Source: Pseudohongiellaceae bacterium
GTDB lineage: Bacteria > Pseudomonadota > Gammaproteobacteria > Pseudomonadales > Pseudohongiellaceae
DNA length: 36,221 bases
Reading direction: 5' to 3'
Assembly (NCBI GenBank): GCA_040902165.1
Contig: JBBDXV010000113.1
Coordinates: forward strand, 5,743 to 41,963
Part shown: positions 1-36,221 of the stretch, one piece after another
Numbering within the stretch: position 1 is the stretch's first letter
Layout of the letters: the number at the start of each line of letters is the position of its first letter
Translations under genes and position numbers: made by a program
Notes under the pieces: model-generated
Seen by the model: the letters and a program-made list of their open reading frames with translations, nothing else
The model's database searches: none
Told to the model about the DNA's origin: nothing

Positions 1-27
1 CTTGGGTGTTTCCGGCTGTTCAGCCAC
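1..27 (-). CDS. Possible 5' end of hemX (HemX-like membrane protein); partial, continues beyond the left edge
   Basis: The reverse complement of 1-27 reads GTG GCT GAA CAG CCG GAA ACA CCC AAG (VAEQPETPK). An AGGG Shine-Dalgarno-like motif lies 7 nt upstream. The position, just downstream of the hemD stop, is where hemX sits in the conserved hemCDXY operon. Only 9 codons are visible, so the call is very tentative. Confidence 0.25.
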
Positions 28-38
28 GCTGTTACCCT

Positions 39-60
39 TGCTTGATATTTGCTTGATATT
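39..60. repeat. Perfect 11-bp tandem duplication (tgcttgatatt x2) in the hemD / putative hemX spacer
   Basis: Read directly from the sequence: 39-49 and 50-60 are identical. Confidence 0.9.
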
Positions 61-79
61 TTCCCGCGGTTGGTCAGCC

Positions 80-877
80 TTAAGGTCTTTGCTGCCGATG
101 ACTGGCCAGCGACGCAAGGCTTGCCACTATCGCCGTGTCTTCAGCACTGTTGACATTGATTACCCGGGTGAATCCTGCCGCTATTGCCTGTTGCGCCACC
201 CTTGCTGACGGTACCAGCAATGGTATCAGACCCCAAAAGCTATTGTTACTGTCCGCTATTGAGCCAAGCTGCCGTTGTAATTCCTCCAATATCTGACCGC
301 TGGTCACGACGATCACATTTATGTCTTCCTCCAGTATCAGATTCTGGATTGTTTGTGGTGGGAGCAGCGGTGCCATACGATGATAAAGTTCAATGTAGTC
401 AACTATTGCTCCCCGTTGCCGCAGGGTATCCGCCAGCAATTCCCGACCTCCGACCCCGCGAAAGATTACGATTTTCCGGCCGGCAACTTCCAGCAGCAAA
501 GGCAGACGCAGCAGATCTTCACTACTGACTCCACCGTTTGCAGTCTGGATTTCACACTGCAACGAATCAAGCTCGGCCGCCGTGGCTGGTCCAATCGCCA
601 AAAATACAAGACCCGGAGGCAGTACCGGCCAGAATTGATTTATCCATGGGAGTGCAAGGCGCGCTGCATTGGAGCTGACGAATATGGCGAGCTGATACTG
701 ATCCAGACGGGCAATGCGATCTGCAATCTGTTTAACCGACTCCGGCTCAGCGACCGGTTCAATTGACATCAACGGACATAACACTGCCTTGCCGCCGGCA
801 CGGCAAATCGCATCAGCCAGTACTTCGGCCTGTCCGGCAGGCCTGGTAACAAGGACATTGATCCCTTCAAGCGACAT
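80..877 (-). CDS. hemD: Uroporphyrinogen-III synthase
   Basis: 265-aa ORF. The N-terminus MSLEGINVLVTRPAGQAEVL is the typical HemD VLVTRP start, and the length and two-lobed layout fit. It lies 18 nt downstream of hemC on the same strand, the classic hemCD arrangement. Confidence 0.85.
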   Translation of the reverse strand: MSLEGINVLVTRPAGQAEVLADAICRAGGKAVLCPLMSIEPVAEPESVKQIADRIARLDQYQLAIFVSSNAARLALPWINQFWPVLPPGLVFLAIGPATAAELDSLQCEIQTANGGVSSEDLLRLPLLLEVAGRKIVIFRGVGGRELLADTLRQRGAIVDYIELYHRMAPLLPPQTIQNLILEEDINVIVVTSGQILEELQRQLGSIADSNNSFWGLIPLLVPSARVAQQAIAAGFTRVINVNSAEDTAIVASLASLASHRQQRP

Positions 878-895
878 AACACTTTGCCTTGGTAT

Positions 896-1822
896 TCAAC
901 TTCGCAGTGCCGCGAGAATCCGGTCTGCACCCTGATCCAGCAATTGTTCCGCAACACGCCGGCCCAGTTCTTCCGGTTCGCTTCTCGGACCTTGCTGTTC
1001 GGCGTGTAACAGAACTGACCCGTCTATTTCACCGACGCGACCACGCAGTAGCAGCCGGTCATTGGTCAATTCAGCAAACGCTGCGACCGGAACCTGACAC
1101 CCACCGGCGAGACGGGCATTCAGTGCCCGCTCCGCCCTGACCCGGTCGGCGGTATCGACATGATGCATACAGGCAATCAATCCCTGGACCTGCTGATCAC
1201 TACTTCGATATTCAATTCCCACGGCTCCCTGTCCCACCGCCGGCAGACAATCGCTGAACGACAGGCGCTGTGTGATACGTGAAGACGCTTGCAGACGAAT
1301 CAATCCGGCACTGGCAAGGATGATGGCATCGAACTCTCCATGGTCGAGTTTTCCCAACCGGGTTCCGACGTTGCCCCGCAGGTCCACGATCTTGAGATCA
1401 GGCCGCAAATGACGCAGCTGACACTGGCGACGGAAACTGGAAGTACCGAGACGTGCTCCTGTGGGCAATTCGGCAAAGGAATTGTAATGGTTAGAGACGA
1501 ATGCGTCGGAAGGATCTTCTCTGTGACAGATTACTCCGAGCTCCAGACCCGGTGGAAAATCACTCGGCACATCCTTCATCGAGTGCACGGCAATATCTGC
1601 TTCTCCCGCCAGCATTGCCTGCTCCAGTTCCTTGACAAACAAACCTTTGCCGCCAACCCTGGCCAGGGGAGCATCGAGGATCCTGTCGCCCTTGGTGGTC
1701 ATCGCGAGTAGCTCCACAATCAGGTCCGGATGCGCCTGTTCGAGAGACTGTTTGACGAAATTGGCCTGCCACATGGCGAGGGGGCTTTGACGGGTTGCTA
1801 TTCTTAACCGGCGGTGTGGCAT
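896..1822 (-). CDS. hemC: Hydroxymethylbilane synthase (porphobilinogen deaminase)
   Basis: 308 aa. Characteristic HemC blocks are present: [44 protein letters not shown] and the cofactor-cysteine context [13 protein letters not shown]. Confidence 0.95.
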
Positions 1823-1894
1823 GGCTGTTGGTCTGCTCGTTTGGATTTGCCAGTAGGCATTTTACGGGAATCCCGATGATTGTCCGAATAATAT

Positions 1895-1903
1895 TGCTAT
1901 AAT
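1895..1903 (+). promoter_or_regulatory. Candidate extended -10 promoter element (TGcTATAAT) for argH
   Basis: tgctataat at 1895-1903, 38 nt upstream of the argH ATG, in the hemC/argH divergent intergenic region. I found no convincing -35 element. This is a sequence match only. Confidence 0.3.
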
Positions 1904-1940
1904 CGCGGGCCAGTTAAACCACCAATGTGCAGAACCGATC

Positions 1941-3350
1941 ATGAAAAGAAAGAAGCCTTCTTCCAAACCCTGGAGCGGCAGATTCGCTGAACCGACCGAC
2001 GCTTTTGTGGAAAGGTTTACCGCCTCGGTAACTTTTGACCAACGCATGGCAAATCAGGATATCAACGGTTCTATTGCCCATGCCAGCATGCTGCACAAGG
2101 TTGGCATCCTGACCAGGAAGGAAACAGACAGTATTGTTAAGGGTCTGGAGACCATTCGCGGGGAAATTCATAGCGGCAAGTTTCCCTGGTCAATTGCCCT
2201 GGAAGATGTGCACATGAATATCGAATCCGTGTTGACCGAGCGTATCGGTGTTGCAGGCAAGAAACTCCACACCGGAAGATCACGCAATGATCAGGTGGCA
2301 ACCGACATCAGACTGTATGTTCGCGATGAGATTGACGCGATTGCAAAGCGTATTACCGCCCTGCAGCAGGCATTGCTGAATCTGGCAGAGCAGTATACCG
2401 GAACCATTATGCCCGGATTTACTCATCTGCAAACCGCACAGCCGGTTACGTTTGGACATCATCTGATGGCCTGGTTTGAAATGTTGCACAGGGATTATGG
2501 CCGACTGCAGGACTGTCGCAAGCGGCTCAATCAATCACCACTGGGGGCGGCCGCTCTGGCCGGCACTTCCTATCCCATCGACAGGGAGCTCGTTGCGGAG
2601 CTGCTGGGTTTCGATGGACCAACACAGAATTCGCTTGATTCTGTAAGTGACCGGGACTTCGCCATCGAACTGGCCGCGTTTGCCAGCCTGCTGATGACAC
2701 ACCTGTCCCGATTCTCCGAGGAGCTTGTGTTATGGGCTTCTGGTCAATTCGATTTTATCGAACTTCCGGACAGGTTCTGCACCGGCTCTTCCATCATGCC
2801 GCAGAAAAAGAACCCGGACGTGCCGGAACTGGTACGCGGCAAAACCGGCAGAGTCTATGGTCATCTGGTCGCCTTGCTGACGCTTATGAAGTCACAGCCT
2901 CTGGCTTATAACAAGGATAACCAGGAGGATAAAGAACCGTTGTTTGACTTGATAGACACGGTCAAGGATTGTCTGCAGGCATACATTGATATGGTGCCGG
3001 CGATCAGCCCAAAGCCGGACAAGATGTACCAGTCGGCATCACGCGGGTATGCGACAGCCACCGACCTGGCTGATTATCTTGTCAATCAGGGAGTAGCGTT
3101 TCGCGATGCGCATGAAATCGTCGGCAAATCCGTTGCCTATGCGATCCGCAAAGGGAAAGATCTTGCCGAGCTGGAGCTGCACGAACTGCAACAGTTTTCG
3201 GAAGCTATCCGAGAGGACGTATTTGTACGCCTGAGCCTGGAAGGTTCAGTGAAGTCCCGTTGTCACGTGGGTGGAACTGCACCGAAACAGGTATTGGAAG
3301 CGATCAAAAAGCGACGTCGGGAACTGGCCCGGCGTCAGGATGCAAACTAG
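1941..3350 (+). CDS. argH: Argininosuccinate lyase
   Basis: 469 aa. It has the [21 protein letters not shown]-terminus, the fumarate-lyase signature [16 protein letters not shown], and SRNDQVATD. Confidence 0.95.
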
Positions 3351-3398
3351 GGAACCTGTGAACAACTGACTCTGGATTGGAGACCCGGGCTGACAGCC

Positions 3399-4481
3399 TT
3401 ACTGTGACGACGGTGCCATAAGTTCCACGTTATAACGTAAAGTATCGTTCTCACGCCGGGTGATCAACTCCACTGTCTCTCCAGCCTTGTGGTTTTCCAG
3501 CACCGAAACCAGGTCATCCTCGTTGCGAACCTCGACTCCGTCGATTTCCACGATCACATCGCCCAGCACCCATCCATAGCGATTGCGAGTCAGTCCGCGC
3601 ATGCCCTGCTGTGCCAGACTGCTGCCCTCAAGAACGTCGCCCACCATGACACCTTCGATGCCGGAACTCATGCGCAGATAATCTGCCTGCGATTGTGAGA
3701 ACAGACTGACTCCCATTACCGGCGTCTGCACCCGACCATAGGCAATCAATTCCGGCACAATCTTTTTGACCGTATTCACCGGTATCGCGAAACCAATTCC
3801 TGAGCTGGCGCCGCTGGGGCTGTAGATAGCGGTGTTGACACCTATCAGCTGACCCAGGGAATTCAGCAGCGGGCCGCCGGAGTTTCCCGGATTGATCGCC
3901 GCGTCGGTCTGGATTACATCGCGAATCTTGCGCCGGCTGACCGAATCAATTTCCCGCCCCAGTGCGCTTACCACTCCAACTGTCATGGTCGTATCCAGAC
4001 CAAAGGGATTGCCGATGGCAATCACTTTGCGACCCACTTCCAGCAACGACGAGTCGCCCAAGGTGACAGGAACCAGCTTTTCCCGCGGCGCTTCTATCTT
4101 CAGTACTGCCAGGTCCTTGTCCGGCTCCACGCCCACTGCAACGGCATCATAGGTACTCCCATCCTGCAGGGTGACGGTCACCCGGTTTGCCTGCTGCACT
4201 ACATGGAAATTGGTTACCACAAAGCCGTCTTCATTCCAGATGAAGCCGGAACCGCTGCCCTGTGGCACTTCTTCCGGATTGGGTGAATAGAATGAACGTA
4301 TCAGTCGCGAATTGGTAATAAACACCACTGAAGGGCTGGCATGCTTGAAAACCTCGATATTGTTTTCTTCATCGTTGGTCTTGAACAGCGCATAGTCCTG
4401 TGCCAGTAATCCCTGTTCCGGCGCGCCAAGCAGCGACAGCAACGACAGCAGCGACAACACGACACTCTTGATCCTGTTCAT
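3399..4481 (-). CDS. Periplasmic S1C (HtrA/DegQ/DegS-like) serine endoprotease with a single C-terminal PDZ domain
   Basis: The catalytic triad contexts are TNFHVV (His), DKDLAVLKI (Asp) and GNSGGPLLN (Ser). The C-terminal stretch GDVIVEIDGVEVRN...GETVELITRR is PDZ-like. I chose the ATG at 4481 (MNRIKSVVLSLLSLLSLLGAPEQ, a signal peptide) over the TTG at 4532 used by the ORF track. Confidence 0.85.
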   Translation of the reverse strand: MNRIKSVVLSLLSLLSLLGAPEQGLLAQDYALFKTNDEENNIEVFKHASPSVVFITNSRLIRSFYSPNPEEVPQGSGSGFIWNEDGFVVTNFHVVQQANRVTVTLQDGSTYDAVAVGVEPDKDLAVLKIEAPREKLVPVTLGDSSLLEVGRKVIAIGNPFGLDTTMTVGVVSALGREIDSVSRRKIRDVIQTDAAINPGNSGGPLLNSLGQLIGVNTAIYSPSGASSGIGFAIPVNTVKKIVPELIAYGRVQTPVMGVSLFSQSQADYLRMSSGIEGVMVGDVLEGSSLAQQGMRGLTRNRYGWVLGDVIVEIDGVEVRNEDDLVSVLENHKAGETVELITRRENDTLRYNVELMAPSSQ

Positions 4482-4635
4482 AAAGTGATTACTCCAGGCT
4501 GGTAAAGACGGGTGCTTGCAGCTCAACCTCAAGATTCATAAAGTATGCGCATTCCAGCGGAATTCAAGCTTGCCGCTACAGAAAGTTCAATGCGTATCCG
4601 CCCAAGGCCTGCAAATCCGGGATCGGGGCACCGGG

Positions 4636-6537
4636 TCAGCGACTGTCCTGCAGTAATTGTTCCAGTTCCTCGCTGGCCTGCAGCCAGCTTTCTTCAGTCT
4701 GGGCCAGTTGACGAATCACCTCGCCCTGACGCTGCAACAATCGGTTCAACTCGATTTTTCTGCCTGCCTCGTAAAGATCCCCGTCTGCAAGCAGGTCGTT
4801 GATCTGTGCAACTTCACGCCCAAGATCCGTGAGCATCTTTTCCAGTTGCTGCAGTTTCCGTCTTTGTGGCGCCAGCTGTTCACGCTTTACCGCTGCCTGT
4901 TGCCGTCGTTGTTTTTTGTCCTCCGGGCGTGTGTCCGCAACGTCAGCCTGCCTGGGCATTTCGGCGACATTCACGGCTGTCAGCAGCATTTTTTCATAGT
5001 CGGAAAGATCACCGTCGAAAAGTTTGCACTTACCGTCTCTAATCAGATAAAACTCATCCACTGTATTGTTCAGGAGATGGCGGTCGTGAGACACAATTAT
5101 CACGGCCCCGGAAAACTCCTGCAAGGCGACCGTCAAGGCATGCCGCATTTCTAGATCAAGATGGTTGGTCGGTTCATCCATCAACAGAAGGTTAGGCTGT
5201 TGCCAACAGACGATGGCCAGAGCCAGGCGCGCCTTCTCCCCGCCGGAGAAATTGATTACCGGTTCCAGCACCCGGTTTCCCTGGAAGTCAAATCCACCAA
5301 GATAATCGCGAATATCCTGTTCTCGCTGTTGCGGTCGCAACAGCTGTAATTGGGCCAACGGGCTGGTCTGCAGGTTAAGTACATCCACCTGATGCTGGGC
5401 AAAATAGCCAACTCGCAAGCCGCGTGCGCGGTTTATTTCTCCGCCCAGAGGCAAGAGCATGCCGCCCAGCACCTTGAGTAATGTTGATTTTCCGCAACCG
5501 TTGACACCGAGCAAGCCGATGCGCGTGGTCGATCGCACACTGAGATTTATATCGCTCACCAGTACCCGGTCGAATCCGATCGCGAGTTTGTCGAGCGTGA
5601 GCAGGAACTCCGGCTGTTGCAGCGGCTGTGGAAAGCGGAAATGAAATGGGGAATCCACGTGCGCGGCAGCTATCTCCTCCATCCGCTTCAATACCTTCAA
5701 GCGACTCTGCGCCTGCCTAGCCTTGGTTGCCTTGTAGCGGAACCGTCTGACAAAGTCCTCGATTTCCGCCCGGCGTCGTTGTTGCTTCTCGTACATGGCT
5801 TGTTGCAGCGCAAGTCGTTCTGCGCGCTGGACTTCGTAGGCGCTGAAATTGCCGCGGTAATAAACCAGCCGGTGATTTTCAAAACTCACCACCCCGTCGA
5901 TAACCCGGTCCAGAAAATCCCGGTCATGGGAAATAATCAGCAATGTTCCCTGATAGCGTGCGAGCCATCCTTCCAGCCAAAGCGTAGCCTCCAGATCAAG
6001 ATGGTTAGTCGGTTCATCCAGCATGAGTAGATCGGAAGGGCACATCAGCGCGGCAGCAAGATTGAGCCGGATACGCCAGCCGCCGGAGAAAGCTGAAACC
6101 GGAAGCTCGAACTGTTCAACTCCAAAACCAAGGCCAGACAACAGTTGCCGGGCACGGGTAGTCACGGAATAGGCGTCCAGCGCGTCCAGTTCACTGTGGA
6201 TTCGGGCGATGGCTGCATCATCGTGGTTTGACTCGGCATCGCTCAGCTGTCGCTCCAGCTCACGATAGGCATTGTCACCATCAATGACAAATTCCAGCGC
6301 CTTACGCTGCGTATCGAGAATCTCCTGCCGCATGCTCGCGATCCGCAGCTTTTCGGGAAGTTGCAGCTCACCCTCTTCAAGCGGCAATTCCCCGCGCAAG
6401 CAGGCAAACAGACTGGACTTGCCACTGCCATTTCGACCTATGATGCCTATCTTGTGACCGCGTTGTATCACCAGATTGGTGTGGTCGAGCAGGGTCTGCG
6501 GACCACGAATCAGTACTGCATTACTCAGGGATATCAT
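4636..6537 (-). CDS. yheS: ABC-F family ATPase (two ABC cassettes, no membrane domain), YheS-type
   Basis: 633 aa. There are two Walker A motifs (GRNGSGKSS, GVNGCGKST) and two ABC signatures (FSGGWRIRL, FSGGEKARL). The inter-domain linker QQQAMYEKQQ...RYKATKARQAQSRLK and the C-terminal coiled coil fit E. coli YheS, which is of similar length, as I recall that sequence. Confidence 0.85.
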   Translation of the reverse strand: MISLSNAVLIRGPQTLLDHTNLVIQRGHKIGIIGRNGSGKSSLFACLRGELPLEEGELQLPEKLRIASMRQEILDTQRKALEFVIDGDNAYRELERQLSDAESNHDDAAIARIHSELDALDAYSVTTRARQLLSGLGFGVEQFELPVSAFSGGWRIRLNLAAALMCPSDLLMLDEPTNHLDLEATLWLEGWLARYQGTLLIISHDRDFLDRVIDGVVSFENHRLVYYRGNFSAYEVQRAERLALQQAMYEKQQRRRAEIEDFVRRFRYKATKARQAQSRLKVLKRMEEIAAAHVDSPFHFRFPQPLQQPEFLLTLDKLAIGFDRVLVSDINLSVRSTTRIGLLGVNGCGKSTLLKVLGGMLLPLGGEINRARGLRVGYFAQHQVDVLNLQTSPLAQLQLLRPQQREQDIRDYLGGFDFQGNRVLEPVINFSGGEKARLALAIVCWQQPNLLLMDEPTNHLDLEMRHALTVALQEFSGAVIIVSHDRHLLNNTVDEFYLIRDGKCKLFDGDLSDYEKMLLTAVNVAEMPRQADVADTRPEDKKQRRQQAAVKREQLAPQRRKLQQLEKMLTDLGREVAQINDLLADGDLYEAGRKIELNRLLQRQGEVIRQLAQTEESWLQASEELEQLLQDSR

Positions 6538-6683
6538 GCGTGAAAATACCGGTCATCTTTATGCATCGCCCGACTGTCGGAGCAGTCCGGGTCGGGCGCT
6601 ATGGTACACGATTGGCCTTCTCCGGCTAATTGATTTCGGCAGGTCGAATTCGTACTATTGCCAAAGCTTTTCAAGGTGCCCAT

Positions 6684-7385
6684 ATGAAACAGATACTGAT
6701 CATAGATGACGACGAGAAACTGGGTCAGCTCCTGACACAGTATCTTGAACGTCACGAAATGTCCGTCAGCGTAGCGCTTACTCCGTCGCGCGGATTCGAA
6801 ATGCTCAAAAGGATCAAGCCGGATCTGTTGATTCTGGATGTGATGCTGCCGGAGAAAGACGGATTCGAAGTGTGCCGGGAGATTCGCGCCAAGTCTTCGA
6901 TTTACGGTCAGCTCCCCATTTTGATGCTGACTGCCCACGGCGAAGTCACTGACCGGATTGTCGGCCTGGAATTGGGTGCTGATGATTATCTGCCCAAGCC
7001 GTTTGAACCCAGGGAGCTGGTGGCCAGGATTCACAATATCCTGCGGCGCACTTCCGACGACGCCAATTCAGGAAGAGAAGTCAAACCTATCAACGGTCTG
7101 GAGCTGGATGTGACACGCAGGGAAGCAAGCCTCGATGGCGAATTGCTTGAACTGACCACCATGGAATACGAACTTCTGCTGTTGTTCATGCAGCATCCGA
7201 ACAAAACCTTCACGCGCGATGAGCTGATGAATCGGCTGCGCGGAATTGATGCTGAATTGTTTTCCAGGGCCGTGGATACACTGGTAAGTCGTCTGCGCCA
7301 CAAATTGAAAGACACTTCAAAAACACCGCGGTTTATCAAGACAGTGTGGGGGCGCGGCTATACTTTTGTTGGAGCGAGTAAATGA
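6684..7385 (+). CDS. OmpR/PhoB-family response regulator (receiver domain plus winged-helix DNA-binding domain)
   Basis: MKQILIIDDDEKLG...DLLILDVMLPEKDG...LGADDYLPKPFEPRELVARI is the receiver domain. The C-terminal LTTMEYELLLLFMQHP...VWGRGYTF is the OmpR-type winged helix. I chose the ATG at 6684; the track's upstream extension from 6630 is not needed. Confidence 0.9.
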   Translation: MKQILIIDDDEKLGQLLTQYLERHEMSVSVALTPSRGFEMLKRIKPDLLILDVMLPEKDGFEVCREIRAKSSIYGQLPILMLTAHGEVTDRIVGLELGADDYLPKPFEPRELVARIHNILRRTSDDANSGREVKPINGLELDVTRREASLDGELLELTTMEYELLLLFMQHPNKTFTRDELMNRLRGIDAELFSRAVDTLVSRLRHKLKDTSKTPRFIKTVWGRGYTFVGASK

Positions 7386-8713
7386 TCCCCCTGGTTTACC
7401 AGGTAAAACGTTCACTTTTTTCCCGCCTGCTGCTGATCTTCAGCGTCACGGTAGTGGTTATCTTTGCCATCATCTGGATTTCCCTCAATCAGCTGAACCA
7501 GATTAACAGCAATCGTATTGTGGCCATGCCCAATTTTCTGGTTCGCAATCTGGAATCCATTATTGACGAGATCGGCACACCACCAAATCTGGAAGTTGCT
7601 TCTCTGCTGGCGCAGGAGCTTGACTGGACCATCGGTATCAAAGACCCGCTGATGGACTGGCGCTCTGACAATAACTTCAGACTGTATGTGGAAAATTCCC
7701 AATACAGCCGTGCCTTGTCCCAGGATGCTGAGATCAGAACAATCAACAATGAAGATGTCATTGTCGTGAATCGCGATAATTACGAATATTTCATGCACCA
7801 GCGATCTTTGCAGTCCACCGAATACAACTATGTCGGCTTGTATATCGGTCTGGCATTGGCGGCGGGAGTGCTGTTCCTGAACTATCTTATGGTGAACAAT
7901 CTGCTCGATCCGGTGCGTGAACTGAAAGAAGGGGCTGAACGTATCCAGCGCGGCGATCTCGGTTTTCGCGTCAGTACCGATCGCCAGGATGAGCTTGGTG
8001 AGCTGACCAACAGCGTCAACCATATGGCCGACTCATTGCAGTCCATGCTTGAGGCAAAACGTCAGCTGCTGCTGGCCATCAGTCATGAGTTGCGAACGCC
8101 GATAACCCGCGCAAAACTGCAACTGGAATTCATGGAAGACGGATCCGGCAAACAGAATCTCAATGACGATCTGAACGAGATTGATTTATTGATCTCCGAT
8201 TTGCTGGAAGCCGAAAGGCTCAACAACAAGCATTCCGTTCTGGTGGCGGAAACAGTCGATATTTCCGCATTCCTTGCATCAGTAACCGAGTCCTACAATG
8301 ATTACGCTGGCGGCTTTAAATTCACCGGACTGGAACAGGACGAGGAAGTCGTACTGGACCGGTTGCGCGTGCGTCTGTTAATGACGAACCTGCTGAACAA
8401 CGCCATTCGTCACGGAGAAAACAAACCTATCGAGGTTACGCTGAGTTACAGTATTGGCGTTTCCACGATCGAGGTTGTTGATCATGGTGAAGGCATTGCC
8501 GACCATCATCTGGCCAAACTGACTGAGCCGTTCTACCGGGCCGACAGTGCCAGACAGCGAAATACCGGTGGCTTTGGCCTTGGATTGTATCTGTGCCGGC
8601 TGATCGCGGAAGCACACGGCGGCTCCATGAGAGTCAGCAGTCAGCTCGGCGCCGGGACGATCATCACCGTGACCCTGCCGAAACAGCCTCCGGACTACAA
8701 GTACGTCTCGTAA
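7382..8713 (+). CDS. Sensor histidine kinase (two TM segments, HAMP, HisKA, HATPase_c)
   Basis: There are two hydrophobic segments flanking a periplasmic region of about 120 aa. The HAMP region is DPVRELKEGAERIQRGDLGFRV...ELGELTNSVNHMADSL, the H-box is ISHELRTPIT, the N-box is LLNNAIRHG and the G-boxes are DHGEGI / GGFGLGLYLC. The start overlaps the regulator's stop (ATGA), indicating translational coupling. Confidence 0.9.
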   Translation: MIPLVYQVKRSLFSRLLLIFSVTVVVIFAIIWISLNQLNQINSNRIVAMPNFLVRNLESIIDEIGTPPNLEVASLLAQELDWTIGIKDPLMDWRSDNNFRLYVENSQYSRALSQDAEIRTINNEDVIVVNRDNYEYFMHQRSLQSTEYNYVGLYIGLALAAGVLFLNYLMVNNLLDPVRELKEGAERIQRGDLGFRVSTDRQDELGELTNSVNHMADSLQSMLEAKRQLLLAISHELRTPITRAKLQLEFMEDGSGKQNLNDDLNEIDLLISDLLEAERLNNKHSVLVAETVDISAFLASVTESYNDYAGGFKFTGLEQDEEVVLDRLRVRLLMTNLLNNAIRHGENKPIEVTLSYSIGVSTIEVVDHGEGIADHHLAKLTEPFYRADSARQRNTGGFGLGLYLCRLIAEAHGGSMRVSSQLGAGTIITVTLPKQPPDYKYVS

Positions 8714-8720
8714 TCGCGGA

Positions 8721-10694
8721 TCACGCCGACTGGCGGCGTCGCTGTGTACGCAGGTAACCCATCGTCAACATCAGGATCGTCAGCAGCAGCGGGACCAGAC
8801 CGGTGTTGATGGCTTTAAGCCTCGACCCGAGCTGTTCGATGTCCTCGTTGAGCTGATGCTGCACGTCCCGCAGCTGACCTCGGGTGGCAAGTATTTCTTC
8901 ATTGACCCGATCAATTTCCTGCTGCACTTCCGGCGTAATTGTCGGAATCAGCTGATCGTTCTCATCACGACTCAGTTCATTGAGACGCTCTTCAGTTGCT
9001 GCCAGCGATTCCAGCAATGCCGTCTCTTCCATGCGCAATTGGTCATCGGCCTGACGCTGCAGATCCAATACCCGGGTAAAAGGTCTTGAATAGCGCCCAC
9101 GGCTGCGAATACTGACCAGGTCAGCGCTACCGCTCAAATTATCCAGAGCGTTCACCACAAAATCGCCGTTGTTCGCAAACGGCTGCGGAATACGCTGACC
9201 GAGGAATTGAGCGACCTGTACCCACATTCGATCGCTCAACAAATCCGTGTCCGCAACAATAATCAGGTTTACCTCAGCATTAGAGGTGGTCAAATGCTCA
9301 GGTACAGGTTCAGCATCTATCGCTGGTGTCTGGACTGTATCGGTAGCTGCGTCCGTATTTCCGACTGCTTCAGCAACTTCTTCTTCAACAGCAGAGTCCT
9401 CCAGCGGTGGTCCATCGGGGAAAGCAGTGCTGATCATGCCGCTGACTCTGGCGGCAATAACATATCGCTGATCGGCGGACTCGAACTCATCAAACAATAT
9501 CGAAGGGTCAGTTACATTCTGCATCAGACCGGCGTCCATCAACATCGCGTTGCTGCTGCTCTGGATCAGTGGCTCAAACCGTGTAGTGGCACCTTCCATG
9601 GGACTGATGACACCAGTGGACGAGGCGTTGACGGATTCCAGTCTGCTGGTAATCACATCGTTGAAAGTCAGTCCGGCGCTTTGAATACCCAGCATGCCAA
9701 GGTGCGGCACCGGTCGCTGACCCTGACCAAACACGACACGCAGGGCAAGCTCACTGTCAGTCAGTACCTGGCTGCTGTCATAACTCACTCCCCAGGCTGA
9801 CAGCAGTGTTGGCAAATCCGAATCCACACCTGCCGGAATGGTGACACCGAACTCTGATGCCTGAATCAGGCTGTCGGCATTGGGATCAAGGAAAACCATC
9901 GCCTTGCCATGACGGAGCACGTGCTGATCCACTGCATAGAGCATTTTTTCCGAAAGCTCGACCGGGTGCACGATCATCAATATGTCGATTTCCTGATCGA
10001 TTTCACCTGTAGTCATATCGATGCGCCGGGTTTCGTACAACTGCCGCACCACGTCCATGATTGTCCAGGGTGGGGTCGCCTGGCCGAAAGCCGGATTGAA
10101 ACCGCCATCCATATCCAGATCGGTGAGAATGCCAACGATTTGACGATCCGGATTCTCCACCCTGGTTACCAGTTTCATGAACTCATACTCGAGAAACTCC
10201 TCCTGATCAGGGCGAATGAGACCCATGGTTTCTGATATGCGAGGGGCCATACCGGTTTCATCCTGTTCCACCACTTCTGCTACCACCAGTCCAAAATAAA
10301 CACCTTCCCCGCCCTGGGAAATCGGCACCGCCTGGATGCCGAACCGGGTTGCCAGATCTTCCTCTTCCGAGAATGGTTCGGGGTCCACTACTGAAAATCT
10401 CAGGTTGCCATTGCTGGCAATTGACATTTCGCGCATTAGCTCCTGGACCCTGACGGCATAACTTCTTATCTGGGGAACGTCGGCAGTCGCCTCATCAGAA
10501 TAAAAGAAGATCATCTCGATGGGCCGGTTCAAGTTTGACAGGATATTCCTGGTACCGTCCGACAAAGAATAAAGTCTGTCTTCCGTCAAATCGATGCGAA
10601 GGGAGGGGATCAAGCTGATAATCGCAACCGACAGCAAAAGAAATACTGCAATTGACAAAAGTCCAGCTGATGAAAAGAGAGATTTGCTGTTCAT
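8721..10694 (-). CDS. GldG-like auxiliary component of an ABC-2 transporter (large extracytoplasmic protein with an N-terminal TM, C-terminal coiled coil and C-terminal TM)
   Basis: 657 aa. The N-terminal anchor is followed by RIDLTEDRLYSLSDGT, the typical start of the GldG / ABC-type uncharacterized transport system family. The C-terminus has a coiled coil followed by a TM segment. It is the third gene after an ABC ATPase and an ABC-2 permease, matching gldA-gldF-gldG order. Confidence 0.75.
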   Translation of the reverse strand: MNSKSLFSSAGLLSIAVFLLLSVAIISLIPSLRIDLTEDRLYSLSDGTRNILSNLNRPIEMIFFYSDEATADVPQIRSYAVRVQELMREMSIASNGNLRFSVVDPEPFSEEEDLATRFGIQAVPISQGGEGVYFGLVVAEVVEQDETGMAPRISETMGLIRPDQEEFLEYEFMKLVTRVENPDRQIVGILTDLDMDGGFNPAFGQATPPWTIMDVVRQLYETRRIDMTTGEIDQEIDILMIVHPVELSEKMLYAVDQHVLRHGKAMVFLDPNADSLIQASEFGVTIPAGVDSDLPTLLSAWGVSYDSSQVLTDSELALRVVFGQGQRPVPHLGMLGIQSAGLTFNDVITSRLESVNASSTGVISPMEGATTRFEPLIQSSSNAMLMDAGLMQNVTDPSILFDEFESADQRYVIAARVSGMISTAFPDGPPLEDSAVEEEVAEAVGNTDAATDTVQTPAIDAEPVPEHLTTSNAEVNLIIVADTDLLSDRMWVQVAQFLGQRIPQPFANNGDFVVNALDNLSGSADLVSIRSRGRYSRPFTRVLDLQRQADDQLRMEETALLESLAATEERLNELSRDENDQLIPTITPEVQQEIDRVNEEILATRGQLRDVQHQLNEDIEQLGSRLKAINTGLVPLLLTILMLTMGYLRTQRRRQSA

Positions 10695-10752
10695 TGATTC
10701 TACTCGTCAAACTCGCATTGGCTGATCATTATTGGGTTGGTGAAATACTGCC

Positions 10753-11487
10753 TCAATTGCCCTTCTTCATTTCTATGACTATGCCACTGGCCAGCAGCCA
10801 TGAAAAAATGAAAACGGCGAAAAACAGAAAATCCCGGATGTCCAGTACGCCTTTGCTGATGGAATCAAAATGAGTCAGAAAACCCATGGCAGCAAATGCA
10901 TCGATAAGAAACTGCGGCATCCAGCCTGGAAATGCGTTGAGCACAATCGGCGATCCCATGACTACAAACAGAAAACAGATGCTCACTGTCAGTATGAAAG
11001 CGATAACCGGATTCCTCGTGGAGGCAGACATGCAGGAACCGATTGCCAGAAAACCGCCAGCCATGAACCAGCTGCCAAGGTAAGCGGCAAATATCACACC
11101 ATTGTCTGGTTCACCGAGATAATTGACTGTCAGCCAAATGGGAAAGGTAAGCAGAAGTGCGATCCCGGTTAGTCCCCAGGCTGCAAGAAATTTACCCAGC
11201 ACAGCTTCGGATAGCTTGACCGGCAAGGTAAGCAATAGTTCTATGGTACCGGTCTTGCGCTCATCAGCCCACAGTCCCATCGCAACGGCCGGTACCATGA
11301 ACAGATACAACCACGGGTGAAAACTGAAGAACGGCAACAGATCTGCCTGTCCACGCTGATAGAAGCCACCAAGGTCAAAGGTGAAGATCCCGTTCATGAT
11401 GAGAAAGATCACGATAAAAATATAGGCCAGGGGCGTCGCGAAATAGCTGGCCAGTTCGCGTTTGAAAATAATCTGCAGATTTGCCAT
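10753..11487 (-). CDS. ABC-2 type transporter permease (GldF-like)
   Basis: 244 aa with about 6 hydrophobic helices. The N-terminus KRELASYFATPLAYIFIVIFL is typical of ABC-2 / GldF-family permeases. It lies 9 nt downstream of the ATPase gene. Confidence 0.8.
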   Translation of the reverse strand: MANLQIIFKRELASYFATPLAYIFIVIFLIMNGIFTFDLGGFYQRGQADLLPFFSFHPWLYLFMVPAVAMGLWADERKTGTIELLLTLPVKLSEAVLGKFLAAWGLTGIALLLTFPIWLTVNYLGEPDNGVIFAAYLGSWFMAGGFLAIGSCMSASTRNPVIAFILTVSICFLFVVMGSPIVLNAFPGWMPQFLIDAFAAMGFLTHFDSISKGVLDIRDFLFFAVFIFSWLLASGIVIEMKKGN

Positions 11488-11496
11488 GGCGTCTTC

Positions 11497-12423
11497 CTAT
11501 TGCACAGACTGGGTTACAGTTCTGAACACATCTTCCAGCTCTCCACGGTTTACATGGAACTCCGAAACCGGCCAGTGCCGGGTCTGAGCCAGTTCCGAAA
11601 CCGCCGCGAAAATCGGCTTCCCGTCGCGCGAGAGAATGGTAAAACTCAACTCATCCTGCTCATCCTGTTCCACTGCAGCAATCTCAGGTCGATTGGCAAG
11701 ATCAGCGACAAGATCATATCTGCTGGTCAGGCGAATGCTGACAGCCTGGTGATATCTGGATCTGGATTCCAGCTCGGCAGGTGTACCGTCGACCACTATA
11801 CGCCCATTGGCAATGATAATGGCGCGCGTACAGACTGACGTTACCTCTTCGAGGATATGGGTTGAGATGATGACAATTTTTTCGCGTGCGAGATTCCTGA
11901 TCAGGGCTCGCACATGGTGTTTCTGGTTAGGATCCAGACCGTCGGTCGGCTCGTCCAGAATAAGCACTTTGGGATCGTGCATGATGGCCTGGGCCAGGCC
12001 CACACGGCGCTTGAACCCCTTGGACAGGGTTTCAATAGTCTGATGGCGCACCTTGCCAAGTTCAACCTGTTCGATCACCCGATTGACCCTCTCGGCGATC
12101 TGTTCATTGCGGTAACCACGCACCTGGGCGATAAAATTGAGGAACTCCAGGGTCGTCATGTCGCCGTAGCTCGGCGCTCCCTCAGGCAGGTAACCGATCA
12201 GGGATTTGGCCTCGATGGCACTCTGGGTAATATCAAAACCGTCGATCTTGACCGTACCGGAGGTAGGCGCCAGAAAACCGGTAATGACCTTCATGGTCGT
12301 GGATTTGCCGGCACCATTGGGACCCAGAAAGCCAAGTACTTCACCTTCTCTCACGGTGAAGGTCAGGTCATCCACGGCAGTAAACTGATTGAACTTCTTG
12401 GTTAGATGATTAATCTCGATCAT
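11497..12423 (-). CDS. ABC transporter ATP-binding protein (GldA-like, ABC-2 subfamily)
   Basis: Walker A is GPNGAGKST, the Q-loop is present, the signature is LSKGFKRRVGLA, Walker B is VLILDEPTDGLD and the H-loop is ISTHILEE. A C-terminal extension of about 80 aa is typical of this subfamily. Confidence 0.9.
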   Translation of the reverse strand: MIEINHLTKKFNQFTAVDDLTFTVREGEVLGFLGPNGAGKSTTMKVITGFLAPTSGTVKIDGFDITQSAIEAKSLIGYLPEGAPSYGDMTTLEFLNFIAQVRGYRNEQIAERVNRVIEQVELGKVRHQTIETLSKGFKRRVGLAQAIMHDPKVLILDEPTDGLDPNQKHHVRALIRNLAREKIVIISTHILEEVTSVCTRAIIIANGRIVVDGTPAELESRSRYHQAVSIRLTSRYDLVADLANRPEIAAVEQDEQDELSFTILSRDGKPIFAAVSELAQTRHWPVSEFHVNRGELEDVFRTVTQSVQ

Positions 12424-12447
12424 GTTTGATTGCCCGGGTTTGGAGAC

Positions 12448-12465
12448 GGGCTAATATATTAGCCC
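12448..12465. promoter_or_regulatory. Perfect 18-bp palindrome gggctaatatattagccc in a divergent promoter region (candidate operator)
   Basis: The sequence is self-complementary as read. It lies 25 nt upstream of the gldA-like ATG (minus strand), in the 175-bp gap shared with lptM-lysA. The function is inferred only. Confidence 0.4.
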
Positions 12466-12486
12466 CTCCCCGCTTTTTCAAGACGA

Positions 12487-12534
12487 GAGTCAAGGCAAGA
12501 GTCAAGACAAGAGTCAAGGTGAGAGTCAAGGCGA
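12487..12534. repeat. Four tandem 12-bp direct repeats (gagtcaaggcaa / gagtcaagacaa / gagtcaaggtga / gagtcaaggcga)
   Basis: Read directly. The conserved core is GAGTCAAG(G/A) and the 3-nt tail varies. The repeats are intergenic, between the gldA-like operon start and the lptM start. Confidence 0.9.
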
Positions 12535-12556
12535 GACACTCTCACCAAGGCAGGGT

Positions 12557-12562
12557 TATAAT
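12557..12562 (+). promoter_or_regulatory. Candidate -10 hexamer (TATAAT) for lptM-lysA
   Basis: A perfect tataat lies 37 nt upstream of the lptM ATG. The 12-bp repeat array (12487-12534) ends 5-6 bp upstream of the expected -35 position. No good -35 consensus was seen. Confidence 0.3.
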
Positions 12563-12598
12563 CCTCCCCGCACAAGTCCCGGGTCGAGCCCCCACTTT

Positions 12599-12745
12599 AT
12601 GAACAAACCAGTCAGAATCCTGTCTTTCTTCCTTTGTATATTGGTTTTGACCAGTTGTGGCCAGAAAGGTCCGCTGCGAAGACCGGAGCAGGTATCCCTC
12701 GAACCAATCCAGCCTGAACTGCTTGTGAATCTTCGGCTTTCCTGA
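12599..12745 (+). CDS. lptM: Small lipoprotein of the LptM (YifL) / LppL family, 48 aa; absent from the supplied ORF track
   Basis: My own translation is MNKPVRILSFFLCILVLTSCGQKGPLRRPEQVSLEPIQPELLVNLRLS*. It has a signal peptide and lipobox (LTSC) followed by the family motif CGxKGPL. The position immediately upstream of lysA-dapF matches lppL-lysA in Pseudomonas and yifL-dapF in E. coli. Confidence 0.7.
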   Translation: MNKPVRILSFFLCILVLTSCGQKGPLRRPEQVSLEPIQPELLVNLRLS

Positions 12746-12797
12746 AGCCCGTGCAATTCAAATTTGAATTTACCGTCACCTGCACGAGACATTAGCC

Positions 12798-14045
12798 ATG
12801 ACGCTATTCGATTACCGGCAAGATGAACTGTTTGCTGAACAGGTCCCGCTGAGCAAAATTGCTGCAGAGTTCGGCACACCGACCTATGTGTACTCAAGAG
12901 CGGGGATTGAGAATGAACTGCGCTCCTATCAGCGGGTACTTGCAGGACATTCGCATCTGATTTGCTACGCCGTCAAGTCCAACTCAAACCTGGCGGTTCT
13001 TGATGTGCTGGCGCGTGCCGGCGCCGGTTTTGACATTGTCTCCGGCGGCGAACTGGAACGGGTTCTCAGGGCCGGCGGTAGCGCAGCAAAGACGATCTTT
13101 TCCGGCGTAGGCAAGAGCACAGCAGAAATTGAAAAAGCCCTGCTGGCCGGAATAGCCTGTTTCAATATCGAATCGGAAGCAGAACTTGAGCGAATCTGTA
13201 TGGTGGCAGAACGCTTGCAGAAAGTCGCGCCGGTCTCGCTGCGCGTTAATCCGGACGTGGATGCGGGAACCCACCCGTATATCTCTACCGGCTTGAAAGA
13301 AAATAAATTCGGCATCGACAGCGGCCAGGCCTTTGAGCTCTATCTGCGCGCCGCCGAAATGCCGCAGATCAAACTGATTGGCATCGACTGCCATATTGGT
13401 TCGCAGCTGACCGAACTGGGTCCGTACATGGATGCCATTGATAAAATGCTGACCCTGGTGGACCGGTTGCAAACAGCCGGCATTGTTCTCGAACACTTCG
13501 ATATCGGCGGTGGTCTCGGCGTTTGTTATCGTGATGAACAACCCCCCGCGCCGCAGCAACTGATCAGCGCGGTTCTGAAAAAACTCGGCCGCCGCAAATT
13601 GAAATTGATGCTGGAACCCGGCAGATCCATCACCGCCAACGCCGGAATCCTGCTGACCCGCGTCGAATATCTGAAGCATACTCCGCACAAGAACTTTGCC
13701 ATTGTTGATGCCGGCATGAACGATCTGATCAGACCGGCTCTGTATGGTGCATGGCAAAACATTATTCCGGTGCGGCGCGGCAGCGCCGAGTCGCAGCTTT
13801 ACGATGTTGTGGGTCCGGTTTGCGAATCGGCCGATTTTCTGGGCAAGGAACGATCACTTGCAATACTGCCGGATGACCTGCTGGCAGTCATGTCCGCCGG
13901 ATCCTATGGGTTTGTAATGAGCTCCAATTACAACAGCCGAAACCGGGCGGCAGAAGTGTTGGTGGACGGACCTCGAATGCATCTGGTTCGTCAACGCGAA
14001 TCCCTGGAACAGCAGCTGCAACTGGAAAGTTGTCTGCCGGAATAA
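12798..14045 (+). CDS. lysA: Diaminopimelate decarboxylase
   Basis: 415 aa. It has FGTPTYVYS, the PLP lysine context YAVKSN, GGGLG, and the C-terminal EPGRSI...CESADFL...GSYGFVMSSNYNSR blocks of fold-type III decarboxylases of the LysA type. Confidence 0.95.
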   Translation: MTLFDYRQDELFAEQVPLSKIAAEFGTPTYVYSRAGIENELRSYQRVLAGHSHLICYAVKSNSNLAVLDVLARAGAGFDIVSGGELERVLRAGGSAAKTIFSGVGKSTAEIEKALLAGIACFNIESEAELERICMVAERLQKVAPVSLRVNPDVDAGTHPYISTGLKENKFGIDSGQAFELYLRAAEMPQIKLIGIDCHIGSQLTELGPYMDAIDKMLTLVDRLQTAGIVLEHFDIGGGLGVCYRDEQPPAPQQLISAVLKKLGRRKLKLMLEPGRSITANAGILLTRVEYLKHTPHKNFAIVDAGMNDLIRPALYGAWQNIIPVRRGSAESQLYDVVGPVCESADFLGKERSLAILPDDLLAVMSAGSYGFVMSSNYNSRNRAAEVLVDGPRMHLVRQRESLEQQLQLESCLPE

Positions 14046-14093
14046 ATAATCCCGCTTGCGCCGGAACCAAACCTGACAGTCGAAAACTGAAAT

Positions 14094-14936
14094 ATGCAAT
14101 TACCTTTTACGAAAATGCACGGCCTGGGCAATGACTTCATGGTGATCGACCTGGTCAATCACAAGGCAAGCCTGGGTCCGGATCTGATCCGCCAGTTGGC
14201 AGACCGGCACTTTGGCATCGGTTTCGATCAGCTGTTGTTGATAATGCCACCCACAAGCAGCGACGTTGATTTCGACTACCGAATCTATAATGCAGACGGC
14301 AACGAGGTAGAACACTGTGGCAACGGTGCGAGATGTTTTGCACTCTATGTGCGCGACAAGGGACTCAGCAGGAAAAATCCGCTTACAGTAGGCACGATCA
14401 ATAACAAGCTGGAATTGAAAATTGAGCCGGACAACAGCGTGATCGTAGATATGGGTGTGCCCAGATTCGCTCTCGAACAGATACCGTTTCGCAGCAATGA
14501 GCAGGCAACTGTACACAAGAGAATGATTTCTCTCGCGTCAGGATCACTGCAGGTCGAGTTTGTCGCACTGTCGATGGGCAATCCGCATGCCGTCCTTCTG
14601 GTTGAGGACGTCGACAATGCCGATGTCGTTGAGATTGGTACTGCGCTTGGCAGTCATCCGGATTTTCCCCAGGGCGTGAATGTAGGGTTTATGCAAATCA
14701 TCGACGCGGGACATGTCAAATTGCGTGTCTATGAACGTGGCGCCGGTGAAACGCTTGCCTGTGGTACCGGCGCCTGTGCTGCGATGGTGGCTGGTTGCGT
14801 GCTCGGACGATTAAATGATACCGTGCAGATCAGCCTGCGTGGCGGCGAATTGACAGTGAAATGGCCGGGCAAAAACTCCCCGGTCCTGATGCGGGGACCG
14901 GCCACAACCGTATTTGAGGGGATGATTCAAATATGA
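14094..14936 (+). CDS. dapF: Diaminopimelate epimerase
   Basis: 280 aa. It has the FTKMHGLGNDFMVID N-terminus and both catalytic cysteine contexts (VEHCGNGARC and ETLACGTGACA). Confidence 0.95.
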   Translation: MQLPFTKMHGLGNDFMVIDLVNHKASLGPDLIRQLADRHFGIGFDQLLLIMPPTSSDVDFDYRIYNADGNEVEHCGNGARCFALYVRDKGLSRKNPLTVGTINNKLELKIEPDNSVIVDMGVPRFALEQIPFRSNEQATVHKRMISLASGSLQVEFVALSMGNPHAVLLVEDVDNADVVEIGTALGSHPDFPQGVNVGFMQIIDAGHVKLRVYERGAGETLACGTGACAAMVAGCVLGRLNDTVQISLRGGELTVKWPGKNSPVLMRGPATTVFEGMIQI

Positions 14937-15682
14937 GCAATGCGAACAATGTGACCAATGTGATAGACGAGAATAAAACAGCAGCACAAGCAGATGCGAA
15001 TCCGGCCGCTGAAATCAGCGCTGAGCAGGTCGCCGCTTATCTGCATACCCATCCGGATTTCTTTATTGCTCATCAAGAACTGTTGGCGGAACTGCATCTT
15101 CCCCATGCAAGCGGTAGTGCAATTTCCCTGGTCGAAAGGCAGATAAGCATTCTTCGTAACCGCGGCATGGATGCAAGGGTAAAACTCAATAACCTTTTGG
15201 ACAATGCACGCAATAATGATCTGTTGTTTGAGACTACCCGGGATCTGGTGCTTGCCCTGCTACGCGCCAGGGATGCGAATGAAATCGTCCAGATTGCCCA
15301 GGATCGACTCAACCAACTGGAAAATATTGATGCCTGTGAGTTCTTGCTGGCACAACGAAGCGGTTTGCAGCTGGCTGACAATATTCGCTCTGAACCAGTC
15401 GAGAAACTCAAACAGGATTATCAGGATGTATTCCGGCTGAAGCGAACCCATTGCGGAGGTCTCAAACAGGGCCAGATCAACAGTCTGTTCTCTACCGCAG
15501 ATGCAAAAATCAGTTCTACCGCGTTATGTCCGGTAACGCATCAAGGGGAAGTCCTTGGCTTGATCGCGCTGGGCAATCGGGAAGAGGATTATTTCAATCT
15601 CAACCTCGACACCCTGTTTCTTGATTTCATCGGTGATGTTGTCGGTGCAGTGCTTGGTCGCGAACTGGACCGGCACAAATGA
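14933..15682 (+). CDS. DUF484-family protein (YigA-like)
   Basis: 249 aa. The block VAAYLHTHPDFFIAHQELLAELHLPHASGSAISLVERQISILR is the characteristic DUF484 N-terminal block, and the C-terminal half is GAF-like. The ATGA overlap with dapF matches the position of yigA in dapF-yigA-xerC. Confidence 0.85.
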   Translation: MSNANNVTNVIDENKTAAQADANPAAEISAEQVAAYLHTHPDFFIAHQELLAELHLPHASGSAISLVERQISILRNRGMDARVKLNNLLDNARNNDLLFETTRDLVLALLRARDANEIVQIAQDRLNQLENIDACEFLLAQRSGLQLADNIRSEPVEKLKQDYQDVFRLKRTHCGGLKQGQINSLFSTADAKISSTALCPVTHQGEVLGLIALGNREEDYFNLNLDTLFLDFIGDVVGAVLGRELDRHK

Positions 15683-15721
15683 TTGCCTGACCGATCCCGT
15701 CGTGCGGTCGCCCCTCCCAAA

Positions 15722-16954
15722 ATGAAAAACTCCGACAAAAATGCACAGCCACAAACCGCCCCGCTGGTTTCAATTATTTGCCGGTCTATCAATCGCCCTC
15801 AGTTGGCAGAGGCATTGCAATCCGTCAGGGTACAGACCTACAAGCCGATTGAAATAATCCTGGTTGACAGTCTCGCGCGCGGAATTTCCGCAGACCTTTA
15901 TCGGGACTATTATCGTGACTATGGCGACCAGATCAGGGTAGTCACGCCCGAAAAACCACTGGGGCGCGCTGCGGCAGCCAATACCGGGTTGGACCATGCG
16001 CGTGGCGACTACTTGATGTTTCTGGATGACGATGACTGGATCGCGCCGGATCATATTGCAAATCTTCTGGATCTGCTTAAAGCAAACAGGAGCATAAAAG
16101 CTGCCTATAGTAGTGTAAGAAAAGTAACTCTCGCCGGCAAACCAACCGAAGAGATTTTTGACCAGCCCTATGATGTCGTTTTGCTGCGGCGGGATAACTA
16201 CATTCCAATTCATGCAGTGCTTTTTTCCAGAATCCTCTTGACCACAGGCTGTCGATTTGACGAATCGCTGGACATCTACGAGGACTGGGATTTCTGGTTG
16301 CAGGCATCAAGACAAACAGAAATGCGGCATCTGGACAGGATTACTGCTTTTTATCGTCAGGGAGGCGGCTCGGATACCGCGGTAATAACCAATGAATCAC
16401 GTTACGCCGTCGGGAATGTCATCGCTGGGGCCAGGAGTGCAGTACTGGAAAAGTGGAAGAGTATCTGGACTGGTGCCGAACTCAATGAGCTTATCGGCAG
16501 CATGGACAGCTCAGCTGAACTGTCAGCACTTGCCGAGGAAATAAAAGGACTGCACCAGACAATGGGTAATCTGCATGAACGCCTTGTAAAAGCGGACGCC
16601 GCAACCAGGGTCTTTGCGAACACTGCCAACACCCTCAGGCGTGAGCTGTCTTCAGCCAACGATGCAACCAGGATCGTTGAGAACACTGCCAACACCCTCA
16701 GGCGTGAGCTGTCGTCAGCCAACGATGCTCTCAAACAAAGATTAACCGAGTTGAACGCTCTGCATAATTCCCTTGAGGAATTGCGTAATTCCCTTGAGGA
16801 ATTGCGTAATTCCCTTGAGCAAAGTCATTCGAACGCGAGGCAATTAAACCGCCAGCTTGATGTTATCTATCACTCATTATCCTGGCGGCTCATGGGGCCT
16901 TTTCGAAGATTAAAGCGTCTACTTGGCAGCAATTCCGGTCGACATGAAAACTGA
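15722..16954 (+). CDS. Family-2 glycosyltransferase with a C-terminal coiled-coil extension of about 120 aa
   Basis: The GT-A core is VSIICRSINRPQLAEALQSVRVQTYKPIEIILVD...AAAANTGLDHARGDYLMFLDDDDW (DxD motif). The C-terminus has heptad-rich repeats (ANTANTLRRELSSAND x2, NSLEELR x3) and then the motif SLSWRLMGPFRRL. The first ATG is at 15722. The track's start at 15683 is a TTG that directly abuts the DUF484 stop. Confidence 0.8.
   Translation: MKNSDKNAQPQTAPLVSIICRSINRPQLAEALQSVRVQTYKPIEIILVDSLARGISADLYRDYYRDYGDQIRVVTPEKPLGRAAAANTGLDHARGDYLMFLDDDDWIAPDHIANLLDLLKANRSIKAAYSSVRKVTLAGKPTEEIFDQPYDVVLLRRDNYIPIHAVLFSRILLTTGCRFDESLDIYEDWDFWLQASRQTEMRHLDRITAFYRQGGGSDTAVITNESRYAVGNVIAGARSAVLEKWKSIWTGAELNELIGSMDSSAELSALAEEIKGLHQTMGNLHERLVKADAATRVFANTANTLRRELSSANDATRIVENTANTLRRELSSANDALKQRLTELNALHNSLEELRNSLEELRNSLEQSHSNARQLNRQLDVIYHSLSWRLMGPFRRLKRLLGSNSGRHEN
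16601..16728 (+). repeat. In-frame 63-bp tandem repeat (2 copies plus 2 nt) inside the GT2 coiled-coil region
   Basis: Units 16601-16663 and 16664-16726 differ at 4 positions by my alignment. Each encodes the 21-aa unit ATR(V/I)(F/V)(A/E)NTANTLRRELSSAND. Confidence 0.95.
16765..16820 (+). repeat. In-frame 21-bp tandem repeat (2 identical copies plus a 13-nt partial copy), encoding NSLEELR heptads
   Basis: taattcccttgaggaattgcg occurs at 16765-16785 and again at 16786-16806. The next unit begins identically at 16807 and diverges at 16820. Confidence 0.95.
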
Positions 16955-19900
16955 TCATCAACATTTTTCTGCAGCGCAGGAAGTCATAGACTGCAGTGTA
17001 ATAATCCCGACCCGGGATCAGGTAAAGTTACTTGAATCCTGCATAAACTCTATCCTTGCGAGCCAATACTCTGGTTCCCTGGAAATCATTGTTGTTGATA
17101 ACAACAGCAGCGAAGATGAAACCCTGTTGTATCTTGAGTCTTTTACTGAAGATCCTCGAATAAAAGTAGTAAGGTGGCCCCATCCATTTAATTTCTCCAG
17201 GCTCAACAATGAGGCAGCTCAGTTCGCCAAGGGTGAAGTACTTTGCTTTCTCAATAATGATATCGAAGTGATCAACAATAACTGGCTGGAAGAACTGGTT
17301 CCAATAGCGCGACGATACGATGTGGGAGCAGTGGGCACGATACTGCTTTATCCCGACGGAAGCATCCAACACGCTGGCATTGCCCTTGACAGTGAATGCG
17401 TGGCTAAACACGTCGGCGTTGGTGAGAGCAAGGATTTCCTGAAACACTATTCTGCGGCATCGCTTTGCAAGGTAGTTGCAGTGACCGCTGCATGCATGTT
17501 TACCAGGCGCGAACTCTTTCTCGTTTTTGGTGGTTTTAACGAATCCGATCTCCCGGTCTCATTTAACGACGTAGATTACTGCCTGCGCCTGGGTGCAGCG
17601 GGCTATCCTGTGTTCCTGAATTTTGACATAGCCCTGATTCATTACGAATCAGTGACGCGCAAGAGCGACGATCTGCCGCAAAACAGACCGCGTGCTCTGA
17701 AAGAAAAAAAATTTATGGATACCCGCTGGGCCACTGAATTAAAGGGCAAGCGATACCTGGCAGGTGTGCCGGATTCATTCAGATTTCCCGCACTGGATTC
17801 GAGTGCGCCCGAGTCTAGTTCTGTGCTGGAGAATTTTCTGCACGAACTGTCCGCAACCGAGGTACACAAATCTTCTCTCAGTTTCAATTCAGGCACTATT
17901 CTGCCTTCCAATATCGAATGGGAAAGAAAGTATCACCAACTCGAAATTCAATATCGGGTTCTGGAGGCACAGGCTCGCGAAAGCCAACAATTACTTAGCC
18001 AAATTGTGGATTCCAAATACTGGCGATACACCGGGTTTCTTCGCCTGCTGCTTCGAACTCTGACAAATTTCAAGCAGCGATGTGGCCGTTTTATCATGCG
18101 ATTCTCCCAGGGCAGACGACTTCTGATGCGGATTGGCAGGGTGCCCCGCGTCGAACCAGAAGCCCAGGTTGTCAAAATCGATGTCAAAACCGTTTATGAC
18201 GAACAGGCACGAACAGCATTGGACGCGTTCCTTGCCAGTGACGAAGTGCTTGAGTTTCGGGTCAGCGCAACTATAGACGTTTCTATAATTCTGGTTTTTT
18301 TTAACAAGGCGGAACTCAGCTATCTTTGTTTGAAATCCATACTGGCGCATGCGGGATCAAACTATGAAGTAGTAATCATCGACAACGCATCGACTGATGA
18401 ATCCGTGCTGCTTTGTAGTCGGATAAAGGGAGCAAGGATCTCGCGTAACAGTGAAAATGCGGGTTTCGTTCATGCGGTCAACCAGGCGGTACAATTGGCC
18501 ACAGGTGAAACATTGTTGTTGCTGAATAATGATGCGGTGCTGGAACCGGATTCCGTGGAGGCCGCCTTAAAAACCTTGAACAGTCGGGATGATGTCGGTG
18601 CGGTCGGCGGAATGATCAGGCTGCTGGACGGTAAATTGCAGGAGGCCGGCAGCATAATCTGGGACGATGGCAGCTGTGTCGGATATGGCCGTGGTAACGA
18701 CCCGGAACAACCTGAGTATATGTTTCAAAGGGAGGTCGATTATTGTTCCGGCGCCTTTCTGATGTTTAACCGTGAGCTTTTTGCAAAAATGGGCGGGTTC
18801 GATGAGGCTTTTGCTCCTGCATACTACGAGGAATCCGATTTTTGTATCCGCCTGAAGAAACAGGGATATAAGGTGATCTATGAGCCCCGAGCCAGGATTA
18901 CTCACTATGAATTTGCGAGCTCGGGTGGATTTTCTAACGCCGCGAAACTGCAGGCAGCACATAGGCTGGTGTTGAGAGAGAAGCATTCAGATTATCTTGC
19001 GCAAAAGTATTCTAACCTTGCTGAGAACTATAATCGCGCGAGAACTGCAAACCGAAATCCTAATGTCCTTTTCATTGATGATCGTGTGCCACACGCAAGC
19101 CTGGGGGCTGGATATCCACGCTGCCTGGATTTGCTGCGCGAACTGGCAAGTTGCAAGCTTAATGTAACGTTTTATCCACTGTTGTTTCCTGAGGAACAAT
19201 GGGATAGCACGTACTCGGTTATTCCACAGAATATTGAAGTTATACTTCACTGCGGGAAACAGGGATTGCTTGATTTTCTACAGCGAAGAGCCGGTTTTTT
19301 TGACTACATAATCGTCAGTCGGGCGCCGAATATGGATTTTCTGGGTCAGTTGATTGCTGCCAGAACTGATCTGATAAATCGAAGTCTCATTGTGTATGAC
19401 GCGGAAGCGGTTACTGCAACGCGGGATATACTGCGTTCGGAGATTCAAGGAACTCCACTGTCAGAAGACAAAAAGACCTCGCTTCTGAAACAGGAGCTCG
19501 ATCTTGCACGATATGCGCAAAAGATAATTACGGTATCACCGCTTGAGTCAATGATCTTCAGGAATGCCGGATATAAAAACGTCATTGAAATCGGACATCG
19601 CGTGGACGTGACACCGAGCAAGGCAGCCTTTGGTGATAGAGTTGACTTGTTATTTGTTGGAGCTCTGCGGGATGACACCTCACCGAACGTGGATTCTCTT
19701 CTTTGGTTTACACAAAAAGTCCTGCCCCTGATAAACAACAAACTGAAAGAGCCTGTCAGACTGATAGTTGCAGGGGACAATATCGCACCTCAATTGAAGA
19801 TCATTGATCGAACCTTTGTGAAGTTCATTGGACGAATAGATGATATCGCGCAGCTATACAATCATTGCCGTGTGTTTGTTGCCCCAACTCGATTTGCAGC

Positions 19901-20189
19901 AGGAATTCCGCGCAAGATTCATGATGCTGCAGCCTACGGTTTGCCCTCCGTATCCACTCCCCTGTTGGCAAGACAGCTTGGCTGGAAAAACCAGAAACAA
20001 CTGATCGTGGCCGATACCGCTGAGGAATTTGCCGCAGCATGTTGCCGACTGTATGAGGATGAAGCTCTGTGGAACCAGATCAGGGCTGCGGGTTTGGAGT
20101 CAGTAAGTGCCGATTGCTCACCGGCTACTTTTTCGCGCGGCGTTTCTTCTGTATTCGAAAAATCTACGGAAATCGTTACAAAAGCCTGA
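16944..20189 (+). CDS. Large multidomain glycosyltransferase: GT2, coiled-coil linker, GT2, GT-B (GT1/GT4-like)
   Basis: GT2-a (about 16992-17660) reads CSVIIPTRDQ...EIIVVDNNSSEDET...CFLNNDIEV...AACMFTRRELF...NDVDYCLRL. The linker (about 17913-18035) has the coiled coil KYHQLEIQYRVLEAQARESQQLL followed by SKYWRYTGFLRLL. GT2-b (about 18276-18920) reads VSIILVFFNKAE...VVIIDNASTDES...LLLNNDAVLE...DYCSGAFLMFNRELF...EESDFCIRL. The GT-B domain (about 19062-20150) reads LLFVGAL...RLIVAG...VKFIGRIDD...RVFVAPTRFAAGIPRKIHDAAAYGLPSVST. I chose the ATG at 16944; the track's start at 16923 is a TTG. Confidence 0.85.
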   Translation: MKTDHQHFSAAQEVIDCSVIIPTRDQVKLLESCINSILASQYSGSLEIIVVDNNSSEDETLLYLESFTEDPRIKVVRWPHPFNFSRLNNEAAQFAKGEVLCFLNNDIEVINNNWLEELVPIARRYDVGAVGTILLYPDGSIQHAGIALDSECVAKHVGVGESKDFLKHYSAASLCKVVAVTAACMFTRRELFLVFGGFNESDLPVSFNDVDYCLRLGAAGYPVFLNFDIALIHYESVTRKSDDLPQNRPRALKEKKFMDTRWATELKGKRYLAGVPDSFRFPALDSSAPESSSVLENFLHELSATEVHKSSLSFNSGTILPSNIEWERKYHQLEIQYRVLEAQARESQQLLSQIVDSKYWRYTGFLRLLLRTLTNFKQRCGRFIMRFSQGRRLLMRIGRVPRVEPEAQVVKIDVKTVYDEQARTALDAFLASDEVLEFRVSATIDVSIILVFFNKAELSYLCLKSILAHAGSNYEVVIIDNASTDESVLLCSRIKGARISRNSENAGFVHAVNQAVQLATGETLLLLNNDAVLEPDSVEAALKTLNSRDDVGAVGGMIRLLDGKLQEAGSIIWDDGSCVGYGRGNDPEQPEYMFQREVDYCSGAFLMFNRELFAKMGGFDEAFAPAYYEESDFCIRLKKQGYKVIYEPRARITHYEFASSGGFSNAAKLQAAHRLVLREKHSDYLAQKYSNLAENYNRARTANRNPNVLFIDDRVPHASLGAGYPRCLDLLRELASCKLNVTFYPLLFPEEQWDSTYSVIPQNIEVILHCGKQGLLDFLQRRAGFFDYIIVSRAPNMDFLGQLIAARTDLINRSLIVYDAEAVTATRDILRSEIQGTPLSEDKKTSLLKQELDLARYAQKIITVSPLESMIFRNAGYKNVIEIGHRVDVTPSKAAFGDRVDLLFVGALRDDTSPNVDSLLWFTQKVLPLINNKLKEPVRLIVAGDNIAPQLKIIDRTFVKFIGRIDDIAQLYNHCRVFVAPTRFAAGIPRKIHDAAAYGLPSVSTPLLARQLGWKNQKQLIVADTAEEFAAACCRLYEDEALWNQIRAAGLESVSADCSPATFSRGVSSVFEKSTEIVTKA

Positions 20190-21117
20190 CGAATCTGAAA
20201 ATAATTTTCTGCAGAACCGGCGGCAACTTTCTCATGGTGCCCGTGGTTCCGCAAAGCAACTTTTGCCTGAAACCCATTTTCTCGCTGTATCGCAATTTAA
20301 ATTGGATCGATTGTAGTCCCACATCCCGTAATAGTGCCTCAGAATCCCTATTGAAAACCCGCTTGATCAATTTTTTTGAAAATAACCTGGCTGGCTTGAT
20401 CGGTACTGCTCCAAGTAAATTGCCGCTGTGTTGCCGATAGTTAACCGTTGCCTGATTCACGAATAAAATTTCCCCGGAAATGCTTGCGACCAGCGCCAGC
20501 CACCAGTCATGCATGACGGCTGATTCGGGAACAGGAATCGCTTTATTTGCCAGAGACTCATTTATCAGGACTGTACAACCGGTAACGCTGTTCTCAACGA
20601 GTCTACGACCGAAATTCCTGCTTTGTGGTCTGAGATGCTGATATGCCGCCAGCGATGAGGATATGATTTTGAGCTGTTCATCGACGACACGCAGATCAGT
20701 GTGAACCAACACAGGTTGACTGGGGTCAGAGTGCTTCGATAACAGCGCTTCTATCGTTATTTCAAGCTTCTTCGGATCCCAGACATCATCCTGGTCACAG
20801 AACGCAATATACGCAAATCCAATGATTCCAAGCTCAGTCTTGTTTGCCAGCACATATTCGACAAGCCTTCCGAAACTCTGGCTCGGCCCAAGGTTTTTAC
20901 CAAAGCCATTGACCATTCTTATGCGGTCAGGGTTATCAACAAGATAGTGATCAATTATCTGTAAGGTATTATCTGTCGAACCGTCGTCCCGTATGACAAT
21001 AACGTAGTTCTGAAAAGTCTGCTTCAAAACCGAATCAAGCTGCCGTTCAAGAAATTTTCCGCCATTGTATGTGGATAGCAGGATGGCAACTTTGAAATTG
21101 TCCGGAATCACTTTCAA
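20176..21117 (-). CDS. Family-2 glycosyltransferase
   Basis: 313 aa. VAILLSTYNGGKFLERQLDSVLKQTFQNYVIVIRDDGSTDNT...FCDQDDVW is the classic GT-A N-terminal half with a DxD motif. There is a 4-nt start/stop overlap with the upstream GT2 gene. Confidence 0.85.
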   Translation of the reverse strand: MKVIPDNFKVAILLSTYNGGKFLERQLDSVLKQTFQNYVIVIRDDGSTDNTLQIIDHYLVDNPDRIRMVNGFGKNLGPSQSFGRLVEYVLANKTELGIIGFAYIAFCDQDDVWDPKKLEITIEALLSKHSDPSQPVLVHTDLRVVDEQLKIISSSLAAYQHLRPQSRNFGRRLVENSVTGCTVLINESLANKAIPVPESAVMHDWWLALVASISGEILFVNQATVNYRQHSGNLLGAVPIKPARLFSKKLIKRVFNRDSEALLRDVGLQSIQFKLRYSEKMGFRQKLLCGTTGTMRKLPPVLQKIIFRFVRLL

Positions 21118-22022
21118 CCCAGGGTTTTTGCATCGCGTATACCGGCAGAAATATTGCGCCAGTATTGCTTGCGTTGACCTGAAGAGACAAGCAACCAGCT
21201 TGCCTTGACAAAAAACCTGATGCAGTCCCGAACTTTCCAGCCCAGCGGTGAATAAGGAACACTGTAAAGGTGGACACGGTTCCGGCTTGAATAGTAGATG
21301 CGTGAAGGGTTGTGCAGCGCCATCACCCCTGATCTTACCAGCGGATTGGTGCTACGCTCACCGATGGCGTGATAAAGCACAGCCTGATCTGTTCCTGCCA
21401 GCTCAAAGCCCTTCGCCTTGGCACGAAAACACCATTCCATATCCACATTGTCGATGAAGTAACTGGATTTCATCATGCCTGTTTTGGGTAAAACATGAAG
21501 GGGTATCAAGGTACCTGAGGTAATCAGAAAATCGGCTTCAAAATGCAATCGCGTGTTCATGAAGTGGCGATCGGTGCGCCACATCAGCCGGTTAAACAGT
21601 TTGAATCTGGTTTGCTTGCGAGTCTGGGGATTAATGATCCGCGGGCCCAGCGCTGCCACAGGTTTGGCAGAAAGCTTTGCGATATCATCATAGGCAGTGA
21701 GCATACGATTCACATAAAGATCACAGAGACTGCTGTCCTGGTCGAACAGAAACGCAAACCGGTAGGATTGTTCGACAGCATATTCAAGCCCGATGTTCAG
21801 CGCCTGGGCCAAACCGACATTTTCCGGCAGGCGAACCAGATTGACGCAGCGTCGATAGACTTTTATTGACTCGGTGAATTGCCCGATTTTTTGCGAGCCG
21901 TTGTCAATGACTACAAAGTCCGTTTCCTTGTTCAGCTGACCCAGTAACTTCAGCAGGCTGGTAATGTCCGGGTTGAAGGTGACAATTACCGCACAACTGG
22001 CTTTTTCGTTTGTGTTATCCAT
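21114..22022 (-). CDS. Family-2 glycosyltransferase, rhamnosyltransferase (WbbL/RfbF)-like subgroup
   Basis: 302 aa. AVIVTFNPD...FVVIDNGS...LPENVGLAQALNIGLEY...FLFDQDS follows the pattern of the WbbL-type GT2 subgroup. The sugar specificity cannot be read from the sequence. Confidence 0.8.
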   Translation of the reverse strand: MDNTNEKASCAVIVTFNPDITSLLKLLGQLNKETDFVVIDNGSQKIGQFTESIKVYRRCVNLVRLPENVGLAQALNIGLEYAVEQSYRFAFLFDQDSSLCDLYVNRMLTAYDDIAKLSAKPVAALGPRIINPQTRKQTRFKLFNRLMWRTDRHFMNTRLHFEADFLITSGTLIPLHVLPKTGMMKSSYFIDNVDMEWCFRAKAKGFELAGTDQAVLYHAIGERSTNPLVRSGVMALHNPSRIYYSSRNRVHLYSVPYSPLGWKVRDCIRFFVKASWLLVSSGQRKQYWRNISAGIRDAKTLG

Positions 22023-22043
22023 GGACTGACCCGGTCTGCCGTT

Positions 22044-22601
22044 TCATTCGCTATTGGTTTCAATGGATGAACTATTTTCTGCAGGCACTTCAGCCGACAG
22101 TGTCATGCGTTCCGGCGCGGTTACCGATTGCACCAGAAAATAGACTATCGAACATACACCAAGGAACAAACCGGTAACTACGCCAGCATCCACGATTCCA
22201 CGCCAGGGTTGGGGCAACAGTCTCACTATTGTGACCAGGACGACTATCATCAAGGTCAACGAGTAGGACAGCACCAGGCGCCGTCGCGTTGCATATAGAA
22301 ATCCCATGCAGAAGAACGGCGCCAGAAGCACATGCAGTAGGCGAGGATGGTTCCTGAGGTAAGTGGCACGAATTACAACTCGCGGCGCAAAACCCTTGTG
22401 AAACCCCTGGTAACCTTCAGCATAAGCCATATAGACAATGCTGAATAACAAGGCCAGCCAGTGCCAGCCATTAAGATAGAGTTCCGACAGATCCATGGCC
22501 ATTGGCAACAGTCGGTAGACAGCAAACAACAGCAAGGCGATAACTCCGCCGATGCCCCAGGTAAAGCCGATTAAATGCACAATCTCACCCATAGGAAACA
22601 A
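22044..22601 (-). CDS. Hypothetical polytopic inner-membrane protein (about 5 TM segments); no family recognised
   Basis: 185-aa ORF with five clear hydrophobic stretches separated by basic or aromatic loops (for example YAEGYQGFHKGFAPR, ATRRR, LPQPWRG). It lies 21 nt upstream of the GT2 pair on the same strand and diverges from gshB. Coding status is supported only by ORF length, hydrophobic periodicity and operon context. Confidence 0.6.
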   Translation of the reverse strand: MFPMGEIVHLIGFTWGIGGVIALLLFAVYRLLPMAMDLSELYLNGWHWLALLFSIVYMAYAEGYQGFHKGFAPRVVIRATYLRNHPRLLHVLLAPFFCMGFLYATRRRLVLSYSLTLMIVVLVTIVRLLPQPWRGIVDAGVVTGLFLGVCSIVYFLVQSVTAPERMTLSAEVPAENSSSIETNSE

Positions 22602-22765
22602 TGCGCCGTATTATAGCGACTTGAAGGAAATTACCAAAAAATCAATAACTTTCCCGCCTTTATACCTTGCCAATGACAAATTAGGCTATTATTCCGCCAC
22701 TCTGTGCAGATTATTGTCCCGGTATCCGGGAAAGACATGACAAGGGCAACTGACAAACGAAAAGT

Positions 22766-23725
22766 ATGAGCATCAAATTGGGGATCGTGATGGATCCGAT
22801 AGAATCCATCAATTACAAAAAGGACACCAGCCTGGCAATGCTGTGGGCGGCACGGGACCGGGGCTGGTCACTCTATTATATGTTGCAGACTGATCTGTAC
22901 ATGGAAGGCGGCATCAGCAAAGCCATTACACGCGAACTGAAAGTACATAATGATGCCGCCAGATGGTTTTCTTTCGGCGCGACCGTAGACATGCCGCTGG
23001 CGGAACTGGACGTGATCCTGATGCGCAAGGATCCGCCATTCGATACCCCTTACATTTACTCAACGTATCTGCTGGATCAGGCCAGGGTGGCAGGCACTTT
23101 GGTGGTAAACAATCCGCAGAGTCTCAGAGACTGTAATGAGAAACTTTTTGCCGCCCAGTTTCCGCAATGCTGCCCGCCTTTCATGGTTGCCTGTTCAGCT
23201 GCCAAGCTAAAGGAGTTTCACCGACAGCACGAGGATGTGATATTCAAACCGCTGGACGGCATGGGTGGTACCTCCATTTTCCGACTCAGAAAGGATGATC
23301 CGAACGTCAGTGTCATCATTGAAGTTATCACCAGGGGTGGCAGCAACCAGATTATGGCGCAGAAATACATCCCGGAGATCGTCAAGGGTGACAAGCGCAT
23401 TCTGTTGATTGACGGCAAGCCGGTCCCTTATGCGCTTGCCCGTGTCCCGGCAGTCGGGGAAACCCGCGGTAATCTGGCAGCCGGCGGCAGCGGCGTGGCC
23501 CAGGAACTCAGCGACCGCGATCGCTGGATTTGTGAACAGGTCGGCCCGATCGTCAGAGAAAAAGGTTTAGTCTTTGTCGGTCTGGACGTTATTGGTGATT
23601 ATCTGACAGAAATCAATGTCACCAGCCCAACCTGTGTAAGGGAAATCAATGCCGCCTATAATCTGGATATCGCCGGTGAACTGATGGATTGTATCGAGAT
23701 GAAACTGTCCTCAGTCGACAGGTAA
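22766..23725 (+). CDS. gshB: Glutathione synthetase
   Basis: 319 aa. It has the KLGIVMDPIESINYKKDTSLAML N-terminus, then RKDPPFD and the ATP-grasp blocks KPLDGMGG, GDKRILLIDG and NLAAGG...EINVTSPT. Confidence 0.95.
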   Translation: MSIKLGIVMDPIESINYKKDTSLAMLWAARDRGWSLYYMLQTDLYMEGGISKAITRELKVHNDAARWFSFGATVDMPLAELDVILMRKDPPFDTPYIYSTYLLDQARVAGTLVVNNPQSLRDCNEKLFAAQFPQCCPPFMVACSAAKLKEFHRQHEDVIFKPLDGMGGTSIFRLRKDDPNVSVIIEVITRGGSNQIMAQKYIPEIVKGDKRILLIDGKPVPYALARVPAVGETRGNLAAGGSGVAQELSDRDRWICEQVGPIVREKGLVFVGLDVIGDYLTEINVTSPTCVREINAAYNLDIAGELMDCIEMKLSSVDR

Positions 23726-23729
23726 AGCC

Positions 23730-24611
23730 ATGGTACAAGCTGACACCGAATTGAGTAATGAACGGTTTGGTTTCACAGTGTTCCTGTCCGCCTGTGTCCA
23801 TGCCATCGTGATCCTGGGTATCGGATTCAGTTATCTTGAAGACATGACCAGCAACCCCACACTGGAAATAACGCTGGCGCAGTATCGCAGCGACGAACTT
23901 CCGGAAGAGGCGGATTTCCTGGCACAGGAAAATCAGATCGGCAGCGGAATACTTGAAGATCGAGCTGCACCCAGCACACCTGTCGAATCGGAGTTGCATG
24001 ATGATCGGATTCGTGAAGTCACGCCGGAACCCAGTGCCCGGGTTTTCAACCATATTGATACGCAGGATCTCGCCGTACTGACATCGCTCCGCTCCGAGCA
24101 GGAGTTGCGCCAACAGATTGAAGAGATAATTCCGGAGGAAAACCATCCCGTTTCTGATCAGGCGACGCCCGATGAGCTGAGCGTGGCAATTGCCAGTCTG
24201 CAGGCACAACTTGATTTGCAGAAGCAGGCTTATGCCAAACGCCCCCGACGTTATACGATTTCGTCGGCGTCAACCCAGAAGAGTCACGACGCGCTGTATC
24301 TGGACAGCTGGCGCAAGCGCATCGAATCAGTCGGCAATCTCAACTACCCCATTCTTGCAAGGCAGCAACAGATATACGGCAACCTGCGGATGCTGGTTGC
24401 CATCTTGCCGGACGGGACAGTGGATGAAGTTCGAATTCTGCGTTCGTCAAACAACAGCGTGCTGGATGAAGCTGCGATGAATATAGTAAGACTTGCGGCA
24501 CCATTCGAACCGTTTCCCGCGGAACTGAGAGGCCAGATAGATATTCTTGAAATCATCCGAACCTGGCGCTTTCATGAGGGAAATAATGGATCGGCTTTTA
24601 CCAGTGACTGA
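23730..24611 (+). CDS. TonB-family energy-transducer protein (N-terminal TM anchor, acidic/Pro-containing linker, TonB_C domain)
   Basis: The N-terminal anchor is FTVFLSACVHAIVILGIGF. The C-terminal NYPILARQQQIYGNLRMLVAILPDGTVDEVRILRSSNNSVLDEAAMNIVR...PFEPFP is the TonB C-terminal fold pattern. The position directly after gshB matches tonB3 in Pseudomonas aeruginosa. Confidence 0.8.
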   Translation: MVQADTELSNERFGFTVFLSACVHAIVILGIGFSYLEDMTSNPTLEITLAQYRSDELPEEADFLAQENQIGSGILEDRAAPSTPVESELHDDRIREVTPEPSARVFNHIDTQDLAVLTSLRSEQELRQQIEEIIPEENHPVSDQATPDELSVAIASLQAQLDLQKQAYAKRPRRYTISSASTQKSHDALYLDSWRKRIESVGNLNYPILARQQQIYGNLRMLVAILPDGTVDEVRILRSSNNSVLDEAAMNIVRLAAPFEPFPAELRGQIDILEIIRTWRFHEGNNGSAFTSD

Positions 24612-24635
24612 TCAATTTCAGCAAAAGTGTAGAGC

Positions 24636-25214
24636 ATGAATGCGACAGGGTTTCCAAATTCGCTTGAGGATCAGTTTCTGATCGCCATGCCGCAATTGCA
24701 GGACCGCTGGTTCTCCGGCTCAGTGACCTATATCTGGAAACACACTGAGGAAGGGGCATTGGGAATTGTGGTCAACAAACCGATGAAGGTCAGTGTTGCA
24801 GATATTTTCAAGGAACTGGAAATAGTATGCAGCGTGGACGAGGATCAGTTCAAAACCCAGAAAGTGTTGGCCGGAGGTCCTGTAGAAAGAGACAAGGGAT
24901 TTATCATTCATGATTCTGCAATGAGCTGGGATTCTTCCGTCCGTCTCTCGCCAGAGATAAGTATCTGCACGTCGAAGCAGATTCTTCAGGACATAGCAGA
25001 TGGCAAGGGTCCTGAAAACTATCTGGTCGTGTTGGGCTGCGCGGGATGGGATGCGGGCCAGCTTGAACATGAGATCCTTGAAAATGCCTGGCTCACCACA
25101 CCAGCCGATTCGGCACTGGTTTATTCCCGTGATTTTGCCAATAAACCGGCCTCTGCAGCAGCACTGCTGGGAATAGACCTGACACAATTGTCTCCCGCGG
25201 CCGGACATTCCTGA
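24636..25214 (+). CDS. yqgE: YqgE/AlgH-family protein (UPF0301)
   Basis: 192 aa. FLIAMPQLQDRWFSGSVTYIWKHTEEGALGIVVNKP is the family's N-terminal signature, and the conserved yqgE-yqgF pairing is present. Confidence 0.85.
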   Translation: MNATGFPNSLEDQFLIAMPQLQDRWFSGSVTYIWKHTEEGALGIVVNKPMKVSVADIFKELEIVCSVDEDQFKTQKVLAGGPVERDKGFIIHDSAMSWDSSVRLSPEISICTSKQILQDIADGKGPENYLVVLGCAGWDAGQLEHEILENAWLTTPADSALVYSRDFANKPASAAALLGIDLTQLSPAAGHS

Positions 25215-25243
25215 AGTCTCAATATAGAGGGACAAGCAATCTC

Positions 25244-25693
25244 ATGACCTTGCCCGATTTCCCCAGGGAGTTTACTGCAACGTTTGGAGCGCTGGCTTTT
25301 GACTTTGGCACTCAGCGTATAGGACTTGCCCATGGTCAGAACGTCACCGGTACTGCACAACCGTTACAGGTGATAGCCGCGAACGATGGAGTGCCGAACT
25401 GGAATGAGGTTGAAGCGGTAATTAAGAAATGGCAACCGACACTTCTCGTAGTTGGTTTGCCCTATAACATGGATGGTACCCGAAGCGCCTTGTGTGACCG
25501 GGCTGAAAAGTTTGCCCGCCGCCTGCAGGGCAGATTCAATCTGCCTTGCTATGGTATCGACGAGCGACTGAGCTCGGCAGCTGCGGAGGAACTCAGAAAT
25601 CCGGAAAACAAAAATGTCTCCAAAGACAGTCTGGCAGCGCAGGTAATTCTGGAGACCTGGTTTAATGAACTGAAATCAAGAAGCCGGAACTAG
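25244..25693 (+). CDS. ruvX: Holliday-junction-resolvase-like nuclease YqgF/RuvX (pre-16S rRNA nuclease)
   Basis: 149 aa. LAFDFGTQRIGLA (catalytic Asp), LLVVGLPYNMDGT and DERLSS are YqgF-family blocks. Confidence 0.9.
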   Translation: MTLPDFPREFTATFGALAFDFGTQRIGLAHGQNVTGTAQPLQVIAANDGVPNWNEVEAVIKKWQPTLLVVGLPYNMDGTRSALCDRAEKFARRLQGRFNLPCYGIDERLSSAAAEELRNPENKNVSKDSLAAQVILETWFNELKSRSRN

Positions 25694-25739
25694 AAACCAT
25701 CTGATCAGTTATATGGCCGCTCTGGCCTCCGGAAGTTTC

Positions 25740-26774
25740 CTAGAAAGACTCAGGCATCTTGGCTTTCGATTTGGCGTCTTCCCTGCTTACCAATCCTTTT
25801 GCCACCAGATTCTTCAGACACTGATCCAGGGTCTGCATGCCCACACCGGCTCCGGTCTGGATGGCAGAATACATCTGCGCAACCTTGTCTTCCCGAATCA
25901 GGTTCCGGATGGCAGGAGTCCCGATCATTATTTCATGAGCCGCTACCCGGCCACCGCCTGGCTTCTTCAACAGAGTCTGCGACACGACCGCCTGCAATGA
26001 CTCGGACAACATCGAACGCACCATATCTTTTTCTGCTGCCGGGAATACGTCGATAACCCGGTCAATGGTCTTCGCCGCCGAAGTCGTATGCAGGGTTCCG
26101 AACACGAGGTGTCCGGTTTCGGCGGCGGTCAATGCGAGGCGAATGGTTTCAAGGTCACGAAGCTCACCTACCAGAATAATGTCGGGGTCTTCGCGCAGGG
26201 CTGAGCGCAGCGCTTCGCTGAATCCCAGGGTATCGCGATGTACCTCGCGCTGGTTAATCAGGGACTTCTTGCTCTGATGCACGAATTCGATCGGGTCTTC
26301 GATGGTGAGAATGTGCTCGTACTTGGAGGCATTGATATAGTCGATCATTGCCGCCAGGGTGGTACTTTTACCCGAACCGGTAGGACCGGTTATAGCCACC
26401 AGGCCGCGGGGGACGTCAGAAATCTTTTTGAATATATCGCCCATCCCGAGCTGTTCCATCGACAGCACCTTGGAAGGAATGGTCCGGAATACTGCAGCCG
26501 CACCCCGGTTCTGGTTAAAGGCATTCACCCGGAAACGCGCCAGGTTTGGTATTTCAAATGAAAAGTCCGTCTCGAGAAATTCCTCGTAGTCCTTGCGCTG
26601 CTTGTCGTTCATGATCTCGTAGATCATGGAATAGACTTCTTTATGGTCCATTTCCGGCACATTGATGCGGCGGATGTCTCCATCGACCCGGATCAATGGG
26701 GGCATACCCGCCGTAATATGCAAGTCTGATGCGCCCTGTTTGGCGCTGAAATTCAATAGTTCTGTAATATCCAT
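25740..26774 (-). CDS. pilT: Type IV pilus retraction ATPase PilT
   Basis: 344 aa. It has MDITELL...GASDLHITAG.PP..R..G, Walker A GPTGSGKSTT, the Asp box, Walker B ILVGELRD, the AHLVFGTLHT-like His box (GHLVFGTLHTTSA), and the PilT-specific AIRNLIRE motif. Confidence 0.95.
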   Translation of the reverse strand: MDITELLNFSAKQGASDLHITAGMPPLIRVDGDIRRINVPEMDHKEVYSMIYEIMNDKQRKDYEEFLETDFSFEIPNLARFRVNAFNQNRGAAAVFRTIPSKVLSMEQLGMGDIFKKISDVPRGLVAITGPTGSGKSTTLAAMIDYINASKYEHILTIEDPIEFVHQSKKSLINQREVHRDTLGFSEALRSALREDPDIILVGELRDLETIRLALTAAETGHLVFGTLHTTSAAKTIDRVIDVFPAAEKDMVRSMLSESLQAVVSQTLLKKPGGGRVAAHEIMIGTPAIRNLIREDKVAQMYSAIQTGAGVGMQTLDQCLKNLVAKGLVSREDAKSKAKMPESF

Positions 26775-26879
26775 CGTTGCTACCCGCCCGTGTCTGGATT
26801 TTCCCTATTGTTGATGGTTTGCTAGAGTCACAATCTTTGCGTCTGCTACTACATTGCCGGCAAAGTATACTAGGGAAAC

Positions 26880-27563
26880 ATGGCAAACATAACAGAAAAT
26901 ATCCGCGAAATTGTTAACCAGATCAGGATGCTGGAAGCAAAATACGAGCGGTCCCCGGGTTCCGTAACACTTCTGGCGGTCAGCAAACAGCAACCGGCTC
27001 AAAGCATCCGCGAGGCCTATCAGGCCGGTATTCGCGATTTTGGTGAAAACTATGTGCAGGAAGCCGAGGGCAAGATTCAGCAGTTCGACCAAAAGGATCT
27101 ACGATGGCATTTCATCGGTCCGATCCAGTCGAACAAAACCCGACAGATAGCGACTTTGTTCCACTGGGTCCACAGTATCGACCGGCTCAAAATCGCACAA
27201 CGACTCAGCGACCAGCGGGATCCTGCACTGGGTCAACTCAACTGTTGCGTACAGGTGAATATCTCCGGTGAACGCTCCAAGTCCGGTGTCCCGGTCGCAC
27301 AAACTGCAGACCTGTGTTCGGCAATCAGTTCATTACCGCGGTTGCGGTTGCGCGGGCTGATGGCAATCCCGGCACCTTTCGCGAGCTTTGCCGAGCAACG
27401 GGCCGAATTCGCCAGACTGCGAGTATTGTTTGAGACGCTCAAGCCGCAATTCACGGATTTTGACTGTCTCAGTATGGGTATGAGCGCTGACTTTGAGGCG
27501 GCCATTGCCGAGGGTTCTACCCTGGTCAGAATTGGCACCGCCGTATTCGGGTCGAGGATATAA
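26880..27563 (+). CDS. yggS: PLP-binding homeostasis protein YggS (PLPBP family)
   Basis: 227 aa. It has LLAVSKQQP (PLP lysine), FGENYVQE, WHFIGPIQSNKT, LSMGMSADFE.AI..GST.VRIG..FG. Confidence 0.9.
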   Translation: MANITENIREIVNQIRMLEAKYERSPGSVTLLAVSKQQPAQSIREAYQAGIRDFGENYVQEAEGKIQQFDQKDLRWHFIGPIQSNKTRQIATLFHWVHSIDRLKIAQRLSDQRDPALGQLNCCVQVNISGERSKSGVPVAQTADLCSAISSLPRLRLRGLMAIPAPFASFAEQRAEFARLRVLFETLKPQFTDFDCLSMGMSADFEAAIAEGSTLVRIGTAVFGSRI

Positions 27564-27619
27564 AACCTGGCCGCAAGTACGTTAGAATAGCCGCCTTGTC
27601 TGATTATCCGGAAGATTTC

Positions 27620-28459
27620 GTGACCGCAGCAGCTGTATTGCAATCCTGTCGAATAGGTTTTATTGGCGCCGGAAATATGGCTGGCAGTCTGATTCGCGGA
27701 CTGCTTGCCAGTGGGGTCCAGGGCAATCGTTTGTGGGCAGCCGACATTGACCAGTCCCGGCTGCTGCAGCTTGCCGCGGATTGCAGCATCAATATTGATG
27801 ATTCATCCGGGGTAGCCGGACAATCGGATGTGTTGGTCCTCGCGGTCAAACCACAGTCCATGCGCGAAGTCTGCGAACAGGTGCGGGCAGCGGTCGCCAC
27901 GAGCCGGTCCCTTGTTGTTTCCATCGCTGCCGGTATCACCATTGCGCATCTGCAGGCCTGGCTGGGAAAAGATACCGCCCTCGTTCGCTGTATGCCGAAC
28001 ACCCCGGCACTGGTCGGAAAAGGTGCGACGGCACTGTATGCGCAGGACAGCGTTACTGAAAGTCAGAAAAACCTGGCCGAAGCGATACTCGCCGCCGTTG
28101 GACTTACCGTATGGCTTGATAGTGAGGATAAAATCGATGCGGTAACGGCTTTATCCGGTAGCGGACCCGCCTATTTTTTCCTGCTGATGGAATGCATGCA
28201 GGAGGCTGCAGGAAAACTTGGTCTGGATTCCGACACGGCCAGGCAACTGGTCTATCAGACAGCATTGGGTGCTGCCGTACTGGCCGACTCGAGCAAGTTA
28301 AGCACGGCTGAACTCAGGCGTCAGGTCACTTCTCCAGGCGGCACTACCGAACAGGCAATTCTGCAGTTTGAATCCGGCGGTATGCGGGAACTGGTAGAGA
28401 AGGCGTTAGTGGCTGCTCGTAACCGATCCAGGGAACTGGCTCGCAAATCCGGAGACTGA
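27620..28459 (+). CDS. proC: Pyrroline-5-carboxylate reductase
   Basis: It has IGFIGAGNMAGSLIRGL (Rossmann motif), RCMPNTPALVGKGAT, SGSGPAYFFLLME and VTSPGGTTEQA. The start is ambiguous: TTG at 27596 (ORF track), GTG at 27620 (preceded by GGAAG, chosen here) or TTG at 27638. Confidence 0.9.
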   Translation: MTAAAVLQSCRIGFIGAGNMAGSLIRGLLASGVQGNRLWAADIDQSRLLQLAADCSINIDDSSGVAGQSDVLVLAVKPQSMREVCEQVRAAVATSRSLVVSIAAGITIAHLQAWLGKDTALVRCMPNTPALVGKGATALYAQDSVTESQKNLAEAILAAVGLTVWLDSEDKIDAVTALSGSGPAYFFLLMECMQEAAGKLGLDSDTARQLVYQTALGAAVLADSSKLSTAELRRQVTSPGGTTEQAILQFESGGMRELVEKALVAARNRSRELARKSGD

Positions 28460-28498
28460 AACCAGGCTCCAAACCATTCAAGGAACCAGCGTCGTATC

Positions 28499-29098
28499 AT
28501 GCAAGCACTTACCAGCACTGCCGACCTTTTGATAAGTTCATTGGGCGGACTTTTCCTTTTGGCGATATTGATGCGCTTCCTGCTGCAACTTGCCAAAGCC
28601 GACTTTTATAATCCGGTTTCCCAGGCAGTGGTGCGCATAACCAATCCACTGGTGAAAATATTTCGAGGCGTCATTCCCGGCTATAAGGGATTTGATTTTT
28701 CCACCCTGTTGCTTGCGCTGATCATAGAATTCGTATTCGTAGTCGCATTGATTTACTTAAATGGATTTCGACCCCCCGGCATCGGCACCATAATAACCTG
28801 GTCCGTCGTGGGCGTTGTTTCCTTTATCATCAATATCTATTTTTGGGCAATCATAGCCTCTGTCATTATGTCGTTCGTTATGTTGTTTTCAGGCACAATG
28901 AACCCGCATCCCATCCTGCGGCTGATCTGGCAACTTACAGAACCCTTGATGGCTCCGGTGCGCAAAATAATCCCGCCAATGGGTGGTCTGGATTTCTCAC
29001 CCATGATTATTTTCATCGGCATACAATTATTGAAAAATCTGCTGATTCAGTCATTCGGCATTTCACCAGCCATTGCCAGTGTGATAATAGGAATTTGA
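28499..29098 (+). CDS. yggT: YggT-family integral membrane protein
   Basis: 199 aa with two YGGT-type repeats (NPVSQAVVRITNPLVKIFRGVIP...FDFS and HPILRLIWQLTEPLMAPVRKIIPPMGGLDFSP). It follows proC, as in the yggS-proC-yggT block. Confidence 0.85.
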   Translation: MQALTSTADLLISSLGGLFLLAILMRFLLQLAKADFYNPVSQAVVRITNPLVKIFRGVIPGYKGFDFSTLLLALIIEFVFVVALIYLNGFRPPGIGTIITWSVVGVVSFIINIYFWAIIASVIMSFVMLFSGTMNPHPILRLIWQLTEPLMAPVRKIIPPMGGLDFSPMIIFIGIQLLKNLLIQSFGISPAIASVIIGI

Positions 29099-29115
29099 CA
29101 AAATTCCGGATCGGT

Positions 29116-29403
29116 ATGTATTACCAATGGAAAGAATCTGTTTTGATACTAAGCTGCAGAATTCAGACCAGGGCAGGAACGGACGAATTTGCGGAAGTTG
29201 TCGATGATTGCCTGAAAATCAGGATAAAGGCCGCGCCTGTGGATGGAGACGCGAACCAGCAGCTGATTCGTTTTCTGTCCAGACAATTCAAGGTACCGCA
29301 GAAGCGGATACAGATAGTCAGTGGCGCGAACAATCGCCGCAAACGAATTTCCATCGAGCAGCCGGGCTATTTACCGCCGGCACTGGGCATCAAGGAACAC
29401 TAA
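29116..29403 (+). CDS. yggU: DUF167 protein (YggU)
   Basis: 95 aa from the ATG at 29116: ...[70 protein letters not shown], the DUF167 pattern (AP.DG.AN..L..FL...F.V......I..G..SR.K). The track ORF's upstream 91 codons overlap yggT and are discarded. Confidence 0.8.
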
Positions 29404-29408
29404 CATTC

Positions 29409-30599
29409 ATGAGCGGTCCGTTTTCAGAAGACTCGGTTGGTCTGGTCAAGCCCGAAATGTATCATTTTGATGACCCCCTGACACTGCGAAGCGGTAAAGT
29501 GCTGCCGGCCTATGATCTTATGGTGGAAACCTACGGCAAGCTCAATGCGCAAAAAAGCAACGCGATTCTTATCTGTCACGCTCTTAGCGGAGATCATCAT
29601 GCTGCCGGCTACTACAGCGAATCAGACAGGAAACCAGGCTGGTGGGATTCATGCATCGGACCCGGGAAGCCAATTGATACCAACCTGTTCTATGTGGTCT
29701 CTCTCAATAACCTCGGAGGCTGTGCAGGCAGCACCGGACCGCGATCTGTCAATCCGGAAACCGGCAAACCGTTTGGACCGGATTTCCCGGTAGTGACTGT
29801 AAGAGACTGGGTCAACAGCCAGCTGCGTCTTATGGACAGACTCGGAATCGGGAAATGGGCGGCGGTCATTGGTGGGAGCCTGGGTGGCATGCAGGTTCTC
29901 CGCTGGGCGATAAGCTGCCCCTCTCGCCTTCGACATGCGATTGCTATCGCCAGTGCGCCAAAATTGTCAGCCCAGAATATAGCGTTCAATGAAGTGGCCA
30001 GACAGTCCATAACCAGTGACCCCAATTTTCATGAAGGACGTTATCTGGAGCATGGCACTTATCCAAAACGCGGGTTAATGCTGGCCAGGATGGTAGGCCA
30101 TATCACCTATCTGTCGGACAGCGCCATGAGTTCAAAATTTGGCAGATCCGGTACCGAAGCGGGCATTGCCAAGGACAGCTTTGGTCGCGATTTGCGCAGC
30201 GGCAAACTGAGCTTCGGCTTCAACGTCGACTTTGAAGTAGAAAGCTATCTGCACCATCAGGGTGAACGATTTTCCGAAAATTTTGATGCCAATACCTATT
30301 TGTTAATGACCAAGGCACTGGACTATTTCGATCCCTCGGTGGATTACAAGGGCGACCTGAGTCGGGCTTTTCTGAACGGCGACTGTAAGTTCTTCCTTGT
30401 GTCATTCACAACCGATTGGCGATTTCCACCAGCGCGATCCCAGGAACTTGTGACTCAACTGCTGCGTGCAAACAGGGAAGTCAGCTACGTCAATATAGAA
30501 GCCGATCAGGGACATGATGCTTTTCTGTTACCTATACCTCGATATATGCAGGCATTTACCACCTATTTGCACCGTGTACACCAGGAAATTTCAAACTGA
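29409..30599 (+). CDS. metX: Homoserine O-acyltransferase MetX (acetyl versus succinyl donor not decidable by eye)
   Basis: It has [23 protein letters not shown]...[18 protein letters not shown], the nucleophile elbow GGSLGGMQ, and the C-terminal [11 protein letters not shown]...GHDAFL. I chose the ATG at 29409; the track's 67-codon extension overlaps yggU. It is followed by metW. Confidence 0.93.
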
Positions 30600-31195
30600 T
30601 GCGACCTGACCTGGAAATAATCAAAAACTGGATTGGTGCCGAAAGCAAGGTGCTCGACCTTGGCTGTGGCAATGGTGAGTTGCTGCATTTTCTTCAGGAG
30701 ACCAGGAACATCACCGGCATTGGCCTGGAAATAGACAGTGAGAATATAAACCAGTGTCTCGCCCGTGGCGTAAATGTTGTCGAGCAGAACCTGAATCGCG
30801 GCTTGAGCAATTTTGACTCCGGCAGCTTTGACACCGTACTGCTGGCCCAGACATTGCAGGCACTGAGCCGTCCGGATCTGCTAATAGATGAAATGCTGCG
30901 CATCGGTAAAAAGGGGATCGTTACGTTCCCGAACTTTGGCAATTGGAAGTCGCGACTGTATCTGACCAGGAAGGGCCGTATGCCGGTATCGAAATTCATG
31001 CCCTATCAATGGTATGACACTCCTAATATTCACTTCTGTACTGTCAGGGATTTTGATGCCTTGTGTGCCGCAAAAAATATTACCGTACTGACGCGGACCG
31101 TGGTGGACTCACAGCATCAGGGTAACTGGTCAATCAAGCTGTGGCCGAACTTGTTGGGAGAGATTGCAATCTATCATCTTACCCGCAGTCCCTGA
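30599..31195 (+). CDS. metW: Methionine biosynthesis protein MetW
   Basis: 198 aa. It has [28 protein letters not shown] (SAM-MTase-like fold) and [17 protein letters not shown]...[15 protein letters not shown], which is MetW-specific. The start overlaps the metX stop by 1 nt. Confidence 0.9.
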
Positions 31196-31208
31196 TCCGT
31201 TTATCATT

Positions 31209-31811
31209 ATGCAAAAAATCGTCCTCGCCAGCAGCAACGCCGGTAAGTTAAGAGAACTGCAACAAGTCCTTGGAGCTGAAAGCGTGGAACTGGTACCACA
31301 GTCATTACTGGGGGTGAGCGACGTCGAAGAAACAGGTCTGAGCTTCGTTGAGAATGCCATCATCAAAGCCCGTCATGCCAGCTCAATAACTGGCCTGGCG
31401 TCGATCGCCGACGACTCCGGACTGGAAGTCGATGCGCTGTTGGGTGAACCCGGCATCTATTCGGCGCGTTACGCTGGCGTTTTCGGTTCGGAAGCTGATG
31501 CAGCAAACAACCGGAAATTGCTTCTGCGACTCACAGAGGTTCCGGAATCGCAGCGAACCGCCCGCTTCCAGTGCGTCATTGTCTATCTTCGTCACCCGGC
31601 AGACCCGATGCCAATGATCTGTCAGGGTACCTGGGAGGGTCGCATTCTGTTTGCCCCGAGCGGTAAAAACGGCTTCGGCTATGATCCGTTGTTTTATGTT
31701 CCAACGCACGATTGCGCGTCAGCACAGCTTGAACCAGAAATCAAAAACCAACTCAGTCACCGGGGACAGGCCCTGAGGCAATTGATGCAATGCTGGCACT
31801 CCCGCCACTAA
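31209..31811 (+). CDS. rdgB: Non-canonical purine NTP (dITP/XTP) pyrophosphatase RdgB/HAM1
   Basis: It has [18 protein letters not shown]..., [37 protein letters not shown] and GFGYDPLF. I chose the ATG at 31209 rather than the track's upstream start. Confidence 0.9.
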
Positions 31812-32950
31812 GTCTTTACGTGCATATTCCCTGGTGCGTGAGGAAATGCCCATACTGTGATTTCAATTCCCACGAGCAATCTGGCGACTTGCCGCAGGCC
31901 ACCTATGTAAAGGCGCTGCTTGATGACCTTGATCTGGATCTGAATTACGCACAGGGCAGAGAATTGCGCAGCATTTTTATTGGTGGCGGCACACCAAGCC
32001 TGTTCGCGCCACAGATGCTGGAAAATTTGCTTGGCGGGATAAAACAAAGGCTGCCGGTTTCCACCGCGCTTGAAGTCACCATGGAAGCGAACCCCGGCAC
32101 CGTGGAAGCCGGTCGCTTCAGGGATTTCCGACAGGCCGGCGTCAATCGCCTGTCGCTGGGAATTCAGAGCTTTGACAACGCCAAACTCAAAGTGCTTGGA
32201 CGAATTCATGATGCCTCACAGGCAAGGCGCGCAATCGAAGTCGCTATCGAATCAGGATTCAGCAATATGAATCTGGATTTGATGTACGGGTTGCCCGAAC
32301 AGACTCCAGCTGAGGCAATCGCCGATTTACGTCAGGCGCTGGAATTCAGCACTGTGCATCTCTCCTGGTACCAACTGACCATAGAACCCAATACCGGTTT
32401 TTATGCCAGCCCGCCGGTATTGCCTGGCGAGGATGAAATCCTGACGATGCAGGAACAGGGTCTGCTTGCTTTGGAGACTGCAGGACTTGGACGTTATGAG
32501 ATTTCCGCTTATAGCCGACCTGGTGCGCAGTCTCGTCACAACCTGAACTACTGGCAGTTTGGCGATTACCTGGGTATCGGAGCAGGTGCGCACGGCAAAC
32601 TCACTATCGCCATTGATGATGCTGTCTTGCGCACAAGAAAATACCGTCAACCGGAACATTATTTGCGACAGAATCTGACCTTTACTGCGGAAACCAACCG
32701 CGTGGATCGCGCGGAATTGCCGCTGGAGTTCATGCTCAACGCGCTGAGGCTGAGCGAGGGTTTCAGTATTGTCGAGTATGAAGCCAGGACCGGGCTTGCT
32801 TTCAGTGAAATAAGAAAGAAGATAGAATGGCTGCGCGACGGCGGTTATCTGGCTATATTCAACAACGAAGCTAATGATTCGCCGCGGCGCGTCGTCCCTA
32901 CCAGCAAGGGTTTGTTGTTCGCCAATAATCTCCTCGAGGAATTCCTCTGA
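31790..32950 (+). CDS. hemW: Radical-SAM heme chaperone HemW (HemN-like, oxygen-independent coproporphyrinogen-III oxidase family)
   Basis: 386 aa. It has [21 protein letters not shown] (CxxxCxxC cluster), [20 protein letters not shown], and the C-terminal HemN_C-like region. It follows rdgB as in many gammaproteobacteria. Confidence 0.9.
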
Positions 32951-33322
32951 GTGGAAGCGCTTTATCAAAGACACTGTGAACCCTGCAAAATGGGATCGAA
33001 GGTTGTCACCGCAACGGAAGTAAACCAGCTTCTGATTGGCGTGCCTGCCTGGCGCAAGGAATTTCATGAGGGTGTGGAGAAACTGATTCGGGATTTTTAC
33101 TTCATTGAATTCAAGGATGCTTTTGAATTTACCTACAAGATTGCCAACCTGGCGGAACGAGAGAAACACCACCCCGGCATCTATACGGAATGGGGCAAGG
33201 TTACCGTTTACTGGTGGAGCCACAAGATCAATGGCTTGCATGTCAATGATTTCATTATGGCAGCCAAAACTGACATGATTGCCAAACTGTCCAGAAACGC
33301 ACGCCAGGGTACCTCTCTTTAA
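32951..33322 (+). CDS. phhB: Pterin-4-alpha-carbinolamine dehydratase
   Basis: 123 aa from a GTG start. HCEPC...VPAW...FKDAFEFTYKIANLAEREKHHPGIYTEWGKVTVYWWSHKINGLHVNDFIMAAKTD matches PCD/PhhB closely (E.E.HHP...W..V.V.W.TH). It begins immediately after the hemW stop. Confidence 0.9.
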   Translation: MEALYQRHCEPCKMGSKVVTATEVNQLLIGVPAWRKEFHEGVEKLIRDFYFIEFKDAFEFTYKIANLAEREKHHPGIYTEWGKVTVYWWSHKINGLHVNDFIMAAKTDMIAKLSRNARQGTSL

Positions 33323-33352
33323 TTCCTGCCTTTCACAGATCAGCCTCACACT

Positions 33353-34510
33353 ATGCACAAAGCATTTCCTGAACTTTTTGCCAATCTCGACAACATTGTC
33401 AGCTTGCCAAGCGTAAGCTCGGCCAACACTGCCCTGGATATGAGCAATGGCCCGGTAATCGACTATCTTGCCACCTGCTTTGAGGATCTCGGTTTTCAGT
33501 GTGAAGTCATGAGTTGCGCATCGCATAGTGGAAAGCCCAAGGCAAATCTGGTTGCAACGCTCGGAACCGGTCCAGGCGGATTGGTTCTGGCCGGACATAC
33601 AGACACGGTACCAATAGATGCAGAGTTATGGAGTGTAAACCCGTTTCGCCTGACTGAAAAAGACGGGCGACTTTACGGATTGGGCACGACCGACATGAAA
33701 GGATTCTTTCCCCTGGTAATGGAAGCAGTGAAATCCGTCAAAGGCCAGAATCTGAGAGAACCTCTCATCATTCTGGCGACTGCCGATGAGGAGTCCTCGA
33801 TGGAGGGTGCGCGCAGTGTCGTGCAACAGGGATATCCGAAGGCAAGACGGGCGATAATCGGTGAACCCACAGGTCTGCTGCCGGTTCGGGCGCATAAGGG
33901 CATCATGATGGAATCCATCCGTCTGTTGGGTCAGAGCGGCCACTCTTCAGACCCCGCGCTGGGCAGGAATGCACTTGACGTCATGCACCATGTCATCGCA
34001 GAGCTGATGGTATTCAGACAGGAGCTGCGCGAAAAATACAGTAATCCACTGTTCCGTATCAGCTATCCAACCCTGAACCTGGGTTGCATTCACGGCGGCG
34101 ACAACCCCAACCGGATCTGCGGCCATTGCAATCTGGACATTGATATTCGCATAACACCGGAGATGAATATTGATGAGACCCGGGAAATGCTCCGAAACCG
34201 CATCTATCCGATCGCCGAAAAATACGGCGTTCAGGCGGAAGTGGCGCCTTTGTTCGCCGGCGCGCCGGCATTCATGGCCGCTACCAACAGTCCGCTGCTG
34301 ACCATGTTGGAGAAACTTACCGGACAGCAGGGTATTGCTGTAGGTTTTGGCACGGAAGGTCCTTTTTTGCAGGAATTAGGGATGGATACCATTATTTTCG
34401 GCCCCGGCAATATCGATCAGGCCCACCAACCGGATGAATATATGTCGCTGGATATGGTGCAACCTTGTATTGACTACCTGCAAAAAATAATCAAAATGTC
34501 CTGCCTGTAG
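33353..34510 (+). CDS. argE: Acetylornithine deacetylase (M20 family)
   Basis: 385 aa. It has LPSVSS...LDMSN, LVLAGHTDTVP, GLGTTDMKGFF, ILATADEESSMEGAR, IIGEPTGLLPVRAHKG, GQSGHSSDPA, YPTLNLGCIHGGD.PNRICG.C and GPGNIDQAHQPDEY. As I recall the E. coli ArgE sequence, it appears colinear with it. Confidence 0.88.
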   Translation: MHKAFPELFANLDNIVSLPSVSSANTALDMSNGPVIDYLATCFEDLGFQCEVMSCASHSGKPKANLVATLGTGPGGLVLAGHTDTVPIDAELWSVNPFRLTEKDGRLYGLGTTDMKGFFPLVMEAVKSVKGQNLREPLIILATADEESSMEGARSVVQQGYPKARRAIIGEPTGLLPVRAHKGIMMESIRLLGQSGHSSDPALGRNALDVMHHVIAELMVFRQELREKYSNPLFRISYPTLNLGCIHGGDNPNRICGHCNLDIDIRITPEMNIDETREMLRNRIYPIAEKYGVQAEVAPLFAGAPAFMAATNSPLLTMLEKLTGQQGIAVGFGTEGPFLQELGMDTIIFGPGNIDQAHQPDEYMSLDMVQPCIDYLQKIIKMSCL

Positions 34511-34535
34511 TGGGCAGCTCCGGAAACCCGGCATC

Positions 34536-35861
34536 ATGAATGAAAACATACCCCAGTATATAGAGTGGTTTCGTTACTCCTCGGCTTACATCAATGCCCA
34601 TCGCAACAAGGTATTCGTCATTCTATTGACGGGTGAAGCCCAGGCTGACCGGAATTTTTCCAATATCGTTTACGACATCAGTCTGCTGAACAGCCTGGGC
34701 GTCAAACTGGTGCTGGTTCACGGCGCGAGACCGCAAATCTCGGCGGCCCTGCTGACAGCAGGGATAGAGTCACGCTATCACAAAAATCTGCGTATTACCG
34801 ACAGCGACAGCCTGATGATTACCAAACAGGTAGTCGGACAGCTAAGCATAGATATCGAGGCGCGTTTTTCCCTGGGTCTGGTGAACTCACCGATGCACGG
34901 TGCTGACATAAAACTGTGCCGCGGTAATTTTGTTACCGCGCGGCCCTATGGTATTCATGATGGAATTGATTTCGGCAACACCGGATTGGTACGCAAGGTA
35001 CAGGCCGCTGCCATAGAGCAACAGCTGGCACAGAAGAATATTGTACTGCTGTCAAATCTTGGATACTCAACTACCGGAGAGGTCTTCAATCTTTCAGCGG
35101 AAGAAGTGGCGACCGAGGTTGCCATTGCGCTCAAAGCCGACAAGTTGATCCTGTTTGTTCCAGGTCAGGGCGTGACCGACCAGGACGGAGATCTGGTTAC
35201 GTCCTTGAGCCCGGCAGACGCAAAAAGAGTTCTGTCTGACGACGACCTGCCTGTGTCAACCGAACAGGGCTGCATCAATCATGCTTTGCGTTCGGCCATT
35301 AAAGCCAGCGAAACCGGTGTGCATCGTACCCATCTGATCAGTTATCAGCAGAACGGCGCATTGTTGCAGGAACTTTTTACCCGTGAAGGCAGCGGCTCAC
35401 TGGTCAGTCAGGACAACTTTGAAGAGCTGCGAGCCGCAACGATTGCTGATGTGGGCGGCATACTGGAATTGATCAAGCCACTTGAGGAGGCTGGAACGCT
35501 GGTGCAGCGCTCAAGGGAACGACTGGAAATCGAGATCGAAAATTTCCGCGTTGTCGTCTTTGAAGGGATGGTGATCGCCTGTGCTGCCTTGTATCCGCTG
35601 GACAATAACTGCGGCGAGATTGCCTGTATTGCCACCCGTCCCGAGTATCAGAATACCGGTCGCGGTGATCGCCTGCTAATCCGCCTCGAAGCTGACGCAC
35701 GCAAGCTTGGTCTCAAAAAGGTTTTCATACTCACCACCGTGGCTACCCACTGGTTTCTTGAGCGTGGATTCAGCCAGGCCGGCGTAGAAGATCTGCCGGA
35801 GAAAAAGAAGCAGCTTTATAACTTTCAGCGCAACTCGAAAGTCTTCATTAAAAATCTTTGA
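34536..35861 (+). CDS. argA: Amino-acid N-acetyltransferase (N-acetylglutamate synthase)
   Basis: 441 aa. It has an AAK-like N-domain (FRYSSAYINAHRNKVFVILLTGEA, LVLVHGARPQI, TGEVFNLSAEEVATEVAIALKADKLI) and a GNAT C-domain (IADVGGILELIKPLEEAGTLVQRSRE, ACAALYP, KKKQLYNFQRNSKV). Confidence 0.93.
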   Translation: MNENIPQYIEWFRYSSAYINAHRNKVFVILLTGEAQADRNFSNIVYDISLLNSLGVKLVLVHGARPQISAALLTAGIESRYHKNLRITDSDSLMITKQVVGQLSIDIEARFSLGLVNSPMHGADIKLCRGNFVTARPYGIHDGIDFGNTGLVRKVQAAAIEQQLAQKNIVLLSNLGYSTTGEVFNLSAEEVATEVAIALKADKLILFVPGQGVTDQDGDLVTSLSPADAKRVLSDDDLPVSTEQGCINHALRSAIKASETGVHRTHLISYQQNGALLQELFTREGSGSLVSQDNFEELRAATIADVGGILELIKPLEEAGTLVQRSRERLEIEIENFRVVVFEGMVIACAALYPLDNNCGEIACIATRPEYQNTGRGDRLLIRLEADARKLGLKKVFILTTVATHWFLERGFSQAGVEDLPEKKKQLYNFQRNSKVFIKNL

Positions 35862-35864
35862 TGT

Positions 35865-36037
35865 CCGCTGCAGAATTTACTGCCCATTTGTAGTTGAACT
35901 CCTACCTTAGGGTAAAGGGGTACGTATGTGATAATGACCCCCGTCTCCGACGGGGCCCCACTATCACATACATACCATCACCTATCTTTGGCCCGGAGTG
36001 GCTTCGTTCAGAACTCAATCCGTAAATTCTGCAGCGG
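35865..36037. repeat. Perfect 16-bp inverted repeat (ccgctgcagaatttac ... gtaaattctgcagcgg) bracketing a 173-bp segment right after the argA stop
   Basis: 35865-35880 is the exact reverse complement of 36022-36037, read directly. The right arm is also part of the roughly 98-bp direct-repeat unit described below. Confidence 0.85.
35924..35971. other. Nested imperfect palindrome / long hairpin (outer 10-bp stem gtatgtgata/tatcacatac; inner 7-bp GC stem ccccgtc/gacgggg with a 3-nt loop)
   Basis: Read directly. It lies 63 nt downstream of argA. No T-tract follows on either strand, so it does not look like a canonical intrinsic terminator. Confidence 0.7.
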
Positions 36038-36221
36038 CTTCGGGTGGAGGCGTGTGGCGTGCCAATTTCCACCGTTCACGGTTCTTTGACCCAGAGGTGG
36101 CTTCGTTCGAAAATCACTTCATGAATTCCGCAGCGGGCTTCGGGTTGAGGCGCGGGGAATGTCAATAGCGACCGTCGCCCGCAGGGATGCGGGCGCCGAG
36201 CCTACAGGGATGTATTCACGG
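35985..36221. repeat. At least two tandem copies of a roughly 98-bp REP-like non-coding repeat; the second copy carries an extra GC hairpin and runs off the window edge
   Basis: Copy A starts at 35985 (tctttggcccggagtggcttcgttc...ttctgcagcggcttcgggtggaggcg...ttcacgg). Copy B starts at 36083 (tctttgacccagaggtggcttcgttc...ttccgcagcgggcttcgggttgaggcg...ttcacgg). Copy B contains the hairpin cgcccgca-ggga-tgcgggcg at 36176-36195 followed by cctacaggg, reminiscent of pseudomonad REP sequences. No ORF fits either copy. Confidence 0.7.

Follow-up and report, generated by a model that had tools for sequence, protein, structure and literature searches.

A glycosyltransferase module with a coiled-coil stalk between the DUF484 and gshB genes of Pseudohongiellaceae

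Organization of the locus downstream of dapF-DUF484

We analyzed a window of 36,221 nucleotides from a Pseudohongiellaceae bacterium, in which dapF and the DUF484 gene are followed by five glycosyltransferase (GT)-related genes (15722–22592) arranged as two convergent operons, before gshB resumes the core gene order. The plus-strand operon is composed of a GT2 enzyme with a coiled-coil tail, named GT2-cc, and a 1081-residue GT2-GT2-GT4 protein, named the giant GT. The minus-strand operon leads from an orphan membrane protein to a rhamnosyltransferase-like GT2 and a stand-alone GT2, named GT2b. The locus has the following features:

12599–12745, plus strand: LptM-like small lipoprotein gene, a 48-aa ORF with a lipobox and a CGQKGPL motif
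12798–14045, plus strand: lysA, core gene upstream of the module (translation)
14094–14936, plus strand: dapF, core gene upstream of the module (translation)
14933–15682, plus strand: DUF484/yigA-like gene (PF04340, E = 6e-40)
15722–16954, plus strand: GT2-cc (PF00535, E = 1e-23; AF2 model; motifs)
16601–16819, plus strand: two in-frame tandem duplications in the GT2-cc coiled coil (Tandem Repeats Finder and a repeat search)
16944–20189, plus strand: giant GT, 1081 aa (Pfam and NCBIfam; homologs)
20176–21117, minus strand: GT2b, stand-alone GT2 with an FCDQDD motif, last of its operon (PF00535, E = 3e-19)
21114–22022, minus strand: rhamnosyltransferase-like GT2 with an FDQDS motif (TIGR01556, E = 2e-56, at 191 bits below the cut-off of 200.55)
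22044–22592, minus strand: orphan membrane protein gene, first of its operon (182 aa from ATG 22592)
22610–22637, minus strand: sigma-70-like promoter match, TTGGTA-16-TATAAT (10/12 matches)
22766–23725, plus strand: gshB (NF003573, E = 4e-137; Pfam)

The start of the giant gene overlaps the GT2-cc stop by 11 nt, the stops of the giant gene and GT2b overlap by 14 nt, and the rhamnosyltransferase-like gene overlaps the GT2b start by 4 nt. Gaps of 21 and 164 nt separate the membrane-protein gene from the rhamnosyltransferase-like gene and from the divergent gshB, respectively. Downstream of gshB lie a TonB-like gene, algH, ruvX, and pilT. The LptM-like gene, whose P. acticola ortholog matches PF13627 (LptM_cons) weakly, is probably the first of the plus-strand transcription unit. 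The P. acticola orthologs of lysA and dapF carry the matching Pfam families, and median identities to relatives are 64% for lysA, 59% for dapF, and 57% for DUF484.

This map agrees with a sequence-only reading of the same DNA, which had placed the end of DUF484 at 15682, a GT2 enzyme in the frame behind it, and five genes in two convergent operons before gshB; its domain annotation, with six GT domains, is borne out by Pfam and NCBIfam. Profile searches of the whole window likewise found no gene for Wzx/Wzy, Wzm/Wzt, a phosphoglycosyl transferase, or NDP-sugar synthesis, and no integrase or transposase, as that reading had reported for the module; no tRNA, Rfam element, or flanking repeat was found around the module.

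The frame following DUF484 opens with TTG 15683 and has its first ATG at 15722, both as previously located. A start at TTG 15683, immediately behind DUF484, is unlikely; ATG 15722 for GT2-cc and ATG 16944 for the giant gene are the likely starts, since they agree with the ortholog N-termini and with database gene calls (P0241, 410 aa, and P0001, 1081 aa). An alternative start of the giant gene is TTG 16923, and the longest ORF of the membrane protein begins at TTG 22601. With GT2-cc starting at ATG 15722, the gap behind DUF484 is 39 nt instead of 0; in relatives it is mostly 28–160 nt. Read-through from lysA-dapF-DUF484, which had been proposed from a zero gap, is plausible for the plus-strand pair on the basis of this short gap, the mostly short gaps in relatives, and a scan that found no terminator-like site after DUF484. 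A promoter-like site lies at 12533–12562, upstream of the LptM-like gene. The promoter and terminator scans were overall no better than chance, and the match at 22610–22637 is weak evidence, as such sites are no more numerous in the region than in shuffles.

Architecture of the module proteins

The catalytic domain at the N-terminal end of GT2-cc is of the GT-A (GT2) type and has an FLDDDDW motif; it is followed by a coiled-coil stalk of ~130 residues (coiled-coil family matches at residues 266–400) and, at the C-terminal end, by a conserved SxxW[RK]..P.RR motif. In the AF2 model (pLDDT 86), the GT-A domain (residues 1–260) is followed by a helical stalk of ~113 residues, formed by helices 264–310 and 318–383, and by short helices at 386–402; the Foldseek matches of this model are GT-A glycan GTs. 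Two duplications lengthen the stalk in the window: a 63-nt unit present 2.0 times (16601–16728, 21 aa per copy) and a 21-nt unit present 2.8 times (16761–16819, 7 aa per copy), with 93% and 97% matches, respectively, in Tandem Repeats Finder. Both were recovered in a separate repeat search (families D1 and D3), are in frame, and preserve the heptad phase. The resulting spacer is 129 residues long, against a family median of 94 (range 66–171). We propose that GT2-cc is a chain-terminating or capping GT mounted on a molecular ruler, the terminator role being assigned by position only.

The giant GT is composed of a first GT2 domain, GT2a (FLNNDI), a short coiled coil (around residues 330–375) with an SxxWR-like motif, a second GT2 domain (LLNNDA), also termed GT2b, and a GT4/GT-B domain (Glyco_trans_1_4). 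It has ~110 full-length homologs at 45–59% identity, and 27 homologs show no variation at its residues D106 and D530; all five GT2 domains of the module retain their aspartate motifs. No TM helix was found in the module GTs; in the giant GT, a single weak hydrophobic stretch is the nearest approach to one. We propose that it acts as a polymerase. The family occurs in a split form (A | C-E-F, 45 loci), a WbbB-like fused form (A-cc-E-F, 51 loci), and a fully fused form (13 loci, such as the 1442-residue protein of locus L105). This coexistence of split and fused forms indicates that GT2-cc and the polymerase belong to a single machine.

In more distant genomes, the GT2-GT4 homolog adjoins Wzm/RfbD-like (274–289 bits) and Wzt/RfbE-like (260 bits) genes on the alphaproteobacterial contigs L076 and L082, and a 690-residue FkbM-family methyltransferase in L082 and L070. 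The Sporomusa rhizae homolog lies within a large cluster of multiple GTs, a methyltransferase, and an acetyltransferase. Comparison with solved enzymes in the PDB gave only generic similarity to the module GT domains, and our literature search found no publication on this gene family.

On the minus strand, GT2b has orthologs in 63 loci (median identity 43%), and the rhamnosyltransferase-like enzyme is more conserved than any other module GT (median identity 65%). The orphan membrane protein, with a median identity of 60% to relatives, is modeled as four long helices (AF2 pLDDT 82), and its alignment displays the invariant motifs MAYAEGYxGFxxxFAPR, LAPxFCMG, and QPWRGIxDAGV. It has no Pfam or NCBIfam match and no match among PDB folds (best E = 1.8). 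Among the 120 homologs listed of 1555, all are unnamed or "hypothetical," save four labeled "GT2 family glycosyltransferase" by JGI.

Conservation and origin of the module

P. acticola and three Logan contigs carry this module at the same junction, and the full order GT2-cc, giant GT, GT2b, rhamnosyltransferase-like GT2, and membrane protein is found in 48 of the 51 Pseudohongiellaceae genome loci that span DUF484 to gshB. In an unbiased sample of 58 metagenome contigs, picked by DUF484 similarity alone and extending at least 1.2 kb downstream, the next gene is GT2-cc in 56, GT2b or the rhamnosyltransferase-like GT2 in two, and xerC in none. No XerC-like sequence was detected in the window or in 164 loci, none of which has xerC within 10 kb of DUF484. 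The distances of the GTs and the membrane protein follow those of lysA, dapF, and gshB (r = 0.72–0.89, 0/500 permutations), a correlation as strong as that of the housekeeping genes among themselves (r = 0.85–0.87). As judged from these comparisons, the module, with its constant place between lptM-lysA-dapF-DUF484 and gshB-tonB-algH-ruvX, is an ancient component of the core genome in the marine family Pseudohongiellaceae, passed on vertically, and not a recently acquired island.

The sequence-only reading had favored such an island, with a foreign GT module entering behind DUF484 in this genome or a recent ancestor and displacing xerC, partly from a contrast in G+C of about 42% versus 60–63%. 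Its counts of four 60-nt lines are arithmetically sound (41.7, 43.3, 60.0, and 63.3% when recomputed), but these lines are unrepresentative and the contrast is a sampling artifact. Over whole genes, G+C is 50.2% in GT2-cc, 48.0% in the giant gene, 45.4% in GT2b, 49.5% in the rhamnosyltransferase-like gene, and 50.5% in the membrane-protein gene, versus a mean of 52.4% (SD 2.3, range 45.5–57.2) in the 27 other window genes, including 54.6% in lysA and 52.4% in gshB. What remains in favor of an island is a module region at 48.7% G+C, 3.8 points below the 52.5% of the remaining window, only two outliers (GT2b G+C, z = −3.0; giant-gene GC3, z = −2.6), a poorer fit to background codon usage in three of the five genes (z = −2.3 to −2.6), and the presence of xerC at the corresponding position in E. 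coli. Against this, module G+C tracks that of the host from 39 to 61% across relatives, differing from the flanks by at most ~3.5 points and usually lying 0–3 points below them; since a deficit of up to ~3 points recurs in most orthologous modules, it appears to be a property of these genes and not a foreign sign. Together with the family-wide slot, the co-divergence with flanking genes, and the lack of integrase, transposase, tRNA, or border repeat, this makes a recent insertion highly improbable. Indeed, relatives have the same genes at the same junction with host-like composition, an outcome that the sequence-only reading had itself named as contrary to an island, and we reject the island.

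An older event, by which a transfer or rearrangement in the common ancestor of the family split DUF484 from xerC, with vertical descent since, is possible, although we do not consider it the probable history. The similarity of the GT2-GT4 homologs of alphaproteobacterial contigs (45–47% identity) and of the full-length Sporomusa homolog (38%) is close to that between family members, and dapF-yigA-xerC is kept in E. coli. However, no sequence trace of insertion is present, the gene order at this junction is drawn from the family and from E. coli, and binning errors may account for some "alphaproteobacterial" labels of MAG contigs, as in L053. Such an acquisition would be consistent with the explanation that we prefer for the module as it now stands, and is a family trait, not specific to this genome.

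Proposed function and comparison with known systems

From its architecture, we infer that the closest resemblance of the module is to systems that assemble O-antigen-type polysaccharides with a coiled-coil "ruler." In this assembly strategy, the hallmark is a long coiled-coil protein whose distal end carries the terminator, and polymerase modules may be fused or separate (PMC11231755). The six GT domains, soluble or peripheral in the cytoplasm, would assemble a polymer attached to a lipid carrier on the inner side of the membrane, by a route as in ABC-transporter-dependent O-polysaccharide systems. In GT2-cc, the stalk would carry the capping or terminating GT at its distal end, and the basic and aromatic C-terminal motif may hold this stalk at the membrane or the polymerase. 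In the giant GT, polymerization would fall to the C-terminal GT2-GT4 pair, with the N-terminal GT2 serving as an additional, optional transferase, while the two minus-strand GT2 enzymes could make an adaptor or add side branches. The plus-strand pair would probably be transcribed with lysA-dapF-DUF484, and the minus-strand trio from its own promoter beside gshB. The initiating transferase, Wzm/Wzt exporter, ligase, and sugar-nucleotide genes would be encoded elsewhere in the genome; none was found in the window or within 10 kb in the family loci examined, where the sole nearby ABC transporter is GldA/F/G-like and not Wzm/Wzt. O-antigen loci are normally hypervariable, whereas this locus is fixed across the family, so a common-antigen or core-type glycan fits better than a serotype antigen.

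This fixity at a core-genome site, typical of core or common structures and not of O-antigens, would also suit the extension of a glycolipid or LPS core, in which a defined oligosaccharide is added to a glycoglycerolipid or lipid A-core with no polymerization or dedicated exporter. The membrane protein, tightly coupled to the rhamnosyltransferase-like gene and well conserved, would then act as partner or anchor. A fixed oligosaccharide would not lead one to expect variation in coiled-coil length or WbbB-like fusion, the optional presence of GT2a points to structural variation, and no lipid-synthesis genes were found nearby; we consider this reading unlikely. Direct decoration of flagellin, pilin, or another surface protein in the cytoplasm would need neither lipid carrier nor exporter, which would account for the missing exporter and primer genes and agree with the solubility of all module GTs. 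The Sporomusa homolog cluster, with GT11, Glyco_tranf_2_5, and a methyltransferase, also resembles flagellin-glycosylation islands, and pilT lies 3 kb away. However, pilT belongs to the ordinary flanking synteny, genes for flagellin, pilin, or Maf-type proteins adjoin the module in no locus examined, Wzm/Wzt genes accompany distant homologs, and a coiled-coil stalk with a two-GT polymerase is a hallmark of polymer chain-length control, which leaves protein glycosylation with little probability. On balance, we lean slightly towards a vertically inherited core-genome module that builds a glycan of the ABC-transporter-dependent type.

Compared with lptM-dapF-yigA-xerC of E. coli, the window keeps the order and overlap pattern of lptM, dapF, and DUF484, and GT genes occupy the position that xerC has there and in pseudomonads, as the sequence-only reading had noted. 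Pseudohongiellaceae carry lysA between lptM and dapF, as in Pseudomonas.

In the WbdD/WbdA system (E. coli O9a and K. pneumoniae O3), the multi-GT polymerase is a separate protein, recruited by a terminator that carries a coiled coil. Like GT2-cc, WbdD is a protein of its own in which a coiled-coil stalk bears the catalytic domain at its distal end; its C-terminal region binds membrane and polymerase, as may that of GT2-cc. WbdA is, like the giant GT, a multi-module GT, but is not known to contain modules other than GT4 mannosyltransferases. WbdD differs in being a kinase/methyltransferase and not a GT, and an amphipathic-helix role of the SxxWR..P.RR motif in GT2-cc is only putative. The length of the WbdD stalk sets chain length (PMC11231755), and that of GT2-cc varies among relatives. 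K. pneumoniae O7 ORF6 combines a methyltransferase-kinase, a coiled coil, and two GT2 modules, and some of its orthologs end after the coiled coil (PMC11231755). These variants parallel the split and fused forms of the module family, although the terminator chemistry is different and the O7 cluster has rml and wzm/wzt genes.

WbbB of K. pneumoniae O12 and Raoultella terrigena unites a terminating GT, a coiled-coil ruler, and two polymerizing GT modules in one protein, a principle described together with its Kdo transferase terminator (PMC11231755). The catalytic domains are unrelated to those of the window, where the terminator is a GT2, and WbbB was not among the matches of PDB searches with the module proteins. 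The window module also has no adjacent wzm/wzt, and its terminator and polymerase are separate proteins; the Kdo transferase of WbbB belongs to family GT99. The WbbB domain order, a GT followed by a coiled coil and two C-terminal GTs, is nevertheless that of the A-cc-E-F form; in the window this order is divided between two proteins and one GT2 is added.

Gene content of the lysA–gshB interval

The window is a segment of gammaproteobacterial core genome. Its genes run in the order hemD, hemC, argH, a DegP-like protease, an ABC-F protein, a two-component pair and a GldG/GldF/GldA-like ABC-2 transporter, followed by an lptM-like gene, lysA, dapF, DUF484 and the five-gene module, and then by gshB, a TonB-like gene, algH, ruvX, pilT, yggS, proC, yggT, metX, metW and rdgB. 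The sequence-only reading had placed the end of DUF484 at 15682, the TTG of the next reading frame at 15683 and its first ATG at 15722, all correctly; its arrangement of five ORFs in two convergent units is borne out by the ORF map and by Pfam and NCBIfam matches:

15722-16954 (+), GT2-cc: GT2 domain (A); the C-terminal 150 residues match coiled-coil families only
16944-20189 (+), giant gene: protein of 1081 aa with two GT2 domains (C and E) and a predicted GT4-type GT-B domain (F)
20176-21117 (-), GT2b: a further GT2
21114-22022 (-), rhaT-like: GT2 scoring 191 bits against TIGR01556 'rhamnosyltransferase'
22044-22592 (-), orphan membrane protein: 182-185 aa, without family match

The GT2-cc and giant genes overlap by 11 nt if the latter starts at ATG 16944, the rhaT-like and GT2b genes overlap by 4 nt, and the giant gene and GT2b, which converge, have their final 14 nt, stop codons included, in common (20176-20189). 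ATG 15722 for GT2-cc and ATG 16944 for the giant gene are the likely start codons, as they agree with the database gene calls (P0241, 410 aa, and P0001, 1081 aa, respectively) and with the N-termini of the orthologs. Looked up by exact sequence from its TTG start, the giant ORF had no match in the database, because the entry there begins at the ATG.

A 48-aa lipoprotein ORF that resembles LptM (MNKPVRILSFFLCILVLTSCGQKGPL...; 12599-12745, +) is unannotated; it sits before lysA as lptM sits before dapF in E. coli, with a promoter-like site just upstream (12533-12562). Given this site, a gap of 39 nt and no terminator-like site after DUF484, the plus-strand pair may plausibly be transcribed together with lptM-lysA-dapF-DUF484. 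For the minus-strand trio, a separate promoter-like site lies at 22637-22610, the promoter and terminator scans being no better than chance overall. Elsewhere in the window, a 423-aa ORF (32327-33598, -) without Pfam match overlaps HemN-like and M20 peptidase genes on the other strand and is probably spurious.

Conservation of the module in Pseudohongiellaceae

The giant protein has more than 100 full-length homologs at 45–59% identity, and those that are named come nearly all from Pseudohongiella, Pseudohongiellaceae or unclassified gammaproteobacterial MAGs. Pseudohongiella acticola (50% identity) and three Logan contigs (59%) carry these five genes as well, flanked by dapF-DUF484 on one side and by gshB-tonB-algH-ruvX on the other. 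A genome scan with the giant-protein alignment as query, limited to one genome per species, returned 80 loci; 51 of these reach from DUF484 to gshB, and 48 of the 51 show the order DUF484, GT2-cc, giant gene, GT2b, rhaT-like, membrane protein, gshB, usually with the longer GldG–pilT string preserved too. Since these loci were ascertained via the GT gene, the test was repeated from the DUF484 side. A metagenome scan with a DUF484 alignment yielded 80 contigs with 53–61% identity to the DUF484 of the window, 58 of which extend at least 1.2 kb downstream; the next gene is a GT2-cc ortholog in 56 of these, GT2b/rhaT-like in two and xerC in none. A genome scan with the single DUF484 protein retrieved no relative, whereas the alignment-based scans did succeed. 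With E. coli XerC as query, from the annotated lptM-dapF-yigA-xerC string, neither the window nor any of 164 loci (2.5 Mb total) gave a match. Relative to E. coli, no xerC follows DUF484, and this is a trait of the whole family.

Evolutionary distances tell the same story for the module as for its flanks. In a pairwise comparison of distance matrices from 63 loci, the distances of the GT2-GT4 pair, GT2b, rhaT-like and the membrane protein correlate with the mean of lysA, dapF and gshB at r = 0.72–0.89 (0/500 permutations), the three core genes correlating among themselves at r = 0.85–0.87.

A foreign composition had been read from four 60-nt lines, whose G+C values are indeed 41.7, 43.3, 60.0 and 63.3%. 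These lines are unrepresentative of whole genes, and the contrast of 42 with 60–63% falls away: the five module genes have 45.4–50.5% G+C, the 27 other genes of the window average 52.4% (sd 2.3, range 45.5–57.2), lysA has 54.6% and gshB 52.4%, and the module as a whole has 48.7% versus 52.5% for the rest of the window. The 1-kb profile dips in the module only to 0.46–0.50 from a background of 0.50–0.56. The only outliers are the G+C of GT2b (z = -3.0) and the GC3 of the giant gene (z = -2.6), while the codon usage of three module genes agrees slightly less well with the background (z = -2.3 to -2.6). The sliding G+C and codon-usage analysis therefore gives a mild deviation only, and a composition not clearly unlike that of the host. 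Across hosts of 39–61% G+C, the module tracks its host, lying within about 3.5 points of the flanks and usually 0–3 points lower; most orthologous modules show such a shortfall, of up to about 3 points. The deviation is of a sort common in poorly expressed GT genes and is no foreign signature.

Taken as a recent genomic island, as the sequence-only reading had proposed, the region should be missing from this site in close relatives; these carry the same GT genes at the same junction, again without xerC and with host-like composition, which is the outcome that reading had itself set against an island. With concordant distances in addition, and no integrase or transposase domains (Pfam), tRNA, Rfam element or border repeats in the window, a recent island is not supported, and the module is almost certainly vertically inherited and family-wide. 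An ancient rearrangement at the root of the family is possible, of which no trace is left here. The gene map and domains of the earlier reading largely stand, then, without its G+C contrast, and a false lead is removed: the region is no horizontally acquired island. It belongs, as an ordinary though uncharacterised case, to a known kind of glycan-assembly system and is a fixture of the Pseudohongiellaceae core genome.

Several loci depart from the standard arrangement. Two metagenome contigs pass directly from DUF484 to GT2b/rhaT-like without the plus-strand half (L131:1-2348, L133:1-2808), and one genome locus (L065:8500-15800) has no minus-strand half. At the giant/GT2b junction, some relatives carry 1.5–9 kb of unrelated cargo (L061:12001-18858, L071:11977-20974, L062:5587-11699); cargo at this junction includes a Mutator-family transposase, a TumE toxin, an amidohydrolase, a permease and a LuxR regulator, which suggests that the convergent junction is a local insertion hot spot. 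The L061 and L071 inserts were considered as the source of the missing exporter and sugar genes and rejected, as their content is the transposase, toxin, amidohydrolase, permease and regulator just named. In the P. acticola lineage, GT2-cc is preceded by genes for a histidine kinase and a sigma-54 response regulator, and the membrane protein by those for a CheA-like kinase and receiver proteins (L001:5266-8424 and L001:15771-18680; L006:15655-19731; L039:14737-18122); these flanking regulators hint that expression of the module may be regulated there. Two loci labelled 'Verrucomicrobiales bacterium' (L053, PAHQ01000064.1) and 'SAR86 cluster bacterium' (L007, NVUL01000065.1) show complete Pseudohongiellaceae synteny from lysA to algH, and their taxon labels are probably binning or naming errors.

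Glycosyltransferase domains and their natural variants

All five GT2 domains match PF00535 above the gathering score and carry acidic DxD-type motifs (DDDD, NND twice, DQDD and DQDS), and the GT-A fold of GT2-cc is confirmed by an AF2 model and Foldseek. The C-terminal domain of the giant protein is assigned to the GT4-type GT-B enzymes from its Pfam match (PF13692, E = 2e-22) and a conserved acidic residue: at the nucleotide-sugar site, family position 994 is E in 25 of 27 sequences and D in the window. No transmembrane segments are found in any GT of the module, which does not fit the synthase-dependent exopolysaccharide type (BcsA, PgaC, Alg8), where a membrane-embedded GT2 comes with a transmembrane channel; the PgaC and NodC models match the soluble GT2 core only, far under their cut-offs. 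The rhaT-like protein aligns over its full length with TIGR01556 (191.0 bits; protein 14-297, model 1-280 of 281) and narrowly misses the curated cut-off of 200.55, so that the gene is named 'rhamnosyltransferase-like' only. Sequence and profile searches of the PDB returned generic GT-A and GT-B matches, and none for the rhaT-like protein; the similarity of the module GTs to solved enzymes is generic. The top match, 9jma, was set aside as a sign of an undecaprenyl-linked acceptor, because its molecule name is PglI-type but the entry is titled as 'AvpGT' with a bound nucleoside.

Domain-level mapping reveals three natural forms. The window type, with A and C-E-F on separate proteins, occurs in 45 loci. 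Another 51 encode one protein of about 1050 aa that lacks C (A-coiled coil-E-F), and 13 a fully fused protein of 1440–1530 aa, confirmed by Pfam in one case (L105). A homolog from Sporomusa rhizae is likewise a fused A-C-E-F. These forms indicate that GT2-cc and the giant protein are parts of one machine, in which domain C is optional.

At the end of the GT2-cc tail, and equally at that of the giant protein's inter-domain linker, a coiled coil leads into an SxxWR..(P/F).R motif, which is present in nearly all orthologs. In the AF2 model of GT2-cc (pLDDT 86), the GT-A domain (residues 1–260) is followed by long helices at 264–310 and 318–383 and by short C-terminal helices over the motif. The spacer between GT domain and motif measures 66–171 aa across the family, with a median of 94 in split forms, and is 129 aa in the window, where the stalk contains recent in-frame tandem duplications at 16601-16728 (+; 63 nt, 21 aa x 2.0) and 16761-16819 (+; 21 nt, 7 aa x 2.8). 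The repeat units are whole heptad multiples, and the duplications lengthen the coiled coil.

Candidate assembly pathways and known systems

Neither the window nor 10 kb around the family loci contains wzm/wzt, a primer, a ligase or sugar-nucleotide genes. The adjacent ABC-2 transporter (8721-12423, -) was rejected as the exporter of the module, being GldA/F/G-like and not Wzm/Wzt; it is transcribed divergently from lptM-lysA, keeps synteny with the module across most Pseudohongiellaceae loci and is missing from its site in the P. acticola lineage, where the module persists. Outside the family, E-F homologs lie directly beside Wzm/RfbD-like and Wzt/RfbE-like ABC exporter genes in two alphaproteobacterial loci (L076, L082), adjoin the gene of a 690-aa FkbM-family methyltransferase in L082 and L070, and in Sporomusa lie inside a large polysaccharide-type cluster.

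The orphan membrane protein has 1555 homologs, the 120 listed being unnamed, 'hypothetical' or, in four JGI entries, 'GT2 family glycosyltransferase'. Its motifs are strikingly invariant, and its AF2 model consists of four long helices (pLDDT 82), for which a fold search of the PDB found no significant match. Lenient Pfam searches with this protein and the extra P. acticola genes returned only CheA-like kinase and receiver domains.

An extended coiled-coil protein with a distal terminating enzyme is a marker of ABC-transporter-dependent glycan assembly in Klebsiella O4, O7 and O12 and E. coli O9, where the coiled coil is a chain-length ruler and the polymerase modules are either fused to it (WbbB, O7 ORF6) or separate (WbdA) (PMC11231755). 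From its architecture, we give an ABC-transporter-type ruler mechanism an even chance. GT2-cc would cap or terminate the chain from the end of the stalk, E-F would polymerise it, and C, GT2b and the rhaT-like enzyme may supply adaptor or branch sugars, with priming, export, ligation and precursor synthesis presumably encoded elsewhere. Against this mechanism speak the lack of exporter, primer, ligase and sugar-nucleotide genes in reach, the GldA/F/G-like character of the neighbouring transporter, the generic similarity to solved GTs and the fixed conservation across the family; the last is atypical for O-antigens and would suit a product of the common-antigen, core or glycolipid kind. Less likely readings are an enzyme set for glycolipid or core extension and, less likely still, direct protein glycosylation. 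As a long shot, finally, the module may form a complete pathway of its own, specific to the family, whose product would be a conserved glycan or glycolipid of 'common antigen' type; in it the four-helix membrane protein, with its invariant charged motifs and no Pfam family or PDB fold relative, would perform an undescribed priming, anchoring or translocation function in place of the missing phosphoglycosyl transferase or Wzm/Wzt. A literature search on Pseudohongiella and glycosyltransferases found nothing relevant.

Pseudohongiellaceae, which are abundant, mostly uncultured and marine and include OM182-type lineages, thus carry one glycan-assembly module at a fixed core-genome site in hosts of 39–61% G+C. 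Surface-glycan loci are not usually so constant, which points towards a cell-envelope glycan that is conserved. Worth keeping, besides the fixed locus, are the orphan membrane protein, which is conserved along with the module and offers functional studies a defined target, and the natural series of split, fused and length-extended coiled-coil GTs, which could serve to test the molecular-ruler model comparatively, outside enterobacteria.

Compared with systems of the WbdD/WbbB type, a wzm/wzt pair would be expected in the locus, and the window and family loci (10 kb) are without one. GT2-cc shares with these systems an extended coiled coil (helices 264–383, heptad-phase repeats) that bears a catalytic module at its distal N-terminal end. 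In those systems polymerising GT modules are joined to the membrane-proximal end of the coiled coil or recruited by it; in the present family, whose polymerase is a predicted one, fused forms occur in relatives, and the GT2-cc tail and the giant linker have the SxxWR motif in common. The fused A-coiled coil-E-F form of the family has exactly the order of WbbB, of which the window holds a split version, and it is this correspondence, together with the published features of ruler systems, that leads to the proposed ruler-type mechanism.

What the first reader, a model, noticed from the sequence alone, without database searches (positions are those of the whole stretch)
16480..16954. Coiled-coil tail of a GT2 enzyme built from tandem DNA repeats that are exact multiples of a heptad (possible adjustable molecular ruler)
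Seen in sequence:
- The C-terminal 150 aa or so of the first GT2 protein are heptad-rich.
- At the DNA level this tail contains two in-frame tandem repeats. One is a 63-bp unit x2 (16601-16726, 4 mismatches) encoding 21 aa, which equals 3 heptads. The other is a 21-bp unit x2.6 (16765-16820, two copies identical) encoding NSLEELR, which equals 1 heptad.
- The tail ends in SLSWRLMGPFRRL. A related motif, SKYWRYTGFLRLL, follows the coiled coil in the neighbouring giant GT.

Established knowledge: in ABC-transporter-dependent O-antigen systems, coiled-coil segments of chain-terminating or polymerising enzymes (for example WbdD, WbbB) act as physical rulers that set glycan chain length.

Inference: gain or loss of repeat units by slippage or recombination would change coiled-coil length while keeping the heptad register. 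That would give a simple genetic way to vary the spacing between a membrane-proximal motif and the catalytic domain, and hence possibly product length. I have not seen this described for this architecture, but I cannot search.
Basis: partly seen in the sequence, partly recalled or inferred. Interest (0 to 1): 0.65.

Follow-up and report, generated by a model that had tools for sequence, protein, structure and literature searches.

The report
Heptad-repeat stalk of a glycosyltransferase
The tail of this sugar-adding enzyme is a long coiled-coil stalk recently lengthened by in-frame DNA repeats of exactly 1 and 3 heptads, and in related bacteria the same stalk gains and loses whole heptads between near-identical strains, so it looks like a naturally adjustable version of the known "molecular ruler" that sets sugar-chain length.

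Summary
The 410-aa GT2 protein (15722-16954) ends in about 18 unbroken heptads followed by a conserved basic motif. Two in-frame tandem repeats sit in the stalk: 63 bp x2 with 4 mismatches, and 21 bp x2.8. Codon shuffles never come close to their scores.

The feature is family-wide. In 94 homologs the stalk length falls in one residue class mod 7 in 76 cases. In 174 non-redundant tails, 29 of 30 tandem repeats have periods that are multiples of 7 aa. About a third of 80 species-level genomes carry their own unrelated 21n-bp array in the tail. Within clusters of at least 90% identity, only the number of 7-aa units changes (1-8 copies). One metagenome contig differs from a reference by exactly 21 nt.

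The coiled coil plus the S-x-S-W-[KR]-x-x-x-P-x-R motif also follows methyltransferase and deacetylase heads, and in many relatives it is fused to GT2-GT1 polymerase modules. That is the layout of the characterised WbdD/WbbB-type rulers. Distant relatives lie in Wzm/Wzt clusters.

Three things are not shown: ruler or terminator function, a Wzm/Wzt exporter in this window, and copy-number variation in the window's own lineage (only one sample holds it). Verdict: a real feature and a new variant of a known kind.

The parts
15722..16954 (+). Gene for the GT2 / coiled-coil protein ('GT2cc'), 410 aa from the ATG (an alternative TTG start at 15683 gives 423 aa)
   Evidence: The ORF appears. The identical 410-aa protein P0001 is in the database. 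Pfam Glycos_transf_2 matches at 84 bits. AF2 model has mean pLDDT 88.7.
15722..16459 (+). GT-A fold GT2 catalytic head (aa 1-246), with invariant LDDDDW and EDWDFW motifs
   Evidence: Pfam. Invariant columns in alignment A1. PDB sequence and fold matches cover only this domain: AvpGT 9jma, K4CP, WrtF.
16493..16873 (+). Coiled-coil stalk, about 18 heptads in one unbroken register (aa 258-384), roughly 18-19 nm if extended
   Evidence: 3.5-aa periodicity with z = 12, and register tracking. Helices at 264-309 and 316-384 in the AF2 model. A homolog of modal length folds as one continuous 79-residue helix.
16601..16726 (+). Tandem repeat 1: 63 bp x2 (21 aa, 3 heptads each), 4 mismatches
   Evidence: TRF score 228. 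Direct comparison of the two copies and frame check.
16761..16819 (+). Tandem repeat 2: 21 bp x2.8. The in-frame units start at 16766 and encode NSLEELR, NSLEELR, NSLE(QSH)
   Evidence: TRF score 111. Translation.
16874..16924 (+). Conserved basal motif SLSWRLMGPFRRLKRLL. Family consensus is S-x-S-W-[KR]-[LI]-[MT]-G-P-x-R-R-x-x-R-x-L. It is amphipathic and basic.
   Evidence: S, W, P and R are invariant or nearly so in 104 homologs. Hydrophobic moment 0.6-0.68, charge +5. Forms a separate helix in both AF2 models.
16944..20189 (+). Downstream 1081-aa multi-module glycosyltransferase (GT2, short coiled coil, motif, GT2, GT1), the putative polymerase. Its start overlaps the GT2cc stop by 11 nt.
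   Evidence: Pfam. Overlap. Conserved next to GT2cc, or fused to it, in 63 of 80 loci.
17913..18050 (+). Short heptad segment (33 aa) plus a divergent copy of the basal motif (SKYWRYTGFLRLL, 18012-18050) inside the large glycosyltransferase
   Evidence: Orthologues carry the canonical motif at the same position (L026 and L067).
20176..22601 (-). Rest of the conserved island on the opposite strand: a GT2 (313 aa), a rhamnosyltransferase-like GT2 (302 aa), and a 185-aa membrane protein with no known family
   Evidence: Pfam and NCBIfam. Synteny in 33-39 loci.

Best explanation
Region 16480-16954 encodes the stalk and base of a head-stalk-base glycan-assembly enzyme. The head is an N-terminal GT2 catalytic domain. 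The stalk is a continuous coiled-coil-forming helix of about 18 heptads. The base is a short, highly conserved basic motif, S-x-S-W-[KR]-x-x-x-P-x-R.

Shown:
- Two recent in-frame tandem duplications (3 heptads x2 and 1 heptad x2.8) account for 35 aa, or 5 heptads, about 5 nm. Without the extra copies the stalk has the 97-aa spacing of its nearest relatives.
- In this enzyme family the stalk is a hot spot for tandem arrays whose unit is 21n bp.
- Between near-identical strains, copy number changes in whole-heptad steps.
- Across the family, the spacing between the head and the base motif stays in one residue class modulo 7.

Inferred:
- Slippage or unequal recombination between 21n-bp units generates length alleles. 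Selection keeps only those that preserve the helical phase between head and base.
- By analogy with WbdD, WbbB, ORF6(O7) and ORF7(O4), the base docks at the membrane or on the downstream multi-GT polymerase. The stalk then holds the GT2 head at a set distance, so the growing lipid-linked glycan is modified (probably capped) only when it is long enough to reach the head. Each heptad would move that set-point by about 1 nm.
For: Repeats are real and in frame.

Coiled-coil periodicity and a single register. AF2 models give a continuous 79-residue stalk helix in the modal-length homolog and 121 helical residues here.

Heptad quantisation of stalk length:
- 76 of 94 homologs share one class mod 7, and 16 more are offset by +4.
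- 13 of 19 distinct lengths fall in one class, P about 8e-7.
- 13 of 20 representatives below 50% identity fall in the same class.

Independent arrays in the tail:
- 28 arrays with period 21n bp lie in the tail windows of 80 species genomes (88 kb), against 9 in the other 1.27 Mb.
- At protein level, 29 of 30 repeats have a period that is a multiple of 7 aa, and shuffled tails give none.

Strain-level copy-number variation with identical flanks:
- QQTKHxx x1-5, NELDLRI x3-8, AAQASQL x1-3, QAKQAEV x2-3, QHINELE x2-4.
- Two clusters without repeats are invariant in length.
- A contig in run X4 lacks exactly 21 nt, with 2 other differences in 612 nt.

Length accounting: the window's stalk spacing is 132 aa. 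Subtracting 21 and 14 gives 97, the spacing in P0003 and P0008.

Ruler-type architecture:
- The same coiled coil plus motif follows a methyltransferase head fused to GT2-GT1 (L068), and follows PIG-L deacetylase heads.
- GT2cc itself is fused to GT2-GT1 in L001 and many other loci.
- Distant members sit in Wzm/Wzt_C clusters.

Literature: terminators sit at the distal end of coiled-coil rulers in all characterised ABC-transporter-dependent O-polysaccharide systems, and insertions or deletions in the WbdD coiled coil shift modal chain length (PMC11231755, PMC5082667).
Against: - No wzm/wzt lies in the window or beside the island in syntenic genomes.
- There is no sequence or fold match of the stalk or base to solved WbdD or WbbB structures. 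Only the GT-A head matches PDB entries.
- The activity of the head is unknown. It could be a polymerising or branching GT rather than a terminator.
- The window's own AF2 model has a low-confidence break at aa 310-315, inside the 63-bp repeat region. That region's core positions are Ala/Thr-rich.
- No copy-number variant was seen in the window's own lineage, which is held by one sample only.
- Heptad quantisation needs only structural selection on register. It does not by itself show that length is functionally tuned.
- The oligomeric state could not be modelled.
Confidence: 0.55

Rival explanations
1. Neutral in-frame VNTR in a spacer or oligomerisation domain. The coiled coil only oligomerises or scaffolds the enzyme. 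21n-bp arrays arise because heptad-periodic DNA slips easily. Only in-phase alleles survive because out-of-phase ones break the coiled coil. Length itself has no effect on the product.
For: The quantisation and the copy-number variation are explained equally well by purifying selection on register alone. Lengths range widely, from 76 to 174 aa between anchors, with no obvious optimum. One paper treats coiled-coil length variation in E. coli group 3 capsule methyltransferases as not critical for antigen production (PMC13171606).
Against: In the characterised analogues the length of this element does set chain length (PMC5082667, PMC11231755). The conserved head-stalk-base order, and the fusion of the base to polymerase modules, argue for a distance-setting role. 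A pure oligomerisation domain would not need 11-25 heptads.
Confidence: 0.3
2. The protein is not part of a chain-length-controlled, ABC-transporter-dependent pathway in this organism. The five-gene island makes a different glycoconjugate (a core or other short glycan, or a glycolipid). The stalk positions the GT2 head relative to the large GT for substrate hand-over, not for measuring.
For: No Wzm/Wzt lies nearby in the window or in syntenic Pseudohongiellaceae-like loci. The island sits among housekeeping genes (dapF, DUF484, gshB). Its only membrane protein belongs to no known family.
Against: Homologous modules in Nitrosomonas, Methylobacter and Thiorhodococcus lie in Wzm/Wzt_C clusters. 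A multi-module GT2-GT1 protein and a rhamnosyltransferase-like GT2 are typical of polymer synthesis. Exporter genes can be unlinked.
Confidence: 0.12
3. The apparent copy-number variation in relatives is an artefact of short-read metagenome assembly across repeats, and the window's repeats are fixed.
For: Logan unitigs break inside the arrays. One contig ends inside an array (L021). All relatives are metagenome-derived.
Against: The arrays are 40-170 bp, mostly within one read. Alleles differ in the order of distinguishable unit variants (HIS, HIY, HVA, LVA), not only in count. The same alleles recur on up to 36, 14, 11 and 8 contigs from different sources. Very large contigs and one complete chromosome also carry long arrays: L012 has 42 bp x7.2 and L044 has 42 bp x7.2. 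Clusters without repeats show no length variation.
Confidence: 0.03

Closest known systems
WbdD (E. coli O9a / K. pneumoniae O3), a chain-terminating methyltransferase-kinase on a coiled-coil ruler
   Same: N-terminal catalytic head, extended coiled coil (about 20 nm in WbdD, about 18-19 nm estimated here), then a C-terminal region that binds the membrane and recruits a separate multi-GT polymerase. It is a stand-alone protein next to the polymerase gene (PMC11231755, PMC5082667).
   Different: The head here is a GT2 glycosyltransferase, not a kinase-methyltransferase. No detectable sequence similarity. No wzm/wzt nearby. The stalk here carries recent tandem heptad repeats. I found no report of natural repeat-number alleles for WbdD in the searched literature.
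WbbB (K. pneumoniae O12) and ORF6 of serotype O7, with terminator, coiled coil and polymerase GT modules in one polypeptide
   Same: Many relatives of the window protein have this order: GT2 head, coiled coil, motif, GT2, GT1 (L001, 1121 aa). One relative has a methyltransferase head in the same position (L068).
   Different: In the window the head-stalk protein is separate from the polymerase. The polymerase carries its own extra N-terminal GT2 plus a short coiled coil and motif. The head families differ (GT99 or methyltransferase-kinase there, GT2 here).
ORF7 of K. pneumoniae O4 (GT137), a stand-alone terminating glycosyltransferase with a C-terminal coiled coil
   Same: A glycosyltransferase head followed by a C-terminal coiled coil in a separate polypeptide. 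This shows that a sugar-adding terminator on a ruler exists (PMC11231755).
   Different: Different GT fold and family. It has a TPR-like bundle before the coiled coil. No conserved S-x-S-W-[KR] base motif or tandem repeats are reported for it.
Protein rulers whose length varies by internal repeats (type III secretion needle ruler YscP, phage tape-measure proteins) and repeat-variable coiled-coil surface proteins (streptococcal M proteins). From my own knowledge, not checked here.
   Same: Natural duplication or deletion of internal repeats changes the physical length of a measuring or projecting protein.
   Different: Those measure protein assemblies or project from the cell surface. Here the object measured would be a cytoplasmic lipid-linked glycan, and the units are constrained to whole heptads.
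NeuO polysialic acid O-acetyltransferase VNTR (PMC3046976)
   Same: Tandem repeats inside the coding sequence of a surface-polysaccharide enzyme vary in copy number between strains.
   Different: NeuO has heptanucleotide repeats that switch the reading frame on and off and extend an N-terminal motif. Here the units are 21n bp, always in frame, and lengthen a coiled coil.

Membership tests
GT2 (GT-A fold) glycosyltransferases, Pfam PF00535 | Match to the family profile above the curated cut-off | tested here: met
   PF00535 scores 84.2 bits against a cut-off of 23.3, over aa 37-137 of the 423-aa ORF.
GT2 (GT-A fold) glycosyltransferases, Pfam PF00535 | GT-A fold with an acidic DxD-type metal/nucleotide-sugar motif | tested here: met
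   AF2 model has pLDDT above 90 over the head. Foldseek hits to GT2 structures reach E = 5e-19 (9jma, 2z87, 9omk). LDDDDW and EDWDFW are invariant in the alignment.
Coiled-coil molecular-ruler terminators of ABC-transporter-dependent glycan assembly (WbdD / WbbB / ORF6-O7 / ORF7-O4 type) | Extended coiled coil separating a catalytic head from the membrane- or polymerase-proximal end | tested here: met
   About 18 heptads in one register with z = 12. Long helices in the AF2 models. In fused relatives the polymerase modules follow the base motif.
Coiled-coil molecular-ruler terminators of ABC-transporter-dependent glycan assembly (WbdD / WbbB / ORF6-O7 / ORF7-O4 type) | Encoded with a Wzm/Wzt ABC exporter (often with the Wzt_C cap-binding domain) | tested here: not met
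   None in the 36-kb window or next to the island in syntenic loci. The feature is met only in distant relatives: L049, L071 and L060. An unlinked exporter cannot be excluded.
Coiled-coil molecular-ruler terminators of ABC-transporter-dependent glycan assembly (WbdD / WbbB / ORF6-O7 / ORF7-O4 type) | The head adds a chain-terminating group to the non-reducing end | not testable with these tools
   Positional analogy only. The GT2 head occupies the place of the methyltransferase head in L068.
Coiled-coil molecular-ruler terminators of ABC-transporter-dependent glycan assembly (WbdD / WbbB / ORF6-O7 / ORF7-O4 type) | Changing the coiled-coil length changes modal glycan length | not testable with these tools
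   Needs genetics and glycan sizing. Natural length alleles exist in relatives.
Coiled-coil molecular-ruler terminators of ABC-transporter-dependent glycan assembly (WbdD / WbbB / ORF6-O7 / ORF7-O4 type) | Sequence or structural homology to WbdD or WbbB | tested here: not met
   The family profile searched against all PDB chains, and Foldseek against PDB, returned only GT2 heads. The relation is one of architecture, not detectable homology.
In-frame VNTR / contingency-type repeat locus | Near-identical tandem units inside a coding sequence | tested here: met
   63 bp x2 at 93% match, and 21 bp x2.8 at 97% with two identical copies.
In-frame VNTR / contingency-type repeat locus | Copy number differs between otherwise near-identical strains | tested here: inconclusive
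   Window lineage: only one sample holds it, and no variant was seen. Related lineages: clearly met, with 1-8 units and identical flanks, plus a 21-nt deletion allele.

The most novel reading that the evidence does not exclude
The stalk is a hypermutable in-frame heptad VNTR. It lets populations of widespread aquatic Proteobacteria (Pseudohongiellaceae-like Gammaproteobacteria, and also Nitrosomonas, Methylobacter and Chromatiaceae) retune the length of a surface glycan in steps of about 1 nm, for instance under phage or grazer pressure. The coiled coil plus S-x-S-W-[KR]-x-x-x-P-x-R module would be a portable 'ruler and base' cassette that can carry heads of different chemistry (GT2, PIG-L deacetylase, methyltransferase).
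Probability: 0.3. Interest if true: 0.8.

Novelty: new variant of a known kind. Interest (0 to 1): 0.62.

Why it matters
Coiled-coil rulers that set O-antigen and capsule chain length are established in a few enterobacterial models. There, length changes were made by engineering. This work shows a very large environmental enzyme family (1005 representatives at E <= 1e-30 after clustering at 50% identity) in which nature produces the same kind of alleles.

The stalk changes in whole heptads between strains that are otherwise identical. If stalk length sets glycan length, this is a simple, reversible genetic dial for a cell-surface property. It also supplies ready-made allelic series for testing the ruler model outside Enterobacteria.

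Two practical points follow. The invariant base motif is a handle for finding such rulers in genomes. And the length polymorphism is a caution for gene-clustering and typing pipelines, which may split or mis-score these genes.

Tried and rejected
1. A profile of the 50-aa base-motif region searched against the 5.8-billion-protein database found nothing. The profile was too short for that database size. The census of the motif across head types therefore rests on a regex scan of the 80 fetched loci plus Pfam.
2. Measuring stalk length from the EDWDFW motif in distant relatives gave a noisy mod-7 distribution. Indels occur between that motif and the start of the stalk. The quantisation claim is therefore limited to proteins where the LNxLIGxLD anchor is recognisable.
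3. Reads for the window's own lineage: only run X1 holds it. The contigs break at the repeats, and no length variant is visible.
I used L007 instead.
5. Search for Wzm/Wzt in the window, and in the 3-kb insertion next to the island in L025 and L042: none found. The insertion encodes an unknown 842-aa protein and response regulators.
6. Intramolecular hairpin reading of the stalk. This was suggested by the break at aa 310-315 in the window model, where pLDDT is about 61. I consider it unlikely, for three reasons. A modal-length homolog models as one continuous 79-residue helix with pLDDT of about 86-96. The unit insertions occur at a single site. And the total length is phase-locked.
7. PDB sequence and fold searches matched only the GT-A head, with no WbdD or WbbB hit.
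8. Pfam and NCBIfam have no family for the base motif or for the 185-aa membrane protein.
9. The Rfam scan of the window returned no hits.
10. The antisense ORF at 16402-16734 (110 aa) is treated as an artefact of the repeat. It has no support.
Full report
**1. What is in the sequence**

The finding lies in the 3' third of an ORF on the + strand. The ATG is at 15722 and the stop at 16954, giving 410 aa. An upstream TTG at 15683 would give 423 aa. The identical 410-aa protein is in the protein database (P0001).

[quoted passage not shown] The C-terminal part gives only sub-threshold hits to coiled-coil families such as Taxilin, Filament and Fib_alpha.

TRF reports two arrays in the tail:
- 63 bp x2.0 at 16601-16728, 93% match, score 228.
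- 21 bp x2.8 at 16761-16819, 97% match, score 111.

Direct comparison shows exactly 4 mismatches between the 63-bp copies. Three change the amino acid and all three lie in the first six codons. Both arrays are in frame. They encode ATRVFANTANTLRRELSSAND / ATRIVENTANTLRRELSSAND, and NSLEELR-NSLEELR-NSLE(QSH). In 1000 codon shuffles of the gene the best TRF score was 56, so the repeats are not chance.

**2. Is it a coiled coil?**

Hydrophobicity in aa 251-405 has a sharp 3.5-residue period: z = 12, reached by 0 of 2000 shuffles. Periods of 3.6 and 4.0 are weak. A sliding-window register assignment gives one and the same heptad register from about aa 258 to 383. The register runs through both repeat arrays. 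Written in rows of seven, the a and d positions line up in the window protein and in all eight homologs printed.

An AF2 model built with a 37-sequence alignment has mean pLDDT 88.7. It shows a GT-A head (aa 1-246), helices at 264-309 and 316-384, and a separate C-terminal helix at 386-405. The only break, at aa 310-315, has pLDDT of about 61. It falls in the Ala/Thr/Ser/Asn-rich 21-aa repeat.

A second model, of a homolog of modal length (P0021, 364 aa), gives one uninterrupted 79-residue helix with pLDDT of about 86-96, followed by the motif helix. I therefore read the stalk as a continuous coiled-coil-forming helix. At 0.1485 nm per residue, about 121-127 residues give 18-19 nm. The oligomeric state could not be modelled with the tools available.

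**3. The family, and the main result**

The protein has hundreds of homologs: 399 hits in the word-indexed search, and 1005 representatives at E <= 1e-30 after clustering at 50% identity. The best non-self hit is only 50% identical.

I measured the distance between a conserved anchor at the start of the tail (LNxLIGxLD) and the W of the C-terminal motif. Results:
- In 94 homologs, 76 fall in a single class modulo 7. The values are 76, 83, 90, 97, 104, 111, 118, 125, 132, 139, 146, 167 and 174. Another 16 fall in the class offset by +4 (80, 87, 101, 108). Two lie elsewhere.
- Counting each distinct length once, 13 of 19 fall in one class, P about 8e-7.
- Among representatives below 50% identity, 13 of 20 fall in the same class.

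The window protein has a spacing of 132. The family mode is 83-90. Subtracting the duplicated copies (21 + 14 aa) from 132 leaves 97, which is the spacing in the close homologs P0003 and P0008. The two arrays therefore account for the extra length.

**4. Independent repeats in many lineages**

A scan of one genome per species returned at least 548 loci, of which 80 were kept. TRF on these found:
- 28 arrays with periods of 21, 42, 63, 84, 105 or 126 bp inside the tail windows (88 kb in total).
- 4 further arrays in the tails with periods of 33, 54 or 75 bp. These equal 11, 18 and 25 aa, all 7n+4, the size of a coiled-coil 'stutter'.
- Only 9 low-scoring 21-bp arrays in the remaining 1.27 Mb.

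Many of the tail arrays are 95-100% identical at the DNA level, and the units are unrelated between lineages. They are recent, independent duplications, not conserved sequence.

At protein level, 30 of 174 non-redundant tails contain a clear tandem repeat. Of these, 29 have a period that is a multiple of 7 aa (7 x19, 14 x4, 21 x3, 35 x1, 42 x2) and one has a period of 18. Shuffled tails give none.

**5. Copy number varies between near-identical strains**

I looked up ten clusters of at least 90% identity and printed the tails of seven of them.

In every cluster that has a repeat, full-length members differ by multiples of 7 aa. The flanks are identical and only the unit count changes:

| Unit | Copies | Protein lengths (aa) |
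|---|---|---|
| QQTKH[IV]x | 1-5 | 367-395 |
| NELDLRI / NELELQR | 3-8 | 380-415 |
| AAQASQL | 1-3 | 389, 396, 403 |
| QAKQAEV | 2-3 | 381, 388 |
| QHINELE | 2-4 | 374, 381, 388 |
| NERDIQI | varies | 366, 373 |

Alleles also differ in the order of distinguishable unit variants. Several alleles recur on many independent contigs (36, 14, 11 and 8). Two clusters whose listed members all have the same length (364 aa and 373 aa) served as controls.

At the DNA level, a contig in run X4 covers L007:10600-11232 with exactly 21 nt missing at the array and only 2 other differences. In runs X5 and X11 the assembly graph branches inside the array.

For the window's own lineage only one sediment metagenome holds the sequence, and no variant is visible there. 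Variation is therefore shown for the family, not for this particular gene.

**6. The base motif and the architecture**

The C-terminal motif is far more conserved than the stalk. The consensus is L-N-x-I-Y-x-S-x-S-W-[KR]-[LI]-[MT]-G-P-x-R-R-x-x-R-x-L. S, W, P and R are invariant or nearly so in 104 sequences. In the window it has a hydrophobic moment of 0.6-0.68 and a net charge of +5.

A regex scan of all frames of the 80 loci, followed by Pfam, shows three things:
- In many genomes, including the nearest one (L001), the GT2 head, stalk and motif are fused in frame to GT2-GT1 modules, giving proteins of 1050-1540 aa.
- The same stalk-plus-motif follows other heads. These are PIG-L deacetylase (L050, L077), PIG-L plus GT2 (L055, L058), and a methyltransferase followed by GT2-GT1 (L068).
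- In the window, and in L026 and L067, the large downstream GT has its own N-terminal GT2, a short heptad segment and a copy of the motif. The window's copy is the divergent SKYWRYTGFLRLL at 18012-18050.

The motif therefore marks the junction between a stalk and the polymerase-type modules. When the protein is not fused, the motif is the C-terminus.

**7. Genomic context**

The window is a housekeeping region: hemCD, argH, lysA, dapF, DUF484, gshB, pilT, proC and metXW, among others. Inserted between the DUF484 gene and gshB is a five-gene island:
- GT2cc and the 1081-aa GT on the + strand, overlapping by 11 nt.
- A GT2, a rhamnosyltransferase-like GT2 (TIGR01556, 191 bits against a cut-off of 200.55) and a 185-aa membrane protein of no known family on the - strand.

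The whole arrangement is syntenic in about 40 Pseudohongiellaceae / Pseudomonadales-type MAGs. In those loci the flanking genes are 60-92% identical to the window's, but GT2cc is only 38-44% identical.

No wzm/wzt is present in the window or beside the island in these genomes. In more distant members (Nitrosomonas L049, Methylobacter L071, Thiorhodococcus L060) the homolog lies in clusters with an ABC-2 permease and, in L049 and L071, an ATPase that carries the Wzt C-terminal domain.

**8. Comparison with what is known**

In the characterised ABC-transporter-dependent O-polysaccharide systems, a terminating enzyme sits at the distal end of a coiled coil. The proximal end contacts the membrane and the polymerase, or is fused to it. 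The coiled coil has been established as a ruler in E. coli O9 (WbdD) and K. pneumoniae O12 (WbbB) (PMC11231755, PMC5082667). In WbdD, insertions and truncations in the coiled coil raise and lower modal chain length (PMC5082667). ORF7 of serotype O4 shows that the terminator can be a stand-alone glycosyltransferase with a C-terminal coiled coil (PMC11231755).

The window protein has this layout, and its estimated stalk length is close to the roughly 20 nm of WbdD. It is not detectably homologous to WbdD or WbbB. Its exporter is not linked, and its activity is unknown. I therefore say it works like these rulers, not that it belongs to their families.

I found no description of natural heptad-unit tandem repeats or copy-number alleles in such rulers in five full-text searches. 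The nearest statement is a passing remark that coiled-coil length varies in putative methyltransferase genes of E. coli group 3 capsule clusters (PMC13171606). Repeat-variable rulers of other kinds (YscP, tape-measure proteins) and repeat-variable coiled-coil surface proteins (M proteins) are known to me from the literature, but I did not check them here.

**9. Mechanism, with what is shown and what is inferred**

Shown:
- The stalk is heptad-periodic and continuous.
- The window carries two recent in-phase duplications worth 5 heptads.
- Family stalk lengths are phase-locked.
- Arrays arise repeatedly and independently.
- Copy number changes in single-heptad steps between near-identical strains.
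- The base motif is invariant and sits at the junction with polymerase modules.

Inferred:
- Slippage or unequal recombination creates the alleles.
- Selection on helical phase filters them. The +4 class and the 11-, 18- and 25-aa units fit tolerated stutters.
- The base docks on the membrane or the polymerase.
- The head caps or modifies the chain once it is long enough to reach it, so each heptad shifts the set-point by about 1 nm.

The main rival is that length is neutral and only the register is selected. The present data cannot separate the two, and the experiments listed under next steps would.

**10. Verdict**

The functional claim, a ruler for product length, remains an analogy.

- Novelty: a new variant of a known kind.
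- Interest: 0.62.
- Confidence in the full mechanism: 0.55.
- Confidence that this is a heptad-phased, repeat-expandable coiled-coil stalk: above 0.9.

Noticed in passing
window 12478-12536: A 12-bp tandem repeat x4.9 (TCAAGGCGAGAG-like). It lies in the divergent intergenic region between the ABC ATPase gene (11497-12423, - strand) and a small lipoprotein ORF (about 12600-12746, + strand, MNKPVRILSFFLCILVLTSCGQKG..., LptM/YifL-like) that precedes lysA. It may be regulatory. Its function is unknown.
   Followed up: no
window 8721-12423 (- strand): A GldG-type ABC system: an ABC_transp_aux + DUF7088 protein, an ABC-2 permease and an ATPase. It is syntenic with the GT island in all Pseudohongiellaceae-like loci. 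It is not a Wzm/Wzt pair by Pfam, and whether it relates to the glycan is unknown.
   Followed up: partly
window 22044-22601 (- strand): A 185-aa multi-pass membrane protein with no Pfam or NCBIfam family. It is conserved (49-65% identity) as the last gene of the GT island in 33 loci. It is the island's only membrane protein and a candidate partner of the pathway.
   Followed up: partly
window 15722-20189 compared with loci L001-L045: GT2cc and the large GT evolve much faster (35-52% identity) than the flanking housekeeping genes (60-92%) in fully syntenic loci. This pattern is typical of surface-glycan genes under diversifying selection.
   Followed up: partly
L050:7981-9909, L077:8032-9030, L055:9230-13882, L058:7454-9256: PIG-L family deacetylase domains carry the same coiled coil plus S-x-S-W-R-x-T-x-P-x-R motif at their C-terminal side. 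This means a deacetylase mounted on a ruler-like stalk. I did not find this head type described for such stalks.
   Followed up: partly
L049:6503-9784 and L049:9974-11071 (Nitrosomonas sp. Nm166): Two paralogous GT2-stalk modules lie in one Wzm/Wzt cluster, one fused to GT2-GT1 and one stand-alone. Each has its own 21/42-bp tandem array in the stalk.
   Followed up: partly
L015:10886-10990, L052:10801-10878, L019:1358-1472, L011:10848-11007: Stalk arrays with units of 33, 33, 54 and 75 bp (11, 18 and 25 aa, all 7n+4). These periods fit hendecad or stutter-type coiled-coil periodicities. They may explain the minority class of stalk lengths that is offset by +4 residues.
   Followed up: partly
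window 14933-15682 and downstream: From memory, the DUF484 (YigA-like) gene is followed by xerC in many Gammaproteobacteria. Here, and in the syntenic loci, it is followed by the GT island instead.
   Followed up: no
L025:16694-19222 and L042:17889-19994: In a subset of syntenic genomes a roughly 3-kb insertion lies between the island and gshB. It encodes a large protein with no Pfam family (842 aa in L025) and response-regulator receiver proteins.
   Followed up: partly
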